NCBI GenBank assembly: GCA_016278725.1
Contig: JADQBG010000010.1
Coordinates: 112,229 to 176,228, forward strand
Length of the DNA: 64,000 nucleotides
Direction: 5' to 3'
Source: Actinomycetota bacterium
Lineage (GTDB): Bacteria; Actinomycetota; Thermoleophilia; RBG-16-64-13
Position numbers and translations under genes: made by a program. A model generated the notes under the pieces. That model had not been told where the DNA came from. It was given only the letters and a program-made list of their open reading frames with translations, and ran no database searches. Positions 1-64,000 of the stretch are shown one piece after another (positions within the stretch are counted from its first letter, which is position 1; each line of letters starts with the position of its first letter).

Positions 1-294
1 GGTCGCGATACTCGGGTTCGTGCTCCAGGACCAGGTTGGTGACGTAGAGCGTCAGGCAGTCGAAAAGAATGGTGTCCCACTCCCCCTCCCGCTCGCGCAG
101 CAGCTCGACCGCCGCCCTCGGAGCGTCGAGGGTGCCCCAATCTGCCGGGCGGTCGGCCTGATGGCGCTCGATGCGAAGCTTCATCTCCTCGTCGCGGGCT
201 TCGGCGGTGGCCACGTAGAGAACCCGGCCCCCAAACTCCCCCGCCAACCGCTCGGCGGTCGAAGATTTACCACTACGGGTGCCACCGGTGACAA
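1..294 (-). CDS. cobU: adenosylcobinamide kinase / adenosylcobinamide-phosphate guanylyltransferase (CobU/CobP), N-terminal ~98 aa; gene runs off the left edge
   Basis: Minus-strand translation starts MILVTGGTRSGKSSTAERLA (P-loop) and continues ...EWDTILFDCLTLYVTNLVLEHEPEYRD. A GAGG RBS lies ~8 nt upstream of the ATG at 294. Plus-strand ORF 20..361 is its antisense artefact. Confidence 0.8.
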
Positions 295-313
295 GAATCA
301 TGCGGACCTCGCA

Positions 314-336
314 AAAGGGGTCGCGAAAGCGCGACA
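314..336 (-). terminator. riboswitch expression-platform hairpin (GTCGCG-CTTT-CGCGAC followed by CCCTTTT) immediately upstream of the cobU RBS
   Basis: Minus-strand reading: gtcgcgctttcgcgaccccttttgcgagg. Stem-loop plus U-run sits between the aptamer and the cobU start. Confidence 0.5.
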
Positions 337-394
337 TGGGATGGTCGAAGGAGCGAGATAGAAGCGGAATATCGAAGTAGCCATGCCTGCCCTT

Positions 395-590
395 TTCCTC
401 GAAAGGCACCCCCAGCACGAAGGCAGTGGCAGGTTTCCTGACTTCCGGCTCAAACGCTCCTGCCTCCTCCTTCCCAACCCGAGGGTCAGTGGCTACGGAG
501 GCGGAACTTGCCGGTTACAGTGGCGGGACCGTGTCGGACTTGCACCGACTTCCCTAGGCCGTTAGGCACCACTACCGAACGTGACCGCAG
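395..590 (-). ncRNA. cobalamin (AdoCbl) riboswitch aptamer controlling cobU
   Basis: Reverse complement contains GGGAAGTCGGTGCAAGTCCGACACGGTCCCGCCACTGTAACCGG (GGTGC..AATCC..CGGTCCCGCCACTG core). Downstream B12-box GCCGGAAGTCAGGAAACCTGCCACTGCC is also present. Confidence 0.8.
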
Positions 591-650
591 CTTAGCGTGG
601 TCTGACCGGCTGTGCAACCCCGGACCGGTTGGGCGGTCGCTCCTGGGGGT

Positions 651-1781
651 TCAGCCGTCCTTTTGGTAGACCGGGGTTTCGCCGTACACCACCCCCAGAG
701 CCTGACGAGGACGGGGATGCCGGGGAGAGGTCCGGAAAGGGTCAGCCGCAAACCACGCGAGTACCGCCGGGGCCCCGACTAGCAGCGCAGAACCCCATTC
801 GCTCCCCAGAAGGCCGGCTGCAGCCCCTGTCGCCTGCGCCAGTTCTCCCGGGGCGAATCCCGCCCGGCCGAGCAGATCGAGTTCGATGCCCAGAGAGCCG
901 TGGGGCACCGCCGGGGACCCGGCGTCGGTGCCCGCGAGGATGGTGACTCCGAGTTCGCGCCCCCGCGCGACGGCGGTCAGGTGCCGCCGGAATACCTCGT
1001 CGACGCCGGGATAAAGCGGGGTGGGCTTCGCGCCCCGGGAGGCCCCCTCCGCCTGTCTGCTCAGCAGATAGAGGGGGGTGAGGGTGGGCACCCAGGCCAC
1101 TTGCCCTTCCGCCAACAAGGCGAGTTCCGCCTCTCCCGCGCCGATGCCGTGCTCCACGGAGTCCACGCCCGCCTCCGCCGCCAACCTCACCGATGCCGGC
1201 CCATTGGCATGGGCGGCCAACGCGAGCCCGCAATCGCGTGCGGCCCGCACCGCCTCGGCCAAGTCCTCCTTTGTGAAATAGGGTCCGTCAACTGCACCGG
1301 AGGCAAAATCCACCGCGCCGCTCAGGATCACCTTGATCAGGTCGGCCCCCTTTTCCGCCTCGCGCAGGACGGCTTCTCGGAGCCGCTCCCCGGACGCGAG
1401 GCGACGGCCGAGGAAGCCGCCGTAGCCCCCGGGAGGAGCCAACGCCCTCCCGGCGTTGCGAACCAAAGGGAGTTCTGGAGTTGCTTTCCCGATGCCGGTT
1501 GCAGGTGCCGCCGCGCCCAGGGAGCGCACGGCGAGCGTCCCCGAGGCCAGCGTTGCTTTCAGCGCATCTCCGGAGCCCAGTTCGAGATGCACGTGAACGT
1601 CGACCAGTCCCGGGGTCAAGAAGGCGCCCGCCAGGTCGAGACTTGCTTCCCCAGAGGTCGGCTCGAGGCAGTCCCCCACCTCCAGGATGCGGCCACCGGC
1701 CACCCGCAGATCGAAGAGCAAGCGGCCGCCGGATCTCTCGGGGGACGGATCGATCCGTCCGCGGGCCTTCTTGATCAGCAT
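651..1781 (-). CDS. amidohydrolase-family metal-dependent hydrolase (imidazolonepropionase/dihydroorotase-like)
   Basis: 376 aa; VDVHVHLE metal-binding HxH motif near the N-terminus. Later AHANGP and GTDAGS motifs are typical of amidohydrolase_1. Confidence 0.65.
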   Translation of the reverse strand: MLIKKARGRIDPSPERSGGRLLFDLRVAGGRILEVGDCLEPTSGEASLDLAGAFLTPGLVDVHVHLELGSGDALKATLASGTLAVRSLGAAAPATGIGKATPELPLVRNAGRALAPPGGYGGFLGRRLASGERLREAVLREAEKGADLIKVILSGAVDFASGAVDGPYFTKEDLAEAVRAARDCGLALAAHANGPASVRLAAEAGVDSVEHGIGAGEAELALLAEGQVAWVPTLTPLYLLSRQAEGASRGAKPTPLYPGVDEVFRRHLTAVARGRELGVTILAGTDAGSPAVPHGSLGIELDLLGRAGFAPGELAQATGAAAGLLGSEWGSALLVGAPAVLAWFAADPFRTSPRHPRPRQALGVVYGETPVYQKDG

Positions 1782-1806
1782 TTGCTCAGGCTAGAAGCCG
1801 GTGGGG

Positions 1807-2295
1807 CTAGAGGCCGGTGGGCGGGGAGGAGTCGCGGGAGTCATGGGAAGGGCCTGCGTTTGCACGATTCAGCTGAACCAGCGCGTCCTTGTACTTGCAG
1901 TGACGCAGTCCGACGATCTCGAGCAACGCTTGGGTGAAGGTCCCCAAAGCCTGGGGAACCCCTTCCGCGTCCACTTCCAGATAGATCTGACCTTGGCCCA
2001 TCCTCGCGCCGGTCTGCTTGATCGCGTTGAACACCGTCCGGCTGATCACCTCGTCAACGGACAGGTCCATACCCTGCGCCTCCAAGAAGCGGATCAGTTG
2101 GCCGCCCTCACTGACGCGGACGCGTGCACCATTGGAGGTCAGGAAGAGCGTCAGTTCCCCCCGGCCCGGATACTTGAAGGGAGTCTTGAGCGCAATCCGC
2201 GCTTCCTCGCGAAGTACGCCGATGGCCCGCTCGCTGCCCGCAAGCAAGGCGGCGTAGTCATTGGAGGAGAGAGTCAAGAAGTCAGACACGGGCAC
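1807..2295 (-). CDS. hypothetical protein (162 aa)
   Basis: Protein-like composition, directly upstream of and co-oriented with the amidohydrolase. The antisense ORF 1801..2406 looks like junk. Confidence 0.45.
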   Translation of the reverse strand: MPVSDFLTLSSNDYAALLAGSERAIGVLREEARIALKTPFKYPGRGELTLFLTSNGARVRVSEGGQLIRFLEAQGMDLSVDEVISRTVFNAIKQTGARMGQGQIYLEVDAEGVPQALGTFTQALLEIVGLRHCKYKDALVQLNRANAGPSHDSRDSSPPTGL

Positions 2296-2365
2296 CTCCC
2301 AGCGCTATTGGCCCCAAGGGGCTCCCACTATATAACGCTGGGAGGGCCCAAAGAGATCTGGGCTC

Positions 2366-2764
2366 TTAGCTCTCCAGCCGCTGTTCGGCGTCCTCGGGAA
2401 GGTTGATCCCCGTCACCTCTTCGGGCCCGATCCCGGTATCGTCCAAGCCGGTGGCCGCTTCCGTCGAATCTTTGGCCTTCGACTCCTCCACCTCGGTCTT
2501 GCGGATCTCGGCGTCTTTGCGCGCCTGCTCCATTTCGCCCTCGAGCCGCGTCATCTCGTCGATCAGTTCCTGGCGCTTGGCCGCGTCCGGAGTGGAGCCG
2601 CTCCGCTGAGACTCGAACTCCAAGTAGCCGAGTTTCTTGGCGGCGGTATCCATCTGCCGCTCGAACTGGAACTCTCCCACCTTGTATCGTCCCTGCTCGA
2701 TTGCCTTCTCGGCTTCTTTGGCCACCGCATCCGTGGCGTTTGTGATCATGTCCTTGAGTCCCAT
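2366..2764 (-). CDS. hypothetical charged/coiled-coil protein (132 aa)
   Basis: E/K/A/R-rich, predicted helical. No recognisable catalytic motif. Confidence 0.4.
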   Translation of the reverse strand: MGLKDMITNATDAVAKEAEKAIEQGRYKVGEFQFERQMDTAAKKLGYLEFESQRSGSTPDAAKRQELIDEMTRLEGEMEQARKDAEIRKTEVEESKAKDSTEAATGLDDTGIGPEEVTGINLPEDAEQRLES

Positions 2765-2900
2765 GGGTACCTCCGGTAGAGAAGCTGGTGCTGGGTAATT
2801 GCGGGTATACCCAGAGGAAGCCGCTTCGCCACTTTCGCGGCCGGTCTGCGCGGAGATCGCGTCCTTCGCCGGCGAAGCCCCCCAGTCCCTCGGGAGGGAA

Positions 2901-3824
2901 TCAGGCGCCCAGAAGCACGAGCCAGATGGTCATGGTCACCGCTGCCAGCACCGTGGTCAACGCCACCGTGGTCCCCACGAGCGGGGCCTCGGCAGGAATT
3001 AGCTCCCGGCTCATCACGTAGTTGGCGACCGCCGAGGGTGTGGTCAGCAAAAAGACGGTCACTTTCAGGTCGAGGCCGGCCAAGGACAGCCCGAATGCCC
3101 AGAGCAGCAACAGTCCCCATGCCGGCAGCAGCACGAGCTTGGCCAACCCGGCGGCCGCGGTGAGCCACTTGCGCCCGGCAAGACTCTGCCGGCTAAAAGA
3201 GGAGCCGATGGCCAGCAGAGCTGCGGGCAAAGCCATGCCCGCCAGCATCTCCATCCCTTCCTGCAAAGCTCCCGGCAGAGAGAGCCTCACGGCGCTGGCG
3301 ATCAGCCCGGCCAACGCGGCGATCACGATGGGGTCGAAGAAGGCGCGCAGGACCACGCCGGGGCGCAGCCCGCCGGTATCCCGCGCCAACCGGAAGAGAA
3401 CGACGGTGGCGATGGCGAAAGGGCCCGTCAGCACGCCGATGATCACTCCCGCCTTTGCCAAACCCAGTGTGCCCCAGGCCGAGAGCACGATGGGCAGCCC
3501 CACGAAGGCCATGTTTCCCCGCATGACCACCACGACCAGGGCAGCCCGAGCCGCGACCGGAACCGACAGCAGCCGCAATACCAGAAAGAAGGCCACGCTG
3601 AAGCTGGAAATGGCGAGCAGGATGCCCGCCAGCGAAACCGCGTCCACCACCTCGGAGAGCTCCGCGCCGGTGATGGCCACGAAGAGCACCATGGGCAGCC
3701 CCAGGTAGTAGACCACCTTGACCAGGGCTCCCACTTCGGCCTCTCGCAGGAAACCGATGGCCCGCAATACCCAGCCGAGGAGGATCAGCCCGAAGACGGG
3801 CGCGACGATGCCCAGGACTTCCAT
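2901..3824 (-). CDS. AEC-family (auxin efflux carrier-like) membrane transporter
   Basis: 307 aa, ~10 TM helices, two-repeat topology typical of the AEC/malate permease family. Confidence 0.6.
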   Translation of the reverse strand: MEVLGIVAPVFGLILLGWVLRAIGFLREAEVGALVKVVYYLGLPMVLFVAITGAELSEVVDAVSLAGILLAISSFSVAFFLVLRLLSVPVAARAALVVVVMRGNMAFVGLPIVLSAWGTLGLAKAGVIIGVLTGPFAIATVVLFRLARDTGGLRPGVVLRAFFDPIVIAALAGLIASAVRLSLPGALQEGMEMLAGMALPAALLAIGSSFSRQSLAGRKWLTAAAGLAKLVLLPAWGLLLLWAFGLSLAGLDLKVTVFLLTTPSAVANYVMSRELIPAEAPLVGTTVALTTVLAAVTMTIWLVLLGA

Positions 3825-3827
3825 GCT

Positions 3828-4520
3828 CTAGGAGAAGGCGTCGACCAGCGCGACGATCACCGGGGCGAAGAACAGCGCAGGCAGCAGATTGCCCACGCGT
3901 ACTTCCTTCAGATCGAGCAGACGCAGGGCGATGGCGAGAATCAGCACTCCGCCGGTGGCGGTCATCTCGGCGATCATCTGGTCGGTCAGCACCTGCTCGA
4001 TCAGGTCGGCACCCAGCGTGATCCCCCCCTGATAGACCAGAAGCGTGAGCGCCGAGAGGCCCACACCCCAGCCCAGGGTGGCGGCAAAGGCCAGAGCGGC
4101 GAATCCGTCCAGCACCGATTTGAGGGCGAGGATCTCCACGTTCCCGCGCAGGCCGTCCTCGATCGCCCCGAGGATGGCCATCGGCCCCACGGCGAAAACC
4201 AGACTGGCGGTCACGAATCCTTCGGTGAAGGTGCCCGACGAGGAGCGCAGCCTGGCCTGGAAGTAATCTCCGAGGGCGCGAAGGCCCGCCTCGATGTGCA
4301 TGGCCTCCCCCACCAGACCGCCAAGGAGAACCGCGCCCATCACGACCAGAAGGTTCTCGGTCTCCAGCGCCAGGGTCATGCCCAGGACCAAGGTCAGCAG
4401 ACCCAAACCGTCCATCACCGTTTCCCGCGCGCGGGCGGGAAGGCGGGCGCCCAAGAGCACGCCAAAGGTGGTCCCCACAGCGACCGCGGCGATATTTATG
4501 AGGGTTCCCAAACCGGTCAT
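3828..4520 (-). CDS. DUF554 (YqgA/YdfK-like) membrane protein
   Basis: 230 aa polytopic membrane protein with the Gly/Ala-rich helix pattern of DUF554. Confidence 0.55.
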   Translation of the reverse strand: MTGLGTLINIAAVAVGTTFGVLLGARLPARARETVMDGLGLLTLVLGMTLALETENLLVVMGAVLLGGLVGEAMHIEAGLRALGDYFQARLRSSSGTFTEGFVTASLVFAVGPMAILGAIEDGLRGNVEILALKSVLDGFAALAFAATLGWGVGLSALTLLVYQGGITLGADLIEQVLTDQMIAEMTATGGVLILAIALRLLDLKEVRVGNLLPALFFAPVIVALVDAFS

Positions 4521-4657
4521 GAAGAGTGGCAGTCCCTATCTGGAGGGGCCCGATTGCAATCGGCGAATGGTATCATTCGAGCGCCTCGAGACCCGCCGAC
4601 CGGCATGGCCTCAGGCGTTAGCAGCAGACCCTTCATCGCACGTCCCGAGGAGGCTCG

Positions 4658-5977
4658 GTGGCCGAAGTCGCCCCGTTTCGCGCATGGCGTTACAACCTGG
4701 ACCGGCTGGGCTCCCTGGCACCGCTGATCGCCCCGCCCTACGACGTCATCGACGAAGTAGCCCAGCGGGAACTCGTCGAGCGAAGTCCCTATAACATCGT
4801 GCATGTGGACTTGGCGGCCGAACGTCCCGACGACGACGAGGCGGAGAATCGCTACACCCGGGCGGCCTCCCTGCTCAACCGGTGGAAGGCGGAGCAGATA
4901 CTGGTCCGCGATCCGCAACCGACGCTGACGGTGGTCGAGGAGGCTTTTGTTGATCCCGAGGGACAGCCTCGACGGCGGCGCGGCATTCTGGCGGCGCTGC
5001 GGCTGGCCGACTTCGCCGAGGGCGTGGTCTTCCCGCACGAGGCCACTCTGACCGGCCCCAAGGAGGACCGCTTCCGTCTGATGAGCGCGACCGGAATGAG
5101 CCTGAGCCCGGTGTTCATGCTCTACGAGTCACCCGGGGACGAAATCCTGACCCACTGGGACCGGATAGACGGAGAGCGGACGCCCACCGCCGCCTTGGGC
5201 ATTCCCGGCGTGTCCAAACTGAGGCTCTGGGCCGCCGATGATCCCGATCTGCTCGGGTCGGCCCAAGAGACCTTGGCCGGGCGCTCCGTCCTCATCGCCG
5301 ATGGTCACCACCGCTACGAAACGGCTCTGCGCTACCGAGACGAGCAGAGAGCCCAGGGCCGGGGCGAGGGCCCCTGGGACTTCTGCCTGGTGTACCTGGT
5401 GAGCACCGACAACCCCGGTCTCGCCATCTTCCCCACGCATCGGCTGCTCCACGACCTCCCCCAAGACATGGTGAGAGACCTCCCGCAGCTGCTCACACCC
5501 TACTTCGAGGTGGAGCAGTTGAGCAGCTCGCCGGTGGCCATTTCCGCCGCGATCGACCGTTACCTCGCGGAACAGCAGGGCGAGGGGCGCGCCTTCGGCC
5601 TGGTACTGGCCGACCCGCCGGCCGCCTTCGGGGTTCGGCTGCGGGACCAGGCGTCGGTGGAGCGCTTCGCCCCGCATAGGAGTCCTGCCGGCCGCGCGCT
5701 GGACGTCACCGTGCTTCACTCCGTCATTCTCGAGGGCATCCTGGGAATCACTCCCGAGGACATTGCCGCCGAGCGCAAGGTCGAATTTGCCAAGGACCGC
5801 AACGAGGCCTTCCGCGGAGTGGCTTCGGGCGAGTACCAGGCGGGTTTCTTCATGAACCCGACGGGACTCGATCAGATGCTGGAGGTGGCGGGCGCGGGAG
5901 AACGGCTTCCGCAGAAATCCACCTACTTCTACCCCAAGCTGCCGACCGGCCTGGTGCTGTACGGCCTGGAGAAGTAG
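4658..5977 (+). CDS. DUF1015 family protein
   Basis: N-terminal FRAWRYN...PPYDVI signature of DUF1015; 439 aa. Confidence 0.7.
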   Translation: MAEVAPFRAWRYNLDRLGSLAPLIAPPYDVIDEVAQRELVERSPYNIVHVDLAAERPDDDEAENRYTRAASLLNRWKAEQILVRDPQPTLTVVEEAFVDPEGQPRRRRGILAALRLADFAEGVVFPHEATLTGPKEDRFRLMSATGMSLSPVFMLYESPGDEILTHWDRIDGERTPTAALGIPGVSKLRLWAADDPDLLGSAQETLAGRSVLIADGHHRYETALRYRDEQRAQGRGEGPWDFCLVYLVSTDNPGLAIFPTHRLLHDLPQDMVRDLPQLLTPYFEVEQLSSSPVAISAAIDRYLAEQQGEGRAFGLVLADPPAAFGVRLRDQASVERFAPHRSPAGRALDVTVLHSVILEGILGITPEDIAAERKVEFAKDRNEAFRGVASGEYQAGFFMNPTGLDQMLEVAGAGERLPQKSTYFYPKLPTGLVLYGLEK

Positions 5978-6004
5978 ACCGGGGGGCATCCCCCAAAAAG
6001 CGCT

Positions 6005-6772
6005 CTAGTTGACCTCGAAAGGTTGAATGGCGCGGGTCTTCCCGTCTTCGCCGAACTCCAAGAAGACGCCTTCCAACCAGACGTTCTCCGTCGCGACCTC
6101 GAAGCGGGAGGGAAGCAGGTTGAGAAAGCGTTCCATGACGGCCTCGCGCTTGACTCCGATAACGCCGTTCCTGGATCCGCACATGCCCACGTCGGTGAGA
6201 TAACCGGTTCCATCGGGCAGGATGCGGGCGTCTGCGGTGCGGACGTGGGTGTGGGTGCCCAGCACCGCGCTCACCTCGCCGTCCAAGTACCAGCCCATGG
6301 CCACCTTCTCGCTGGTGGCTTCGGCGTGCAGGTCGACGATGACGTTGCGGACCCCGGACAGCTGCTCGAGCGCCTCGTCGATGGCGTGGAAGGGAGAGCG
6401 GGCGGGCTGCAGATAGAGTTGGCCCAGCAGGTTGACCACGCCCAGCCTTCCCGCGGGCGTGTCGACCACCACGAGACCCCGGCCCGGATTCTCGGGGAGC
6501 AGGTTGAACGGCCGCAACACGCGGGGTTCCTCATCCAGGAAGCGGTAGATCTCCCGGAACTTCCAGACGTGGTTGCCCGTGGTGATCACGTCCACTCCGC
6601 CCTCGAGCAGAGCCACGGCCGCCTCGGGCTTGATGCCGGCCCCGTTGGTCACGTTCTCCCCGTTTACCAGCACGGCGTCCGCCGCCCACTGCCGCTTCAG
6701 GCCCGGTAACCGCTCGAGCAGCAGCCTGAGTGCGGGTTTGCCCACCAGATCCCCAAAGAACAAGACTCGCAT
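6005..6772 (-). CDS. ymdB: YmdB-like metallophosphoesterase (TIGR00282; 2',3'-cAMP phosphodiesterase family)
   Basis: MRVLFFGDLVGKPA..GENVTNG..TGNH..GTHTHV metallophosphatase motifs in YmdB order; 255 aa. Confidence 0.75.
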   Translation of the reverse strand: MRVLFFGDLVGKPALRLLLERLPGLKRQWAADAVLVNGENVTNGAGIKPEAAVALLEGGVDVITTGNHVWKFREIYRFLDEEPRVLRPFNLLPENPGRGLVVVDTPAGRLGVVNLLGQLYLQPARSPFHAIDEALEQLSGVRNVIVDLHAEATSEKVAMGWYLDGEVSAVLGTHTHVRTADARILPDGTGYLTDVGMCGSRNGVIGVKREAVMERFLNLLPSRFEVATENVWLEGVFLEFGEDGKTRAIQPFEVN

Positions 6773-6988
6773 ATTCGCCTTTCCCCGGCTCTTAGTCCGG
6801 TGCGAAGTCTAACCCAAACGGCCAATTCGACGGCGGCGGCCGGCCCCACACCAAGTCCGGTCCTTCGTCCGAGAGGCGGGACGCCCCCTTCTCGTTAGCC
6901 TCGAGAGGCACGGATTCAACCGAAGGGAGGACCCTTGAGAAACCTCGATACGGTCATTCACATCGATCGATCACCGCCGCATGGCCGG

Positions 6989-8086
6989 ATGACACTGAGG
7001 AGGCCCGCGATCGCTCTGGTGGCCGCCGGTCTGCTTCTGATGGCGCTGCTGTGGTCGGGACAGGCCGCGGCCGGGGACCAGGCGCAGCCCGACGCGCAGC
7101 CCGACGCGGGGGGTGAACCGCCCCTCGTCAATCAGCGGCTTGCCCTGGAGGGGCAGGAGGTCTCGAAGGGCCAAACCCTGCTCTCCCTGCCGTGGGGGCA
7201 GGGCGAGGGCCAGGTGGGTCTGCAGCTTCCCGGAGAGGGGCTGGCCCGCGGTCCTGAAGCCTTCGCCGTCGCTGAGGACGGGCGGATCGCCCTCCTCGAC
7301 TCGGTGAACCGGCGGCTGCAGCTATTCGATCAGGATCAACGAGTCCTTTCCAGCGTCGACCTCGGCCTAGCCGAACCCGCCTTCGTGGACGCAGATGAGC
7401 AGACGATCGCGGTTCTCGACCGTCGCGGCGAACAACTGTTGGAGTTCGACTGGCGCGGCTCTCTCCGGCAAGAACTCCAGCTCCCAACCCCGGCGGACGT
7501 TGTCACCGGTCTATTCGTCGAAAACGGTGTGGTGGGGCTGGAGATCGCGCATGACACCGTCCTCAAAGTGATCCCGGCAAGACCGGATCCCGCCGGCAGG
7601 ACCGGCGCCTCCACCGTGGCCTCCGCGGGACGGCCTTTCCGTGCCGGGCTCGCCGGAACAGTGACGGCGGAGTTCAAACGGGGATCCGCGCCGAGGGTCA
7701 ACTTCAGCGCAGGGAAAGGCGGGGAACGCTCCCGCCGGGTAGATGTGGACTTCGGGCGGCCGCTCGAGCACCTGGTGGCGCTGAGCGCCGCCGACGACCA
7801 AGTTCTCATCGCCGCCAAACTGCAGGAACCGGTACAGAACGGCGGCGCCGCTTCTCGTATCGCCGTCGCTCGGGTCCCCATGACAGAAGGCGCGGCGGCA
7901 ACGAGCGATCCCTTCGCCTCTGCCGTCGAGACCCTTATCCTGGAAGTTCCCGACTTCGCCTATGTCGGCGAGCCCTGCGTATTCGGCAAGGATGGTCTCG
8001 TGTATCAGCCGCTGGCGCAACCCGAGGGGTATTCGATCGTGGTTCACCAAACCGAAGGGCCGGTGGCGATAGGGGTCTCGATATGA
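6989..8086 (+). CDS. secreted/membrane-anchored hypothetical protein
   Basis: N-terminal signal/TM (MTLRRPAIALVAAGLLLMALLW). Its stop overlaps the next start (ATGA), implying translational coupling with the NlpC/P60 gene. Confidence 0.5.
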   Translation: MTLRRPAIALVAAGLLLMALLWSGQAAAGDQAQPDAQPDAGGEPPLVNQRLALEGQEVSKGQTLLSLPWGQGEGQVGLQLPGEGLARGPEAFAVAEDGRIALLDSVNRRLQLFDQDQRVLSSVDLGLAEPAFVDADEQTIAVLDRRGEQLLEFDWRGSLRQELQLPTPADVVTGLFVENGVVGLEIAHDTVLKVIPARPDPAGRTGASTVASAGRPFRAGLAGTVTAEFKRGSAPRVNFSAGKGGERSRRVDVDFGRPLEHLVALSAADDQVLIAAKLQEPVQNGGAASRIAVARVPMTEGAAATSDPFASAVETLILEVPDFAYVGEPCVFGKDGLVYQPLAQPEGYSIVVHQTEGPVAIGVSI

Positions 8087-9045
8087 AGCCTCTCCACCGA
8101 CACCTCGTCACCGGGACTGCCGCACTGCTTTGGGCGCTTGTGGCGCTCTCCGCGGTTCCCCCCGCTCAGGCGCTTCCGTATATGAGCCGCCCCGAGATCA
8201 CCGCCCGGGCGGAGTCGGCCATGGACAGCCGATACACCTGGGGAAGAGAGAGTTGGGTTCCCAACAGCGGAGCGACCGCCGGGCCCGACTGTTCGGGCTT
8301 TGTGCTCAAGGCCTGGGAAGTGCCGCGCTCGATGCTCTACCAGGAAGAGCACGGCGAAAACGCCTACATTTCTCCCCGTTACAGCACCTATCACTTCTAC
8401 AACGACCTGGGTCCCTGGTACGGCATTTCCCGGGACAGCCTGGCCGAGGGGGACGCGCTGGTCCGCCGGAGTGGAGACAGCGGCCACGTGGTTCTCTATG
8501 CCGGCGGTGACCGCTGGGGCTACCCCGTCATCTACGAGGCTCCTTACACCGGAGCGGGGGTCCGCCGGGTCAGCCGCTACATCGGCGACGAATATCGCGC
8601 CATCCGCCGCTACAGCCTCAGCGGTTCGGAAATCTTGCTGGATAATCCCACCGCCAAGAGCACGGCGGGGAGTGATGTTGGCGGCAACTGGACTCGGTCG
8701 ACCAGCGTGAGCGGCTACTACGGAGACGACTACCAAACCACCTACGGCACCTCCGCGCGCTCATACGCTCGCTGGACGCCCCGCCTGCCGAGCTCCGGTA
8801 CCTACGCGGTCTACCTGCGCTGGACCAGTTGGCCCAACCGGGCGACCAACGCCAAGGTGACCATCAATACCCCCGGCGGGCAGCTCGTGCGTTACGTCAA
8901 CCAACGGGAGAATGGGTCACGCTGGGTCTACATGGGCCGTTACTATTTCGGGGCCGGCTACAGCACCGGCTCCGGCAGCGTTTCGATTCACGCGACCGGC
9001 GCCAATGGATACGTGGTAGCCGACGCCGCTCTCTTTAGTTCATAG
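8083..9045 (+). CDS. NlpC/P60 (C40) cell-wall peptidase with a C-terminal beta-sandwich domain
   Basis: Signal peptide; catalytic Cys in DCSGFV and His in GHVVLY. C-terminal ~110 aa (GTYAVYLRWTSWPNRATNAKVTINTPGG...) resembles carbohydrate-binding-like domains fused to wall hydrolases. Confidence 0.65.
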   Translation: MKPLHRHLVTGTAALLWALVALSAVPPAQALPYMSRPEITARAESAMDSRYTWGRESWVPNSGATAGPDCSGFVLKAWEVPRSMLYQEEHGENAYISPRYSTYHFYNDLGPWYGISRDSLAEGDALVRRSGDSGHVVLYAGGDRWGYPVIYEAPYTGAGVRRVSRYIGDEYRAIRRYSLSGSEILLDNPTAKSTAGSDVGGNWTRSTSVSGYYGDDYQTTYGTSARSYARWTPRLPSSGTYAVYLRWTSWPNRATNAKVTINTPGGQLVRYVNQRENGSRWVYMGRYYFGAGYSTGSGSVSIHATGANGYVVADAALFSS

Positions 9046-9117
9046 CCGCAGCCTGGGCCGCAAAAGTCGGAGGGGCCCCTGGGGGCCCCTCCCAAAGAAT
9101 CCGGGCGTTCGATGCGC

Positions 9118-10281
9118 CTAGATCTTCTGAGCCAGGAAGTAGACCATTTTGGCCATCTGCCCCCGGGTGGCGTAATCGTGCGGGCGGTAGGTGCCGTCGG
9201 AGTAGCCGCCAAGAATGCCGTTGTGTTTGGCGATGGCGATGGCTTCTTTGAACTCGGCGCTCAGGTTGCCCATGTCGGAAAAGCCGGGATCGAGGGTGGC
9301 CGGGACCTCGAGGCGGCCCTCGGCCGCGCGGACCACCATCACCGCGAGTTGCGCGCGGGTGATGCGGTCAAAGGGGCCGAAGGTGCCGTCCGGCCGGCCC
9401 TTGACGATCCCGCGGTGGGCCGCCTCCTCGACGAAGTCGTGGGGGTATTCGCCATCCGGCGGTACGTCGCTGAAGCAGCTATGGGAGGGGCGCTCGTCTT
9501 CCTGGGTGTGAAAGCCCACGGCCCCGGTCACGATCTTCGCAAACTGCGCCCGCAAGAGATGATCGTTTATGCCGAAGCGGCCGTCCGGGTAGCCACCCAC
9601 GAGCCCCTCGTCCTTCAGGGACTCGATGTAGCCCGCAAAAACATGGTCCGGGGCCACGTCGCGGAAGGGGCCGCCCAGATCCAAGAACGGATCGTAAGCG
9701 GTCGAGTCGACGGCGGCGCCGAAATCGGTCGTCCAGTACCAGCCGTACCGCGATCCCGGGGCATAGACTCGAGCGATACCAATCTCGCGAAAGTAGGAAC
9801 GAAGCATGTTGGCATTGTGGCCGGAAGACGTCTTCCACATAATGAACGCCTCGAGTGCCGAGTCCACTCCGGCTGCCAAATTCTCGCCGCTGGTGTCGGC
9901 GCCACCGTAACCGTCCGCCCGCAACCGCTGGTAGAACTCATAGCCTGAAGGATAGTAGCTCGAGCTCTGCGTTTCGTGGCTGAAGTATCCGTACCTGCCC
10001 ATGTCTTCGCTGTGATGCTCGGCGCTGATTGAAAGCTGAGGCGAGAGCAGCAACTTGCCCTGCCCGTTGGCCGCCCGGTGGGAGTTGATCTGCTTGAGGA
10101 AGTTCAGTTCTTCCTGGTCGAAATCCACCGCCAGAGCGACTGTGGGGACGGCAAGAAGCATCGCCATCAGTAGAGCCAGCACTGCGGCGAAGGTCAAGAG
10201 AGCGACCCGGCGGGAGGCGGGTGCGGCTGTCGCCTCGGTGATTCGCTTCGCCTGCTCTCCCCTGAAACCCATCTTGCGCAT
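9118..10281 (-). CDS. CAP (SCP/PR-1-like) domain protein with three C-terminal SLH domains
   Basis: Signal/TM, then CAP motifs (HNANM..GENLA..WKTSSGHNANML). Three SLH repeats follow (FRDVAPDHVFAGYIESL..., FSDVPPDGEYPHDFVEEAAHRGIV..., FSDMGNLSAEFKEAIAIAKHNGIL...). Confidence 0.7.
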   Translation of the reverse strand: MRKMGFRGEQAKRITEATAAPASRRVALLTFAAVLALLMAMLLAVPTVALAVDFDQEELNFLKQINSHRAANGQGKLLLSPQLSISAEHHSEDMGRYGYFSHETQSSSYYPSGYEFYQRLRADGYGGADTSGENLAAGVDSALEAFIMWKTSSGHNANMLRSYFREIGIARVYAPGSRYGWYWTTDFGAAVDSTAYDPFLDLGGPFRDVAPDHVFAGYIESLKDEGLVGGYPDGRFGINDHLLRAQFAKIVTGAVGFHTQEDERPSHSCFSDVPPDGEYPHDFVEEAAHRGIVKGRPDGTFGPFDRITRAQLAVMVVRAAEGRLEVPATLDPGFSDMGNLSAEFKEAIAIAKHNGILGGYSDGTYRPHDYATRGQMAKMVYFLAQKI

Positions 10282-10521
10282 AGTGCCCCTCGCTTTTTCG
10301 CCTGGTTCTCTCTTAATCGGCAGGGACGACTTTTCTCTTTAACGCCAATCGATATCGTATGAGTAGAATCGATGCGAAATTCGACTCCCATGCTGGAACG
10401 ACGGGGGTCGGCGAAAGGCACGGCGCGCGAGGGACGATTGCGCGCGAGGCAAAGCGAGAGGCTGAACCTAAAACGCGAAGCCGACGCGGCTCCCCGCGGT
10501 CGCGAGAGCGGCCGGCAGGCC

Positions 10522-12429
10522 TTACTGCAGCTGCATAATCCGGGAGAGCAGCGCGGCGATGTGCTGGCGGGTGATCGGCTCGTCGGGCTTCAGCAGCAGA
10601 AGGCTGGGCTCGATGGGGTCGCTGTACCCTCTGAGCACGCCCAGAGAGTTCAGGTAATTTACGGCGCCGCGGTGCACGTTGTCGGCGGTGACGTCGGCGA
10701 ACACCTCGCGGCCGGCATGCCCGGTGCTCTCTTCCTCCCAGTCCATGGCTCGGACGATCATGCTCGCCACCTGATCGCGGCGGATGGAGCGGTGGGGATC
10801 GAAGCGCTCAGCGGATACTCCCTGGACGATGCCGGCCGTCTTGGCGGCCGCCACCCAATCGGAGACGTCCCCGGTCACGCCGCTTTGGGCGGCGACGTCA
10901 GGGAACGGCGGCTGCGACACGTCCACCAGGGGGATCAGGGCCTCCGGAAAGAGCGCATTGTGCAGGCCCACCGCCATCTTGGCGAACTGCCAGCGCGTCG
11001 CCGGATTGTCGGGCTTGAACTCGTCCGTGGGATACCCGTTCACCAGACCGGCGCCCGCTATCCGCATGATCTCCTCGTAGTAGAGGTGCCCCACGGGCAC
11101 GTCGGAGAAGCCGGGGTTGTCGATCCTCGTGAACAGGGTCGACCTCATGGACCCGTAACCGAATCTCGCCCTCAGGTCGTCCGCCCGGACCAGAGCAGTG
11201 CCCGCGCTCCCCGTGACTTCGAGCGTGCGGGCATGACTGCCGGAGTCCGACGTGTCGCGCTCGGCCACCTCGATGCGGCTGACGGTGCCCACGGAGACGG
11301 TTCCTCCGCCCACCCGGCTCATGCCGTTGATCTCGGCGCTGAGTTCGGCTTGAGAGACCGCGAAATCCCATTCGTAACCCGGATTCGACAACGGGGCCAG
11401 CAGGCTCCAGGGATCCGCTTTGGCCCGCAGATAGCCGGGAGGATTTTGACCCCAAACCGTGGTGTAGCCGCCCGAGTTCGAGGAGTAGTAGGTGCTCACC
11501 AACTCGCCCTGATAGCGAAGCACTTCATTGCGCGTCTCCTCGGCGGCCTGCCTGATCCCCGGGTTGGCAGCCTCGAAGTCGTACCCGCGATAGACCTGGT
11601 CCCATTGGTTGTCGTTCAGGTACGGGTCGCGGTTGGCCATCGCGTAGGTGCGTGCGGCGACCGCCTGCGCTTTCACCGCCTCGAAGGCGTAATCGTTTGG
11701 CATGTCCTCGCGGGCCCACTCCGGATAGACCTCAGCGATGGCTCTGACGTAGCCCTCGAGAGTCACTTGGTTGAGGGCCGCGAGCGAACCAGCGGTCGCG
11801 GATGGCTCGACCTCGAGTTTGCCCCGGTACTTGCGAGGTCCGTAAGAACTACCCCCGGCGGCAAGGGTGACCTCGAACACCGGACCCATGTCCCCAGGGT
11901 CGGGGCGGACGGAGACCGCGTCGGCGGTGCGTGCGCCGAAGGCGCCCCGAGCCAGAACACCGCCGCCTGAGCTTGGCTCCAGCGAGACCTCCTGGCCGAT
12001 TTCCACCCGAAGCAAGTCCTCGCCCGCGCCCTCGGTCTTTAGGACAAGGGTTAGGGGCGCGCCCAGCGGGGCGGCCGGCGGCCTCACTCTGATCGCGGTG
12101 AAATTCTGGGTTATCGAGGAGACGCTCTTTGCGGGCTCGCTCGACAACCGCACCATTATCTCCGGGTTGGGCGGGTCGAGCGGGCTGAGTTCCGTGCCCT
12201 CGTAGTAGAAACCGAGGATTTCCGGATAGAGGACGCCCTGCCGGGCCGCCGCCCACGCTCCCCACTGGCTCATGCCCACGGCGTGGCCGTAACCAAGGCC
12301 GTGGAAGACGAACTCATCCGTCGTCCCGGCCTCCGCCACAGAAGGCGCGAACGGGGAACCCACCACGAGAAACAGCGAGAGGGCCAGTCCGAGTAGCCCG
12401 AACCGGACGGTTTGGCGCAGTCGGTTCAC
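10522..12429 (-). CDS. SpoIID/LytB-domain protein with C-terminal SLH domains
   Basis: Signal peptide; SpoIID hallmark GHGVGMSQWGA; three SLH repeats at the C-terminus. Confidence 0.75.
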   Translation of the reverse strand: MNRLRQTVRFGLLGLALSLFLVVGSPFAPSVAEAGTTDEFVFHGLGYGHAVGMSQWGAWAAARQGVLYPEILGFYYEGTELSPLDPPNPEIMVRLSSEPAKSVSSITQNFTAIRVRPPAAPLGAPLTLVLKTEGAGEDLLRVEIGQEVSLEPSSGGGVLARGAFGARTADAVSVRPDPGDMGPVFEVTLAAGGSSYGPRKYRGKLEVEPSATAGSLAALNQVTLEGYVRAIAEVYPEWAREDMPNDYAFEAVKAQAVAARTYAMANRDPYLNDNQWDQVYRGYDFEAANPGIRQAAEETRNEVLRYQGELVSTYYSSNSGGYTTVWGQNPPGYLRAKADPWSLLAPLSNPGYEWDFAVSQAELSAEINGMSRVGGGTVSVGTVSRIEVAERDTSDSGSHARTLEVTGSAGTALVRADDLRARFGYGSMRSTLFTRIDNPGFSDVPVGHLYYEEIMRIAGAGLVNGYPTDEFKPDNPATRWQFAKMAVGLHNALFPEALIPLVDVSQPPFPDVAAQSGVTGDVSDWVAAAKTAGIVQGVSAERFDPHRSIRRDQVASMIVRAMDWEEESTGHAGREVFADVTADNVHRGAVNYLNSLGVLRGYSDPIEPSLLLLKPDEPITRQHIAALLSRIMQLQ

Positions 12430-12433
12430 ACCC

Positions 12434-14023
12434 CTATTGGATGACGTAGCCCAGGTCGAAATAATCCACTATCCCCTGTGCGATGGCCTTACCCGCACGC
12501 TGCCGGTAAACCGGATCTTTGAGCCGGGCCTCTTCTTCGGCGTTGGTGAGAAAGCCCACTTCGACCAGGGCCGCGGGCATCTTCGTGTTGGCCAGGACAT
12601 AGAGATTCTTCCAGTGCGTGCGCGCGCCTCGGTCCACGGTGCTCAGCTCTTCCAAAACGGCGTTCTGGATGGCCTCGGCAAGGCGCCGGCCCTCCGCGGA
12701 GTACGTCTGCTGGTCGCCCCAGTAGTAAGTCTCCGTTCCTTCTGAAGCGGGATCCGCAGCATTGTTGTGGATGGAGACAAAGATGTCGGCACCGGCCGCA
12801 TTCGCTAGGTCCGCCCGCTCTTTGAGGGTGGGATAGCTGTCGTCCCTGCGGGTCATGAGGGGCTCCACCCCGGCCCTCAGCAGATACTTCTCCACCTCGA
12901 GGCCGATGGCCAGATTTGCGTCCTTCTCGAGCAGGCCGGTGATACCGGTAGCTCCATTGTCGGTGCCCCCGTGACCCGGATCGACCACCACCAAGGGCTT
13001 GCCCGTTCCGTAGTCGACCTTCCGGTAGATGTCGATGACGAGACGGTCCCCCAGGCCGTTGGAGGGAGCCATGGCGAAGACTTCGTAGTCCGTGTAGCTC
13101 TTCAGGGAAATGCGCAGTTGGATGCGCGGAGAGCTGAAGCCCGTCTGCTTGAGGCTGATCGAGCCCGCCTCGGACGAGATCAGGTCCAGGGTACGCTCAC
13201 CCTCGGCCACCGCGGCTTGATCGACGTCCACGATCAGGGTTTGACCCTCGACGCGGGGGCTCGCCTTGCCGGGCTTTCGGCTAAGGTCGAGGACTATGCG
13301 GGTCTTGTCCAGGTGTTCGGCGCTGTAGCGCACGTCTTCGACGACGGCCAGCCGTTCCAACTGCGCGCGGTAAGCCACCATGCAAAAGTGGGCGCGGCTG
13401 GTCTGTTTGGTGGGCATCAGGTATCCGCGAGTGTCGCCTTTGAGCAGGCCTTTCATCACGGCGAGGGCGACGTATTTCTCGGCCTGGCCGCTGACCTGCC
13501 CGCCATCCTCAAAACTGCCGAGTACCTCGCGCACCTTGCTCGAGCTCAAGGCTTCCGCCGCTGCTCCCCATCCGGCACTCCTGACAATCAGCACGGCCAT
13601 GTGCTGGCGCTGGAGCGAGTCGTAGGGACGGAAGGTCCCATCCGGGTATCCCGACACCCAGTCTTGGTTGGCGGCGGCCTGAACGTAACCTCGATACTGG
13701 GAGTCGACGTCGCGGAAGGTGAAGCCCGAGGTGGGTATTGCGATCCCCTTTTGCTCGGCCAGGACTTTGGCCGCCTGCGCCCGGGTCACCCCGGTCTGCG
13801 GGCGGAAGTATCCGTCCCCGAACCCGTCGAGCACCCCGGCGGCGGTCAGGAACTCGACCGCGACATGCTCTTCGGAAGTCGACGAGACGTCGGGGAAGGA
13901 AGAGGGGTGCGCCGCGGCGGGCCCGGCGGTTACGAGGCCGCCCGCCACCATCGCGCCCAGTAGCAAAAGCGCGAAGACCGGCCAAAGGGGTGGATGGAGT
14001 GTGTCTTTGTGCATCCCGAACAA
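12434..14023 (-). CDS. N-acetylmuramoyl-L-alanine amidase (Amidase_3) with N-terminal SLH domains
   Basis: SLH repeats at the N-terminus (FPDVSSTSEEHVAVEFL..., FRDVDSQYRGYVQAAANQDWVSGYPDGTF...). Amidase_3 core VVVDPGHGG..E..AN..HNNA. 529 aa. Confidence 0.75.
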   Translation of the reverse strand: MFGMHKDTLHPPLWPVFALLLLGAMVAGGLVTAGPAAAHPSSFPDVSSTSEEHVAVEFLTAAGVLDGFGDGYFRPQTGVTRAQAAKVLAEQKGIAIPTSGFTFRDVDSQYRGYVQAAANQDWVSGYPDGTFRPYDSLQRQHMAVLIVRSAGWGAAAEALSSSKVREVLGSFEDGGQVSGQAEKYVALAVMKGLLKGDTRGYLMPTKQTSRAHFCMVAYRAQLERLAVVEDVRYSAEHLDKTRIVLDLSRKPGKASPRVEGQTLIVDVDQAAVAEGERTLDLISSEAGSISLKQTGFSSPRIQLRISLKSYTDYEVFAMAPSNGLGDRLVIDIYRKVDYGTGKPLVVVDPGHGGTDNGATGITGLLEKDANLAIGLEVEKYLLRAGVEPLMTRRDDSYPTLKERADLANAAGADIFVSIHNNAADPASEGTETYYWGDQQTYSAEGRRLAEAIQNAVLEELSTVDRGARTHWKNLYVLANTKMPAALVEVGFLTNAEEEARLKDPVYRQRAGKAIAQGIVDYFDLGYVIQ

Positions 14024-14044
14024 TATTGCTCCTCCCGCCCCGGG

Positions 14045-15424
14045 TTAGGAGACCGGTGCTGCGAGTTCCGTTTCCATCGTACGCAAGGCCCGGGCGATGA
14101 CCACTGCCGTATGCATCCGCCAAGTCGTGGCCTCCGGGTCGAAGCTTCCGTCGCTCCGTCCCTTGATGACGCCCGCCTGGACCACGCGGGAGATCTCCCC
14201 AGCCGCCCAGTAATCGGTGGTCAAATCCCAAAATGGCGGATTCTCGGGCGCCAGGTGCTGGACTTCGGCCGTTTGCCCGGCCGCCAGGTCGAGCACCCGG
14301 CAGATCATCGCCGCCATTTGCGCGCGGGTTATGGATTCATCGGGAGAGAATTCGCTGCCGTCGCCGACCCCTCTGACGACTCCCAGAGCGGCCGCCGTGG
14401 CGATCTCGTCGTGCGCCCAGTAACTATCCGCCACATCGACGAACTTCGGGGGCTCGGACTGTGTGAGCGCAGGCATCTGTCCGGCGAAGGCCCGCACCAC
14501 CATCGCCGCAAACTGTGCCCGGGTGACCATTGACTCGGGATAGAAGTAGCCGTCGCCGGCACCCTTGACTATCTCGCGCTCGTAGAGCCACATCAGGTCA
14601 TCGAAGAACCAGTCGCTCTCCCAGACGTCCTTGAACACGCGGGGAGGTCCGAGTTCGGCCAACGTGGGCGCCGCCATCAACGATGCGTACGGATCGACCG
14701 CGCTGGCGCCCTTATCGGCATAGCCGCCGAGGTGAAGTTCGAAGTGCAGATGTGAGGCGGTGGACTCGGCGTTCCCGCTGTCTCCCACGTAGCCGATCAT
14801 CTGACCCTGGGTGACGTGAACCCCATTGGTGAGTCCCGGAGCGTAGGCGTAGCGCACTCCGCCCTTGCCGTCGTCCGTTCCCGGGGTGTCGTTGTTCAGG
14901 TGAATGTAGAAGTAGTCATTGCCGTCGTCCCCGCGCAGCATGATGTTGAAGGAGGGCACGCCGTTGTAGCTGGAGACTTCCTCCTCCATGTTCAACCACT
15001 CCACGGTTCCGTCGACCACGGCAAGGAGAGGGGTCATCTTGGGGGCCATCAGATCATTACCGCGATGAGTCCTGGCTCCGCCGTCCCGCGCCGCGCCCCA
15101 GGTGTTTTCCCAGACGATCCTTTCCTCCATGGGAAACAGGATGGGCACCACCGGGGCGGTCTCCTGCGCGGCGAAGCTGGCACCCTCGCTGGTCGTCGGG
15201 CTGATCAAGGCTCCGTCGTAAGGCGGATCCATCTCCTCGGCCGTCGGAACCCCCTCTGCGGCAAAAGCGGCCGAAGACGCGGCCAGCGCAAGTAGGACGG
15301 CAAAGGCGAGCGCCAGCATCAGCGGAAACCGCCTCAAGACCACTCGTGGAGCCGACCCGCGGTTGGCGGACTCCCTGCCGGGCCGTCGGCCAAGTGCTTT
15401 CGAGATCCCAGACATCTCGTTCAT
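14045..15424 (-). CDS. M23 (LytM-type) metallopeptidase with C-terminal SLH domains
   Basis: HRGNDL ... SHLHFELH M23 zinc motifs; three SLH repeats (FKDVWESDWFFDDLMWLYEREIVKG...). Confidence 0.75.
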   Translation of the reverse strand: MNEMSGISKALGRRPGRESANRGSAPRVVLRRFPLMLALAFAVLLALAASSAAFAAEGVPTAEEMDPPYDGALISPTTSEGASFAAQETAPVVPILFPMEERIVWENTWGAARDGGARTHRGNDLMAPKMTPLLAVVDGTVEWLNMEEEVSSYNGVPSFNIMLRGDDGNDYFYIHLNNDTPGTDDGKGGVRYAYAPGLTNGVHVTQGQMIGYVGDSGNAESTASHLHFELHLGGYADKGASAVDPYASLMAAPTLAELGPPRVFKDVWESDWFFDDLMWLYEREIVKGAGDGYFYPESMVTRAQFAAMVVRAFAGQMPALTQSEPPKFVDVADSYWAHDEIATAAALGVVRGVGDGSEFSPDESITRAQMAAMICRVLDLAAGQTAEVQHLAPENPPFWDLTTDYWAAGEISRVVQAGVIKGRSDGSFDPEATTWRMHTAVVIARALRTMETELAAPVS

Positions 15425-15453
15425 GTTCTCGGTCCCTCCTTCGTCTCCTGCCT

Positions 15454-17103
15454 CTATCGGCGGCGGCGAACCGCGGAGGCTAACATATCCAGCGTTTCGC
15501 GGAGTTCGGGAAGCCGGATGATCCAGGCCAACCCCACGAACGAAAACGCGCCCCCGAACACCCCCAGGCCCACCCGCAGACCGAGTCCGCCGGTTCCGTC
15601 CACCGCGCCGGTTAGTATCGAATCGATGGCCCAGACGATGGCTCCCATGATCACGGCCGCCACCGTGGTGCGCGCGATGGAGGTGGCCAGCCGTCCGAAA
15701 CCCATGGGCCCCAGCTTGCGGCGCAGAAGCTCCACCAGCACCAAGAAATTGACGGTCAACGCGATCGTGGTTCCGAGCGCGAGGCCGCCAACTCCCAGGA
15801 ACAACATCAGCACGATGGAGACCGCGATGTTGAGAAACACCGTGGCCACGCTGATTTTAACGGGCGTGCGGGTGTCGTGATACGCGTAGAAGACGCGGGT
15901 GAGCGTGTCCCGGCCGGCGTAAGAGAAAAGCCCGAGCGAGTAGAAGAGCAAAGCGAACGCCGTTCTCTCGGTGTCGGCGGCGGCGAACTTGCCGTGCTCG
16001 AAAAGCAGGGCGACGATCGGCTCGCGCAACACCACCAGTCCCGCGGTGGCGGGGATCATGACAAAGGCGATCAGCCGAAGGGCGAAATTGAGCGTGGCCT
16101 TGAGCCGCTCAGGTTGATTGGCGGCCACGTGCTCCGACAGAAGCGGAAAGATCGGCACGGTGATGCCGGCCACGAACAGGCCCAGGGGAAGCTGGAACAG
16201 CTTCTCGGAATAACTGAGCGCCGAGACCGCCCCCTCGGGCAGCGTGGAAGCCAGAGTCTGGTCGGCGAAGATGCTCACCTTGCCGACGGCGGAGCCGATC
16301 AGGATGGGCCAGACCAGCATGCCCACGTGCCGCATGCCCGGTTCCTGCCAGTCGATACGCGCCCGCAGCCGCATGCCCTCTTTGCGCATCTGCGGCAGCA
16401 GTATGAGGAGCGAGGCCATGGCTCCCAGGGTGGTGCCCACCGCCAGGCTGGTGATCCCCCAGGATTCCTGGAAGAGCACCACGAAAAGCACGGCCAGCGC
16501 AGCGGCGGCCGAGGTGGAGAAGGCCGGCAGGCCGAAATGCTTGAGCGAATTGAGTACGCCGATGGCCAACCCCGCAAGTCCGGTGAAGATGACCCCCGGC
16601 ACGAGAATGCGGAACAAGAAGACGGCCTGATCCGCGGTCTCCTGGTCAAAGCCAAAACCCACCAGGGGAATGATCAGCGGCGCGGCCAGGATCAGGACCA
16701 CCGTAAGCAGCACCAGAACCAAACCGATCGCGTTGATCATATTGCCCGCCAGGCTCCACGCCCGTTCCCGGTCCCCTTTGACCAGACGTTGGGTGAAGAC
16801 CGGGATGAAGGTGGCGGTCAAAGCCCCTCCCACGGTCAGGGAAAGCAAAAAGGGGACCTTGTAGGCGAGGAAGAAGGCGTCGGTCGAGGCGCCCATCCCG
16901 AAGTAGAAGGCGACGACCTGATCTCGCACCAGACCGATGAGCCGCCCGAAGACGGTGGCCCCGAGAATGACGAGTGCGGCTCTGCCCACCGTCCCCTTCA
17001 TGTTCCTGGTGGCGGCTTCGAGCCCCTCCTCGGGCGCGGGCACTTCCGCCTCCACGTCGACCCCCACCGACGGCATCGGGGGTTCACCGGAATCGAAAGC
17101 CAT
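15454..17103 (-). CDS. murJ: lipid II flippase MurJ (MviN)
   Basis: 549 aa with 14 predicted TM helices; MurJ/MOP-superfamily layout with a Leu/Ala/Gly-rich conserved core. Confidence 0.7.
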   Translation of the reverse strand: MAFDSGEPPMPSVGVDVEAEVPAPEEGLEAATRNMKGTVGRAALVILGATVFGRLIGLVRDQVVAFYFGMGASTDAFFLAYKVPFLLSLTVGGALTATFIPVFTQRLVKGDRERAWSLAGNMINAIGLVLVLLTVVLILAAPLIIPLVGFGFDQETADQAVFLFRILVPGVIFTGLAGLAIGVLNSLKHFGLPAFSTSAAAALAVLFVVLFQESWGITSLAVGTTLGAMASLLILLPQMRKEGMRLRARIDWQEPGMRHVGMLVWPILIGSAVGKVSIFADQTLASTLPEGAVSALSYSEKLFQLPLGLFVAGITVPIFPLLSEHVAANQPERLKATLNFALRLIAFVMIPATAGLVVLREPIVALLFEHGKFAAADTERTAFALLFYSLGLFSYAGRDTLTRVFYAYHDTRTPVKISVATVFLNIAVSIVLMLFLGVGGLALGTTIALTVNFLVLVELLRRKLGPMGFGRLATSIARTTVAAVIMGAIVWAIDSILTGAVDGTGGLGLRVGLGVFGGAFSFVGLAWIIRLPELRETLDMLASAVRRRR

Positions 17104-18297
17104 CTAGATCTCTCGGCGGGCGAGGGCGACGGCCAGTCGGGCGGTCTCCCCGGATTCCTCTTTGAGCCGGCCGACCCGCGTGGACAGCCGGATGCGGCGC
17201 GACTCCGCGTTCTCCAGGGTGTCGTCCATCGCTTTCGTCAGCCGCTCCACGCCCTCAGGCCCCTCGAGCTCGTCCACGGAGACCGCCCAGGTGGTCTGTC
17301 CCGTTTGCTCGGCGAAAGCGGCCACCTTGGGGTCGTAGACCAAGGAGATAACCGGGGAGCCGCCGGAAGCGGCCAAGATGCCCGAGTGAAGCCGCATGGC
17401 CAAGACCGCGTCGGCTTCCCCCAGCAGCGCGACCGCGACCGCCGGCTCTTCCAGGAGAGGAGCCGCAGCCACCGACGTAGCGCCCCGGTGGGGCGAAAGG
17501 GAATCGGCGAGCCGAACGGCCAACTGCTCGGAGAGATCGCGGCAGAGGTCCACATCCTGGGTTGCGTGAAAAGGCACGAAGAGAACCTGATGCCCCCACC
17601 GCCGGACCACGCGTGCCAGCGCACCGAGGAGGCGCTCCTGATAAGTCTGGCGACCGAGCCAAGGACGGGGGCAGATGGCCAAATACGGCCGCGTAGGCTC
17701 CAGATCGGCCGCGAGCAGAACCTCTCGCGCCCGCTCCGAAGGGGCGGCCTTCAACGCATAGGCAGGATCGGGCACCACCCGCAGCAAGGGTGGGTGGGCG
17801 CCGAGTTCCAGCGCTAGCTGGGCCGAGGCCCGGTCCCGAAAGGTGACCACCTGGCTGTGGGATACCGCCAGGGACGCAAAAGTCCGAGCCGCCCCGGTGT
17901 GCAGCGGTCCCAACCCTTGTGCGTACCACATGACCGGCAGGCCGAGCGAGCGGGCAACGAATATCACCGAGAGGAAATAGGGGACCGGGCGCAGCTTTCC
18001 CTCCCGCCACAAGAACGAACGTCCGTGCTGCTCGAAGTCGGCTTCGTGCAGGAAACTACCGCCCCCGCTGATAAGCAGATCGTGGCCTCGCATAAGCTCG
18101 GCAAGCCGCGCGGGGTGCCGAAGCGAAGTCGGAGCGCTTCTCACGCCGTGGCGGCGCCGAGTGTCCTCGGGATCGAAGGAGAGCACCGTGAACCGGGCGT
18201 GGCAGTCGAGAGCCTCGACCTCCTGCAGGATACCGGCCAGGATGGCCTCGTCTCCCAGATTCCCCTCGCCGTAGTAGCCGCTGATCAGGTATCGCAT
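17104..18297 (-). CDS. csaB: polysaccharide pyruvyl transferase CsaB
   Basis: MRYLISGYYGEGNLGDEAIL start and PS_pyruv_trans fold motifs. Sits next to SLH proteins, as in the Bacillus anthracis and Thermus csaB loci. Confidence 0.75.
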   Translation of the reverse strand: MRYLISGYYGEGNLGDEAILAGILQEVEALDCHARFTVLSFDPEDTRRRHGVRSAPTSLRHPARLAELMRGHDLLISGGGSFLHEADFEQHGRSFLWREGKLRPVPYFLSVIFVARSLGLPVMWYAQGLGPLHTGAARTFASLAVSHSQVVTFRDRASAQLALELGAHPPLLRVVPDPAYALKAAPSERAREVLLAADLEPTRPYLAICPRPWLGRQTYQERLLGALARVVRRWGHQVLFVPFHATQDVDLCRDLSEQLAVRLADSLSPHRGATSVAAAPLLEEPAVAVALLGEADAVLAMRLHSGILAASGGSPVISLVYDPKVAAFAEQTGQTTWAVSVDELEGPEGVERLTKAMDDTLENAESRRIRLSTRVGRLKEESGETARLAVALARREI

Positions 18298-18303
18298 CCG
18301 GCT

Positions 18304-20550
18304 TTACCCTCTAGCCTCGGGGCGGCCGCCGGGGGGCCGGCGATCATGAGCCGGCGCCGGCCGGACTCCCCGCCCAGGCCCGTAATCGTCGGCGGCCATC
18401 AGCACCCGGTAGGCGAAGCGGGGAAGCGCCAGCTGACGCCGAAGCCGGGCGGGCTGGGTGACCAGGCGGTAGGCCCACTCCAGGCTGAGCCGGCGGAACG
18501 CCTCGGGGGCCCTGCGCACCCTTCCCGCCCAGACGTCGAAGCTTCCGCCCACGCCCAGAGCCACCGGCACCCCGAGTTCGCCGCGGTGCCGATGCAGGAA
18601 GAGCTCCTGCCGCGGAGCACCCAAGGCCACGAGAAGGATGTCTGCCCCCGAGCGCCGGACCTCCTCGACCACGGAGTCCTGCTCCTCCTCGCCAAAGTAG
18701 CCGTGACGCGCACCGGCCACGTCGAGCCCCGGGTAGCGCTGCCTCATGCGGGAGGCGGCGTCCGCGGCCACGCCGGGCGCCGCCCCCAAGAAGAAGACGG
18801 AAAGACCGTCTTCCGCCGCGCCTTCGAGAATGCGCTCCGCGAGTTCGATCCCCGGAACCCGCTCGACCCCCTCGACCCCCTGCATCCGGGCCGCCCAGAC
18901 GGCGCCCACCCCGTCGGGAAACCGCAGATCGGCTTCGGCCAGGGCGGAGGCGATGCGTTCGTCCTCCTGTGCCCGGACGAGCAGCTCCGGATTAAGGGAA
19001 ACCGCCAGCCTGGTGCGCTCCCACTGACCTTCGTCCGCGCACTCGAGGACCCACTCGGCGGCCTCTTCCAGGGTGACGCGGTGGGCGGCGAAGCCCAGGA
19101 TCGAAACCGAAGGCCAAACCGGTTCTTCCTCTCCCTCGCGCGCCGCGTTTTCCCGGCTTGCCGCCAGGAGTTCGTCCGAGGTCTCCGCGCGCAGTCTATG
19201 CAGGCTGCCCAGTCCCGGCCGGCCGGTTTGCCCCGTGGCCGGATCGCTTTGGCCGGTCCGGCCGCCTGGTTCCGCCGCACCCCCCACTTCCTGCGTTGTC
19301 TCCGGCGTGCCCGGTTCCTCGTCTCCATCCCACTCGAGCGACTGGCTCAAGCTCTGCCGGGCCCGCGAGTAGACATCCACGTAGTCACTCGCCGCTTTGA
19401 GGTGCGAGTGATTGGCGACCACGTAGTCGCGGGCGTTCGTGGCCAGCCGCTCGCGCAGGTTGGCATCCGCAGCCAAGCGCTCGATCGCCTGCGCGAGTGC
19501 GGCCGCATTCGCGTCGGGAACGAGCAGTCCGTTGACCCCGTGGCTCACCATTTCGGCAAGTCCGCCCACGGCCCCGGCGATCAAGGGGCGGCCGCTGGCC
19601 ATGGCTTCGAGTGCCGAAAGCGAGGTTGCCTCCTCCACTTTTTCCGAGTGCACCGAGGGGACCAGGACGATGTCGCACAACCGGTAGAGTTCCTCGATCT
19701 CCGCGCGGCCGAGGCCGCCGAGCAGCCTGACCTGCGCTTCCAGGCCCTGCTCGCGCACGATTTGCTCGATGGCCCCGCGCTCACCTCCGTCACCGGCATG
19801 CAGCAGCAGGTACTGCTCCCGCTCCGCCGGCTTCATCTCGGCCAGCGCCAGGGAGGGATAGATCACCCCGTTCTTCTTGACCAGGCGCCGCGGACAGAAG
19901 AGCACGGTCTTGTCCTCGGGAATGTCCCACTTGCGCCGCAGCTCCTCCCGGCCTTCCACGCTCGGGCTGAACGCCGATGTGTCGATGAAGTTCATCAGCG
20001 AGTAGGTGACGTCGGCCCTCTCGGGAACCAACCGCAGGACGTGACGGTAGAGCCGGCCGTCCACGGTCACGATGGCGTCCGCCAGACGAAGGGCCCGGAT
20101 CTCCGAACGCATCAGGTAGCGCCTTCCCAGGCGCGATCGGTTGGTATAACCCTCGGATACGGACTCGTAGAGCGGGTAACCATGGAGCGTCAGGACCAGG
20201 GGAACCCCGGCGCGGTCGGCCGCCGCCCGAAGCGCAGGCACCGAGTACACCTCCTGCGCATTGACCACCTGCCAATCGTGGCGGCGCAACTCCCGGTCGG
20301 CGAAGCCCGCCACCAGCCTTCCGCGAACCATTGCGGAGTAGACCATGCCCCAGCCGCGCCGCACTCGGTTGAGCGCCCCGGCGGCGTAGACCACCCCAAA
20401 CCGGCGCAGAGGCTCCGGTACCTGCTCGCCGAAATAGAGCACGTAGGGTTCGTGCCCCAGCTCCACCAGCCCGGCGGAGAGCATGTCCAGGTGCGTCGAG
20501 GTCCCGCCGATCTGGCCGGGATCCCGCATGGTGGGCAGGAGCACCTTCAC
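18304..20550 (-). CDS. bifunctional glycosyltransferase: N-terminal GT4 domain fused to C-terminal WecB/TagA/CpsF (GT26) domain
   Basis: Residues ~1-400 carry GT4 motifs (EATSLSALEAMASGRPLIA...GVNGLLV). A Gly/Glu/Thr/Pro linker follows. Residues ~470-700 match TagA-like ManNAc transferase (ILGFAAHRVTLEEAAEW...LGAPRQELF). Confidence 0.7.
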   Translation of the reverse strand: MKVLLPTMRDPGQIGGTSTHLDMLSAGLVELGHEPYVLYFGEQVPEPLRRFGVVYAAGALNRVRRGWGMVYSAMVRGRLVAGFADRELRRHDWQVVNAQEVYSVPALRAAADRAGVPLVLTLHGYPLYESVSEGYTNRSRLGRRYLMRSEIRALRLADAIVTVDGRLYRHVLRLVPERADVTYSLMNFIDTSAFSPSVEGREELRRKWDIPEDKTVLFCPRRLVKKNGVIYPSLALAEMKPAEREQYLLLHAGDGGERGAIEQIVREQGLEAQVRLLGGLGRAEIEELYRLCDIVLVPSVHSEKVEEATSLSALEAMASGRPLIAGAVGGLAEMVSHGVNGLLVPDANAAALAQAIERLAADANLRERLATNARDYVVANHSHLKAASDYVDVYSRARQSLSQSLEWDGDEEPGTPETTQEVGGAAEPGGRTGQSDPATGQTGRPGLGSLHRLRAETSDELLAASRENAAREGEEEPVWPSVSILGFAAHRVTLEEAAEWVLECADEGQWERTRLAVSLNPELLVRAQEDERIASALAEADLRFPDGVGAVWAARMQGVEGVERVPGIELAERILEGAAEDGLSVFFLGAAPGVAADAASRMRQRYPGLDVAGARHGYFGEEEQDSVVEEVRRSGADILLVALGAPRQELFLHRHRGELGVPVALGVGGSFDVWAGRVRRAPEAFRRLSLEWAYRLVTQPARLRRQLALPRFAYRVLMAADDYGPGRGVRPAPAHDRRPPGGRPEARG

Positions 20551-21761
20551 TAACGCCTCCCTCTTCTCGATTCCAGTATCATCGAACCGCTCCGGCGTGC
20601 GGCCCGCAGCGTCTCATCGACCAGCCGCGAGATATCCTCGACCCGGCCGTCCCAGCTGTTCTCACGCGCCAACTCCACCCGCTCTTGGCGCTTCCGGGGA
20701 GAATCCTCCTCCAGGGCACGATTCACCAGCCCCGGGTAATCGTCCGGGCTCTCGGCCAGATAGATCACGCCGCGATAGGGCTCCAGGGTGGGAAGGGCCG
20801 CGGCGACCACCGGGAGCCCGGCCGCCAGGTATTCGAAGAGCTTCAGGGGAAACATGTGCCGGGTGAGCTCGTTCAGTTGGTAGGGGATCAGGGCCACGTC
20901 CAGCCCCCGCAGGTAGGCGGGCAGTTCCTCCCGCGGCTTCCCGCCCAGAGAGTGCACCCGGGGGATGGCCTCGACCTCCTGCGCGGAAAGTTCTCCCCGC
21001 ACATACGGGCCGATCAGCACCAGCCTCCAGTCGGTGCCGGCCGCGGAGAGCGCGCGCAGCGCCTCCAGATCCAGGCGGGCATTGTGCACCCCCACGATCC
21101 CCAACCGGGGCCGGGCGATGGACGCGAGGTCCGCCGGTTCCGGCAAGGGCTCCCGGTAGGCCCGTTCAAAATGCTCGACGTCGGCCGCATTGGGGACGTG
21201 AAAGGTGCGCGGATTGAGCGGGCGCCGTTCTTCGCAGAGGCTGGAGGCGGTGGTGATCACCAGGTCCGCCCGGCGGGTCAAGGCGTCGTCGTAGGCGCGT
21301 ACGGTCTGCGGGTCGATAAGGCCGGGGAAGGCCGAGTGCTCGTCCACGCAGTGATAGACCGTCGCCTGAGGCCGCAGCCGGCTCAGCAGATGAATGCTCG
21401 TGGGCAGATAGGTCCAGAGCAGGTAGTCCCGCCAGCCCAGCCGCTTGAGCGCCCAACGGATATAGGAGCCCAGAACGGCTTGGTTCACCCGGTTGATCAC
21501 CGGCCTCATGTTACCGAAAGGAAAAAGCGGCGGCGGGGTCAGCACCCAGAGATTCTTCTCGGCCCGGCGCAGCCGCGGAACAAGCGCGGTCCATCGGCGC
21601 CAGCGCGCGGGCACTTTTAACGGGGCCAGCATGGTCACCGGCTCCTCGACGTAGAGGATGCGGTTGCCCTGAGCCAGCCGATGCATGATCTGCTGCTTGC
21701 TGGTCCAGGGCGCGTCCCAGTCGAGGGTGGAGACACATACTATAGAGTGGTTGCGAATCAT
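20550..21761 (-). CDS. glycosyltransferase family 4
   Basis: 403 aa; C-terminal GT-B core (FPLKLFEYLAAGLPVVAA). Confidence 0.65.
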   Translation of the reverse strand: MIRNHSIVCVSTLDWDAPWTSKQQIMHRLAQGNRILYVEEPVTMLAPLKVPARWRRWTALVPRLRRAEKNLWVLTPPPLFPFGNMRPVINRVNQAVLGSYIRWALKRLGWRDYLLWTYLPTSIHLLSRLRPQATVYHCVDEHSAFPGLIDPQTVRAYDDALTRRADLVITTASSLCEERRPLNPRTFHVPNAADVEHFERAYREPLPEPADLASIARPRLGIVGVHNARLDLEALRALSAAGTDWRLVLIGPYVRGELSAQEVEAIPRVHSLGGKPREELPAYLRGLDVALIPYQLNELTRHMFPLKLFEYLAAGLPVVAAALPTLEPYRGVIYLAESPDDYPGLVNRALEEDSPRKRQERVELARENSWDGRVEDISRLVDETLRAARRSGSMILESRRGRR

Positions 21762-22954
21762 CGCGGCGTTCCTCCCGCGGCCTGCTCGTAGACGGCCGTG
21801 GTTTGGTCCAGCCAGCGCTCCACGGTAAAGCGCCGCCGGGCCTGGCGAGCGGCCTCAGCGCCCAGCCGCTCCCGGCGCCCGCGTTCGGCCAACAGGCTCT
21901 CCAGCTCTCGGGCCAGGTCCGCGGGCCGATCACCCCGTACCACCACACCGCTCTTTCCGTCGGCCACCAGTTCGGGCAGGCTCCCTGCCTGCGAGACCAC
22001 TACCGGCAGTCCCGCGCTCATCGCTTCCACCACGGTGAGACCGAAGCCCTCGGCCCGCGAAGGCTGCACGAAGATATCCATGCCGGCGAGCGCCCGGTTC
22101 ACCTTGGGAGCATAACCCGGCAGCCGAACCCGATCCCCCAGACCGAGTTCTTCGATCAACTTTTCGAGACTCGCACGCTCCTCTCCTTCGCCCCAGATGA
22201 TCAGTTCGACCGAGGGCGGGTGCGAGATCAGCGGCAGGGCCCTTATCAAAAGGTCGAAGCCCTTGGTGTGGTGCAGGCGGCCGATCGAACCCAGGACCGG
22301 GGGCCGCTCAGAAGCCGCCGCGTCCTCATCCGGCGACGTCCGTTGGGACGCCACGCCCGGGCGGCTCGTGCCGGTGGAGACGATGGAGTGAGGTTCAATC
22401 CCGTGATAGACGACCGAGATCCGCTCCGCGGGCACACCCCGGGAGAGCAGACGGCGGCGCAGGTATTCTGAGGGCACCAGATAGTGCGCCGTTCGCCCCG
22501 CCAGCATCCGATCGACCAGCGAGAAGGCGAGCCGGCGCGCGGTTCCCGGATAATCGAAGCTCAGGTCGCTGTGCACCGTGGCCATGTGAGGCAGGCCGCA
22601 GACCCGCGCAGCCGCCCGCGCGTAGAAATTGGCGACCACCCCTTGGCTGGCGATCAGGTCGGCGCCTTCGGAGCGAGCCACCTCGGCGATGGCGGCGGGA
22701 GCGCGGGGGGCAACGCGCGAGGCCTCGAGGACCACCACGGGCTCGCCCATCTCCCGGAGCCGCGCGGTGAGGTCCCATTCGCCCATGCTGACCAGCAGCA
22801 GACGAAGCCGGGAGCGGTCGTAACCAAGAAACAAGCTTTCGAGGTAGGCCTCGGCCCCGCCGGGAAAGCGGGCGCCGCTATAGACCACGAGCGCTGTCGG
22901 CGGAGCCGCGCCCTGTCTCTCGGTCTCTAATCTCTGTCTCTCGGTTTCGTCCAT
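21758..22954 (-). CDS. glycosyltransferase family 4
   Basis: 398 aa; EGFGLTVVEAMSAGLPVVVS...G..G GT4 signature. Confidence 0.7.
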   Translation of the reverse strand: MDETERQRLETERQGAAPPTALVVYSGARFPGGAEAYLESLFLGYDRSRLRLLLVSMGEWDLTARLREMGEPVVVLEASRVAPRAPAAIAEVARSEGADLIASQGVVANFYARAAARVCGLPHMATVHSDLSFDYPGTARRLAFSLVDRMLAGRTAHYLVPSEYLRRRLLSRGVPAERISVVYHGIEPHSIVSTGTSRPGVASQRTSPDEDAAASERPPVLGSIGRLHHTKGFDLLIRALPLISHPPSVELIIWGEGEERASLEKLIEELGLGDRVRLPGYAPKVNRALAGMDIFVQPSRAEGFGLTVVEAMSAGLPVVVSQAGSLPELVADGKSGVVVRGDRPADLARELESLLAERGRRERLGAEAARQARRRFTVERWLDQTTAVYEQAAGGTPR

Positions 22955-24934
22955 CTAGACGTGACCTTCCCGCTCGATGGGCCCTGCGGCAGCCCTCGGC
23001 TCGCCGGAACCGCCGGCCGCCAGACCGGTGAGGAACCAGAAGCCGGCACCCACCACCAGGGTCTCCCACACCCCCGCGGTCACGTTGGCCACCGCCACAG
23101 CGACGAAGGCGCCAAACACCCCGGCGGCAAAGGCGCGCATCCAGGGATCCGGCTCGTACAGATAGGCTGCGACCAGGCTCTTCGCAGCACGCAGGAGCAA
23201 CCAGAGAAACGCCACCAGCAAGATCAGCCCGCCCTCGGCCCCGAGTTGCAGGTAGAAGTTGTCCACCCAGAGCCGGCCGTAGCCCCAGAGGACCGCGCTC
23301 GTTCCGCCAAAGGTGCCCAGACCCACCCCGAACCAGGGGTTCTGGACGATGTGTCCCAAAGACACGTTCCACATGAGCAGGCGGCCGGCCACCAGGCTCT
23401 TATTGATGTAGGCGCTGCTGAAGGCAAAAGTCAGGCGATCGATGACTGCGGCGGGCAGGAAAACCGGGGCAACCAGCGCCCCGGCCACCAGCGCCCCGAA
23501 GAAGCGCCGGTAGGCCAGAACCGCCATGGCGACCACGCCGGCGATCAGCCCCAGCCAGGACCCGCGGCTGAAGGTCACCCCCACGCCCGCGGTCAGCGTG
23601 AGGGTCAGCAGGCCGAGCAGGAGGAAGTGCCGGGGACGGCGGGTGGCCAGCGTCAACGAAGCCGAAACCAGGGTGCCGAGCAAGAGGAACGCGGCCAGAC
23701 CGTTGGGGTTCTCGATAATGGAGTAGGCCCGAGTGCCGAAGCTCTGCTCCTGCCGGTCGACCCAACTCTGCGGCATGGGCGCGTCGGTGGCGAACTGGAA
23801 GAGACCGTGAAGCGCCATCGCCAAGGCCGCTGCTAGAAATACGCCGACGGCCAACTTGACCCAGCGTCGGTCGCGGGGGAGCAGGTAGCCCAAATAGAAG
23901 AAGAGCAACGGTTGAAAGGTGATCCGCAGCCCAAAGAGCGCGGGCCCCGGCGGCACCTCGTTCATCGCCACGGAGCCCAGGGCGGCCACGAAGGCGACCA
24001 GGAGCGGCACAGTGATGGGCACCGTGCGCAGCTGCACCCTGCCCGCCAGGAAGACCGAGAAGAGCAGGGCGCTCAGCGCCCCCAGCAATAAGAGCTCGTC
24101 CCACATGGGCGCCAGCGCTCCCAAGGCGTTCCGAGCGGCAAAATCCAGCCAAGGGAAGGCGGCCAGGATCAAGAGAATAGCCTCCGGCCGGAAGAGCGCG
24201 AAGGCGGCGACTCCCAGAGCCAGCGCGCCCCCAATGATGACAACCGAGGACAGCCCTCCCGCCGCTCCGGCGAGGCCCCCAATCAGCAGACTCAATCCGG
24301 CTGTGAGGGTCTTAGCCAGAGGATGGCCCTGCCAGCCTTGGGACGGAGCCGGGGTCGCCGCTCCCCGGTCGAGACCCAGGATGCTGAGAGCGAGAGAAAC
24401 CGAGCGCGGATGCGACGACGCGCCGCCCGACAGGCCCAGAGCCGCGGCCCCACCCCAGACAAGCACCAAGCCCAAGAACAGCAGGCCCGCCCAGCCCAAC
24501 GCCGCCCCGAGTTCGGTCAACTCCACCCGGGCATCCGTGATCCAGATGAATAGCAGCCGGCCAAGACCGCCGAGACCCGCTCCCCCAAGTAGAAAGCCCA
24601 CAATCCGCAGCCATCCCGCGGCCCCCAAGACGGAGCGCCCGCTATCGAGGGAGATCTGATCGACCGCCCGGCCCAGAGTCCCACGGCTGCCCCGGTAGAG
24701 CAGGCGGTAGGGAGCGGCGATCACCCAGAAGGTGAGCGGCCCGCCCGGCTCATGCAGGCTGCGGCTGCGGACTGAATCCAGGTTGAAGATCACGCTGCCG
24801 GCAAGCGCCGCCTGCAAGTGCAGCCAAAGCCAAGTGAGACTGCGGCCAAAGAAAGAGTTGGCCCAAGAGCGAACGAGAGAGCCGTAGGCCCGACCGGCCC
24901 ACCGAAGTGAGAGGGATTCTCGGTAGAGCTCCAT
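22955..24934 (-). CDS. O-antigen ligase / Wzy-like polysaccharide polymerase family membrane protein
   Basis: 659 aa with >12 TM helices and a central Wzy_C-like loop region. Confidence 0.55.
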   Translation of the reverse strand: MELYRESLSLRWAGRAYGSLVRSWANSFFGRSLTWLWLHLQAALAGSVIFNLDSVRSRSLHEPGGPLTFWVIAAPYRLLYRGSRGTLGRAVDQISLDSGRSVLGAAGWLRIVGFLLGGAGLGGLGRLLFIWITDARVELTELGAALGWAGLLFLGLVLVWGGAAALGLSGGASSHPRSVSLALSILGLDRGAATPAPSQGWQGHPLAKTLTAGLSLLIGGLAGAAGGLSSVVIIGGALALGVAAFALFRPEAILLILAAFPWLDFAARNALGALAPMWDELLLLGALSALLFSVFLAGRVQLRTVPITVPLLVAFVAALGSVAMNEVPPGPALFGLRITFQPLLFFYLGYLLPRDRRWVKLAVGVFLAAALAMALHGLFQFATDAPMPQSWVDRQEQSFGTRAYSIIENPNGLAAFLLLGTLVSASLTLATRRPRHFLLLGLLTLTLTAGVGVTFSRGSWLGLIAGVVAMAVLAYRRFFGALVAGALVAPVFLPAAVIDRLTFAFSSAYINKSLVAGRLLMWNVSLGHIVQNPWFGVGLGTFGGTSAVLWGYGRLWVDNFYLQLGAEGGLILLVAFLWLLLRAAKSLVAAYLYEPDPWMRAFAAGVFGAFVAVAVANVTAGVWETLVVGAGFWFLTGLAAGGSGEPRAAAGPIEREGHV

Positions 24935-24943
24935 GCTCCGGCC

Positions 24944-25432
24944 TTAAGAGGCCCCGGCCACCTCGATCTTGGTAATCGCCGCGCGCACCGAAAATCCGGG
25001 GCCTTTGACCACCAGTTGCCGTCCGACCTCTAGGGGGATGCTGCCGATGGCGTACTGCGAATCCGACACCTGCCCTTGGCCCTCAACCGTGAAGTCGATG
25101 TCGCGATAGAGCGTCGAATCTTTTGGCCCCACCACCTCGCCGGTCTGCTCATTGAGGAACTCCACTTGAGTGGGGTAGTCGTCCGTCCACTGGATGGTGC
25201 CGAGCACGGTTCCGGTTTCGTCGCGCACCTGGTCGCCCACCTCGATCTCGTAGATCGTGACATCGCGCACCTGTTCCACCTTGAAGGTGGTGATCAGGGT
25301 TTCCTCGTCCCCGGTCCCGGCGACGAAGCGCACGTAGGCAAAAGCGACAAGCGCAATCAGCGCAAGCACCACCAGTAGATCGACCAGATTGACCCAGCCG
25401 AACAGCCGACCGCGGTTATCGATGAAAGCCAT
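24944..25432 (-). CDS. DUF4330 family protein
   Basis: MAFIDNRGRLFGWVNLVDLLVVLALIA... then a beta-rich domain. The ORF-track extension to 25900 is an antisense artefact overlapping the wecB start. Confidence 0.55.
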   Translation of the reverse strand: MAFIDNRGRLFGWVNLVDLLVVLALIALVAFAYVRFVAGTGDEETLITTFKVEQVRDVTIYEIEVGDQVRDETGTVLGTIQWTDDYPTQVEFLNEQTGEVVGPKDSTLYRDIDFTVEGQGQVSDSQYAIGSIPLEVGRQLVVKGPGFSVRAAITKIEVAGAS

Positions 25433-25549
25433 GGAAGGAACCTCACAAGAAAGCGGGAAAAGAGCAACAATAAGACAGCCTGGGATTCTATCCGAAACAC
25501 CGGGGGACTGTAATCCCCCGCAAAAAGCGCCAAGCGAAAGGCTAGGACC

Positions 25550-26710
25550 ATGACCCGGACCCTCTTCGTGAGCTTCGGCACGCGGCCCGAGGCGATCAAG
25601 ATGGCGCCCGTGGTGCAGGAACTCCACCGGCGCGAGCACTTTCACGTGATCACCTGCCTCACCGGGCAGCACCGGGAGATGCTCGATCAAGTAGTCGAGA
25701 CCTTCGGCCTGCCGGTCGACCACGACCTGGACGTCATGCGCCGCACTCAGTCGCTGACGCACATCACCTCTGCCGTGCTCCAGGGCCTCGAGCCGCTCCT
25801 GGTCGAGCGGGGCGCCGACATGGTGCTGGTTCACGGGGATACCACCACCACTTTCGCCACCGCGCTGGCGGCCTTCTACCACCAGATTCCGGTGGCCCAC
25901 GTCGAGGCGGGGCTGCGCACCGACACCCTCTACAATCCCTATCCCGAAGAGGCCAACCGCCGGCTCACCGACCGTCTGGCGGAACTGCTCTTCGCTCCCA
26001 CGCCCGCAGCCAGGGAGTCCTTGCTCGCCGAAGGCTCGCCGGACGAAGGGGTTCTGGTCACCGGCAACACCGTGATCGACGCATTAATGGCAACCGCCGA
26101 AAAGGACCCTCCTCAGTGGGAGCCGCAGATCAGGGAAGCGCTCTCCCGGCCGGGCAAGAAGATCCTGGTCACCGTCCACCGGCGGGAGAGCTGGGGCGTG
26201 CCCATGCAGTCCATAGCCCGGGCCATCCGCGAAACCTGCGAGCGCCACGAGGACGTCACCTTCATCTTCCCCATCCACCTCAATCCGGTGGTGCGGGAAA
26301 CTTTCAGGGGGATTTTGGGAGGCCTGCGGGGCGTGGTTTTCACCGATCCGCTGTCCTATCGCCCCTTCGTCCACCTGATGAAGACGGTCGACCTCGTGAT
26401 CACCGACTCCGGCGGGATCCAGGAGGAGGCCCCCACCCTGGGCAAACCGGTGCTAGTGATGCGAGACACCACCGAAAGACCCGAAGGCATCGACGCCGGA
26501 ACCGCGCGCTTGGTGGGAACGGACACCCAAGCGATAGCCGCCGCCCTCTCGGAGTTACTGACCGACCAGACGGCCTACTCCCGGATGGCCAACGCCGTCA
26601 ATCCATATGGAGACGGCAAAGCTTCGGCCCGGATAGCCGATCAGCTCGAGTACTTCTTCGGATATCGCCAGGAGCCGGCCGAGGCGTTCGGCCCACCGGC
26701 CGAGAAATAG
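25550..26710 (+). CDS. wecB: UDP-N-acetylglucosamine 2-epimerase, non-hydrolysing (WecB/MnaA)
   Basis: GTRPEAIKMAPV...HVEAGLRT...DSGGIQEE motifs; 386 aa. Confidence 0.85.
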   Translation: MTRTLFVSFGTRPEAIKMAPVVQELHRREHFHVITCLTGQHREMLDQVVETFGLPVDHDLDVMRRTQSLTHITSAVLQGLEPLLVERGADMVLVHGDTTTTFATALAAFYHQIPVAHVEAGLRTDTLYNPYPEEANRRLTDRLAELLFAPTPAARESLLAEGSPDEGVLVTGNTVIDALMATAEKDPPQWEPQIREALSRPGKKILVTVHRRESWGVPMQSIARAIRETCERHEDVTFIFPIHLNPVVRETFRGILGGLRGVVFTDPLSYRPFVHLMKTVDLVITDSGGIQEEAPTLGKPVLVMRDTTERPEGIDAGTARLVGTDTQAIAAALSELLTDQTAYSRMANAVNPYGDGKASARIADQLEYFFGYRQEPAEAFGPPAEK

Positions 26711-26872
26711 TTCCTGCAAACTGCGGCCTCGAGAATTGTCGGTCTTTACTTTGGCCGAGGCTTGTTCCATAGTGTGTGAACGAGATTGCAAGGCCACGCG
26801 AGCTTGAAACCCCCGCCAAGGGTTTGCCTGCTCTCAGCGGATTTTGTACGCTAAGAGAAGCAAGCGCGGCTT

Positions 26873-27799
26873 TTGAGGAGAAGGAGAAAGAACGGGAGGC
26901 TTGGGTTGATGCCCTCCGGCCCCGCCGGTAACGGCGAGAGAGCGCGTGGTTTAGGGCTCTCTCGCTTCGTGCTGCTCGCGCTGCTTGCGCTGGCCCTGGC
27001 GCTGACGGCTGCCGTTTTGACGGGTTGCACCGAGGCGGATTCCGGAGCCACTCCGGACGAGACCCAGGATTCAGCCGCGCCCAATGGAGATACGACCGCG
27101 CCCGAAGCCACCGACGCCCAACCCGTCACCTCCGAGGACGACGGGTCAGGGGCCCTCGATGAGAACGCGCCGACCACGGCCGCTTCGGGCTCGCCGGATA
27201 CCCCGGCCACCGCCGGGAGGACTCAGGCCAGGCGTTTGGCCCCGTCCGAGGGCCGCTTTGCCGTCTGCGCCGACTGCCACGCCTTCTTCGACCCACCGGG
27301 AAAACCGCCCGCTACACTCAAGGCGAATTTCTCGCACGAAGCGCACCTCGAGTACGGCGCGGAGTGCGAATCCTGCCATGTGCGCCCCGCACACACCCGT
27401 GAGGGCATCAATAGACCGCAGATGCTCACCTGCTTCGACTGTCACGGGCTCTCCGCGGAGGCGCGCGCCCCGGGAGAGTGCGAGACCTGCCACCCTGCCG
27501 ACTTCGATCTGGTGCCGGCCAGCCACACCCCGGAATTCGTGGAGGAGCAGCACCCGCAGGTGGCCGAGAAGGAGAGCCGCGATTACTGCGCCCTCTGCCA
27601 CGAGGGCGGACCGGAAGATCTGTGCATGACCTGCCACGGGCTCGCGATGCCGCATCCGGCTGATTTCCTGCCGTCTGCACAAGGTATCGGCGGGCACGTG
27701 GACGCCGCCCATGACCAGGGCGAGCTATGCACGCGCTGCCACGATATCCGCAAGGATCCGCCGGCCGCGTGTTACGGGTCGGAGTGCCATGGCAGTTAG
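26873..27799 (+). CDS. multihaem c-type cytochrome lipoprotein (7 CXXCH + 1 CX4CH)
   Basis: Signal peptide with lipobox LTGC. Motifs CADCH, CESCH, CFDCH, CETCH, CALCH, CMTCH, CTRCH and CYGSECH are present. Confidence 0.75.
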   Translation: MRRRRKNGRLGLMPSGPAGNGERARGLGLSRFVLLALLALALALTAAVLTGCTEADSGATPDETQDSAAPNGDTTAPEATDAQPVTSEDDGSGALDENAPTTAASGSPDTPATAGRTQARRLAPSEGRFAVCADCHAFFDPPGKPPATLKANFSHEAHLEYGAECESCHVRPAHTREGINRPQMLTCFDCHGLSAEARAPGECETCHPADFDLVPASHTPEFVEEQHPQVAEKESRDYCALCHEGGPEDLCMTCHGLAMPHPADFLPSAQGIGGHVDAAHDQGELCTRCHDIRKDPPAACYGSECHGS

Positions 27800-27821
27800 G
27801 CCCCTGTTACAGCCGGACTGG

Positions 27822-29864
27822 ATGATGAGCGGGCGCCGCTCGCTGATGGTTTTTCTCGTGCTGGGTGCGTTCATCGTACTGGGCGGACTGACACTGTTTT
27901 CGCCGGAGGGGCCCAGCGACGCCCACGCCCTTTCGCAGTGGGTGCACGCCACGGCGCAGGACTGCGCGGACTGCCACCACACCCAACCCATCGGCTCGTT
28001 CTTCCCCTGCCTGCGCTGCCACGTCACCCCCGAGGTGCCCAACACGGTCTGTCAGAGCTGCCACGCCAACAAGGTCACCGAAGCCGAGCCCTGCTGGTCC
28101 TGCCACGAGCCGGGGCAGGACATGCCCGCCTGGACGAGTGAGGCCTGCCAGCAGTGCCACGGCACCAATCCTCATCCCTTCTCCCAATTTCTGGGACAGC
28201 CGGACTGCACCCGCTGCCACGTTCAGCAGGACCCCTCGCCCCACCACGATGGGGCGGATCAGGTGGCGCCGGATTCCTGCCGCGACTGCCACGCGACCCC
28301 CCCAAGTCACAACGGGGTCGGCTGCACCAGTTGCCACAGCACGGAGACCCATCCCAGCTATCCGGAGGTGCCAACCACCTGCTTCCAGTGCCACGAGCCC
28401 GCCACCTTCGGGGGCCAGCCGAGTTGTCTTACCTGCCACTTTGGAGCGGCCAACTTTGGCGGGGTGGGGGACGACGACGTCCACGACACCTCGATCCCTG
28501 ACCCGCCGATCACCGGTGACAGCTGTACCTCCTGCCATGCCGGCTTCGAACGGCACGCCGGTGAGATCGACTGCGAGACGTGCCACTTCCAGGCCACCGC
28601 GTTCCACCACAACCGCGCTCCCGATCCCGGATATCGGGACTGTGAGACGTGTCACGGCGAGACGCCGCAGCACGGGCAACAGGATTTGCCCTGTCAACAG
28701 TGTCACCAGGACGCCATACACAACGTGAACCCGCAACCGCCGGGGCCCGGCGTCTGCAACATCTGCCATGCTCCCGCCAACTTCGGTGTCGGCGACTGCC
28801 TGGACTGCCACGCACCGCCGGTCTATCACGCGGATCCCACGGTGCCGGGATGCACCTCGCACCACGGCCCGACCCAGATTCACGACAACCTGGGCAGTTG
28901 TGAGTCGTGCCACACCAACCCGGCGGAAGGTCACCATCTCACCCAGGTGAACATCCCCGACTGCCGCGCTTGCCACGAGCAGGACTTCCACGTGGGACAG
29001 ATCGAATGCTCGCGCTGCCACCAGAACTCCGCCCACGACAACACGCCCAGGAACCTGCCGACCCCGGTTTGGGACGTCTGTCTGCAGTGCCACCCCTTCG
29101 CCGCCAAGGCTCCGGCCTGCTCGGAGTGCCACGACACTACCCAGCACAGCGCCACCTATCGGGTGCCGGACGACTGCAATGCCTGCCACGACAAAACCCT
29201 CCATGCGGGCAAGGTCCAATGCCAGAGCTGCCACACACGCATAGAGTCCGGCCACCACAACGACGGCCCGGTGACGGCACGGGCCTGCTCCGATTGCCAC
29301 GTGGGAGCGCAGGTGCATGCCGCTTCGACCGAAGGAGGTAGCGGCTTCAGCTGTTCGACCTGTCACGAGGGCGGAGTTCACGGAGTGGTCAAACTGCCCA
29401 ACCGCGAGCGCTGCCTGGAATGTCATGAGCAAGCGCCCGAACACGCAGCGGACCTCGAGTGCATTCAGTGTCACTGGCCCGCCGCCCACGACGCCAGCCC
29501 GGTCGCCGGCGAATTCGGCAACTACGAGCCCCTGGCCTTGCGTCTACCCCCCTCGGCCGGTGCGCCGGGCGATGAGGGAGAGACTCGGGACGAGTTCACC
29601 AACACCGGGGCTGATCTCAGGATCTACGTGCTCTTGGGCGGGGCCCTGATGATGGCCGGCTTGATGGCCCGCTACTGGCGGCGTCCGCAACCGCTGCTGC
29701 TGCCCGGTTCCCCGGCGCCGTCCGGCTCGCGAGTTCCTTCGGCTCCCGAAGCGCCCACTCGGGGGCGCGCTGCGACCCGCGCCGGAACCCCTGCCGCTAC
29801 CCCCCGGCCCAAGCGCGCGGGCAAGAAGGCGCCACGCGGCGGACGCAAAAGGCGCAAGCGCTAG
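27822..29864 (+). CDS. giant multihaem c-type cytochrome (~27 CXXCH), membrane-anchored
   Basis: Start chosen at MMSGRRSLMVFLVLGAFIVLGGLTLF (N-terminal TM helix) just after the upstream stop. 27 canonical CXXCH motifs plus one degenerate CTSHH, with many HH pairs. C-terminal hydrophobic helix is followed by a polybasic tail. Confidence 0.8.
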   Translation: MMSGRRSLMVFLVLGAFIVLGGLTLFSPEGPSDAHALSQWVHATAQDCADCHHTQPIGSFFPCLRCHVTPEVPNTVCQSCHANKVTEAEPCWSCHEPGQDMPAWTSEACQQCHGTNPHPFSQFLGQPDCTRCHVQQDPSPHHDGADQVAPDSCRDCHATPPSHNGVGCTSCHSTETHPSYPEVPTTCFQCHEPATFGGQPSCLTCHFGAANFGGVGDDDVHDTSIPDPPITGDSCTSCHAGFERHAGEIDCETCHFQATAFHHNRAPDPGYRDCETCHGETPQHGQQDLPCQQCHQDAIHNVNPQPPGPGVCNICHAPANFGVGDCLDCHAPPVYHADPTVPGCTSHHGPTQIHDNLGSCESCHTNPAEGHHLTQVNIPDCRACHEQDFHVGQIECSRCHQNSAHDNTPRNLPTPVWDVCLQCHPFAAKAPACSECHDTTQHSATYRVPDDCNACHDKTLHAGKVQCQSCHTRIESGHHNDGPVTARACSDCHVGAQVHAASTEGGSGFSCSTCHEGGVHGVVKLPNRERCLECHEQAPEHAADLECIQCHWPAAHDASPVAGEFGNYEPLALRLPPSAGAPGDEGETRDEFTNTGADLRIYVLLGGALMMAGLMARYWRRPQPLLLPGSPAPSGSRVPSAPEAPTRGRAATRAGTPAATPRPKRAGKKAPRGGRKRRKR

Positions 29865-30133
29865 AAGTCGACGAACTCCCCGTCGTGCTCCTGGCAGGAA
29901 AGCAGATCCAGGACCGAGCGGTCCTCCTGCACCTCGCCCACGAAGACGACCGAGGGCCCGGTGTAGAGAGTGACCCGGGCGCCCACGGGGAGCCGCAGCG
30001 GTTTTCCCTCCGTGTCGGTCAGCTCACGCAAGCGGGAGTGATCGGCCTCCCATTCCACGCGCGCAGACCCTATCGGGAAGGGTTCGGCCTCACCCACCCG
30101 CAACCGCGGTTCTTTGTCGGCGGTGATCTTCAT
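29861..30133 (-). CDS. hypothetical small protein (90 aa) downstream of larB
   Basis: Same strand as, and immediately after, larB. No recognisable motif. Confidence 0.4.
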   Translation of the reverse strand: MKITADKEPRLRVGEAEPFPIGSARVEWEADHSRLRELTDTEGKPLRLPVGARVTLYTGPSVVFVGEVQEDRSVLDLLSCQEHDGEFVDF

Positions 30134-30165
30134 GATTGGGATATCGGCCGGAGGGGCGGATTGGC

Positions 30166-30969
30166 TTAAGCGGTCCGGCTCCGTGAGGCGCGCAGGGCGA
30201 TGAGCGCGGCCGCGGCTCCGGCCCCCACGCCGTTATCCACGTTTACGACCACCACTCCCGGCGAGCAGGTCTGGAGCATGGCGTAGAGGGCCGCGGTGCC
30301 GTCTCCTCCGACCCCGTAGCCGGTCGAGGTGGGTACTCCGATAACCGGCACGGATACCAGTCCGCCCACCACCGAGGGCAGCGCCCCCTCCATGCCTGCC
30401 ACGACGATGAGCGCGTCCACCTCGGCCCGCACCATGTCGGCCAGCGGTTCGAGCAGGCGGTGTACTCCGGAGACCCCCACGTCGAAAGCGCGTTCGGCGC
30501 CGACGCCCATGTGGCGCGCCACCAAAGCGGCCTCCTCGGCCACGGGGACGTCCGAGGTTCCGGCCGTCAGCACCCCGATCTTCCCCCCACCCTCGGGCGG
30601 GGCGTAGTCGGGGAGCGTCGCCTCGAGGGTCCGGTTCATGCGGGAATGATCGAGGATCACCCCGGGATGCTCCCGGCGCACCCGCTCCTCGAGCGGAACC
30701 AATCTGTCGGGTTCCAGGCGGCTGACCAGGGCCAAGCCCTTGGCGGTCAGGAAGCGGCTGACGATCGCGGCGAGAATCTCGTCATCCTTGCTGGGGGCGT
30801 AGATCACCTCGGGCACGGCTTTTCGCTCTCGCCGGCCGAGGTCCAGGCGGGCAAAGCCCTCCACCTCTGCGATCTGGAGCAGGGGCAGCAGGCCCAACGC
30901 CTCCTCGATTCCGATATCGCCCGCGGCCAGTTCCTCCAAGACGCGGCGCAGATTCAGATCGCCCCTCAC
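30166..30969 (-). CDS. larB: nickel-pincer cofactor biosynthesis protein LarB (PurE-like)
   Basis: 267 aa; PurE-like C-terminal half (GVLTAGTSDVP...VIGVPTSTGYG...VVNVDNGVGAG) with the N-terminal extension typical of LarB. Confidence 0.7.
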   Translation of the reverse strand: MRGDLNLRRVLEELAAGDIGIEEALGLLPLLQIAEVEGFARLDLGRRERKAVPEVIYAPSKDDEILAAIVSRFLTAKGLALVSRLEPDRLVPLEERVRREHPGVILDHSRMNRTLEATLPDYAPPEGGGKIGVLTAGTSDVPVAEEAALVARHMGVGAERAFDVGVSGVHRLLEPLADMVRAEVDALIVVAGMEGALPSVVGGLVSVPVIGVPTSTGYGVGGDGTAALYAMLQTCSPGVVVVNVDNGVGAGAAAALIALRASRSRTA

Positions 30970-31859
30970 GGCGCCCGCCAGCCCGATCTCTCCAACAGGC
31001 GCAGAGTATTGCCGCCGAAGATCGGTCCGCGCAGGCCGGGATCGAGGTCGTCGGTGTCGCTCAGATAGCGCCCGGGCGAGATCAGGGGGAAATCGCTGCC
31101 GAAAAGGATTTTATCCGGCCCGGCGGCGCTTGCAGCCAGAGAGTAGATGTCGCGGCGGTAGAGGTAGGGCGCGGCCGAGGTGTCGTAATAGACTCGGGCC
31201 AAGGTCTCCTTGGCCTTGGGCATCATCTCGTAGAAAAAGAGGCCGCCGCCCATGTGCGCGTAGATGATGTCCAGGTCGGGATGCCGCTCGGCGAACCGGT
31301 AACAGGGACCCGGGGTGTTGTCGCCTTTGCCGGGATACTTGTGGCCTACCGGCTCGTTGGAGTGCACCATCAGCAAGGCGTCCCGCTCGCGCAAGGCATC
31401 GGCAATCAGATCGAGTCCGGATGGCTCCCCCAGCTCGAAGCGCTGACCGTCCGGGAAGAGCTCGCCGCAACCCACCAGACCGGCGTCCAGGGTGCGCTCG
31501 ACCTCGTCAAGGGCTCCGGGCTGCTCCGGCGAGACGCTCGTCAGCCCGGCCAACCTTGCCGGATAGGCCCGCACCGCCTCGATCACGTAATCGTTGATCT
31601 CGCGGCAGAGCCCCTGGTCCTCGAAGGCGAAGCCGAAGATGACGGACAGATCCACGCCGGTCGCGTCCATCTCGGCCACCACCTGCTCGAAGGTGACCAT
31701 CCGCGCCTTGGGGTCCGTGTACAGGGTGCGGAACCACAGGTCCCGCTCCAGGTACTCCTCGCGGCGGGCGATCATCTCCGGGGTGAAGACGTGGACGTGG
31801 GCGTCGATGATGGGGGTTCGGCCGCCTGACGGTGGCCATCCCGGTGTTTGCCGGCTGAT
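30966..31859 (-). CDS. amidohydrolase-2 (PF04909-type TIM-barrel metal-dependent hydrolase/decarboxylase) with a non-canonical start
   Basis: The essential N-terminal IIDAHVHVF (HxH) motif lies upstream of the first ATG (31775). A perfect AGGAGG RBS with a 6-nt spacer precedes an in-frame ATC at 31859. No ATG/GTG/TTG lies in between. Confidence 0.55.
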   Translation of the reverse strand: MSRQTPGWPPSGGRTPIIDAHVHVFTPEMIARREEYLERDLWFRTLYTDPKARMVTFEQVVAEMDATGVDLSVIFGFAFEDQGLCREINDYVIEAVRAYPARLAGLTSVSPEQPGALDEVERTLDAGLVGCGELFPDGQRFELGEPSGLDLIADALRERDALLMVHSNEPVGHKYPGKGDNTPGPCYRFAERHPDLDIIYAHMGGGLFFYEMMPKAKETLARVYYDTSAAPYLYRRDIYSLAASAAGPDKILFGSDFPLISPGRYLSDTDDLDPGLRGPIFGGNTLRLLERSGWRAP

Positions 31860-31869
31860 GGTTCCCCTC

Positions 31870-32814
31870 CTAGTGCTTGGGCAAGAGTGCGGTCTTCAGG
31901 ATCCGCTCCACCAGTTCAGGATAGTCGATTCCGGCCGCCCGGGCCTGGGCCGGAAGGTCGCTCAGATCGGTCATCCCGGGCAGCGTGTTGACCTCGGTGA
32001 ACTGGCAGGTGCCGTCGGCCTCCACCATGAAGTCCACCCGGGCATAGCCGCTGCAGCCCAGGATGCGGAAGGCCTCGACGGAGAGGCGCATGGCCTCTCG
32101 GGTGACCTCGTCGGAGAGACGGGCGGGGATGATGAACTCGGTCATCCCGTGCGTGTATTTGGCTTCGTAGTCGTAGAAATCGTTCTTGGGAACCAGTTCC
32201 AGAATGGGCAGAGCCACGATCCCCTCGGGACCTTCGAGCACGCCCACGGTGATCTCCATCCCGGAGACGAAGGCCTCGACGAACAAAGGCCCGTAGCGCG
32301 CGCGATCCTGCTCGATTGCGTGGACCACATCCGCCTCGCCGTAGCATTTGCGCACGCCCACGCTCGAGCCTTCCTCAACCGGCTTCACCATGACCGGGAA
32401 GCCCAACTCGCGCGCCACCCGGGCGGCCAACTCGGCGGGATCGGCGTCGGCGGAAACCTCGATAAAGTCAGGAGTGGGCAGTCCGCTCTGCCGGACCACC
32501 TTCTTGCAGCAGACTTTGTGCATGGCCAAGGCCGACGCCAGGACACCCGAGCCGGTGTAGGGAATGTCCAGCAACTCCAGCATGCCCTGGATGGTCCCAT
32601 CCTCGCCGAAACGTCCGTGCAGGGCGAGAAAGGCGACCTCTATCTGCTCTTCGTCGAGGCGTTGGGCGACGTCGCGCACCGCATCGACTGCGACGGCGTG
32701 GTAGCCCTTCTCCTGCAGCGCCTTCAGGCACATGGCACCTGAACGAAGGGAGACCTCCCGTTCCACCGAGAGACCTCCCATGAGAACGCCGATCTTCTTG
32801 AGCTTCAGATCCAC
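31870..32814 (-). CDS. ddl: D-alanine--D-alanine ligase
   Basis: KIGVLMGGLSVEREVSLRSG...ALHGRFGEDGTIQG...ATP-grasp motifs; 314 aa. Confidence 0.9.
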   Translation of the reverse strand: MDLKLKKIGVLMGGLSVEREVSLRSGAMCLKALQEKGYHAVAVDAVRDVAQRLDEEQIEVAFLALHGRFGEDGTIQGMLELLDIPYTGSGVLASALAMHKVCCKKVVRQSGLPTPDFIEVSADADPAELAARVARELGFPVMVKPVEEGSSVGVRKCYGEADVVHAIEQDRARYGPLFVEAFVSGMEITVGVLEGPEGIVALPILELVPKNDFYDYEAKYTHGMTEFIIPARLSDEVTREAMRLSVEAFRILGCSGYARVDFMVEADGTCQFTEVNTLPGMTDLSDLPAQARAAGIDYPELVERILKTALLPKH

Positions 32815-32918
32815 GCCGCCACTGTACCATGAGGCTTCGGTGGCGGGATGGTGGGCGGGGCCGAGGCGCGACGAGCGGTGGAAAGCGCGGCAGGCCCGCG
32901 GCGGGGAGCGCGGCGCTT

Positions 32919-33998
32919 CTAACCGACCGCTACCTGCGGCTCGGGTTGTGGCTGCGGCAGTTGGCGGTGGGCGGCGGCAGGTTCTCCGTCAGCCGCCTGG
33001 CGACGAGGCAGGACCGAGGCCGCCGCAGTCGCAAGCAATGCTTCTGCTTCCATGCCGTCTCGGGGACCCAAGGCGTAGCCGACTTCACACTCAACCCGTC
33101 TCCCTTCGATGAGTTTCCCGCGGACCGACCGGGCAACGGAGGCGGCAGTCTCCGCCGCCTGGATCGGCCCGCAGGCGGGGAGGAGGAAAGCGATGGAATC
33201 TTCGGAGAGACGGAAGCCCTCACCCTCGGCCCCGACCTCTCGGCCGGACCGACGGCAAATGCAATTGAGGGCCCGGTGCGCGGAGTCTTCGCCGAAGTAA
33301 TCGACCAGTTCGCGGTAGCGGCGAATCCGCACGGTCACCAGGCCGAAGGATTTCTTCCTCGCCAGGGCCAGTTCCAGTTCGTCCTCTACCGCACGAGCGA
33401 AGCGGTGTGCCGAGAGAAAGCCGGTGACCGGGTCGACGAGCGCCTGGGATGTGTGCAACCGGGCAAGCCGGCGCCGGCGCTGCAGGATGGCCGAGGAAGT
33501 TATCCCCACCACCCAGAGAACAGCCACCGGAGCGGCGAGCCACTCGGTTGTCCCCCAGATGACCAGCGGGAGAGTCATCGCCACATCGAACAGCGTGAGC
33601 AGGTAACCCAGTCCCTGATCGTCGGCAAAGATAACGGTTAGACGTATGGCCCAAATTGAATAGAGCACGAGGGCGGTCGAATAGAGGACAGAAAAAAGGC
33701 CCACCTCGATGCCGAATGCCGGTGGGCCGAAGAGGGCGAGAAACCCGAACACCAAGATCCTATAAAGGGCCTTCTGGTGCTCTCCGTTTGGATGAGACCG
33801 GGCTGTCGCTCGTGCACCCAATGAAATTCTGGTTGCAGCATAAAACCTATGAACCGCTAAAGCAAGAAGAATTGCAAAATAAGTAAATGAAATATGGCGG
33901 GGGATGGGGGCGGCCCACCCCGCCGTTGCCCCAGCAAGTTTTCCATCAACTCCCAGCGGAGATGGATGCATCATCGGTCGAAGGCGGTCCGCCCCCAA
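32919..33998 (-). CDS. membrane protein with a degenerate GGDEF domain (GGDEF -> SEDSI)
   Basis: 4-5 TM helices, then a GGDEF-fold domain (DPVTGFLSAHRF...LVTVRIRRYREL...). The active-site position reads RLSEDSIAFLLP instead of RYGGEEFAVLL. Confidence 0.6.
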   Translation of the reverse strand: MGADRLRPMMHPSPLGVDGKLAGATAGWAAPIPRHISFTYFAILLALAVHRFYAATRISLGARATARSHPNGEHQKALYRILVFGFLALFGPPAFGIEVGLFSVLYSTALVLYSIWAIRLTVIFADDQGLGYLLTLFDVAMTLPLVIWGTTEWLAAPVAVLWVVGITSSAILQRRRRLARLHTSQALVDPVTGFLSAHRFARAVEDELELALARKKSFGLVTVRIRRYRELVDYFGEDSAHRALNCICRRSGREVGAEGEGFRLSEDSIAFLLPACGPIQAAETAASVARSVRGKLIEGRRVECEVGYALGPRDGMEAEALLATAAASVLPRRQAADGEPAAAHRQLPQPQPEPQVAVG

Positions 33999-34010
33999 CC
34001 CAACCGGGAG

Positions 34011-35450
34011 ATGCAGTTGCGAGCTTTTGCGCAGGAAGTGCTTTCGTACTTGGACGGCCTCGCCTACGGCGATGTGCGCGTGGTGCGGATACGCTCCGAG
34101 TACCTGAAGCTAAAGAACGGCCGGCTCGAAGCCTGGAGTGACGAGGAGACTCTGGGCTTTGGAGTACGCGTGCTGGTCGACGGAGCATGGGGGTTCGCGT
34201 CTTCCCTGGAATTGAGCTCGATCGGCGGTCGCGAGGCGGCCGCGGAAGCCGTCCGGCGCGCCGCGGCCTCGGCCCGCGTGACCGCCGAACCGGTCCGTCT
34301 AGCTTCGGTGGCTCCTCACGTTGCCCAGGTCTTCTCCGATCCCGCGGAGTCGCCCTTCCTCCTCAGCCCCGAGAGCAAGCTGGAATTTCTCCACCAGGCC
34401 GCCGAGCCCCTGGTCGCGGCCGGGGTCACCTTCGCCACCGCCTCCTTGGGTGCCGTGGAAGAGGAAAAGGTCTTCGCCTCCACCGAAGGGAGCCTGATCG
34501 AGCAACGCCGCACCACGACCGGCGGCGGCATCGACGCAACCATGGTCCGTGACGGCGACGTGCAGATCCGCTCCTATCCCGCGGCGCACGATGGCGGTTG
34601 GGGGCTGGGCGGCTTCGAGTTGGTGCGGGCGTTCGATCTGGCCGGCAATGCCCCGCGCATAGCCGAGGAGGCGCGGGCGTTGCTCGACGCCGAAACCTGC
34701 CCCACTCTGCGTACCACCGTGATCCTGGACGCCGACCAGGTCGCCCTGCAGCTCCACGAGTCGATCGGCCATCCCACCGAACTCGACCGCATCCTGGGCA
34801 CCGAAGCCAGCTACGCCGGGACCAGCTTCGTTCACCTCGAGGATCTCGGCCACCTGCGCTACGGTTCGCCGCTGCTAAACGTGACCGCAGACGCGACCAC
34901 GGCCGGCGCCTTGGGCACCATCGCCTTCGACGACGAGGGCGTGGCCGGTCAGAGCGTTCCCCTGATTAGGAAAGGAATCCTGGTCGGCCTGCAATCCAGC
35001 CGCGAGACGGCGCCCCTCATCGGCCGGAGCTCCAGCGGGGCCATGCGGGCTTCGGGATGGAACCGAATCCCCCTGGTGCGCATGACCAACATCAACCTGG
35101 AGCCGGGCGAGTCCTCCCTGGAGCAGTTGATCGCGGAAACGGAGGAGGGGGTGCTGATGTCCACCAACAAGGGGTGGAGTATCGACGACCGCCGTCTGAA
35201 CTTCCACTTCGCCACCGAGATCGGCTGGAAGATCGAGAAGGGCGAACTCAAGCAGATGCTGCGCGACTGCACCTACTCCGGGGTGACTCCCGCATTCTGG
35301 GGATCGCTGGACGGGCTCGGCAAGGTCTCGGAACGCCGGGTGGTCGGCCTGACCAACTGCGGCAAGGGCGAGCCCGGCCAGTCGATGCCGGTGGCCCACG
35401 CGGTGGTACCGGCACGGTTTCGCTCCGTGGCGGTCGGGGAGGGCGAATGA
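34011..35450 (+). CDS. tldD: TldD-family metalloprotease
   Basis: HESIGH (HExxxH) motif and TldD/PmbA fold. Start at MQLRAFAQEV; the ORF-track start at 33894 is an upstream extension. Confidence 0.8.
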   Translation: MQLRAFAQEVLSYLDGLAYGDVRVVRIRSEYLKLKNGRLEAWSDEETLGFGVRVLVDGAWGFASSLELSSIGGREAAAEAVRRAAASARVTAEPVRLASVAPHVAQVFSDPAESPFLLSPESKLEFLHQAAEPLVAAGVTFATASLGAVEEEKVFASTEGSLIEQRRTTTGGGIDATMVRDGDVQIRSYPAAHDGGWGLGGFELVRAFDLAGNAPRIAEEARALLDAETCPTLRTTVILDADQVALQLHESIGHPTELDRILGTEASYAGTSFVHLEDLGHLRYGSPLLNVTADATTAGALGTIAFDDEGVAGQSVPLIRKGILVGLQSSRETAPLIGRSSSGAMRASGWNRIPLVRMTNINLEPGESSLEQLIAETEEGVLMSTNKGWSIDDRRLNFHFATEIGWKIEKGELKQMLRDCTYSGVTPAFWGSLDGLGKVSERRVVGLTNCGKGEPGQSMPVAHAVVPARFRSVAVGEGE

Positions 35451-36859
35451 TTCCCCTGCTCAGCCGGACGGAAGCGCTCGATCGCGTTAACCACGCTCTG
35501 GCCGCCGCCAAACGCGCCGGCGCCACCCAGAGTGAGGCCGTGCTGATGACCGACGTTTCGGCGCTCACCCGCTACGCCGTCGACCGCATTCACCAGCACG
35601 TGGGCGAGAGCAACGCCCAGCTGCGCATCCGGGCCGTGAGCGAAGGCCGAGCGGCGGTGGCCGCGGGCAACCGCCTCGATTACCAGGGCATTGACGAACT
35701 GGCCGAGCGCGCCGTTGCCATGGCGCGGGCCTCCGAGCCAGACACGGGCTTGGAGATCATGCCCGAGACCCCCGAAACCGGCTACGTCGATCAGACGACC
35801 TACTACGAGTCGACGGCTCTTCTCGACGCCGACCAGCGGGCCGCGGTCGTGGGCGAGATTCTCCGCCGGCTCTCCGATGCGGGACAGGACGGCTTCGGCG
35901 CGCTCACCAATGGCCTATCCGAACACGCCGTCGCCAACAGCCACGGGATGCAGGCCTATCAGGCCTTCAGCGACGTCTGGCTCTCGGTGATCGCCCGTGC
36001 GCGCGAAGGCGCTGACGGCAGGCAACCACCCAGCGGCTACGCCACCGCGGCCAACCGGGATTGGGTCGAGCTGGACCCCCAGTTTGTCGCCTCGACGGCC
36101 ATGGAAAAGGCGAGTCCCCGGGCGAGCCGCCAGGTGCCGCCGGGCCGTTACCGGGTGCTTTTCGAAGAGGAGGCGGCGGCCGAACTCCTCTCCTACCTGG
36201 GCTATTTGGCGTTCAATGGACTCGCCTTCGAGGAGGGTCGCAGTCTTTTCAGCGGCAAGCTGGGAGAGGCGCGCTACCCTTCCTTGCTCACGGTCCGCGA
36301 CGATCCCACCGACGTGCGCGGGGCGAACCTATCCTTCGACTTCGAGGGCGTGGCCAAAGCCCCCTACACCCTGATCAGAGAGGGCCGGGTCGAGCGCGTG
36401 GTGTGGGACACGCTGCGCGCCAAGCAGTCCCGCGAGAGGACGGCCTCGGGCGAGCGGAGCACCGGCCATGCGCTGCCCGCGCCCAACACCTACGGTCCCA
36501 TGCCCTTCAACCTGGTGCTCTCCGGCGGCGAGTCGGATCGGGAGGAGCTCCTGCGCACGCTGGATCACGGCCTGCTGGTCACGCGCTTTCACTACTCCAA
36601 CACGGTGGATCCTGCGAAGACGCTGCTGACCGGCATGACCCGGGACGGGACCTTTCTGGTCGAGGACGGCAGGATCGTCGCGCGAACTCAGGACCTGCGC
36701 TGGGTGGATTCCGTCGACTCGTTGCTCAAGGGTTTGATCGCGGTGGGCGAGCAGCCTCGGCTGATCTCCGAGGGGCCCGGGTACGACCTGCGCTTCTTAT
36801 CCGGAGTGCTGGCAGCGCCGGTTGTCTGCGAGAGCTTTCACGTAACCGGCTCCGCCTGA
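35447..36859 (+). CDS. pmbA: PmbA/TldE-family protein (TldD partner)
   Basis: Start MIPLLSRTEALDR overlaps the tldD stop (ATGA). TldD/PmbA-family fold without the HExxxH motif, as expected for TldE. Confidence 0.75.
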   Translation: MIPLLSRTEALDRVNHALAAAKRAGATQSEAVLMTDVSALTRYAVDRIHQHVGESNAQLRIRAVSEGRAAVAAGNRLDYQGIDELAERAVAMARASEPDTGLEIMPETPETGYVDQTTYYESTALLDADQRAAVVGEILRRLSDAGQDGFGALTNGLSEHAVANSHGMQAYQAFSDVWLSVIARAREGADGRQPPSGYATAANRDWVELDPQFVASTAMEKASPRASRQVPPGRYRVLFEEEAAAELLSYLGYLAFNGLAFEEGRSLFSGKLGEARYPSLLTVRDDPTDVRGANLSFDFEGVAKAPYTLIREGRVERVVWDTLRAKQSRERTASGERSTGHALPAPNTYGPMPFNLVLSGGESDREELLRTLDHGLLVTRFHYSNTVDPAKTLLTGMTRDGTFLVEDGRIVARTQDLRWVDSVDSLLKGLIAVGEQPRLISEGPGYDLRFLSGVLAAPVVCESFHVTGSA

Positions 36860-36918
36860 CGCCGGCCCGCCCCCCCGGCACCGAACCCGGCCCCACGGGG
36901 CCGGCCACGTCAGATACC

Positions 36919-37248
36919 TCAGCCCCCGCCGAGCAGCCGGAAGACGGCCATCAGCACCGAGCCGAAGACCACGGTGGCGATGATGCTGCGGGTCATGCGC
37001 GCCACCAGCAAGGTGGGGAGTGTCACCAGCAGAGCAAGGTTACCCGCGGAGATTTCCACGGAGCCCTCAGGAGCCAGCACCAGCGGAACGGCAAACGCGG
37101 CCAACACCGCGACGGGAAAGCCACGCAAGAAGCGGAGTAGCCGCGGCGGCATCGCCCGGTCGGCCAGCGCCAAGAGGGGCAGCGCCCGGGGCAGGTAGGT
37201 GACCGTGCCCATGGCCAGGATCGCCAGGAAGAGGTCGATTCCGTCCAT
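36919..37248 (-). CDS. azlD: branched-chain amino acid exporter subunit AzlD
   Basis: 109 aa with 3-4 TM helices, immediately downstream of azlC. Confidence 0.7.
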   Translation of the reverse strand: MDGIDLFLAILAMGTVTYLPRALPLLALADRAMPPRLLRFLRGFPVAVLAAFAVPLVLAPEGSVEISAGNLALLVTLPTLLVARMTRSIIATVVFGSVLMAVFRLLGGG

Positions 37249-38087
37249 TAGGGGCCGTCCTGGCCGGTCCCGGGCTCGGGTCCGATCTTGCCGGCCGTCT
37301 CTTTCTCGTCTGCCGGGAAGAAGAGGCCCACCGCGCTGGCAACCAGCGTGGCCACGATCACTCCCATCGTCGAATGCCCCTGCGTCCAGAAGGCGAGCGA
37401 AACCGCCCCGGCCACCAGCCCGATGGTCACTTCCCGCAGATGATCGGTCTGCAGAGCGAGCAGAGCCACGAACATGGCGATCAGCGCATAGTCCAGGCCG
37501 AAGCGCAGGGGATCCCCGACGAATCCGCCCACCAGTCCGCCCAGCAGGGAGGCGGTGACCCAGGAGATCTGGGCCGTTCCGTTGAGTGAGGCCGTAAAGC
37601 CGAAGGGCAGCGAGCGGGTGTGCGGCGCCGCGCGCATGCTCATGACGAAAGACTCGTCCGTAACCTCAGCCGCCAACCACGCCAGCCGTCCCCGACCGAT
37701 CGGCTCGAGATAAGGGGCCAGGGCGGTGGTGTAGAGCGTGTGGCGCAGATTGACCAAGAAGGTGGTCGTCACCAACGTCAGGGCCGAGACCCCCTGATCG
37801 AGCAGGCCGACCGCGAGGAACTGGGCAGAGCCGGCGTAGACCAGAACCGACATCGCCACTATCGCCCAGAGCGGCACGCCAACCGCCGCCCCCAGGACTC
37901 CATAGGCGAAACCGATGGGCAGATAGCCCAGAACGATAGGCAAAGCCTCACGCACTCCCCGCCGGGCCGACAGCGCCGCCCCCCCGGCCGCTTGTCGGCC
38001 GACGCGGCCGTCGCTTTCTCGAACCGTGCCCTCCTGCGGCGAGGAGGGCTCAGCGGGGGAACCGGCGGGTGTCGTTTGCTCATACAT
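37248..38087 (-). CDS. azlC: AzlC-family branched-chain amino acid permease
   Basis: 279 aa polytopic; LGYLPIGFAYGV...AGSAQF AzlC signature. Confidence 0.7.
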   Translation of the reverse strand: MYEQTTPAGSPAEPSSPQEGTVRESDGRVGRQAAGGAALSARRGVREALPIVLGYLPIGFAYGVLGAAVGVPLWAIVAMSVLVYAGSAQFLAVGLLDQGVSALTLVTTTFLVNLRHTLYTTALAPYLEPIGRGRLAWLAAEVTDESFVMSMRAAPHTRSLPFGFTASLNGTAQISWVTASLLGGLVGGFVGDPLRFGLDYALIAMFVALLALQTDHLREVTIGLVAGAVSLAFWTQGHSTMGVIVATLVASAVGLFFPADEKETAGKIGPEPGTGQDGP

Positions 38088-38318
38088 GCGGGGGGCTAGG
38101 ATACCGGCTCGGGCGAAACAACACGATCGCCCGCGACGCTACACCGAATCGAATCACGCCCAACCACTCTAATTTGCTTGCAATTTTTCTTGGAAACCTT
38201 AGAATCAGTCTGCGAGTCGAAAAGTTCTCTTCTTGATGGCGGCCATCAGCGTCAGAGGAAAGGACGGGGCTCGCACGGGGGATAGATACTCGGCCTATGG
38301 CCGGGGAGGGTCAGCTTC

Positions 38319-39362
38319 ATGAAACCTCTGAGCGGAGCGTTACGCTACCGGCTGCTAAGGGCACGCTACCTGCTCGCGTCCTTAATCGTCCTGGCGATCC
38401 TCGCCGGTGCGCTCTTTTACTACTACCTGGATGCCCGCACGCTCCTGCTCCCCTACTTCTTCCTACCCGTTACGGCCGGCGCGGTGCTGTCGGGCAGAAT
38501 CAAGGGACTGGCATACGCCCTGCTCGCCATATTTCTGGTGGGCGGCCCCGTGATGTTTTGGGGTAGCGAGTTCCTGCATCGCGGCACCGCGCACCAGAGC
38601 GATGAGTTGGCCGCGCTCGGGGCCTGGCTCTTCCTTCTGCCGGTAAGCGCTTTCATCGTCGGCCTGGTCTCGGAGTTGGGGGGCAACCGGCTGCTCGTCT
38701 TGGGACTGGGGGCCGACGCCATGAGCGCGGTCGAGCGCGAACGCAAGCGGATGGCCTTCGACATCCACGACGGCATCGCCCAGACCGCAAATACAGCGCT
38801 GATGCAGGCGGAAGTCTTGGAGATGCTCGCCGAAAAAGCGGATCCCGAACTGCGTTCGCAGATAAGGAGCGTGCGCGACACCGCCTCCCTGGCCGTCGGC
38901 GAGATCCGCACGATGATAGGTCAGCTGCGCCCTCCTGCCCTCTCCGCCTCGGAATTTCCGGCCACTCTGCACCATTTGATTGAGGATTTCGTCGAGAGGA
39001 CCGATATCAAGATCGAGTTCGACCTGGCAGCCGATCTGAGCGGGCATTCGGACTCTGTCCGCATCTGTGTTTTCCGGGTGATGCAGGAAGCGCTCAGCAA
39101 CATACAGAATCATGCTAAGGCCTCGCGCGCCTATGTCGGGCTGAACGAAGCTCGAGGAGGAGTCTTCTTGACCATTCGCGATGATGGAGTCGGCTTCGAG
39201 GTTCCGGCGCTCAACCAGCTGTTGGCGGTCACCTCGCAATCCCATCACGGGCTCGCGAGCATGCAGGAACGGGTGTGGCTACTGACCGGCCGCATCGAGA
39301 TCGAAAGCCGGCCCCAGGAAGGCACCGCCATCCGCGCCTTCATCCCCCGGTACCAGGCCTAG
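38319..39362 (+). CDS. membrane sensor histidine kinase (HisKA_3 / NarL-partner type)
   Basis: TM region, then H-box RKRMAFDIHDGIAQT, then HATPase_c. Confidence 0.8.
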   Translation: MKPLSGALRYRLLRARYLLASLIVLAILAGALFYYYLDARTLLLPYFFLPVTAGAVLSGRIKGLAYALLAIFLVGGPVMFWGSEFLHRGTAHQSDELAALGAWLFLLPVSAFIVGLVSELGGNRLLVLGLGADAMSAVERERKRMAFDIHDGIAQTANTALMQAEVLEMLAEKADPELRSQIRSVRDTASLAVGEIRTMIGQLRPPALSASEFPATLHHLIEDFVERTDIKIEFDLAADLSGHSDSVRICVFRVMQEALSNIQNHAKASRAYVGLNEARGGVFLTIRDDGVGFEVPALNQLLAVTSQSHHGLASMQERVWLLTGRIEIESRPQEGTAIRAFIPRYQA

Positions 39363-39371
39363 GGGGAGCCG

Positions 39372-40031
39372 GTGACCGTCGACCAGATTCCCCTCGACTA
39401 CCCTCTGCCCCTCGCGCGCGAGATCCGGGTGCTGATCGCGGACGATCACGAGTTGATCCGTTCGGCGGTCAAGCAGGCGCTGCGCGCGGCGGACGACATC
39501 CGGGTGGTGGGCGAAGCGGCCGACGGGGAGGGGGTGCTAAAAGCGCTGGAGGACCGGCAGGTCGACGTGGTGCTCCTGGACGTGCGCATGCCCCGGATGG
39601 ACGGCTTCACCTGCCTTGACCAGCTTCACGCGCGGAGCCCTGATCTATCGGTGCTCATGCTGAGCGTGGACGACAACCGCGACACCGCAATCGAGGCGCT
39701 GCGCCGGGGCGCCTGCGGTTACGTGCTCAAATCAATTCGCCCCGCTGATCTCGCCTCCGCCGTACGGCAGGCGGCGAGCGGCACCGTCTTCATGGGGGGC
39801 AGCGGCCTTTCCGACGCCTTCGCGCCCAAGCCCGAGGACGATCTGGATGTCACCCCCCGGGAACTCGAGATCCTGCGCCTGGTCGCCGACGGCAAGTGCA
39901 ACCAGGACATCGCGCGCGAGCTCCACGTCACCGTGAAGACGGTCAAATACCACCTGACCAACATCTTCGCCAAGCTCGGCGTCTCGAACCGCACCGAGGC
40001 GGCCTCCTTCGCGCTCAAGCGCGGCCTGTAG
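39372..40031 (+). CDS. response regulator, NarL/FixJ family (REC + LuxR-type HTH)
   Basis: IRVLIADDHELIR...VVLLDVRMP receiver; C-terminal TPRELEILRLVADGKCNQDIARELHVTVKTVKYHL HTH. Confidence 0.85.
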   Translation: MTVDQIPLDYPLPLAREIRVLIADDHELIRSAVKQALRAADDIRVVGEAADGEGVLKALEDRQVDVVLLDVRMPRMDGFTCLDQLHARSPDLSVLMLSVDDNRDTAIEALRRGACGYVLKSIRPADLASAVRQAASGTVFMGGSGLSDAFAPKPEDDLDVTPRELEILRLVADGKCNQDIARELHVTVKTVKYHLTNIFAKLGVSNRTEAASFALKRGL

Positions 40032-40187
40032 CCCCCGGCCGCCGCCCTCGGAGACGCTGACCCTAGCCTGGCGCGGCCCGCCAGATCGCGGCGGCCTGCA
40101 GCCCAAACCCGGACCTCCGACCCCCACTTTCGGACCCAACCCCCGCGAATCCCGGACCAAGACTGGACCCCAGGCGAGGGTTTTCGT

Positions 40188-40640
40188 TTGCGTGCACCTT
40201 TAATCTCATCGCATGGAGTCCGTGAACTGGGAGGAAGGTTGGACCGAGTAATCCGTGTTGTGGTTATCGATGACAATGAGCCCTTCAGGGATGCGCTTGT
40301 CCACCTCCTTACCCTCGACGGCTCCATCGACGTGGTAGGCGTGGGAACCGATGGGAGTTGGCTGATGCCTCTGTGCGAGGAGCTCCGACCGGACGTCGCC
40401 CTGGTGGACCTGATGATGCCCGTGCTCGATGGAGCGCTGGCCACCAGTGAGCTGAAAGAGCGCTTCCCTGAGATCGGGATCATTGTCTTCTCGGTCTTCA
40501 ACCAGGAACGCTACGTCCGGCGGGGGCTCGAAGCCGGGGCCGACCGCTATCTCGTTAAAGGAACCCCCCGACAGGAACTGCTAAGGAGCATCAAGTCCTT
40601 GGCGGCCGAGAAGCACCTGCGGGAGCGGCACCACGTGTAG
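40188..40640 (+). CDS. stand-alone receiver (REC) domain protein
   Basis: IRVVVIDDNEPFRDAL...VALVDLMMP...Y..KG CheY-like fold with no output domain. Confidence 0.65.
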   Translation: MRAPLISSHGVRELGGRLDRVIRVVVIDDNEPFRDALVHLLTLDGSIDVVGVGTDGSWLMPLCEELRPDVALVDLMMPVLDGALATSELKERFPEIGIIVFSVFNQERYVRRGLEAGADRYLVKGTPRQELLRSIKSLAAEKHLRERHHV

Positions 40641-40769
40641 GTCGGAAGCCAGAGCGGACGACGCCGGGCCTCAGCACCGCCAAAGGACAAGCGCCTGGGA
40701 CTGACGACGCAAAGGCCTTCCGGGGAGAAGCGGAGATTTCGAGAGATTGACGGGAGGAGGTGACAAGAA

Positions 40770-40946
40770 ATGTTGGAGCTTTACTGCAAAGTAGTTGCTT
40801 ATCTCAAGGCAGAAGATGGCGTCACCGCCATCGAGTACGGCCTGATCGCCACGCTGGTAGCCGTCGCCCTGATCGCCGGTGCCTATGCTCTGGGCGGAAG
40901 CCTGAACAATACGTTTCAGACTCTTTCCACGAAGATCCACGGCTAG
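40770..40946 (+). CDS. flp: Flp-family type IVb pilin
   Basis: 58 aa (below the ORF-track cut-off): MLELYCKVVAYLKAEDG|VTAIEYGLIATLVAVALIAGAYALGG... with the G/xxxxEY prepilin-peptidase motif. Strong GGGAGGAGG RBS. Confidence 0.8.
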   Translation: MLELYCKVVAYLKAEDGVTAIEYGLIATLVAVALIAGAYALGGSLNNTFQTLSTKIHG

Positions 40947-40955
40947 CCACAACCG

Positions 40956-40989
40956 GCCCGCGCCCGAACTGCAAACTTCGGGCGCGGGC
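40956..40989 (+). terminator. 13-bp perfect stem-loop (GCCCGCGCCCGAA-ctgcaaac-TTCGGGCGCGGGC) immediately after flp
   Basis: Perfect inverted repeat 10 nt after the flp stop. No U-run follows, so it is more likely an attenuator or mRNA-stabilising hairpin than a full terminator. Confidence 0.5.
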
Positions 40990-41007
40990 GCTACGACTGG
41001 ATAACGA

Positions 41008-41409
41008 ATGAATTCATTGAAGACACGAGCAATCGAAGATAGGGGAGTCGCCGCGGTCGAATTCGCGCTCGTGCTCCCCATCCTGCTCGTGCTGGTCTTC
41101 GGCATCATCGATTTCGGTCTCTACTACTACAACGACCTCCTCCTCACCCAGACCGCCCGAGATGCGGCTCGCTACGTCTCGGTTGGAGACGTAGCCGAAG
41201 CGAACGACGTCATCGACAACCTCACGGCGTCGTTGGTTTCGACCACGTTCACGAGAAGCATTACCTATCCCGCCGGTGTTGAGGACCAAGGTGCAGAGGC
41301 AACCGTTGCCCTGACGGGCACCTACAAGACGCTCACTCCCCTTCCGCAACTCGCGGGCCTGGGCGAGACCTTCGCCATCAACGCTACGGCGAAGATGAGG
41401 CGCGAGTAA
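41008..41409 (+). CDS. tadE: TadE-like minor pilin / pilus assembly protein
   Basis: N-terminal AAVEFALVLPILLVLVFGIIDFG TadE motif; 133 aa. Confidence 0.75.
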   Translation: MNSLKTRAIEDRGVAAVEFALVLPILLVLVFGIIDFGLYYYNDLLLTQTARDAARYVSVGDVAEANDVIDNLTASLVSTTFTRSITYPAGVEDQGAEATVALTGTYKTLTPLPQLAGLGETFAINATAKMRRE

Positions 41410-41410
41410 C

Positions 41411-42961
41411 TTGAGCCCGGTCCACCGAAAAGTCCAGAGGGCCCCTGCCGAAGAATCCGGAGCTGTCGCCATCATTGTCGCCCTCCTCCTTGTCGCCTTT
41501 CTGGCGCTGGTCGCGCTGGTCGTCGATCTTGGCGGCCTCTACGATCACGACCGCGACCTGCAAACCGCGGCGGACGCGGGTGCCCTGGCCGGAGCTCAGG
41601 AGCTCATCTACAGCCAAGGGTCGATAGCCGACGCCTCGGCGATGGCGACGGACTACGTCAACAGGAACGCGGCCGACAGTAACGTGGCTGCCGATGGACT
41701 GGTTCCTTGGAGTCCCAACGTGAGCGCGCGGTCTGTCGAGGTTAACCTGCGCGAGGAGGGCGTGCCCTTCTTCTTCGCCCCAATCATCGGCGAGACCGAA
41801 GGGACGGTGACCGCCCATGCCAAAGCGGAAGTCGTCTATCTCACATCAGTGAACCACGTGCTGCCCCTGGCCATCCCGTACATGCATCCAGAGCGCTTCC
41901 GGGTTGTCTACCGCGGGACAGGGATCAAATACGAGATCACGAATCCCAACCATGACGATAACGAGAACGACGATGGTGTGTACTCAGGCGGGAAGCCCCT
42001 CGACAGCCTGCCGGGACCCGGCGCGTACCTCATCGACCTGGAAGCCCTAGACGCAGAGAGCGGGGACCCTGTCTTCACGTGGCCGGGGGTTGGCCTCTGG
42101 CGGGTGTTCGGCGAACCAGAGCTGATCACATCCATGGAGATCCAGCGCTCCGGAGATAGCTTCTCAATTTCGGTCGAAACCCCCGGCAGCCTCGATCTTT
42201 CTCAGCTCGGAGGCCGGGTGGGTGGATCGAATTTCACCCTCACAAGAAACATGACTGCCTACCCGGTAGGTTCAGCCAATGCCATTTACCAGGCGAGCGC
42301 GATCACTATCCCCACCCAGCACATCCGAGAAGGCTGGGGCACGGTCGACGTGACGATTACCGACCGCGAGCTCCAACTGCTGGACGAGCGCGTCGCCCGC
42401 TTCTATGTCTCGCGGATGCCGTTCCCGATCTATGACTTTGAACAGACGATGCCGGCCGGCTACGGTGTGCCCGAACCGGGGGACTCTCTTTCCATCGGCG
42501 CCGAGGTGACCGTCAGGGTGCTGAAGTTCAACGAGCTGACGGAGCTCAAGGTGAACATGAATACGACCGGCGAGTGGAGCGGCAACGAATTCTGGGCCGA
42601 CATCTATAGCGACGTCAGTAACCTGTCCGACGAACTCGGCGCCCCCGGAGAAGACCCATACTTCCCGCTCGAGATTGGCAGCCGACTCAAGTCAGAAACG
42701 GGACGCATGGTCGGACAGATCGACATGGATCACCTTATTGGAGAGACCGTGATCGTCCCGATAGTCGACCCCACGAGCTTCCCCGGCCAGAGCGACACTT
42801 GGCGAATCCAGTCTTTCGCTCCATTCCGCATCGACAGTTACACGGCTACCGGCCAAGGAACCGAGGTGATTGGCGAGTTCGTGCACGGGCTGTCGAACGG
42901 GGAGTGGCAATTGGAGCCTCCCGGGGGGCTGTATGTAGAATCAGCGGTCCTGATCGAATAG
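41411..42961 (+). CDS. tadG: TadG-like pilus assembly protein (Tad_N N-terminus) with large uncharacterised C-terminal region
   Basis: GAVAIIVALLLVAFLALVALVVDLGGLY...AADAGALAGAQEL Tad_N motif. The remaining ~430 aa have no recognisable domain. Confidence 0.6.
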   Translation: MSPVHRKVQRAPAEESGAVAIIVALLLVAFLALVALVVDLGGLYDHDRDLQTAADAGALAGAQELIYSQGSIADASAMATDYVNRNAADSNVAADGLVPWSPNVSARSVEVNLREEGVPFFFAPIIGETEGTVTAHAKAEVVYLTSVNHVLPLAIPYMHPERFRVVYRGTGIKYEITNPNHDDNENDDGVYSGGKPLDSLPGPGAYLIDLEALDAESGDPVFTWPGVGLWRVFGEPELITSMEIQRSGDSFSISVETPGSLDLSQLGGRVGGSNFTLTRNMTAYPVGSANAIYQASAITIPTQHIREGWGTVDVTITDRELQLLDERVARFYVSRMPFPIYDFEQTMPAGYGVPEPGDSLSIGAEVTVRVLKFNELTELKVNMNTTGEWSGNEFWADIYSDVSNLSDELGAPGEDPYFPLEIGSRLKSETGRMVGQIDMDHLIGETVIVPIVDPTSFPGQSDTWRIQSFAPFRIDSYTATGQGTEVIGEFVHGLSNGEWQLEPPGGLYVESAVLIE

Positions 42962-43004
42962 TGAGAAAAGTGAGCGCCAACAGCAGCAAGCGGGAGGAGC
43001 AGTA

Positions 43005-43904
43005 ATGGGAAAACGCAGAGCAATAGCCTTGATCGGGGCCGTGGTGCTGGCGCTGGCCGCCGCCGGCCTCGCATTTTGGTATGTGTCCAATGTGCGGACC
43101 GAGGCCGTGGAGCAAGAGGACACGGTCATGGTTCTGGTGGCGGCCGAGGACATCCCCGCCCGCACCAGCGGTGAAGCCGTGGTTTCGAACAACCTGGTCG
43201 CACAGGAGGAAGTTCCGCGGCGCCTCGTGGTGCCCGGCGCCCTGGCAAGTGAGACCGACCTGCAGGACCGGGTGCTGTTAGCCAGCGTGAGCAAGGGCCA
43301 GCAACTGGTGTCCTCACAGCTGGCCGCTCCGGAAACAGAGAGCCTGGCCTTCCGCATCAAGAATGGGATGCGGGCGGTTTCGGTCACCATCGATCGAGCC
43401 CGGGCCGTGGCCGGCCTGATACAGCCGGGAGACCGGGTGGACGTGGTCGCCACCTTCGACTATGAGATCTTCAACCAGGGTAGCGCCACCCTGGGGCAAG
43501 TAATCCCCAAAGAAGAAGTGGCCAGAGTCAAATCTGAGTCGGGCATCGACCTGAACGCCAGCAAGTCCTCCGTCACCCGGACGATCCTGCAGCAGGCTGA
43601 AGTTCTGCACATCGACCCGCCCGACCAGCTCGCCGCCGACACCCGTAGAGCCACGGAAGCCGAGGGCGACACCGAAGCGCAGGCGCCCGACCTGCCGGTC
43701 GCGGTTCTCATGGTGAGCCCGCTCGACGCCGAGAAACTTATCTTCGCCGAAGAGATGGGTGTGGTCGCCTTCTCCCTGGTGCCCGCCGAGGACACCCAAA
43801 GGGTAAGCACCCCGGGCCGCATGCTGGGCAACGAGTTCTCCCCCACCCCCCAACCTGAGCCCACCGAAGCCAAGCCGGTGGCAGCCGTCTCGACCAAGCA
43901 GTAG
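43005..43904 (+). CDS. cpaB: Flp pilus assembly protein CpaB/RcpC
   Basis: N-terminal TM, then SAF/CpaB beta-domain (IKNGMRAVSVTIDRARAVAGLIQPGDRVDVV). Confidence 0.7.
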   Translation: MGKRRAIALIGAVVLALAAAGLAFWYVSNVRTEAVEQEDTVMVLVAAEDIPARTSGEAVVSNNLVAQEEVPRRLVVPGALASETDLQDRVLLASVSKGQQLVSSQLAAPETESLAFRIKNGMRAVSVTIDRARAVAGLIQPGDRVDVVATFDYEIFNQGSATLGQVIPKEEVARVKSESGIDLNASKSSVTRTILQQAEVLHIDPPDQLAADTRRATEAEGDTEAQAPDLPVAVLMVSPLDAEKLIFAEEMGVVAFSLVPAEDTQRVSTPGRMLGNEFSPTPQPEPTEAKPVAAVSTKQ

Positions 43905-43912
43905 GAGCAGGT

Positions 43913-45130
43913 ATGCCTGAAGCAAATAGCAACGGTCAGCGGAGTCCGCGGATTCTGGTCGCGGGAAGCAGCGCGGAGCTGCGGGAAGGCCTCCGAAACG
44001 TGCTGCGCGAACACCCATCGCACCCCGAGGTCTTCGAGGCCGCCGATTCCGACAGCACGCTGGCCATAGCCCAAGAGCAGCGCCCGGACGTCATCCTGGT
44101 GGACGTGGGACTCGGTCCGGTCGATGGCTTCGAGACGGTTCGCAATCTGATCGCCTCGGTGCCCGGCACCAGCGTGCTGCTACTGGCCAACCGGCTCGAG
44201 CACGAGGACTTCCGCCGCGCCCTGCAGGTGGGGGCACGCGACATGCTCCAGGTGCCGGTCACCCGTGAAGACCTCTTTGCCTCTATCGACGCGGCGCTTG
44301 CCGTCAGCCTGGGCAAGCGCACGGCCCTCGAGGGCTATAACGCGGCCGAGGCCGAGCCCCAGCGGGCCATGGGACTTGCCGTCTTCAGTACCAAGGGCGG
44401 CACGGGCAAGACCTTCATCGCCACCAACGTGGCCGCCGGTTTGGCCCAGGCCGGTAAACGGGTGGCTCTGCTCGACTTCGATCTGCAATTCGGCGACGCC
44501 GCCATCGCCCTGGGTCTGGTCCCGGAACGAACCATCTACGATCTGGTGCAGACCTACACGGAACTCGACGAACAGCTGGTCAAGGAGTTCATGCTGCCCC
44601 ACGTTTCGGGCCTGCAACTGCTGCCGGCGCCGCTATTCCCCGATCAGGCCGAAGAGATCACCCCGGGAGACATCAAACGCGTGCTGGAAGCGGTCGGCGG
44701 TGCCTTCGACTACGTGGTGATCGACAGTCCTCCCTTCTTCGAGGAACGCATCCTGATCGCCCTGGAGTGGGCCGACACGGTAATCCACATTGGCAGCATG
44801 GACCTGCCAAGCATCAAGAACATGAAGGTCTCCTTCGGCGCGATGGACGCGATCGGCCACCCGCGGGAGAAGATCCGGCTGGTGATGAACCGGGCCGACT
44901 CCCGGGTCGGGCTCGAAATAGCCGACTGCGAAAAGCACCTGGGGATGACGGTCCAGCACAGCATTCCGAGTTCCATCGAAGTTCCCCGAGCGCTGAACTC
45001 GGGAGAGGTCGTGCTGCTCAGCCGGCCGGGGTCGCGCGTCGCGCGGGAGCTTGCCGGGATCATAAGCGTATTCGAGCAGGTGGAAGCCAACGGCAAGCGC
45101 CGCGGGCTCAGCCGGCTCAGGCGAAGCTAA
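43913..45130 (+). CDS. cpaE: CpaE/TadZ pilus-assembly ATPase-like protein (REC-like N-domain + MinD/ParA-type domain)
   Basis: RILVAGSSAELREGL...VILVDVG receiver-like N-domain, then VFSTKGGTGKTFIATNVAA deviant Walker A. Confidence 0.75.
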   Translation: MPEANSNGQRSPRILVAGSSAELREGLRNVLREHPSHPEVFEAADSDSTLAIAQEQRPDVILVDVGLGPVDGFETVRNLIASVPGTSVLLLANRLEHEDFRRALQVGARDMLQVPVTREDLFASIDAALAVSLGKRTALEGYNAAEAEPQRAMGLAVFSTKGGTGKTFIATNVAAGLAQAGKRVALLDFDLQFGDAAIALGLVPERTIYDLVQTYTELDEQLVKEFMLPHVSGLQLLPAPLFPDQAEEITPGDIKRVLEAVGGAFDYVVIDSPPFFEERILIALEWADTVIHIGSMDLPSIKNMKVSFGAMDAIGHPREKIRLVMNRADSRVGLEIADCEKHLGMTVQHSIPSSIEVPRALNSGEVVLLSRPGSRVARELAGIISVFEQVEANGKRRGLSRLRRS

Positions 45131-45147
45131 GAGGGGAGTGAGGGCAG

Positions 45148-46530
45148 ATGGGCCTCATGGAGCGAATGGGCGAGGCGGGCAACGGCTCCGGTAGCAGCAC
45201 AGGCGCCGAAGAGAGCCGCTCGCAGCGCACCGAGTTGGCGGCCGGCCGGCGCGAAGAACTGATCACCACGGTGCACAGTGCGGTGGTTTCGGACCTGGGT
45301 GCCCGCCTCTACCGCGGGGATCTGCAGGGGCCGGAGCTGCAACGGCGCGTGCGTCAGGCGGTGGAAGAGAAGCTCGCCGCCGAGGGCGTGCCTCTGCCGC
45401 GAAGCGAGCGCGTCGAACTGGTCGACGCCTTGGTGGCCGAGATCATCGGCTACGGGCCCATCGAGGAGTTCCTCAAGGACCCGACCGTGACCGAGGTCAT
45501 GGTCAACACGCACAAGCACGTCTACATCGAGCGCGACGGCAAGATCGTGGAGACGGACAAGCGTTTCCGCGACGACGGCCACCTGCGCCGGATCATCCAG
45601 AAGATCGTGGGCCAGGTGGGACGCCGGGTGGACGAGTCCTCCCCCTACGTCGACGCCCGCCTGCCCGACGGTTCCCGGGTGAACGTGGTGCTGCCGCCGC
45701 TTTCCGTGCGGGGGCCTGCGCTCACCATCCGTAAGTTTTCGGCCGAGCCCTTCCGCGCCGATGACCTGGTCGAGCTCGACACGATGACCGAGCAGGCGGC
45801 CAAGTTCCTCTCCGCCTGTGTGAAGGGGCGACTCAACATCCTGGTCAGCGGGGGAACCGGCGCAGGCAAGACGACCACGCTGAACGTGCTTTCCAGCTTC
45901 ATCCCACTCGCGGAGCGCATCATCACCATCGAAGACGCGGCCGAACTCAAGCTGGATCACGAGCACATCGTCAGCCTGGAATACCGCCCGCCCAACATCG
46001 AGGGGCGGGGCGAGGTCACGATCCGCGACCTGGTGCGCAACGCCCTGCGCATGCGTCCCGACCGCATCATCGTGGGCGAGATCCGCGGCGGCGAGGCCCT
46101 CGACATGCTCCAGGCCATGAACACCGGGCACGACGGCTCGCTCTCCACGGTTCACTCCAACTCTCCGCGGGACGCGCTTTCCCGGGTCGAGACCATGGTG
46201 CTCATGGCCGGGGTCGATCTGCCGGTGCGGGCCATTCGGGAACAGGCCTCGAGGGCCATCGACCTGGTGGTTCACCAGAGCCGACTCAACGACGGCAGCC
46301 GGCGGCTCACCCACATCACCGAAGTACAGTCCATGGAGGGCGACGTGGTCACCATGCAGAACCTCTTCGTCTTCGACTACGAAGCGGGACTCGATGAGAA
46401 CGGCAAGCACCAGGGTCGCCTGAAAAGCACCGGTATCCGGCCCAGCTTCCTTCCGCGGCTCAAGGAGCGGGGCGTGGTGGTGAGCGAGGACGTCTTCGCC
46501 TTCGAGACCTTCGACTCGTCCTTCGTGTAG
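45148..46530 (+). CDS. cpaF: CpaF/TadA secretion ATPase
   Basis: [16 protein letters not shown] Walker A, GEIRGGEA, and His/Asp boxes of the VirB11/CpaF family. Confidence 0.85.
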
Positions 46531-46538
46531 GAGGCCAG

Positions 46539-48533
46539 ATGGATCAGCCTATACAGAATGTTGGAATACGTAAGGCACTGGGGCTGCTCTTCGGGGTCCT
46601 GCTACTCGCTCTGCTAATGCCGGCAGTGTCGCACGCGGCAGAGATCAACCTGGCCATCACCGAGTTCGACATCGAGCAGTTTCCCGAAGCCTCGGCCGTA
46701 GTCCAGGTCGGTGGGGAAGCCGCCCTGAAGGGTGACTTCGATCCCGCCGCGCTCGAGATCCTGGTGGACGGAAAACCGATCGCCAACGCCAAGGCGGAGG
46801 CGACCCGGACCGAACCCATCCCCAGCACAACCGTGCTGCTCCTGGACGAGTCGGGCAGCATGAAGGGCGCGGCTATCGCGGCGACGGCGGATGCAGCCCG
46901 ACGCTTCGTCCAGTCGATGCGACCGGCGGACAGGGTGGGGCTCTACACCTTCGACGAAGAATTTCGGGTGCTCGCGGAGCCCACCAGCGATCCGCAGGCG
47001 CTGCTCGCAGCGATCGACACCCTGAAGGCCCGCAAGGAAACCGCCCTCTACGACGCGGTGAACAAGAGTCTCTCCGCCCTGGCGGGCAGCTCTGGCGGCG
47101 GCTCCCGCTATCTGGTGGTCCTCTCCGACGGGGGAGATACCGCCAGCAAGGGAACCCTCGAGGAGACCCTCGCTCAAGCCCGGGCCGGCAACGTGCAGAT
47201 CTACACGGTGGGCCTGATGGGCACCGAATTCGACGCCCGCCCGCTGCAGCAGCTCGCCGAGGCCACGGGGGGACGCTATCTGGAGGCACCGAACCCAGAG
47301 GCGCTGGGCAATCTGTATTCGAGCCTCGCCCGGGAGATTCAGAATCAATTCCGACTGACGTTCAAGCTCGACCCGGCGGCCTCGGGCAGCGGTAACCTGG
47401 TCGTGCAGGCGAGCAGCGGCGGCGCCACAGTCGAGGCCGCGCGCGGATTCTTCTACCCCACGCCACCGCCCACCGCCGCCCCGGTCGCCCCGCCCGTCGA
47501 GGAAGTTGCGGCCACACCGGTCAGCGTCCCGCCCCTGGAGCAGGATGGTTGGGTCGCGGCGTTCATCGGCTGGGGCGGCAGCGACTACACGGTGGCGATA
47601 CTCCTCTTCGTGCTCCTCCTGCTGGTTGGCTACCTGGTCCTAGGGGCGTTGATGCCCAAGCGCGACGTCCTGGCCGAGTACTCGGACGTGCTGGAGAACC
47701 GCCGACGGCTGGGGCCCCGAGCCGCGGGCGAAGATCTCAGCCGCAGACCCGGCGAAGCCTTCACCCAGAAACTCCTGGACCTGCGCGGCTACAACGACCC
47801 CCTGCAGCAGCGAATCGAGGCCGCTGGTTGGCAGGTGCGCACCTCTGAGTTCGTGCTCTTTCACATCGCCGCGCTGGTCATCATGATCGCCTTGGTACTG
47901 TCGCTCGGCCTGCCGGGCCTCATCGCGGTCATGCTTTCGGTGATCGTCGGATTCGCGCCTCTGCTGTTCCTCGACTACAAAGCCCGCAAGCGTCGAGACG
48001 CCTTCGAAGGTCAAGTGCCCGACACCCTGCTGATGATGGCCGGTTCGTTCCGCGCCGGACAGAGCTTCGAGCAGGCCATGCAGGTGGTCGCGAGCGAAGG
48101 GCCCGAGCCCACCGCCACCGAGTTCAGCCGGGTGCTGGCCCAGCAGCGGCTGGGCGTAACCCCCGAGGTAGCCCTGCGCACGCTCGCGGACCGGATGCAC
48201 TCCGAGGCCTTCGACTGGGTGGTGATGGCCACCATCATCCAGCGGCAGGTCGGCGGCAACCTGGCCGAGGTCTACGAAAAGATCGCCCATACCCTGCGCG
48301 AACGGGTCAAACTGGGGCGCTTGGTGAAGACGCTGACCGCCGAAGGCCGCCTGAGCGCCATCATCCTCATCGCCCTGCCTTTCGCGGTGGGCGCGCTCAT
48401 CTTGATCATGAACGGTGAGTACCTGGAACCGTTGTGGACCACCTTGGCGGGCTACGTGATGGTGGGAGTCGCGGCCGCGGGCATGCTGGTGGGCGTCGTC
48501 TGGATGCGACGGATCATCCGTCTCGGAGTCTAG
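46539..48533 (+). CDS. tadB: fusion protein: signal peptide + von Willebrand factor A (vWA) domain + TadB (T2SS-F-type) membrane domain
   Basis: Residues ~90-270 carry vWA (VLLLDESGSM...LSDGGDT, MIDAS-like DxSxS). Residues ~330-664 match the TadB/GspF-family platform (TM helices; LLMMAGSFRAGQSFEQA). Confidence 0.7.
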   Translation: MDQPIQNVGIRKALGLLFGVLLLALLMPAVSHAAEINLAITEFDIEQFPEASAVVQVGGEAALKGDFDPAALEILVDGKPIANAKAEATRTEPIPSTTVLLLDESGSMKGAAIAATADAARRFVQSMRPADRVGLYTFDEEFRVLAEPTSDPQALLAAIDTLKARKETALYDAVNKSLSALAGSSGGGSRYLVVLSDGGDTASKGTLEETLAQARAGNVQIYTVGLMGTEFDARPLQQLAEATGGRYLEAPNPEALGNLYSSLAREIQNQFRLTFKLDPAASGSGNLVVQASSGGATVEAARGFFYPTPPPTAAPVAPPVEEVAATPVSVPPLEQDGWVAAFIGWGGSDYTVAILLFVLLLLVGYLVLGALMPKRDVLAEYSDVLENRRRLGPRAAGEDLSRRPGEAFTQKLLDLRGYNDPLQQRIEAAGWQVRTSEFVLFHIAALVIMIALVLSLGLPGLIAVMLSVIVGFAPLLFLDYKARKRRDAFEGQVPDTLLMMAGSFRAGQSFEQAMQVVASEGPEPTATEFSRVLAQQRLGVTPEVALRTLADRMHSEAFDWVVMATIIQRQVGGNLAEVYEKIAHTLRERVKLGRLVKTLTAEGRLSAIILIALPFAVGALILIMNGEYLEPLWTTLAGYVMVGVAAAGMLVGVVWMRRIIRLGV

Positions 48534-48547
48534 GGAGGGATGTAAGA

Positions 48548-49483
48548 ATGATCGTATACGCTCTGATTTTCGTGTTGGCGCTCGGATCGGTCCTGCTCTT
48601 CGTGAGGGCGCTTGCCGGGGGTGGCCAGGCGGAGAAGGTATCCGCCTCGCTCGGCCGGCTCGAGGCCTACGACCTCAAGTCCTATCGCCAGGCGGAACTC
48701 GCCCAACCAGCTTCCACCCGGATCATGCAGCCGATCAACGCCCGGTTGGCCCGCTTGGCCCGCATGATGACTCCGCAGGGCCGGTTGAGCCGCCTGGAGG
48801 CACGGATCGAGCAGGCCGGCCGGCCCTGGGGCTTGGACCTGAACGCTCTACTCGCCCTCAAGTTCGTGGGATTGGCGGGCGGCGCCGTCGCCGCCATCGT
48901 GCTCGCGGGGACCGGGTGGGTATCGACTCCCGTCTTCATGCTGATCTCGGCCGCCATCGTCGGCCTCAGCTACTACCTTCCCGATCTGTTGGTGCGGTCC
49001 TGGGGCAAGGAACGCCGCGCCCGCCTGTCCCGCTCGTTGCCCGACTTCATCGACCTGCTCACCGTCTCGGTCGAGGCGGGACTGGGACTCGACGCAGCGA
49101 TGGCGCGAATCGCCGACAAGGTGCGCGACCCTTTGCGCGAGGAGATCCTCATCACCCTCCACCACATGCGGGTGGGCCAGAGTCGCGAGGCGGCGCTGCA
49201 GGAGATGGCCCGCCGCTGTAACATCAAGGATCTCGACTCTTTCGTGATGGCCTTGATCCAGTCACAACGCCTTGGGGTCAGCCTGGGTCACGTACTGCGC
49301 ATCCAGTCAGAGTCCATCCGCGACGCGCAAAAGGCCCGCTACGAAGAGCAGGCGCAGAAGATGGGCATCAAGCTGCTGTTCCCCCTGATCTTCTGCATCT
49401 TCCCTTCGCTGTTCGTGGTGATCCTGGGTCCGGCAGCCATCCGGATCTACACCGTTCTGCTCGGCACCCTGGCGGGAGAGTAG
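48548..49483 (+). CDS. tadC: TadC (T2SS-F family) platform protein
   Basis: Start MIVYALIF after an AGGGAGGG RBS. LLTVSVEAGLGLDAAM T2SS-F motif. Confidence 0.75.
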   Translation: MIVYALIFVLALGSVLLFVRALAGGGQAEKVSASLGRLEAYDLKSYRQAELAQPASTRIMQPINARLARLARMMTPQGRLSRLEARIEQAGRPWGLDLNALLALKFVGLAGGAVAAIVLAGTGWVSTPVFMLISAAIVGLSYYLPDLLVRSWGKERRARLSRSLPDFIDLLTVSVEAGLGLDAAMARIADKVRDPLREEILITLHHMRVGQSREAALQEMARRCNIKDLDSFVMALIQSQRLGVSLGHVLRIQSESIRDAQKARYEEQAQKMGIKLLFPLIFCIFPSLFVVILGPAAIRIYTVLLGTLAGE

Positions 49484-49488
49484 TCTCC

Positions 49489-49959
49489 GTGACGGCAGCT
49501 CTCAACCTCTTGTTTCCCGCGGCCGCCCTCGCGGTCCTGGCCTCGGTGACGATCACCGATATTCGCCGCATGGTCATTCCCAACCGGATCGTGCTTCCGG
49601 CCGCGGTAGCCGCGCTCGCCTTCAACCTGGCGTGGGGGCCGGGGCCCCGGTGGGAGTACCCGCTCGCCGGACTCGCCGCCTTTGCCTTCCTGCTGGTCCC
49701 GGCCGTCATCCGGCCCGGGGCCATGGGAATGGGTGACGTGAAACTCGCACTCTTCATGGGCTTTCTGCTTGGCCGGTATGTGGCGGTGGCGCTGTTCCTG
49801 GCGCTCATCGCGAGCGCACTGATCGGGCTCGGCCTGATCGCGACAAAGGTACGGGGGAGGAAGGACCGAATCCCCTTTGGCCCCTTCCTCGCCGGGGGAA
49901 GCGCCGTCGCACTGATGGCGGGAGAACAGATACTCTCGGCTTATCTCGGCACGCTCTAG
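49489..49959 (+). CDS. tadV: A24-family prepilin peptidase (TadV/CpaA)
   Basis: 156 aa polytopic protein; DIRRMVIPN ... GMGDVKL catalytic Asp motifs. Confidence 0.7.
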   Translation: MTAALNLLFPAAALAVLASVTITDIRRMVIPNRIVLPAAVAALAFNLAWGPGPRWEYPLAGLAAFAFLLVPAVIRPGAMGMGDVKLALFMGFLLGRYVAVALFLALIASALIGLGLIATKVRGRKDRIPFGPFLAGGSAVALMAGEQILSAYLGTL

Positions 49960-50043
49960 TTCGCGCGCGAGCATGACTCGCCCCCCGCCCGTGAGCCTGC
50001 CCTTCACGCAGAGCAGGCCGGGCGAGTTTGGGAGGAGAATCTT

Positions 50044-50217
50044 CTAGAACATTCGCACCAGGCTGCGGATGGAGCCCACCAGCAAGGCGAACCCGGCAAG
50101 TATGTAGCCCAGCGCGAAGAAGGGCTGATCGAACTCCATGGCTACGTTCGAGGCGCCGAACGCCCCCCAGGCCAGAAAGACCAGCCCCATCGCCTGAATG
50201 ACACCGTTGGGAATCAT
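50044..50217 (-). CDS. small membrane protein (57 aa, 2 TM), hypothetical
   Basis: Found by manual translation (MIPNGVIQAMGLVFLAWGAFGASNVAMEFDQPFFALGYILAGFALLVGSIRSLVRMF); below the ORF-track cut-off. Lies between the two prepilin peptidase genes. Confidence 0.3.
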   Translation of the reverse strand: MIPNGVIQAMGLVFLAWGAFGASNVAMEFDQPFFALGYILAGFALLVGSIRSLVRMF

Positions 50218-50372
50218 GACCCTCTCATCGGCCTTTCCCTTGAGCTCCTTGACTATCGCCTTCTACCCAGATCGGCCGCTTTACTTTCCTAGGGGAAGGA
50301 ATTCGCGGCACTTTGCGCCACAGCCTTACCGCATTGCGGCTTAACAACGAGCCCCAAGCGTCATAGAATGAA

Positions 50373-51023
50373 GTGACTACTCCCCAGCCCCAGGCTCTAG
50401 TCGGGGTGGTCATGGTTTCCTGGATCGCAGCGTCAGCCGCAGTCCTCGTCGGATTCGTCTCCGGCACCGCCGTATGCCATATGGCGGATCCCGTCCCTGC
50501 CGACCGCCTTCCCCGCTGGATGTGGCTTTTCCACTTGGGACTCGCGTCGGCCTCCTCGGTCTTTTTCCTCGCTGCCTTCATCAGTCACGGGTTCACCGTC
50601 CGGCTGCTGGCGAGCTGGGTGCTGCTGGTCACCCTGGTGGGGGTCGCGGTGCTGGATGTCGAACGGTTTCAGGTCCCCAACAAGATCGTGGTTCCGGGAG
50701 CCCTTCTCGCGCTGCTTTTGGCCCCCAGCCTGACCGGCTCGTCCTGGTGGATGCACCCGGCCATGGGATTGCTGGGAGGCGGAGTTCTGCTGGCGCTCTC
50801 TGTCGGGCCGGGGAACTCGGTGGGCCGGCCGGAGGTGAAGCTGGGGATCTTCTTCGGACTGGTCCTCGGGGAGCTCATTGCTCTCACCTTGGCGCTCGCG
50901 CTGGTGGCACGGCTGGTGGTGCAGCTCGTGCTGATGACGGCGGACCGCTGCGAACTGGGGCTGAAGGTCCCGCTGGCCCCCTATTTGACCGCGGGTGCGG
51001 CTATCGCCGTGCTGGTGCTCTAG
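50373..51023 (+). CDS. second A24-family prepilin peptidase-like membrane protein
   Basis: LDVERFQVPNKIV ... GRPEVKLG motifs parallel the DIRRMVIPN/GMGDVKL motifs of the first peptidase. Confidence 0.6.
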   Translation: MTTPQPQALVGVVMVSWIAASAAVLVGFVSGTAVCHMADPVPADRLPRWMWLFHLGLASASSVFFLAAFISHGFTVRLLASWVLLVTLVGVAVLDVERFQVPNKIVVPGALLALLLAPSLTGSSWWMHPAMGLLGGGVLLALSVGPGNSVGRPEVKLGIFFGLVLGELIALTLALALVARLVVQLVLMTADRCELGLKVPLAPYLTAGAAIAVLVL

Positions 51024-51194
51024 GATCCGAGCGCGTGGCCGCGACAGACCAACGATGCCGAATGGAGGAGGATCTTCCGGCTCACACCCCCGAGACTGCG
51101 CTGCGCCTTCGAGGTTCGGGGTCCACAACGTCAAGGCTCCCTCCTATAATAAATGTAGCGATGCGAAGCGCGAACCCGACAGGGGGTAACAGCC

Positions 51195-51437
51195 ATGGAA
51201 GCGCGGCTGCACGGGATCCAGGAAGAAATCAAAGTTGGCGACACGGTCGAGACCAGCATGGGCGTGGGCGAGGTGGTGCGGATCGTCGACCCGGTGCGCG
51301 AGGTCGACCAAGCCATGCTCGAGGTCGACCTGGGCAACAAGTGGATGAACGTGGACAAGGTGCGCTCGATCGTGCGCAGGGCGGAGACGTACCCCAAGCT
51401 CGAGGAGCCGGCGCCGGGCTGGGACGAGCACGAGTAG
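51195..51437 (+). CDS. hypothetical small protein (80 aa)
   Basis: Acidic, KOW/SH3-like pattern (KVGDTVETSMGVGEVVRI). No confident family assignment. Confidence 0.4.
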   Translation: MEARLHGIQEEIKVGDTVETSMGVGEVVRIVDPVREVDQAMLEVDLGNKWMNVDKVRSIVRRAETYPKLEEPAPGWDEHE

Positions 51438-51447
51438 CGGCTCCGCC

Positions 51448-51472
51448 AAAAACCCCGCCTGGGGCGGGGCCT
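51448..51472 (-). terminator. rho-independent terminator downstream of tRNA-Ala (minus strand)
   Basis: Minus-strand reading: CCCCGCC-cca-GGCGGGG followed by TTTTTGG. The hairpin is preceded by A-run on plus strand and may also stop the small + ORF. Confidence 0.6.
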
Positions 51473-51493
51473 TCGGTGCAAACTTCAATACTA

Positions 51494-51569
51494 TGGTGGA
51501 GGATACCGGATTCGAACCGGCGACCTCCGCCGTGCAAAGGCGGCGCTCTCCCAACTGAGCTAATCCCCC
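51494..51569 (-). tRNA. tRNA-Ala (anticodon TGC)
   Basis: Reverse complement GGGGGATTAGCTCAGTTGGGAGAGCGCCGCCTTTGCACGGCGGAGGTCGCCGGTTCGAATCCGGTATCCTCCACCA. Has the G3:U70 identity pair, TGC anticodon and encoded CCA. Confidence 0.9.
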
Positions 51570-51665
51570 AGGTAATGCTTGGTAACTTAGCCCACCGGCC
51601 GACGCCCTGCAAGCTTCCGAAAAAGCAAAAACCCCGGGACCGCTATCGGCTGCCGGGGCTCCCAG

Positions 51666-51739
51666 TGGGCCTACGTGGATTCGAACCACGGACCTCACCC
51701 TTATCAGGGGTGCGCTCTGACCAACTGAGCTATAGGCCC
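51666..51739 (-). tRNA. tRNA-Ile (anticodon GAT)
   Basis: Reverse complement GGGCCTATAGCTCAGTTGGTCAGAGCGCACCCCTGATAAGGGTGAGGTCCGTGGTTCGAATCCACGTAGGCCCA. GAT anticodon; CCA not encoded. Confidence 0.9.
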
Positions 51740-51871
51740 TCAAAGACGGGATGAGTAGTTTACCGGCCGCTCCGGCGTTGTCAAGCAGCACACCCGGCCC
51801 GAGCACTGCACCGCCGGCCCGCACTCCCCCGTGTGATTCGGCCTGACATATGGGGTAGTCTTTCCCTACCC

Positions 51872-52363
51872 ATGGAAGGCTTCGAGAAAATGGTCGTCTA
51901 CGGCGTCAGTTTCGACGTCGTCAACAAGCAGCCGATCGTGCTGCTCAAGGTGGAAAACGGCAACCGCTATCTGCCCATCTGGATCGGGCATCCCGAGGCC
52001 GCCGCCATCCTGATGAAGCTCCAGGACAACGAGATGCCCCGGCCAATGACCCACGACCTGCTCACCAATGTCATCGACGGCCTGGCCGGCCGCGTCGAAC
52101 GGGTGCTGGTCACCGAGTTACGGGAGAACACCTTCTACGCCCAGCTCCATCTGGTGCAGAACGAGCAGGAACTCGAGATCGACTCGCGCCCCTCGGATGC
52201 CATAGCCCTGGCGGTGAGAACCGACGCCCCCATCTACGCTTCGGACAATCTCATCGAGCAGAATGGGATCGAGTTCGACCCGGAAGAGGACGACGTGGAG
52301 AGCGTGGTCGAGGAATTCCGCGATTTTCTCGAGGACATTTCCCCGGAGGATTTCTCGAGCTAG
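51872..52363 (+). CDS. bifunctional nuclease family protein (BFN/DUF151)
   Basis: PIVLLKVENGNRYLPIWIGHPEAAAI... matches the DUF151 N-terminal pattern. Start could be 51833, 51872 or 51890. Confidence 0.6.
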   Translation: MEGFEKMVVYGVSFDVVNKQPIVLLKVENGNRYLPIWIGHPEAAAILMKLQDNEMPRPMTHDLLTNVIDGLAGRVERVLVTELRENTFYAQLHLVQNEQELEIDSRPSDAIALAVRTDAPIYASDNLIEQNGIEFDPEEDDVESVVEEFRDFLEDISPEDFSS

Positions 52364-52680
52364 GCCTCGTCTTCCCCTTCGATCCGCGCAACCTCCCGCT
52401 TGACCACTTCCAAGATGGAGCCGTAGATCTCCCGCAGCGCCTCTTGGGAGAGCGGTCCCTGATTGGAGCGCGACAGGTAGGTGAGCACCCAGTCTTCCTG
52501 GCGGGGGTCGACGAAACCGAGACCCTGGCTCTCCTTGTACTGCTTCAGCTTCTGAACCAGCTTAATCCGCTTGTTGAGAGCTTCGAGGATCTTGACGTCG
52601 TTGTCGGAGATCTGTTCCCGATACTGCTTGATCACGGGATCCGCGACGGGACGGTTGGTCTGCTGCTCCTCGGTGCCCAC
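52360..52680 (-). CDS. chorismate mutase (AroQ class)
   Basis: IKQYREQISDNDVKILEALNKRIKLVQKL...REIYGSILEV CM_2 helices. Start placed at a GTG preceded by AGGAGG; the ORF-track upstream extension to 52845 is probably not translated. Confidence 0.6.
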   Translation of the reverse strand: MGTEEQQTNRPVADPVIKQYREQISDNDVKILEALNKRIKLVQKLKQYKESQGLGFVDPRQEDWVLTYLSRSNQGPLSQEALREIYGSILEVVKREVARIEGEDEA

Positions 52681-52828
52681 GGTGCCTCCTCGGCCCAGTT
52701 TCTTGGAAAAGGGAAGCAGTAGCCTACAGGACGCGGAGTACCTGGCCAAGAGCACCAAGAGTGGGAGGCCGCTGCCGATGGTATAGTGACAGCGGAAACC
52801 GACCTGGAGGCCTCGAAAGGTTCCTGGA

Positions 52829-53158
52829 ATGAAGCCAGACGTCATCGAGCTTCGCGAAGACGACTTCGAGCGCGAGGTCCTGGGTGCCCAGGAGCCTGTG
52901 CTGGTGGACTTTCACGCCGAGTGGTGCGGCCCCTGCCGAACTCTGTCTCCGATTCTCTTGGAACTCGCGGCGGAAATGCGCGGCTCCATGCGCGTGGCCC
53001 GCGTCAACGTGGACGAGGAGCCCGGACTGGCCGCCCGCTACGACGTCTTTTCCATTCCCACCATGATCCTTTTCCAGGGGGGCTCGGTCCGCAAGCGGCT
53101 GATCGGCGCGATGCCCAAGCGGCGCCTCCAGGATGAGCTCCGCGAATTCGTTCGCTGA
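52829..53158 (+). CDS. trxA: thioredoxin
   Basis: VLVDFHAEWCGPCR active site; 109 aa. Confidence 0.9.
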   Translation: MKPDVIELREDDFEREVLGAQEPVLVDFHAEWCGPCRTLSPILLELAAEMRGSMRVARVNVDEEPGLAARYDVFSIPTMILFQGGSVRKRLIGAMPKRRLQDELREFVR

Positions 53159-53244
53159 GAAAGAGGCCGATCGGCCGCCGTGCCCCTACGCCTGGGGCGG
53201 CCGCAAGACTACTGGTCAGAATTCACAACCATCGGAGGACAACG

Positions 53245-53454
53245 ATGTGTGAGGCGCACGCCTATTTGATGAAGGACGGGGACTCCGAGCGGGTGATGGA
53301 GAACGTGATCAGCATCGGCTACGACGGTCCCGATATCGTTCTGCGCGACCTTTTCGGCGACCAAATGCGGCTGCGCGCCCGCATCCGCGAGGTTGCCCTG
53401 ATCGAGCACAAGATCTTCCTGGAGCCGGTCGAGGAAGACGCCGCCTCCGCCTAG
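53245..53454 (+). CDS. CooT-family small protein (putative nickel-binding CODH accessory / RNA_bind_2 family)
   Basis: 69 aa starting MCEAHAYLMKDGDSERVMENV...; the conserved Cys2 and beta-barrel pattern match the CooT family. Confidence 0.5.
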   Translation: MCEAHAYLMKDGDSERVMENVISIGYDGPDIVLRDLFGDQMRLRARIREVALIEHKIFLEPVEEDAASA

Positions 53455-53561
53455 CCTCAAGCGCCCCCGCCTACCCACGGCCTAGCCCCGGCCGCGGGAG
53501 ATGCCGCGGCCGCCCGGGCTGCAGCGGCGGGCCGTGGTGGTGCCTGGGGTCGACGGCGCGG

Positions 53562-55007
53562 CTAGCTGATGCCGGCGCTCGCGGAGCGGCAGGCCTCGAC
53601 GAAGCGCTGCGCGGTTCCCTCCACCGAAGCCAGATGCACGAGCACGCGCGCGCAGACAAGCCGCGCGGCGACCGCTCCCTCCAGTTGAGCCCGGCCCCCT
53701 TCGCCCACGCTGAAGGCGAAATTCCGCGCGACCGGTGATTCCGCGATCTCCGCGTCTGCGGTCACCCAGCCGGTCAACCGCTCCCCCTCTTCGAAGAGCA
53801 GGTTGCCCCGCCGCGCCTCGAGACTCACGTACTCGGGCGGCCGCAGGTCGCCCAGGAGTTCGCCCTCCGAGGGGAGCACCCCGGCCAGTGCGAACGTGCG
53901 CCCCGAGGGCGCCTGTAGCCGCCGGAGCAGATAGAGCATGCCGCCGCCCAAGGCCAGGGTGGGCAGGCCTTCGGTAATCCGCAGACGGAGGTCCCGCATC
54001 AGCGGGAAGTTCTGGGAGAGCTCGGGCAGGGCTTCCGGCCAGAGGTGGCCCGCGAGGACGAGACCCGCGGCCTCTTCGGGAAGGCGGTCGTCTTCCAACA
54101 GGTCCAGGCGCCGCACCTCGGCGCCGGCTTCTTCGAGGAGTTCGATCGAGTCTCGGCTCCAGGGGGTAAAGCCGCGGCCTCCCGCCACCAGCACCACGGG
54201 GCCCTTTGCCGGCGCCCGCGTGGGCTGAGCCGTGCGCGGCAGGAAACCTCGCTGCCCCGCCAGATCCTCGAGTCCGGTGATGTCGATCTGCGAGAAAACC
54301 GCCTCGAGCATCTCATCGGAGAGCGGCAGGCCCGCGGGACCAGCTGCGGGCATCTTCCATTCCAAGCGGCCGTCGGCATAGATCGCACCCACCACGGGCA
54401 CTCCGGTCCGGGCGAGCAGTCCTCGCAGCCGTTCCAGGGCGTCCCGGTTCTCCACCCCGCACAGCAGTAGTCCGGCCAGATTCCAGTCCTGCGCGCGTTC
54501 GTTGAAGGCATTCGCCAGCGCGGCTATCCCTTCCCCCCAGCCACCGGCATCGATCAGCAAGACCACGGGGCAATCCAGCCGGCGGGCGACATCTGCCGGC
54601 GTCCAGTCCCCCTCCGTCGAACAGGCGGCGGCCGGATCGGTGTCGAACAGGCCGCGATCCGCGCTCAGCAGCGACAGGTCGGCGTCCCGGGTGGCCCGTT
54701 CGTAGAGAGAACGCATCGCGCCGAAACCGTAGAGGCAGGGGTCGAGAAAAGACGAGCCTTCCCAACGGTCCCAGGCCAACGCAGGCGAGGAAACGCCCAC
54801 GTGGTGATAGCGCACCTGCCGCCGCTGACGTCCCACGATCTCCGCCGCGGCGGCGGCAACGACCGAGGGCAACGTCGAGCGGTGAGTCGGAGCCAGCATG
54901 ATGCGGGGCGTGGACAATCTCTCCCTCCCTTCCTCGGCGGAAGCCCCTTCGCGTGAAAATCCTACACTAGGGCGCCTTCTCTGCCGAATACCACCTGGAG
55001 ATGGCAT
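53562..55007 (-). CDS. CobB/CbiA-like protein (cobyrinate a,c-diamide synthase family) with degenerate active sites
   Basis: CbiA-domain pattern (DCPVVLLIDAGG...GLLLCGVENRD...) and GATase_3-like C-terminus. The Walker A reads APTHRSTLPSVV instead of GTxSGVGKT. The catalytic Cys of AECGG is replaced (LGGGMLYLL). The true start may lie downstream of 55007. Confidence 0.5.
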   Translation of the reverse strand: MPSPGGIRQRRRPSVGFSREGASAEEGRERLSTPRIMLAPTHRSTLPSVVAAAAAEIVGRQRRQVRYHHVGVSSPALAWDRWEGSSFLDPCLYGFGAMRSLYERATRDADLSLLSADRGLFDTDPAAACSTEGDWTPADVARRLDCPVVLLIDAGGWGEGIAALANAFNERAQDWNLAGLLLCGVENRDALERLRGLLARTGVPVVGAIYADGRLEWKMPAAGPAGLPLSDEMLEAVFSQIDITGLEDLAGQRGFLPRTAQPTRAPAKGPVVLVAGGRGFTPWSRDSIELLEEAGAEVRRLDLLEDDRLPEEAAGLVLAGHLWPEALPELSQNFPLMRDLRLRITEGLPTLALGGGMLYLLRRLQAPSGRTFALAGVLPSEGELLGDLRPPEYVSLEARRGNLLFEEGERLTGWVTADAEIAESPVARNFAFSVGEGGRAQLEGAVAARLVCARVLVHLASVEGTAQRFVEACRSASAGIS

Positions 55008-56863
55008 CTTTCGACCGCATACGGCGCTCCTACTGGCGTCTCGACGATCTGCTGCTGGCCCGCTCCATCATCAGCGGCGCCGGCGCGCTGGCCGCCACCG
55101 TGTTCCTGACGGCCGGAGACCGCACGGACGTGCAGTGGTGGGTGGCGACCCCGGTCATCCTGGTCTTCCTCACCAACATCCCCTTCTTCTACTTCGCCGG
55201 CAAGGGCGCGGGGCGCTGGGTCTCCTGGGGACTCGTGCTGGTCGATTCGCTGTTCATCAGCCTGATGGTGGCGGTGACTTCGGGTGTCGGTAGTTCGGTC
55301 GCCGTCTTCTACGTCTGGCCGATCATCATCGCCGGTTTGCTGCTGGGAGCCCGGGCCAGCTACCTGATCGCCGGTCTTTGCGGCTCACTCTACCTGGCTC
55401 TGGCTATGGCCGAGTCGAACGGCTGGCAGCCGCGGGACTTCCTCGCAGCGGAGGGAGTCTCCGCCGGCGCAGGCCTCGAGGCCGTGGCTCTGCGGATAAC
55501 CGCCTTCCTGTTGATCGCTCTGCTAACGGGGATGCTCTCCAATGCCCTGCTTCAGTCGAACGCCGATCTGCTGGAGACCAAGGCTTCCCTGGAGCAGGAA
55601 CTGCGGCGGATACAGCTGACCAACCGTCGGCTGGTCATCATGGACGAGGTGGGGCGCGCGCTCGGCACGATTCAGGATCTGCAGGTGCTGCTGCCCCGGG
55701 CGCTTTCCCGGGTCGCCAGCTTCATGGCCGTCGACGCCGGCATGATCACGGTGTTCGCCAACGAGACCGGCGAACCGCGGATCCTCGCCCGGCAGAACAT
55801 CGACGAGGTGGCCGCGCGGAACCTCTTCGCCTCGGACCTGCCCACCAATCTCGACGAGATCGAGGAGTACGTGGTGGGCGAGGACTCAGAAGGGCGCTAC
55901 GAGAACACCCTGCGCCAGCTGGATCGCGAGGGCTTCTTCGACTTCCTGGCCGCGCCCCTTCGGCTGGGCGACGAGAGCCTGGGCACGCTCTACCTCTTCA
56001 CCCGGCCGCAGCATCGTTTCCGCAAGGCCGACGTTAATCTGCTCAGAAGCCTGACCGTGCAGCTGTCTATCGCCATCAAGAATGTGCTCTTCACCCAGGA
56101 GCTGCGGGATGCCAACGAAGAACTCATGCATCTGGATCAGTTGAAGAGCGACTTTCTGGCCACCATGAGTCATGAACTGCGCACCCCCCTGACCTCCATC
56201 ATCGGCTACAGCGACATGCTGCTCTCCGGCATGACGGGGGACATGACGGACAGGCAGAAGACCTTCCTACGCAACGTCCTGAACAACGGCGAGAACCTGC
56301 TGAACCTTATCAACGACATTCTCGACCTGACCAAGATCGAGGCGGGCAAGCTCGAGCTCAATCTCGAGCCGGTCGACCTGCGGGACTCTCTGGCCGCGGT
56401 GCTGTCGACCATCACACCCAAGGCCAAGGAGAAGCGCATCCGCATCGGCACCTTCCTGCCCACCGACCTGACTCCCCTGAGGGCGGACGCGGCCAAGCTG
56501 GGGCAGATCCTGCTCAACCTGTTGAGCAACGCGGTCAAGTACACCCCGGAGGGCGGTTCGGTCTCGGTCGAGGCCCGCGCAGACAGGGAGGGGATGGTGC
56601 AGATCCGCGTCGTGGACACAGGGATCGGCATCGACAAGACCGATCTCGACTCGATCTTCGAACGCTTCACCCAGGTGGATAGCTCGCCCACCCGCAACCA
56701 GGGAGGCACCGGACTGGGCCTCGCCATCACCCGAGATCTGATCCACCTGCATGGCGGGAGCATCTCGGTCCAATCACAGCTCGGCGAGGGTTCGAGCTTC
56801 GTTTTCACCATCCCCCCGGCCGTACGCCAAGAGAAGCCGGCGGCGGTCGGCGCTACCGCCTAG
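55001..56863 (+). CDS. membrane sensor histidine kinase with GAF domain
   Basis: 6 TM helices, GAF-like region, H-box ATMSHELRTPLTSIIGY, and N/G1/G2 boxes (NLLSNAVKYT...DTGIGI...GGTGLGL). Confidence 0.85.
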   Translation: MASFDRIRRSYWRLDDLLLARSIISGAGALAATVFLTAGDRTDVQWWVATPVILVFLTNIPFFYFAGKGAGRWVSWGLVLVDSLFISLMVAVTSGVGSSVAVFYVWPIIIAGLLLGARASYLIAGLCGSLYLALAMAESNGWQPRDFLAAEGVSAGAGLEAVALRITAFLLIALLTGMLSNALLQSNADLLETKASLEQELRRIQLTNRRLVIMDEVGRALGTIQDLQVLLPRALSRVASFMAVDAGMITVFANETGEPRILARQNIDEVAARNLFASDLPTNLDEIEEYVVGEDSEGRYENTLRQLDREGFFDFLAAPLRLGDESLGTLYLFTRPQHRFRKADVNLLRSLTVQLSIAIKNVLFTQELRDANEELMHLDQLKSDFLATMSHELRTPLTSIIGYSDMLLSGMTGDMTDRQKTFLRNVLNNGENLLNLINDILDLTKIEAGKLELNLEPVDLRDSLAAVLSTITPKAKEKRIRIGTFLPTDLTPLRADAAKLGQILLNLLSNAVKYTPEGGSVSVEARADREGMVQIRVVDTGIGIDKTDLDSIFERFTQVDSSPTRNQGGTGLGLAITRDLIHLHGGSISVQSQLGEGSSFVFTIPPAVRQEKPAAVGATA

Positions 56864-56875
56864 GAGGCGCGAAAG

Positions 56876-57256
56876 ATGGCACGCATCGTAGTGGTCGATG
56901 ACGACCCGGACATTCTCGACATCGTTTGCATATCGCTGGAAGCCATGGGCCACGAGGTCAGACGAGCCGGGAACGGACGGGAGGGGGTCGACCTGGTCCG
57001 GTCGAGCCTGCCCGACCTCGTGCTGATGGACCTGATGATGCCGGACATGAACGGCTACGAGGCGACCGCCGCCCTCAAGGCCGATGCGGCGACGGCGCCG
57101 ATCCCGGTTCTGGCGCTGACGGCCAAGGCCATGCGCGGGGACGAGGAGCGCGCCCGGGAAGCGGGGATGGACGCCTACATCACGAAGCCTTTCCGGCTCT
57201 CGCACATGCTCGACGTCGTGGACCGCTTCCTGGGCCTGACGCACGGGGTGGCCTAG
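56876..57256 (+). CDS. CheY-like single-domain response regulator
   Basis: RIVVVDDDPDIL...LVLMDLMMP...LTAKA...K REC motifs; 126 aa. Confidence 0.8.
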   Translation: MARIVVVDDDPDILDIVCISLEAMGHEVRRAGNGREGVDLVRSSLPDLVLMDLMMPDMNGYEATAALKADAATAPIPVLALTAKAMRGDEERAREAGMDAYITKPFRLSHMLDVVDRFLGLTHGVA

Positions 57257-57376
57257 CCCCAATGCCGCCGCCGCCTCCCGGGGCCGCCTCCCCCGGCGAC
57301 GCCGCGCCGGGAGTTGCCGCGGCCTGGCCCATCGCGGCGCCGGCGCCGGCTACCGCGGCCAGCGCGGCTGGCCCGG

Positions 57377-58069
57377 CTAGCGTCTTTGGCTCAGCAGCAC
57401 CAATCGCACCAGTTGGAGAATGGCCATCAGAGCGGCCGCCACGTAGGTGAGCGCCGCGGCGCGAAGCACCGCCCGGGCGCCGTCCAGTTCGACCGATGAC
57501 AGGATGCCCTGGTTGGAGAGCATGGTCATGGCCCGGCTCGACGCGTTGAACTCCACCGGCAGGGTCACCAGGGTGAAGAGCACGGCTCCGGAGAAGAACA
57601 CGATCCCCAGATTCATCAGAAAGGGTCCGGCGTCGCCCAGGAAGAAACCGACCATGAAGAGGATGATGCCCAGGCTGCTGCCCAGGTTGGCCACCGGCAC
57701 CAGACTTCCCCGGACCTTCATGGGAACGTACTCCCGGGAGTCCTGCACGGCGTGCCCCACCTCGTGCGCGGCCACGCCCAGAGCGGCCAGCGAGGAACTG
57801 CCGCCGACGTTCTTGCTGAGGCGCAGCGTCTTACTCCGCGGATCGTAATGGTCGCTCAGCCCGGAGCCGCCCGCAACCTCGATGCTGACGTTGCTGAGTC
57901 CGGCGCCGTCCAGCAGGCGGCGCGCAGCCTGCGCTCCGTCCCGCCCGTAGGCCGAGGGAATCTTGGAATACTTGTTGAACGTGGAGCTGACCTTCCACTG
58001 GGCATACAGCGAAAGCAGGAGGGCTGGGACCAGCAGGATCATCGTCCAGTCCCAGAAGAAGAAGGGCAT
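57377..58069 (-). CDS. membrane zinc metallopeptidase (YugP / peptidase_M-membrane family)
   Basis: AAHEVGHAVQ HExxH motif with flanking TM helices. Confidence 0.65.
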   Translation of the reverse strand: MPFFFWDWTMILLVPALLLSLYAQWKVSSTFNKYSKIPSAYGRDGAQAARRLLDGAGLSNVSIEVAGGSGLSDHYDPRSKTLRLSKNVGGSSSLAALGVAAHEVGHAVQDSREYVPMKVRGSLVPVANLGSSLGIILFMVGFFLGDAGPFLMNLGIVFFSGAVLFTLVTLPVEFNASSRAMTMLSNQGILSSVELDGARAVLRAAALTYVAAALMAILQLVRLVLLSQRR

Positions 58070-58223
58070 CCTGTTTGTCTCCTCTCAGGTAAATGCTCTT
58101 TGGATTAGGAATGAATCTGCCGAAAGAATATAGCAGTACAAGGGTGAGCATGGCGGCCCGCAATCGGGCCGCTTTAATTATACCCCCTGCCGCTATGGCC
58201 ATGGGGAAGGAACAGCGGAGTAA

Positions 58224-59921
58224 TTGGATGGTCCCATGTCGGTAACCCGGATCAACGGCGCCGCCAAGCGGCTGGGGGACATCCTCGTCGAGCGGGAGTT
58301 GCTCAGCGAGGACGACCTGCTTCGGGCGCTCGAGTATCAGCGCCAGAACGGCTACAAACTGGGCGAGGCTCTTCTGAAGATCGGGGCCCTCACGCATGAG
58401 CAGCTGGCCGAGGGCTTGGCCGCTCAGAAGCGGCTTTCGGTCATCCCCTTGAACGAGGTCTACCCCAACCCGCGGGCCGTCTCGCTGCTCAGCGAGAAGT
58501 TCATCCGCAACCGGCAGGTCCTGCCGGTGGACTTCGAACAAGACTCGCTGATCCTGGCCATGGTGAACCCCTTGGACGTGGTGACCATCGACGACGTCCG
58601 AGTGATCGCCGGTTACCCGGTTCTGCCGGTGGTGGCGACACTGCCCTCTTTCGAAGAGGCGGTGGACTACTTCTTCAGCGGCAAGGGCGTGCTGGACACG
58701 GCGGAGGACGGCGACCTCGAGTCCGGGCCCGGGCAGGCGGCCGAACAACGCCGGGAGGCGGAGGACGGCTCGGTCGTGACCTTGGTCAACGATATCCTCG
58801 ACGGCGCCATCAAGCGGCGGGCCTCGGACATTCATTTCGAGCCTCAGGAGGATCACCTGGCGGTGCGGGTGCGCATCGACGGGGTGCTGCATAACCTCAC
58901 GGAAGTCCCCTCGGCGCTCGCCGGAGGGCTGGTCTCGCGCATCAAGATCATGGGGGACCTGGACATCGCCGAGCGCCGTCTGCCCCAAGACGGACGGGCC
59001 GGCTACCGCAACTCGGATCAGACGGTCGATCTGCGCATCGCCACCCTCCCCACGGTCTTCGGCGAGAACGTGACCCTGAGGATCCTGGACGAATCGATGT
59101 TCGAGATCAACCTGACGTCCCTGGGGATGGAAGAAGAAGAGCTCGAGGTGCTCCGCCGCGCCCTCGGCCGGCCATACGGTCAGATCTTGATCACCGGGCC
59201 GACCGGGTCCGGCAAATCCACGACGCTTTACTCCGCACTCGAGGAACTCAACCGCCCCGAGGTGAAGATCTACACGGTGGAAGACCCGGTGGAGCGAAAG
59301 ATCCCCGGCGTTCTGCAGAGTCAGGTGAGGCACAAGATCGGACTGACCTTCGCCCGGGTACTGCGCTCGCTGGTGCGGAGCGATCCGGACATCATCATGC
59401 TCGGCGAGATCCGGGATTTGGAGACCGCGATGATCGCCACCGAAGCCTCCCTCACCGGGCACCTTCTGCTTTCGACGTTGCACACCAACGACGCCCCCTC
59501 GGCCATCACCCGGCTGGTGGAAATGGGCGTACCCCCCTATCTGATCGCCTCGTCTCTGGAGTGTGTGGTGGCCCAGCGGCTGGCCCGCAGACTCTGTCCG
59601 CGCTGCTCGAAAGAAGTGCGCCTGAGCACAAAAGACATGTCCCCCGGCGAGCGTGATTTCCTCGGGGATGGAGAGTTCCTCATACGCGAGCCGGTGGGTT
59701 GTCCCCGGTGCTTCGGGACCGGTTACAGCGGGAGGCTGGGGCTTTTCGAGGTGCTGCCGGTCACGCCGGAGGTCCGCAAGCAGATCCTCAAAGGCGCGGG
59801 GGACGAACAGATCCGGCGGCAGGCTCGCAAAGCGGGAATGATCCCCCTGCGCGAAGCCGGCCTGCGGCGGGTGCTCGCAGGCGGAACCAGCGTCGCCGAA
59901 GTCCTGCGGGTCACCGCCTAG
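58224..59921 (+). CDS. GspE/PilB-family secretion ATPase (T2SS-E N-domain + ATPase)
   Basis: N-terminal LGDILVERELLSEDDLLRALEYQRQNGYKLGEALL domain, Walker A ILITGPTGSGKSTTLY, and a CPRC...CPRC tetracysteine Zn motif. Confidence 0.8.
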   Translation: MDGPMSVTRINGAAKRLGDILVERELLSEDDLLRALEYQRQNGYKLGEALLKIGALTHEQLAEGLAAQKRLSVIPLNEVYPNPRAVSLLSEKFIRNRQVLPVDFEQDSLILAMVNPLDVVTIDDVRVIAGYPVLPVVATLPSFEEAVDYFFSGKGVLDTAEDGDLESGPGQAAEQRREAEDGSVVTLVNDILDGAIKRRASDIHFEPQEDHLAVRVRIDGVLHNLTEVPSALAGGLVSRIKIMGDLDIAERRLPQDGRAGYRNSDQTVDLRIATLPTVFGENVTLRILDESMFEINLTSLGMEEEELEVLRRALGRPYGQILITGPTGSGKSTTLYSALEELNRPEVKIYTVEDPVERKIPGVLQSQVRHKIGLTFARVLRSLVRSDPDIIMLGEIRDLETAMIATEASLTGHLLLSTLHTNDAPSAITRLVEMGVPPYLIASSLECVVAQRLARRLCPRCSKEVRLSTKDMSPGERDFLGDGEFLIREPVGCPRCFGTGYSGRLGLFEVLPVTPEVRKQILKGAGDEQIRRQARKAGMIPLREAGLRRVLAGGTSVAEVLRVTA

Positions 59922-60023
59922 GCCCGACTTCTCCGGCTCGCGAGGGCCTCGCTGCGTTTCGACCATGGGCCGCGCCGGGTATGCCGCCGTTCGTAGCCTG
60001 GTTCACAAGCCATGGGAGGATCT

Positions 60024-60446
60024 ATGTCTCGCAAGCTACCTCACCTGCTACTTGTGCTCCTGCTCGCCCTCAGCGTCGCGGTCCTGGTCGGTTGCGGGGA
60101 CGACGAACCCCAGACTGTCACCGACACCACCGAAGGTGCAGTCATGGACACCGAGACCACAGAGGCCATGGGTACCGAAACCACTGAGGGCATGGGTAGC
60201 GAAACGACCGAGAGTATGGGCGCAGTGTCGGGAGAAGAGGTCTTCACGCAGAACTGCGTCACCTGCCACGGCGCCGACGGCACCGGCGGCGTGGGCGCCG
60301 ACCTGACCGCGCTCAGCCTCGACCAGGCCACGGTAGAAGAGACCGTCCGCACCGGACCCGGCGCCATGCCTTCATTTGAAGGCCAGCTCTCGGACGAGCA
60401 GATCCAGGCGGTTGCCGACTACGTGACCAGCACGTTCATGCAGTAG
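60024..60446 (+). CDS. class I mono-haem cytochrome c lipoprotein
   Basis: Lipobox LVGC; Thr/Glu-rich linker with 3x TETTExMG repeats; then CVTCH...M haem-binding domain. Confidence 0.75.
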   Translation: MSRKLPHLLLVLLLALSVAVLVGCGDDEPQTVTDTTEGAVMDTETTEAMGTETTEGMGSETTESMGAVSGEEVFTQNCVTCHGADGTGGVGADLTALSLDQATVEETVRTGPGAMPSFEGQLSDEQIQAVADYVTSTFMQ

Positions 60447-60553
60447 CGGCCGCGGACCACTTCCGGCCCGGCCGGTTCTCGGAAGCCCCGCGGCCCCGGA
60501 TGGTCGAGGTGATCTGACCGCGTGAGCGCCTGCCGCGCCTGGTGGAGACGAAG

Positions 60554-60584
60554 AAAGGGGGGAGCCGGGCTCCCCCCTTTTGGT
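60554..60584. terminator. bidirectional rho-independent terminator between the convergent cytochrome c and gyrA genes
   Basis: AAAGGGGGGAGCC-GGGCTCCCCCCTTTT: perfect GC hairpin flanked by A-run and T-run. Confidence 0.8.
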
Positions 60585-60610
60585 TCAGCTATCCAGCCCT
60601 TCCCTACAGG

Positions 60611-63076
60611 CTAGTCGACTTCCAGTTCTTCCTGGGCCGGCCCCGCGGGGCCAACCACGACTCGGGCCAGACCGACCAGATGGTCGCCCTTGCGCAGGTT
60701 CATCACCCGCACGCCCATGGTGTTACGCCCCGTGCTGCGGACACCTCCGGCGGGAATGCGGATCACGGTGCCGTCGTGGCTGACCAGTAGCAGCTCATGG
60801 TTGTCGCGGATCGCCGAGATGGCCACCAGGTCTCCCCGGTCCTCGGAGTCCCTGATCGTGATCACGCCCATTCCTCCGCGATGCCGCAGGGGATAAGCCG
60901 AGATCGGCGTGCGCTTGCCGTAGCCGCCGCTGGTGACACAGAACAGATCCATGTCATCCTCGGCCGTCGTCATGCCCACGATTTCGTGTCCCTTGGGCAG
61001 GGACATCCCTCTGACGCCCATGGTGTTGCGCCCGGTGGGCCGCACGTCGCACTCGTCGAAGCGGATGGCCTTGCCCTGAGAGGACACCAGGATCAGGTGG
61101 TCGTCCCCGTTGGTCGGCCGCACGGCCACGAGCTCGTCGTCTTCCTGCAGGCTGATCGCGATGATGCCGTCCGCCTTGAGGATGGTGTCGTACTCCTTGA
61201 ACCTGGTCTTCTTCACCAGCCCATTCTTGGTGGCGAAGCAGAGGTACTTGGCATCGGTGAAGTCCTTGGTGGCGATCACCGCCTTGATCTGCTCGTCCTG
61301 CGCCAGCGGCAGCAGGTTGACCACGGCGCGGCCCTTGCTCTGCCGGCTGCCCAGGGGCAGCTCGTGCACCTTCAGGCGGTACACCTTGCCCCTGGAGGTC
61401 AGGAAGAGCAGGAAGTGGTGCGTGGTCGTGATGAAGAGATGCTCGATGTAGTCGCCGTCTTTGAGGTCCATGCCCATGACCCCGACCCCGCCCCGGTGCT
61501 GGGTGCGGTACGTGGATACGGGCAGGCGCTTGACGTAGCCCGACTTGGTGATGGAGATAACCATCTCCTCGACCGCGATCATGTCCTCGATGTCGATCTC
61601 GTCCTCGCCGGGCGAGATCTCGGTGCGGCGGGGATCGTTGTACATGGCCTTGATCTCGAGAAGCTCTTCCTTGATCACGCCGTAGATCATGCTGTCGGTG
61701 GCCAGGAGCGACTCCAAGTACTCGATCCGCTCGAGCAGGTCGCGATGCTCTTCCTCGATCTTGTGGCGCTCCAGCGCGGTCAGATTGCGCAGGCGCAGGT
61801 CGACGATCGCCTGGGCCTGCTCTTCGGAAAGCCCGAAGCGCTCCATGAGGTTGGTGCGGGCCGCCTCGGTATCCTCGCTCGAACGGATCACCCGGATGAC
61901 TTCGTCCAGGTTCTCGATGGCGATCAGCAGGCCTTCCAGCACGTGGGCCCGCTTGCGCGCCTTGTCCAGCTCGTACTTGGTCCGCCGGGCAATGACGTCG
62001 TACTGGTGAGCGATGTAGTGGCTGAGCATGTCCTTGAGCGAGAGCACCCGGGGCACGCCGTTGACCAGGGCGATCATGATCACGCCGAAGGTGCTCTGCA
62101 TCGCGGTGTGCTTGTAGAGCTTGTTGAGCGCCACCTTGGGGATGGCTTCGCGCTTGAGCTCGATGACGATGCGCATGCCCGAGCGGTCGGACTCGTCGCG
62201 CAGATCGGAGATTTCGGTAATCCGCTTGTCGCGGACGAGTTCGGCGATCTTCTCGATCATCTGGGCCTTGTTCACCTGATAAGGGATCTCGGAGACGATG
62301 ATCGCGGTCTTGCCCTGCTTGAGCTGCTCGGTGTGCACCTTTGCGCGCACCATTATCTTGCCCCGGCCGGTCTGGTAGGCCTCTTTCATCCCGGCCCAGC
62401 CCATGATGATGCCCCCGGTGGGGAAATCCGGACCCTTGATGTGCTCCGTCAGATCGAGCGAGCCCAGCTCGGGGTTATCGATAAGGGCGACGGTGGCGTC
62501 GATGGCCTCGCCCAGGTTGTGCGGGGGGATGTTGGTCGCCATGCCCACGGCGATGCCCGACGCGCCGTTTACCAGCAGGTTGGGGTAGCGTGCCGGGAGC
62601 ACCACGGGCTCTTCCCGGCTCTCGTCGTAGTTCGGGGTCCAGTCGACCGTGTCGGCGTCGATGTCCCGGAGCATCTCCGTGGCCAGCTTGGCCAGACGGC
62701 ACTCGGTGTAGCGCATGGCCGCGGCGGCGTCGCCGTCTACGGAGCCAAAGTTGCCGTGCCCGTCGACCAAGGGGTAGCGGATGGAGAAGCTCTGCGCCAT
62801 CCGCACCAGGGTGTCGTAGATGGCCGAGTCACCGTGGGGGTGAAAGCTACCCATGACGTCACCGACGATGCGGGCGCACTTGCGGTAGGGCCGGTTGGGC
62901 TGCATGCCCGAGTCGTGCATGCCGTAGAGGACGCGCCGGTGCACCGGCTTGAGGCCGTCCCTGGCGTCGGGGAGTGCCCTGCCCACGATCACGCTCATGG
63001 CGTAATCCAGGTAGGAGTTCTGCATCTCCTCCGCGATCTCTATCTGTTCGATACGACCTTCGAGAGTTTCGAGCAC
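60611..63076 (-). CDS. gyrA: DNA gyrase subunit A
   Basis: 821 aa; [24 protein letters not shown] and active-site Tyr region; C-terminal beta-pinwheel repeats. Confidence 0.95.
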
Positions 63077-63153
63077 TCTAATGCCTTCCTTGCCTGCTAC
63101 CGATGCCGGCCGCCGACCCCGCGGCGGCCGTGGTTATTTGGACCTGCAGTTTT

Positions 63154-64000
<847 letters not shown>

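Follow-up and report, generated by a model that had tools for sequence, protein, structure and literature searches.

The adjacent genes cytA and cytB, found in the 64-kb stretch of DNA analysed here (the window), encode two multihaem c-type cytochromes. We give slightly better than an even chance to the reading that membrane-tethered CytA feeds CytB, and that CytB is a haem wire of one polypeptide, anchored in the wall and serving extracellular electron transfer. A role in electron export is, we infer, the best reading of the pair. The two genes are as follows.

26909..27799, + strand: cytA, octahaem c-type cytochrome lipoprotein, 296 aa (ORF, motif count, public gene call of 296 aa)
27789..29864, + strand: cytB, cytochrome with 27 CXXCH and one CXXHH, 691 aa (ORF, motif count, public gene call of 691 aa)

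The ATG at 26909, which has GGGAGG in front of it, is more likely the start of cytA than the TTG at 26873, which gives 308 aa. The cytB frame is open from 27711, and its likely start is the ATG at 27789, with GGAG located 5 nt upstream. The start of cytB overlaps the stop of cytA by 11 nt. Therefore, translation of cytA and cytB is probably coupled, within one operon. The haem motifs reported in an earlier note on this DNA are present in both reading frames, namely seven CXXCH and one CX4CH (CYGSECH) in CytA, and 27 CXXCH and CTSHH in CytB. Shuffling of the proteins gave a mean of 0.05 CXXCH for CytA (seven seen), and a mean of 0.35 and a maximum of 4 for CytB (27 seen). As the shuffled counts are far below the real ones, a chance origin is excluded for both proteins.

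According to their motifs, conservation and export signals, CytA and CytB are true multihaem cytochromes of the c type that leave the cytoplasm across the membrane, as the earlier note supposed. It placed neither protein in a named family, and the profile searches agree, giving only generic c3/c7 domains. CytA matches PF14522 (Cytochrome_C7; 38 bits, cutoff 24.8), and CytB matches PF14537 (Cytochrom_c3_2; 54.5 bits, cutoff 25), PF14522 (49.5, cutoff 24.8) and PF02085 (31.6, cutoff 22.9). With CXXCH repeats, distal His candidates and scores over the Pfam gathering thresholds, CytA and CytB are multihaem class III/c7-like cytochromes. The closest solved relatives by sequence profile are the linear 'nanowire' cytochrome GSU1996 and the 16-haem HmcA. 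Against the PDB, GSU1996 (3OV0) was a distant match of the CytA orthologue profile (A3) with E 2.9e-22, and of the CytB profile with E 7.8e-8. TIGR04257 (nanowire_3heme, cutoff 40 bits) and PF22113 (MtrC/MtrF domain II/IV, cutoff 30 bits) each gave 19.9 bits for CytA and no match for CytB, and PF03264 (NapC/NirT/NrfH) did not match CytB. OcwA (6I5B) was matched by the CytA profile with E 4.8e-8 over ~100 residues, no better than many multihaem cytochromes, and by the CytB profile not at E<=0.1. No chains of OmcS, OmcE or OmcZ were among the PDB matches listed. The AlphaFold2 models of both proteins are of low confidence (pLDDT 42.8 and 52.0). Therefore, the linear haem chain is an analogy with GSU1996, not a result.

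The profile searches also gave matches to NrfA, NrfH, HmcA, MccA and a HAO-like protein, as would be expected if CytA and CytB were periplasmic multihaem enzyme subunits (of the NrfA/HAO/OTR/MccA type or of a complex resembling Hmc) of a diderm and lacked any extracellular role. These matches are weak and local (E 1e-3 to 1e-9), and are limited to short electron-transfer haem stretches. No CXXCK, CX15CH or other catalytic motif was found in the two proteins; C-x(11-17)-CH occurs only where it spans neighbouring CXXCH motifs, and every haem has a distal His candidate. No membrane partner or catalytic subunits adjoin cytAB in the window and the related loci. The lipobox, the LPXTG-like signals and the Actinomycetota origin also speak against a classical periplasm, and we regard an enzymatic role of this kind as very improbable. 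Membership of the NrfA, HAO/HDH, OTR and MccA families was rejected, as the active-site motifs are absent and the matches are only short and weak.

Two features of CytB define its haem chain.

27945..29489, + strand: haem region of cytB, residues 53-567, 28 haem sites (motif count, orthologue alignment)
28851..28865, + strand: CTSHH at haem site 17 (residues 355-359), with His in place of the second Cys (orthologue alignment)

CytB contains 55 Cys, 57 His and six HH pairs. Its 28 sites lie within 504 residues, which corresponds to 18.0 residues per haem, and the motif spacing is 13-33 residues with a mean of 18. The HH pairs mentioned previously are present, and the spacing of ~20-25 residues given with them is not confirmed. 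The haem motifs are invariant in the CytA and CytB orthologues at 42-50% identity. The CytB haem region also has 27 invariant non-motif His residues, and its single Met is not conserved. The ratio of His to haem is 2.0 in the CytB variants with 18, 28 and 34 haems, which have at most a few unconserved Met residues. From these sequence features, we infer that the CytB haems are all bis-His and of low potential. The variant with 18 haems is P0080, and that with 34 is P0003, which arose by a tandem 6-haem duplication. This modular variation in length fits a wire rather than a globular enzyme.

The CTSHH motif had been described as degenerate. It is indeed present, but does not represent random decay, as it sits at an ancestral CXXCH site and the same kind of change recurs in P0002. 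Site 17 is C-S/T-x-C-H in 13 orthologues, and CxxHH in the window copy, P0001 and P0002; P0002 carries a second Cys-to-His change at site 4 (CWTHH). Without the second Cys, the haem at site 17 may be missing or singly attached.

The earlier note also put 27 haems at the extreme end of known cytochromes, which is overstated. Geobacter GSU2210 has 27 haems (PMC10138318), and motif counts of up to 87 are on record for Desulfuromonadia (PMC11492766) and of 86 for an ANME protein (PMC9012536). Some small ANME multihaem cytochromes (MHCs) bear PGF-CTERM archaeosortase signals (PMC9012536, PMC11492766). The ANME S-layer MHCs and the Desulfuromonadia proteins of 27-87 haems resemble CytB in the high haem count per chain and in the predicted bridging of envelope layers. 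However, these giant archaeal and deltaproteobacterial proteins belong to other families, and have a lipid-linked archaeosortase signal or an S-layer domain instead of an LPXTG-like signal. Per haem, their polypeptides are far heavier, with 130.7 kDa for the G. metallireducens protein of 27 haems and ~60 kDa for the CytB apoprotein. GSU1996 (12 haems, 3OV0) and GSU2210 (27 haems) are similar to CytB in having many haems per chain in small c7/c3-like units. Both are soluble proteins of a diderm periplasm; each of their triheme domains has one His/Met haem, and they have ~26 residues per haem, whereas CytB has no conserved Met, a closer packing, a signal peptide and an LPXTG-like anchor. The one His/Met haem per triheme domain of the poly-c7 nanowires is absent in CytB, and is found in CytA in the first unit only (Met172). 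CytB is unusual in its haem density (~18 residues per haem), not in its haem number, and we know of no higher haem density.

Three further features bear on the export and anchoring of CytB.

27789..27929, + strand: Sec signal peptide of cytB, residues 1-47, predicted signal peptidase I site after A45-H46-A47 (conservation)
29595..29609, + strand: FTNTG, putative LPXTG-like sortase recognition motif, residues 603-607 (alignment, TIGR01167)
29610..29861, + strand: hydrophobic segment (608 to about 628), RYWRR stop-transfer and 60-residue Pro/Arg/Lys-rich cytoplasmic tail ending RKRRKR

The N-terminal helix of CytB was previously taken as a transmembrane anchor. It is instead a cleavable Sec signal peptide, in which A45 and A47 are invariant in 16 of 16 CytB sequences and the remaining N-terminus is unconserved. 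The C-terminal helix and polybasic tail are present as described, but are probably the second and third parts of an LPXTG-like sorting signal instead of a plain membrane anchor. FTNTG is followed by ADLRIYVLLGGALMMAGLMA and then by RYWRR, in the tripartite order of sortase substrates. Therefore, wall anchoring is predicted for CytB, not simple membrane anchoring. In the 16 CytB sequences, G607 is invariant and T606 is nearly invariant, within an otherwise poorly conserved region. The motif of the family is [FLY][TSAPD]xTG, with usually Phe at position 1 and Thr, Ala or Ser at position 2; literal LPYTG is found in P0015, and YPATG in P0013. All orthologues have a hydrophobic segment with R/K after it, and the long tail is confined to the window copy and P0001. 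Several orthologues have poly-Thr or Thr/Pro-rich linkers upstream of the motif, and Thr-rich linkers are typical of wall-spanning segments.

The C-terminal fragments were scored against TIGR01167 (LPXTG_anchor, cutoff 15.9 bits). P0015 (21.8) and P0012 (16.8) are above the cutoff, and P0013 (15.4), the window copy (14.3) and the others (12.8-14.3) are below it. In six of the seven fragments, the highest scores come from sortase-signal families (LPXTG, LAXTG, LAVTG, NPXTG), and models of the exosortase, archaeosortase and MYXO-CTERM types matched the fragments only with E>2. Full-length CytB gave no match in NCBIfam. The low scores of the window copy and most orthologues, together with the Phe at position 1 and the 60-residue basic tail of the window copy and P0001, are atypical of a sorting signal. 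In addition, no sortase gene was found in the window, in the 10 kb beyond the window start or in the flanks of related loci. After signal-peptide cleavage, CytB could thus remain anchored in the membrane by its C-terminal helix, as a type I protein, with the conserved TG serving a structural or helix-capping purpose. In this case, the pair would act at the membrane surface as a periplasm-side electron carrier or store, and would not span the wall. However, the conservation of T606 and G607 where little else is conserved, the literal variants, the two orthologues over the cutoff, the preference for sortase-signal models and the Thr-rich linkers before the motif are against this explanation. We consider it rather unlikely, and prefer CytB as a sortase substrate. 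CytB shares with the Gram-positive LPXTG/LAXTG surface proteins the tripartite C-terminal signal, the Sec signal peptide and, in several orthologues, the Thr/Pro-rich linker. It differs from them in having a multihaem cytochrome as cargo and a mostly Phe-first motif. In the literature, no paper joining sortase or LPXTG with multihaem cytochromes was found.

CytA consists of three parts.

26909..27028, + strand: signal peptide of cytA, ending in the lipobox LTGC at 27017-27028, residues 37-40 (sequence)
27029..27244, + strand: acidic linker of cytA with ~72 residues and a high content of Ala, Thr, Asp and Pro (composition)
27245..27796, + strand: haem domain of cytA, 8 haem sites (profile search against the PDB, orthologue conservation)

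Cys40 is predicted from the sequence to be the lipidated N-terminus of mature CytA. The signal peptide ends in the lipoprotein pattern [LVI][ASTVI][GAS]C, and Cys40 is invariant in eight orthologues, in which the lipobox varies (LPGC, LTAC, AAGC, LVGC, VYGC, LAGC). The linker is variable in length and sequence among the orthologues, and is always Ser/Thr/Pro-rich. Its AlphaFold2 pLDDT is 30-44, and a flexible tether is predicted. All eight haem motifs, seven non-motif His residues and M172 are invariant across the orthologues. Haems one to three make up a triheme unit of the c7 type, and Met172 is aligned with the Met of the GSU1996 domains.

CytA and CytB each represent a small family of orthologues, and both families were found only in MAGs of uncultured Actinomycetota, with 16 CytB orthologue clusters. 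Features of the monoderm type, as proposed in the earlier note, are the Actinomycetota lineage and the SLH-anchored wall hydrolases with CsaB, and the Tad locus lacks a secretin gene within the window, as it stated. Against a monoderm envelope, a preprint labels the class Thermoleophilia 'gram-negative' from staining (10.1101/2022.03.26.485925). The location of the pair beside the SLH/SCWP island was borne out by annotation of the flanking genes, of which two directly border it.

25550..26710, + strand: UDP-GlcNAc 2-epimerase (MnaA-type), upstream neighbour (Pfam Epimerase_2, 390 bits)
29861..30133, - strand: convergent 90-aa ORF, 4-nt overlap with the cytB stop, matching no family

The MnaA-type epimerase is the last gene of the SCWP/SLH cluster (9118-26710), and is present at every locus with an annotated upstream flank. 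Past the 90-aa ORF, genes for a LarB-like protein, an amidohydrolase and Ddl are located. The cytA-cytB pair was found in 8 of the 8 related actinobacterial loci examined, between the MnaA end of the SLH/SCWP cell-wall cluster and a 91-aa ORF-LarB-Ddl cluster; its position is the same in L021 and L022. The 91-aa ORF is in the same position at L001, L002, L021 and L022. This rigid synteny may be mere lineage history, and the neighbours are given as context only.

In the preferred reading, the two-gene operon would carry electrons across the cell wall, starting at the outer side of the cytoplasmic membrane. CytA would be exported and, after lipidation at Cys40, stay attached to the membrane surface through its ~70-residue flexible acidic tether, and the first three of its eight haems would form the c7-type unit with one His/Met haem. 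CytB would be exported by the Sec route and its signal peptide cut after AHA. Then a sortase would process the FTNTG/helix/basic tail region, and Thr606 would be covalently bound to peptidoglycan. If CytB stays unprocessed, the C-terminal helix itself would keep the protein in the membrane. Mature CytB would have ~560 residues and presumably 27-28 close-packed bis-His haems. The structure of GSU1996 extends about 1 nm per haem. If CytB is linear like GSU1996, it would form a rod of 20-30 nm, enough for one chain to span peptidoglycan, SCWP and S-layer. Electrons would presumably be delivered outward to Fe(III)/Mn(IV) minerals, humics or partner cells. We tentatively suggest, at somewhat less than an even chance, that CytB is the first sortase-attached cytochrome, a 28-haem all-bis-His wire which alone bridges peptidoglycan, SCWP and S-layer and is fed by an octahaem lipoprotein. 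If true, the sortase-attached wire would be a new constitutive two-gene route of extracellular electron transfer in Actinomycetota. To our knowledge, no cytochrome-based extracellular electron transfer has been characterised in Actinomycetota.

The direction of the flow has to be considered as well. Multihaem chains are reversible, which permits inward flow through cytAB from Fe(II), reduced humics, a cathode or a syntrophic partner. The pair could also be a wall-located capacitor or redox buffer, and in neither case a terminal reductase. The 28 low-potential haems of CytB can hold 28 electrons per molecule. GSU1996-type monomeric 'nanowires', the closest solved relatives of CytA and CytB, have been proposed as capacitors (PMC10138318). 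In every genome examined, cytAB lies among housekeeping wall genes, which suggests a constitutive envelope component. However, all-bis-His ligation generally leads to low potentials, which fit export better than Fe(II) uptake at neutral pH, and the ligation predicted for CytB would suit export accordingly. A covalent surface-directed anchor with a separate membrane-tethered partner is relay-like, not reservoir-like. Inward flow or storage is considered improbable, and export is tentatively preferred.

In the extracellular electron transfer of Thermincola, a membrane-associated cytochrome passes electrons to wall-embedded and surface multihaem cytochromes in a monoderm (PMC7911101, PMC6703420). 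T. potens and T. ferriacetica (ImdcA, PdcA, CwcA, OcwA) resemble the cytAB system in that multihaem cytochromes cross a thick monoderm wall. The proteins are not orthologous, and the organisms are Bacillota, in contrast to Actinomycetota. The Thermincola chain comprises four proteins with 6-10 haems each, and it has been proposed that CwcA, which is OmcS-like, spans the wall as a polymer of 4-16 copies, whereas CytB is predicted to do this as one 27/28-haem chain with a putative sortase-type covalent anchor.

On the donor side, CytA would take electrons from a menaquinol dehydrogenase encoded elsewhere. Genes for cytochrome c maturation, Lgt/Lsp or a quinol dehydrogenase were found neither in the window nor in the 10 kb past the window start. 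The only indirect indication that CytA and CytB are functional c-type cytochromes is that each CXXCH is strictly conserved. CytA did not match PF03264 (NapC/NirT), and no transmembrane helix adjoins its haems. Direct quinol oxidation by CytA is unlikely, because the protein is lipid-anchored via a long linker. The likeness to the NapC/NirT/CymA quinol dehydrogenases exists only via distant relatives of CytA (P0067, P0069, P0070), in which a NapC/NirT N-terminal module is fused to a CytA-like C-terminal part. These fusion relatives end in the same CYGG(E/Q)CH motif, and P0069 scores 52.7 bits on PF03264. Other distant relatives of CytA are encoded in clusters that also include cytochrome b, proteins like NapC/NirT and CbcL, and genes of menaquinone biosynthesis.

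Two open reading frames with multihaem motifs, first reported in the earlier note, were found at 26873–29864 on the + strand, with motif counts far above those of shuffled proteins.

ORF A (cytA), 26909 (ATG, 296 aa) or 26873 (TTG, 308 aa) to 27799, + strand: octahaem c-type cytochrome lipoprotein
ORF B (cytB), open frame from 27711, ATG at 27789, + strand: cytochrome of 691 aa by the public gene call
CTSHH, 28851–28865: haem site 17 of CytB (residues 355–359), second Cys replaced by His

The ATG at 26909 lies 9 nt 3' of GGGAGG and is also chosen by public gene calls for an identical contig; it is the more likely start of cytA than the TTG at 26873. The likely start of cytB is the ATG at 27789, which has GGAG 5 nt upstream and agrees with the public 691-aa call. 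This start overlaps the TAG stop of cytA by 11 nt, which makes co-transcription and translational coupling of the two genes very probable. A scan of 26500–30300 gave no promoter-like site and gave terminator-like sites at chance level only, and the Rfam scan gave no match near the operon. CytA has seven CXXCH motifs and a C-terminal CYGSECH (CX4CH), and CytB has 27 CXXCH, one CTSHH, 55 Cys and 57 His. The mean number of CXXCH in shuffled proteins is 0.05 for CytA and 0.35 for CytB (maximum 4). These results indicate that the pattern is not a composition effect of the 65% GC DNA.

The anatomy of CytB was read from an alignment of 16 sequences. Apart from a hydrophobic stretch and, after it, an invariant A45-x-A47 that immediately precedes the first conserved His, the N-terminus is not conserved. 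This pattern indicates a Sec signal peptide cleaved by signal peptidase I and not a permanent anchor, so that the segment previously taken for an N-terminal transmembrane helix reads as cleavable. The signal peptide of the window protein contains RR. Tat export was rejected, because RR is not conserved among the orthologues and c-type cytochromes are exported by Sec in unfolded form.

The CytB family has 28 haem sites. Every one of the 28 proximal His is invariant, as are 27 additional His. No Met is conserved in the family, and the haem region of the window protein holds one Met. The 18-, 28- and 34-haem versions of CytB share a His:haem ratio of 2.0. The ratio and the lack of a conserved Met point to bis-His ligation throughout the protein. 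The haem density is constant in the three versions at ~18 residues per haem, and the packing is tighter than in c7 (~24), c3 (~27) and GSU1996 (~26). CytB is acidic (69 Asp+Glu versus 21 Lys+Arg). At site 17, 13 sequences have C-x-x-C-H, and the window protein and the relatives P0001 and P0002 have C-x-x-H-H. P0002 has a second, independent Cys-to-His haem site (CWTHH at site 4). As the change from Cys to His takes two nucleotide changes, the recurrent CXXHH may be selected, for example for single-thioether haem attachment. At site 19, most sequences have CX4CH; the clade of the window protein has CXXCH.

The relative P0003 (L001, 10001–12367; also L009) has 34 haem sites through a tandem duplication of ~107 residues with six haem motifs. 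The relative P0080 (locus L021) has only 18 haems and ends in LTDTG, a hydrophobic segment and RRRKD. These sequences show modular shortening and lengthening of the predicted chain. Such a change of length is tolerated by a wire and would not be by a globular catalytic core. AlphaFold2 with the 16-sequence alignment gave an unusable model of CytB (pLDDT 42.8, pTM 0.20).

After the last haem of CytB, a variable linker (poly-Thr in several orthologues) leads to [FLY][TSAPD]-x-T-G, 20–22 hydrophobic residues and then Arg/Lys. The Gly of the TG motif is invariant and the Thr is nearly invariant; variants include LPYTG (P0015) and YPATG (P0013). In a scan against NCBIfam, sortase sorting-signal families were the top-scoring models in six of the seven C-terminal fragments. 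Two orthologues reached 21.8 and 16.8 bits against TIGR01167 (LPXTG_anchor); a third scored 15.4 bits and the window protein 14.3 bits. The window signal thus lies just under the curated cutoff (15.9), and its tail is unusually long. The sorting-signal models match the isolated C-terminal fragments only, and full-length CytB has no match in NCBIfam. The PEP-CTERM, PGF-CTERM, MYXO-CTERM and IPTL-CTERM systems were rejected, as the fragments score only at E>2; the exosortase, archaeosortase and MYXO-CTERM models score far below the sortase models. From the motif conservation and the fragment matches, we read the C-terminus of CytB as a predicted sortase-type cell-wall sorting signal. The helix and the polybasic tail described in the earlier note are present, and their reading as a membrane anchor is replaced by that of an LPXTG-like signal. 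No sortase was found in the window, in the orthologue flanks (±10 kb) or in the 10 kb past the window start. In the window and the related actinobacterial loci, no other ORF besides the cytA and cytB orthologues carries a C-terminal signal of this type. The predicted sorting signals argue for a monoderm-type envelope. A preprint terms the class Thermoleophilia 'gram-negative' by staining (10.1101/2022.03.26.485925).

The features of CytA were compared across eight orthologues. The signal peptide ends in an invariant Cys within the lipobox (LTGC, LPGC, LTAC, AAGC, LVGC, VYGC or LAGC). The following linker is variable in length (~40 to 75 residues), rich in Ser, Thr, Pro, Asp and Glu, and disordered in the AlphaFold2 model, in which the confidence of the whole protein is low (pLDDT 52, 23 sequences). 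The haem domain of 185 residues has seven CXXCH and CYG(G/S)(E/D)CH, and seven extra His and one Met are invariant. A profile of CytA and its relatives matched the c7-type triheme domains of GSU1996 (3OV0) with an E value of 2.9e-22, and Met172 of CytA aligns with the Met-bearing position of these domains. Weaker matches were HmcA, ActA of alternative complex III, MtrC/OmcA and OcwA. A Foldseek search of the model against the PDB gave a single meaningless match (E 7.1).

Among the distant relatives of CytA, P0066 and P0068 are 14-haem lipoproteins, and their clusters also hold an NapC/NirT-like cytochrome, a cytochrome b and the Ccm system. In P0067, P0069 and P0070, an N-terminal NapC/NirT quinol-dehydrogenase module (PF03264, 52.7 bits) is fused to a CytA-like C-terminal part, which terminates in CYGGQCH, a motif of the CytA type. 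P0069 adjoins a CbcL-like cytochrome c–b fusion and menaquinone (futalosine pathway) genes. These relatives give a low-identity hint (23% identity, BLASTP E 4e-12) that CytA-type domains may work directly downstream of quinol oxidation.

Both proteins are narrowly distributed. Full-length relatives of CytB form ~16 clusters at 90% identity among 5.8 billion proteins and are 42–88% identical to the window protein; CytA is equally narrow (~13 clusters). An exhaustive search with the CytB profile in 1.84 billion cluster representatives gave 19 matches at E<=1e-30 and 1355 at E<=1e-3. According to these numbers, CytB is a narrow orthologous family within a very large, loosely related poly-haem pool. 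Carriers of CytB number seven among 185,579 species-representative genomes, and each of the seven is a MAG whose title gives Actinomycetota, Thermoleophilia, Gaiellales or Actinomycetes. These titles led to the rejection of a Bacillota or Limnochordia origin, which the SLH domains and the high GC content had suggested. The relatives come from varied metagenomes, including MAGs of the Danish MFD survey. A second cytochrome group (P0021, P0084, P0087, P0091, P0094 and P0101), equally haem-dense as the CytB family, shares an N-terminal W-E-H-G-T-A...C signature and ends in a beta-rich domain (...YRAVWRP...) with no LPXTG-like signal.

The cytA orthologue is directly upstream of cytB in all eight related actinobacterial loci examined. 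The order is the SCWP genes, Wzy_C, DUF4330, (FAD oxidoreductase), epimerase, cytA and cytB, and then a convergent 91-aa ORF, LarB, amidohydrolase and Ddl. The position of the pair is constant at the loci with readable flanks, including those of the most divergent orthologue and the 18-haem variant. The surroundings in the window are as follows.

9118–15424 and 17104–18297, - strand: four SLH-domain proteins, fused to CAP, SpoIID, Amidase_3 and Peptidase_M23
18304–20550, - strand: fusion of GT4 and a WecG/TagA-family ManNAc transferase, 748 aa; the same fusion is in the related locus L002
29861–30133, - strand: 90-aa ORF with no Pfam or family match, overlapping the cytB stop by 4 nt
41008–51023, + strand: Tad/Flp pilus locus with TadE, TadG, CpaB/RcpC, a CpaE-like ATPase, CpaF and two TadB/C-like proteins

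The cell-wall cluster upstream also encodes MurJ, a CsaB-type polysaccharide pyruvyl transferase, two further GT4 enzymes, a Wzy_C protein and a DUF4330 protein, all on the - strand. Its presence bears out the siting of the cytochrome genes beside an S-layer/SCWP island. A UDP-GlcNAc 2-epimerase gene is immediately 5' of cytA on the + strand. Downstream, the 90-aa ORF, a LarB-like protein of the AIR-carboxylase fold, an amidohydrolase, Ddl and a GGDEF protein are convergent. The 91-aa ORF is at the equivalent position in the loci L001, L002, L021 and L022, and the LarB-like gene is always next. The Tad/Flp locus has two prepilin-peptidase-like genes and no secretin, as had been noticed. No further ORF with at least two CXXCH was found beyond cytA and cytB in the window or, orthologues aside, in the related actinobacterial loci. 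Cytochrome c maturation genes and a quinol dehydrogenase were not found in the window, in the ±10 kb orthologue flanks or in the 10 kb before the window, and the window has no cytochrome b gene.

Among solved structures, GSU1996 and HmcA are the closest relatives by sequence. CytB lacks both hallmarks of the poly-c7 family, a match to TIGR04257 and His/Met haems. As homes for CytA and CytB, catalytic enzyme families were tested and rejected, as were the MtrC and OmcS families. A count of 27 haems had been placed at the extreme end of multihaem cytochromes, but it is not exceptional; GSU2210 also has 27 (PMC10138318), and up to 87 and 86 motifs are present in Desulfuromonadia proteins (PMC11492766) and an ANME protein (PMC9012536), respectively. 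The Thermincola chain consists of ImdcA (membrane), PdcA (periplasm), CwcA (wall, proposed to polymerise) and OcwA (surface) (PMC7911101, PMC6703420); it is a functional analogue of CytA and CytB with no orthology. Thermoleophilia MAGs with cytochromes resembling those of extracellular electron transfer (EET) were noted in passing in the preprint (10.1101/2022.03.26.485925). No paper combining sortase or LPXTG with multihaem cytochromes was found in the searchable literature. The predicted LPXTG-type anchor signal on a multihaem cytochrome, the pairing of haem-dense CytB with a lipoprotein cytochrome, the density of ~18 residues per haem and the fixed site in a wall-biogenesis neighbourhood of an Actinomycetota lineage appear to be undescribed.

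In the proposed mechanism, CytA would be a lipid-tethered collector at the external face of the membrane, and CytB would be a long, acidic, all bis-His haem wire with its C-terminus fixed to the wall. If sortase processing does not occur, CytB would be fixed to the membrane instead. A linear chain of the GSU1996 type extends about 1 nm per haem. The 28 haems of CytB could span 20–30 nm, if they are linear as in the GSU1996 chain (PMC10138318). This predicted span could be of the order of the monoderm wall, which is 20–80 nm thick (PMC7911101). The donor and the acceptor of electrons, like the direction of flow, are inferred.

The locus is most likely a multihaem cytochrome conduit of a monoderm, with a novel predicted mode of attachment; the original interpretation was broadly reasonable except for the anchoring and the extreme haem count. 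To our knowledge, only for Thermincola and Carboxydothermus is there an outline of how electrons cross the monoderm wall; in these, stacking or polymerisation of several small cytochromes has been proposed. The cytAB pair suggests a different, simpler design, in which a single lipid-tethered collector would be paired with one very long and very dense haem wire that the sortase pathway fixes to the wall. If confirmed, it would extend cytochrome-based EET to Actinomycetota, add cytochromes to the list of sortase cargo and provide a marker for sequence-based EET surveys, which may now miss cytAB. For bioelectronic engineering, the family would also be a source of compact, modular scaffolds with 18, 28 or 34 haems.

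Several other features were observed.

411–588, - strand: cobalamin riboswitch (92 bits), upstream of an operon running past the window start
51494–51739, - strand: adjacent tRNA-Ile(GAT) and tRNA-Ala(TGC)

The 10 kb beyond the window start contains cobalamin synthesis genes. The riboswitch-led operon (locus L020) encodes CobU, CobD, an aminotransferase, CbiA, CbiK/X-CbiC and CbiMQO, and the CbiK/CbiX-type chelatase suggests the anaerobic, early-cobalt-insertion route. The tRNA pair is normally located in the 16S–23S spacer, and no rRNA was detected in the window. The contig L019 (1–9173, 68.8% GC) carries a CbcL-like multihaem-cytochrome b fusion, NapC/NirT-like cytochromes, the P0069 fusion and futalosine-pathway menaquinone genes; this gene set may be the quinol-oxidising module of a related organism. 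The SLH proteins adjoin the CsaB-type pyruvyl transferase, and the SLH/pyruvylated-SCWP anchoring system, better known from Bacillota, is thus present here in an Actinomycetota lineage. A TadB/C-like T2SSF protein of the pilus locus (46539–48533) has an N-terminal von Willebrand A domain.
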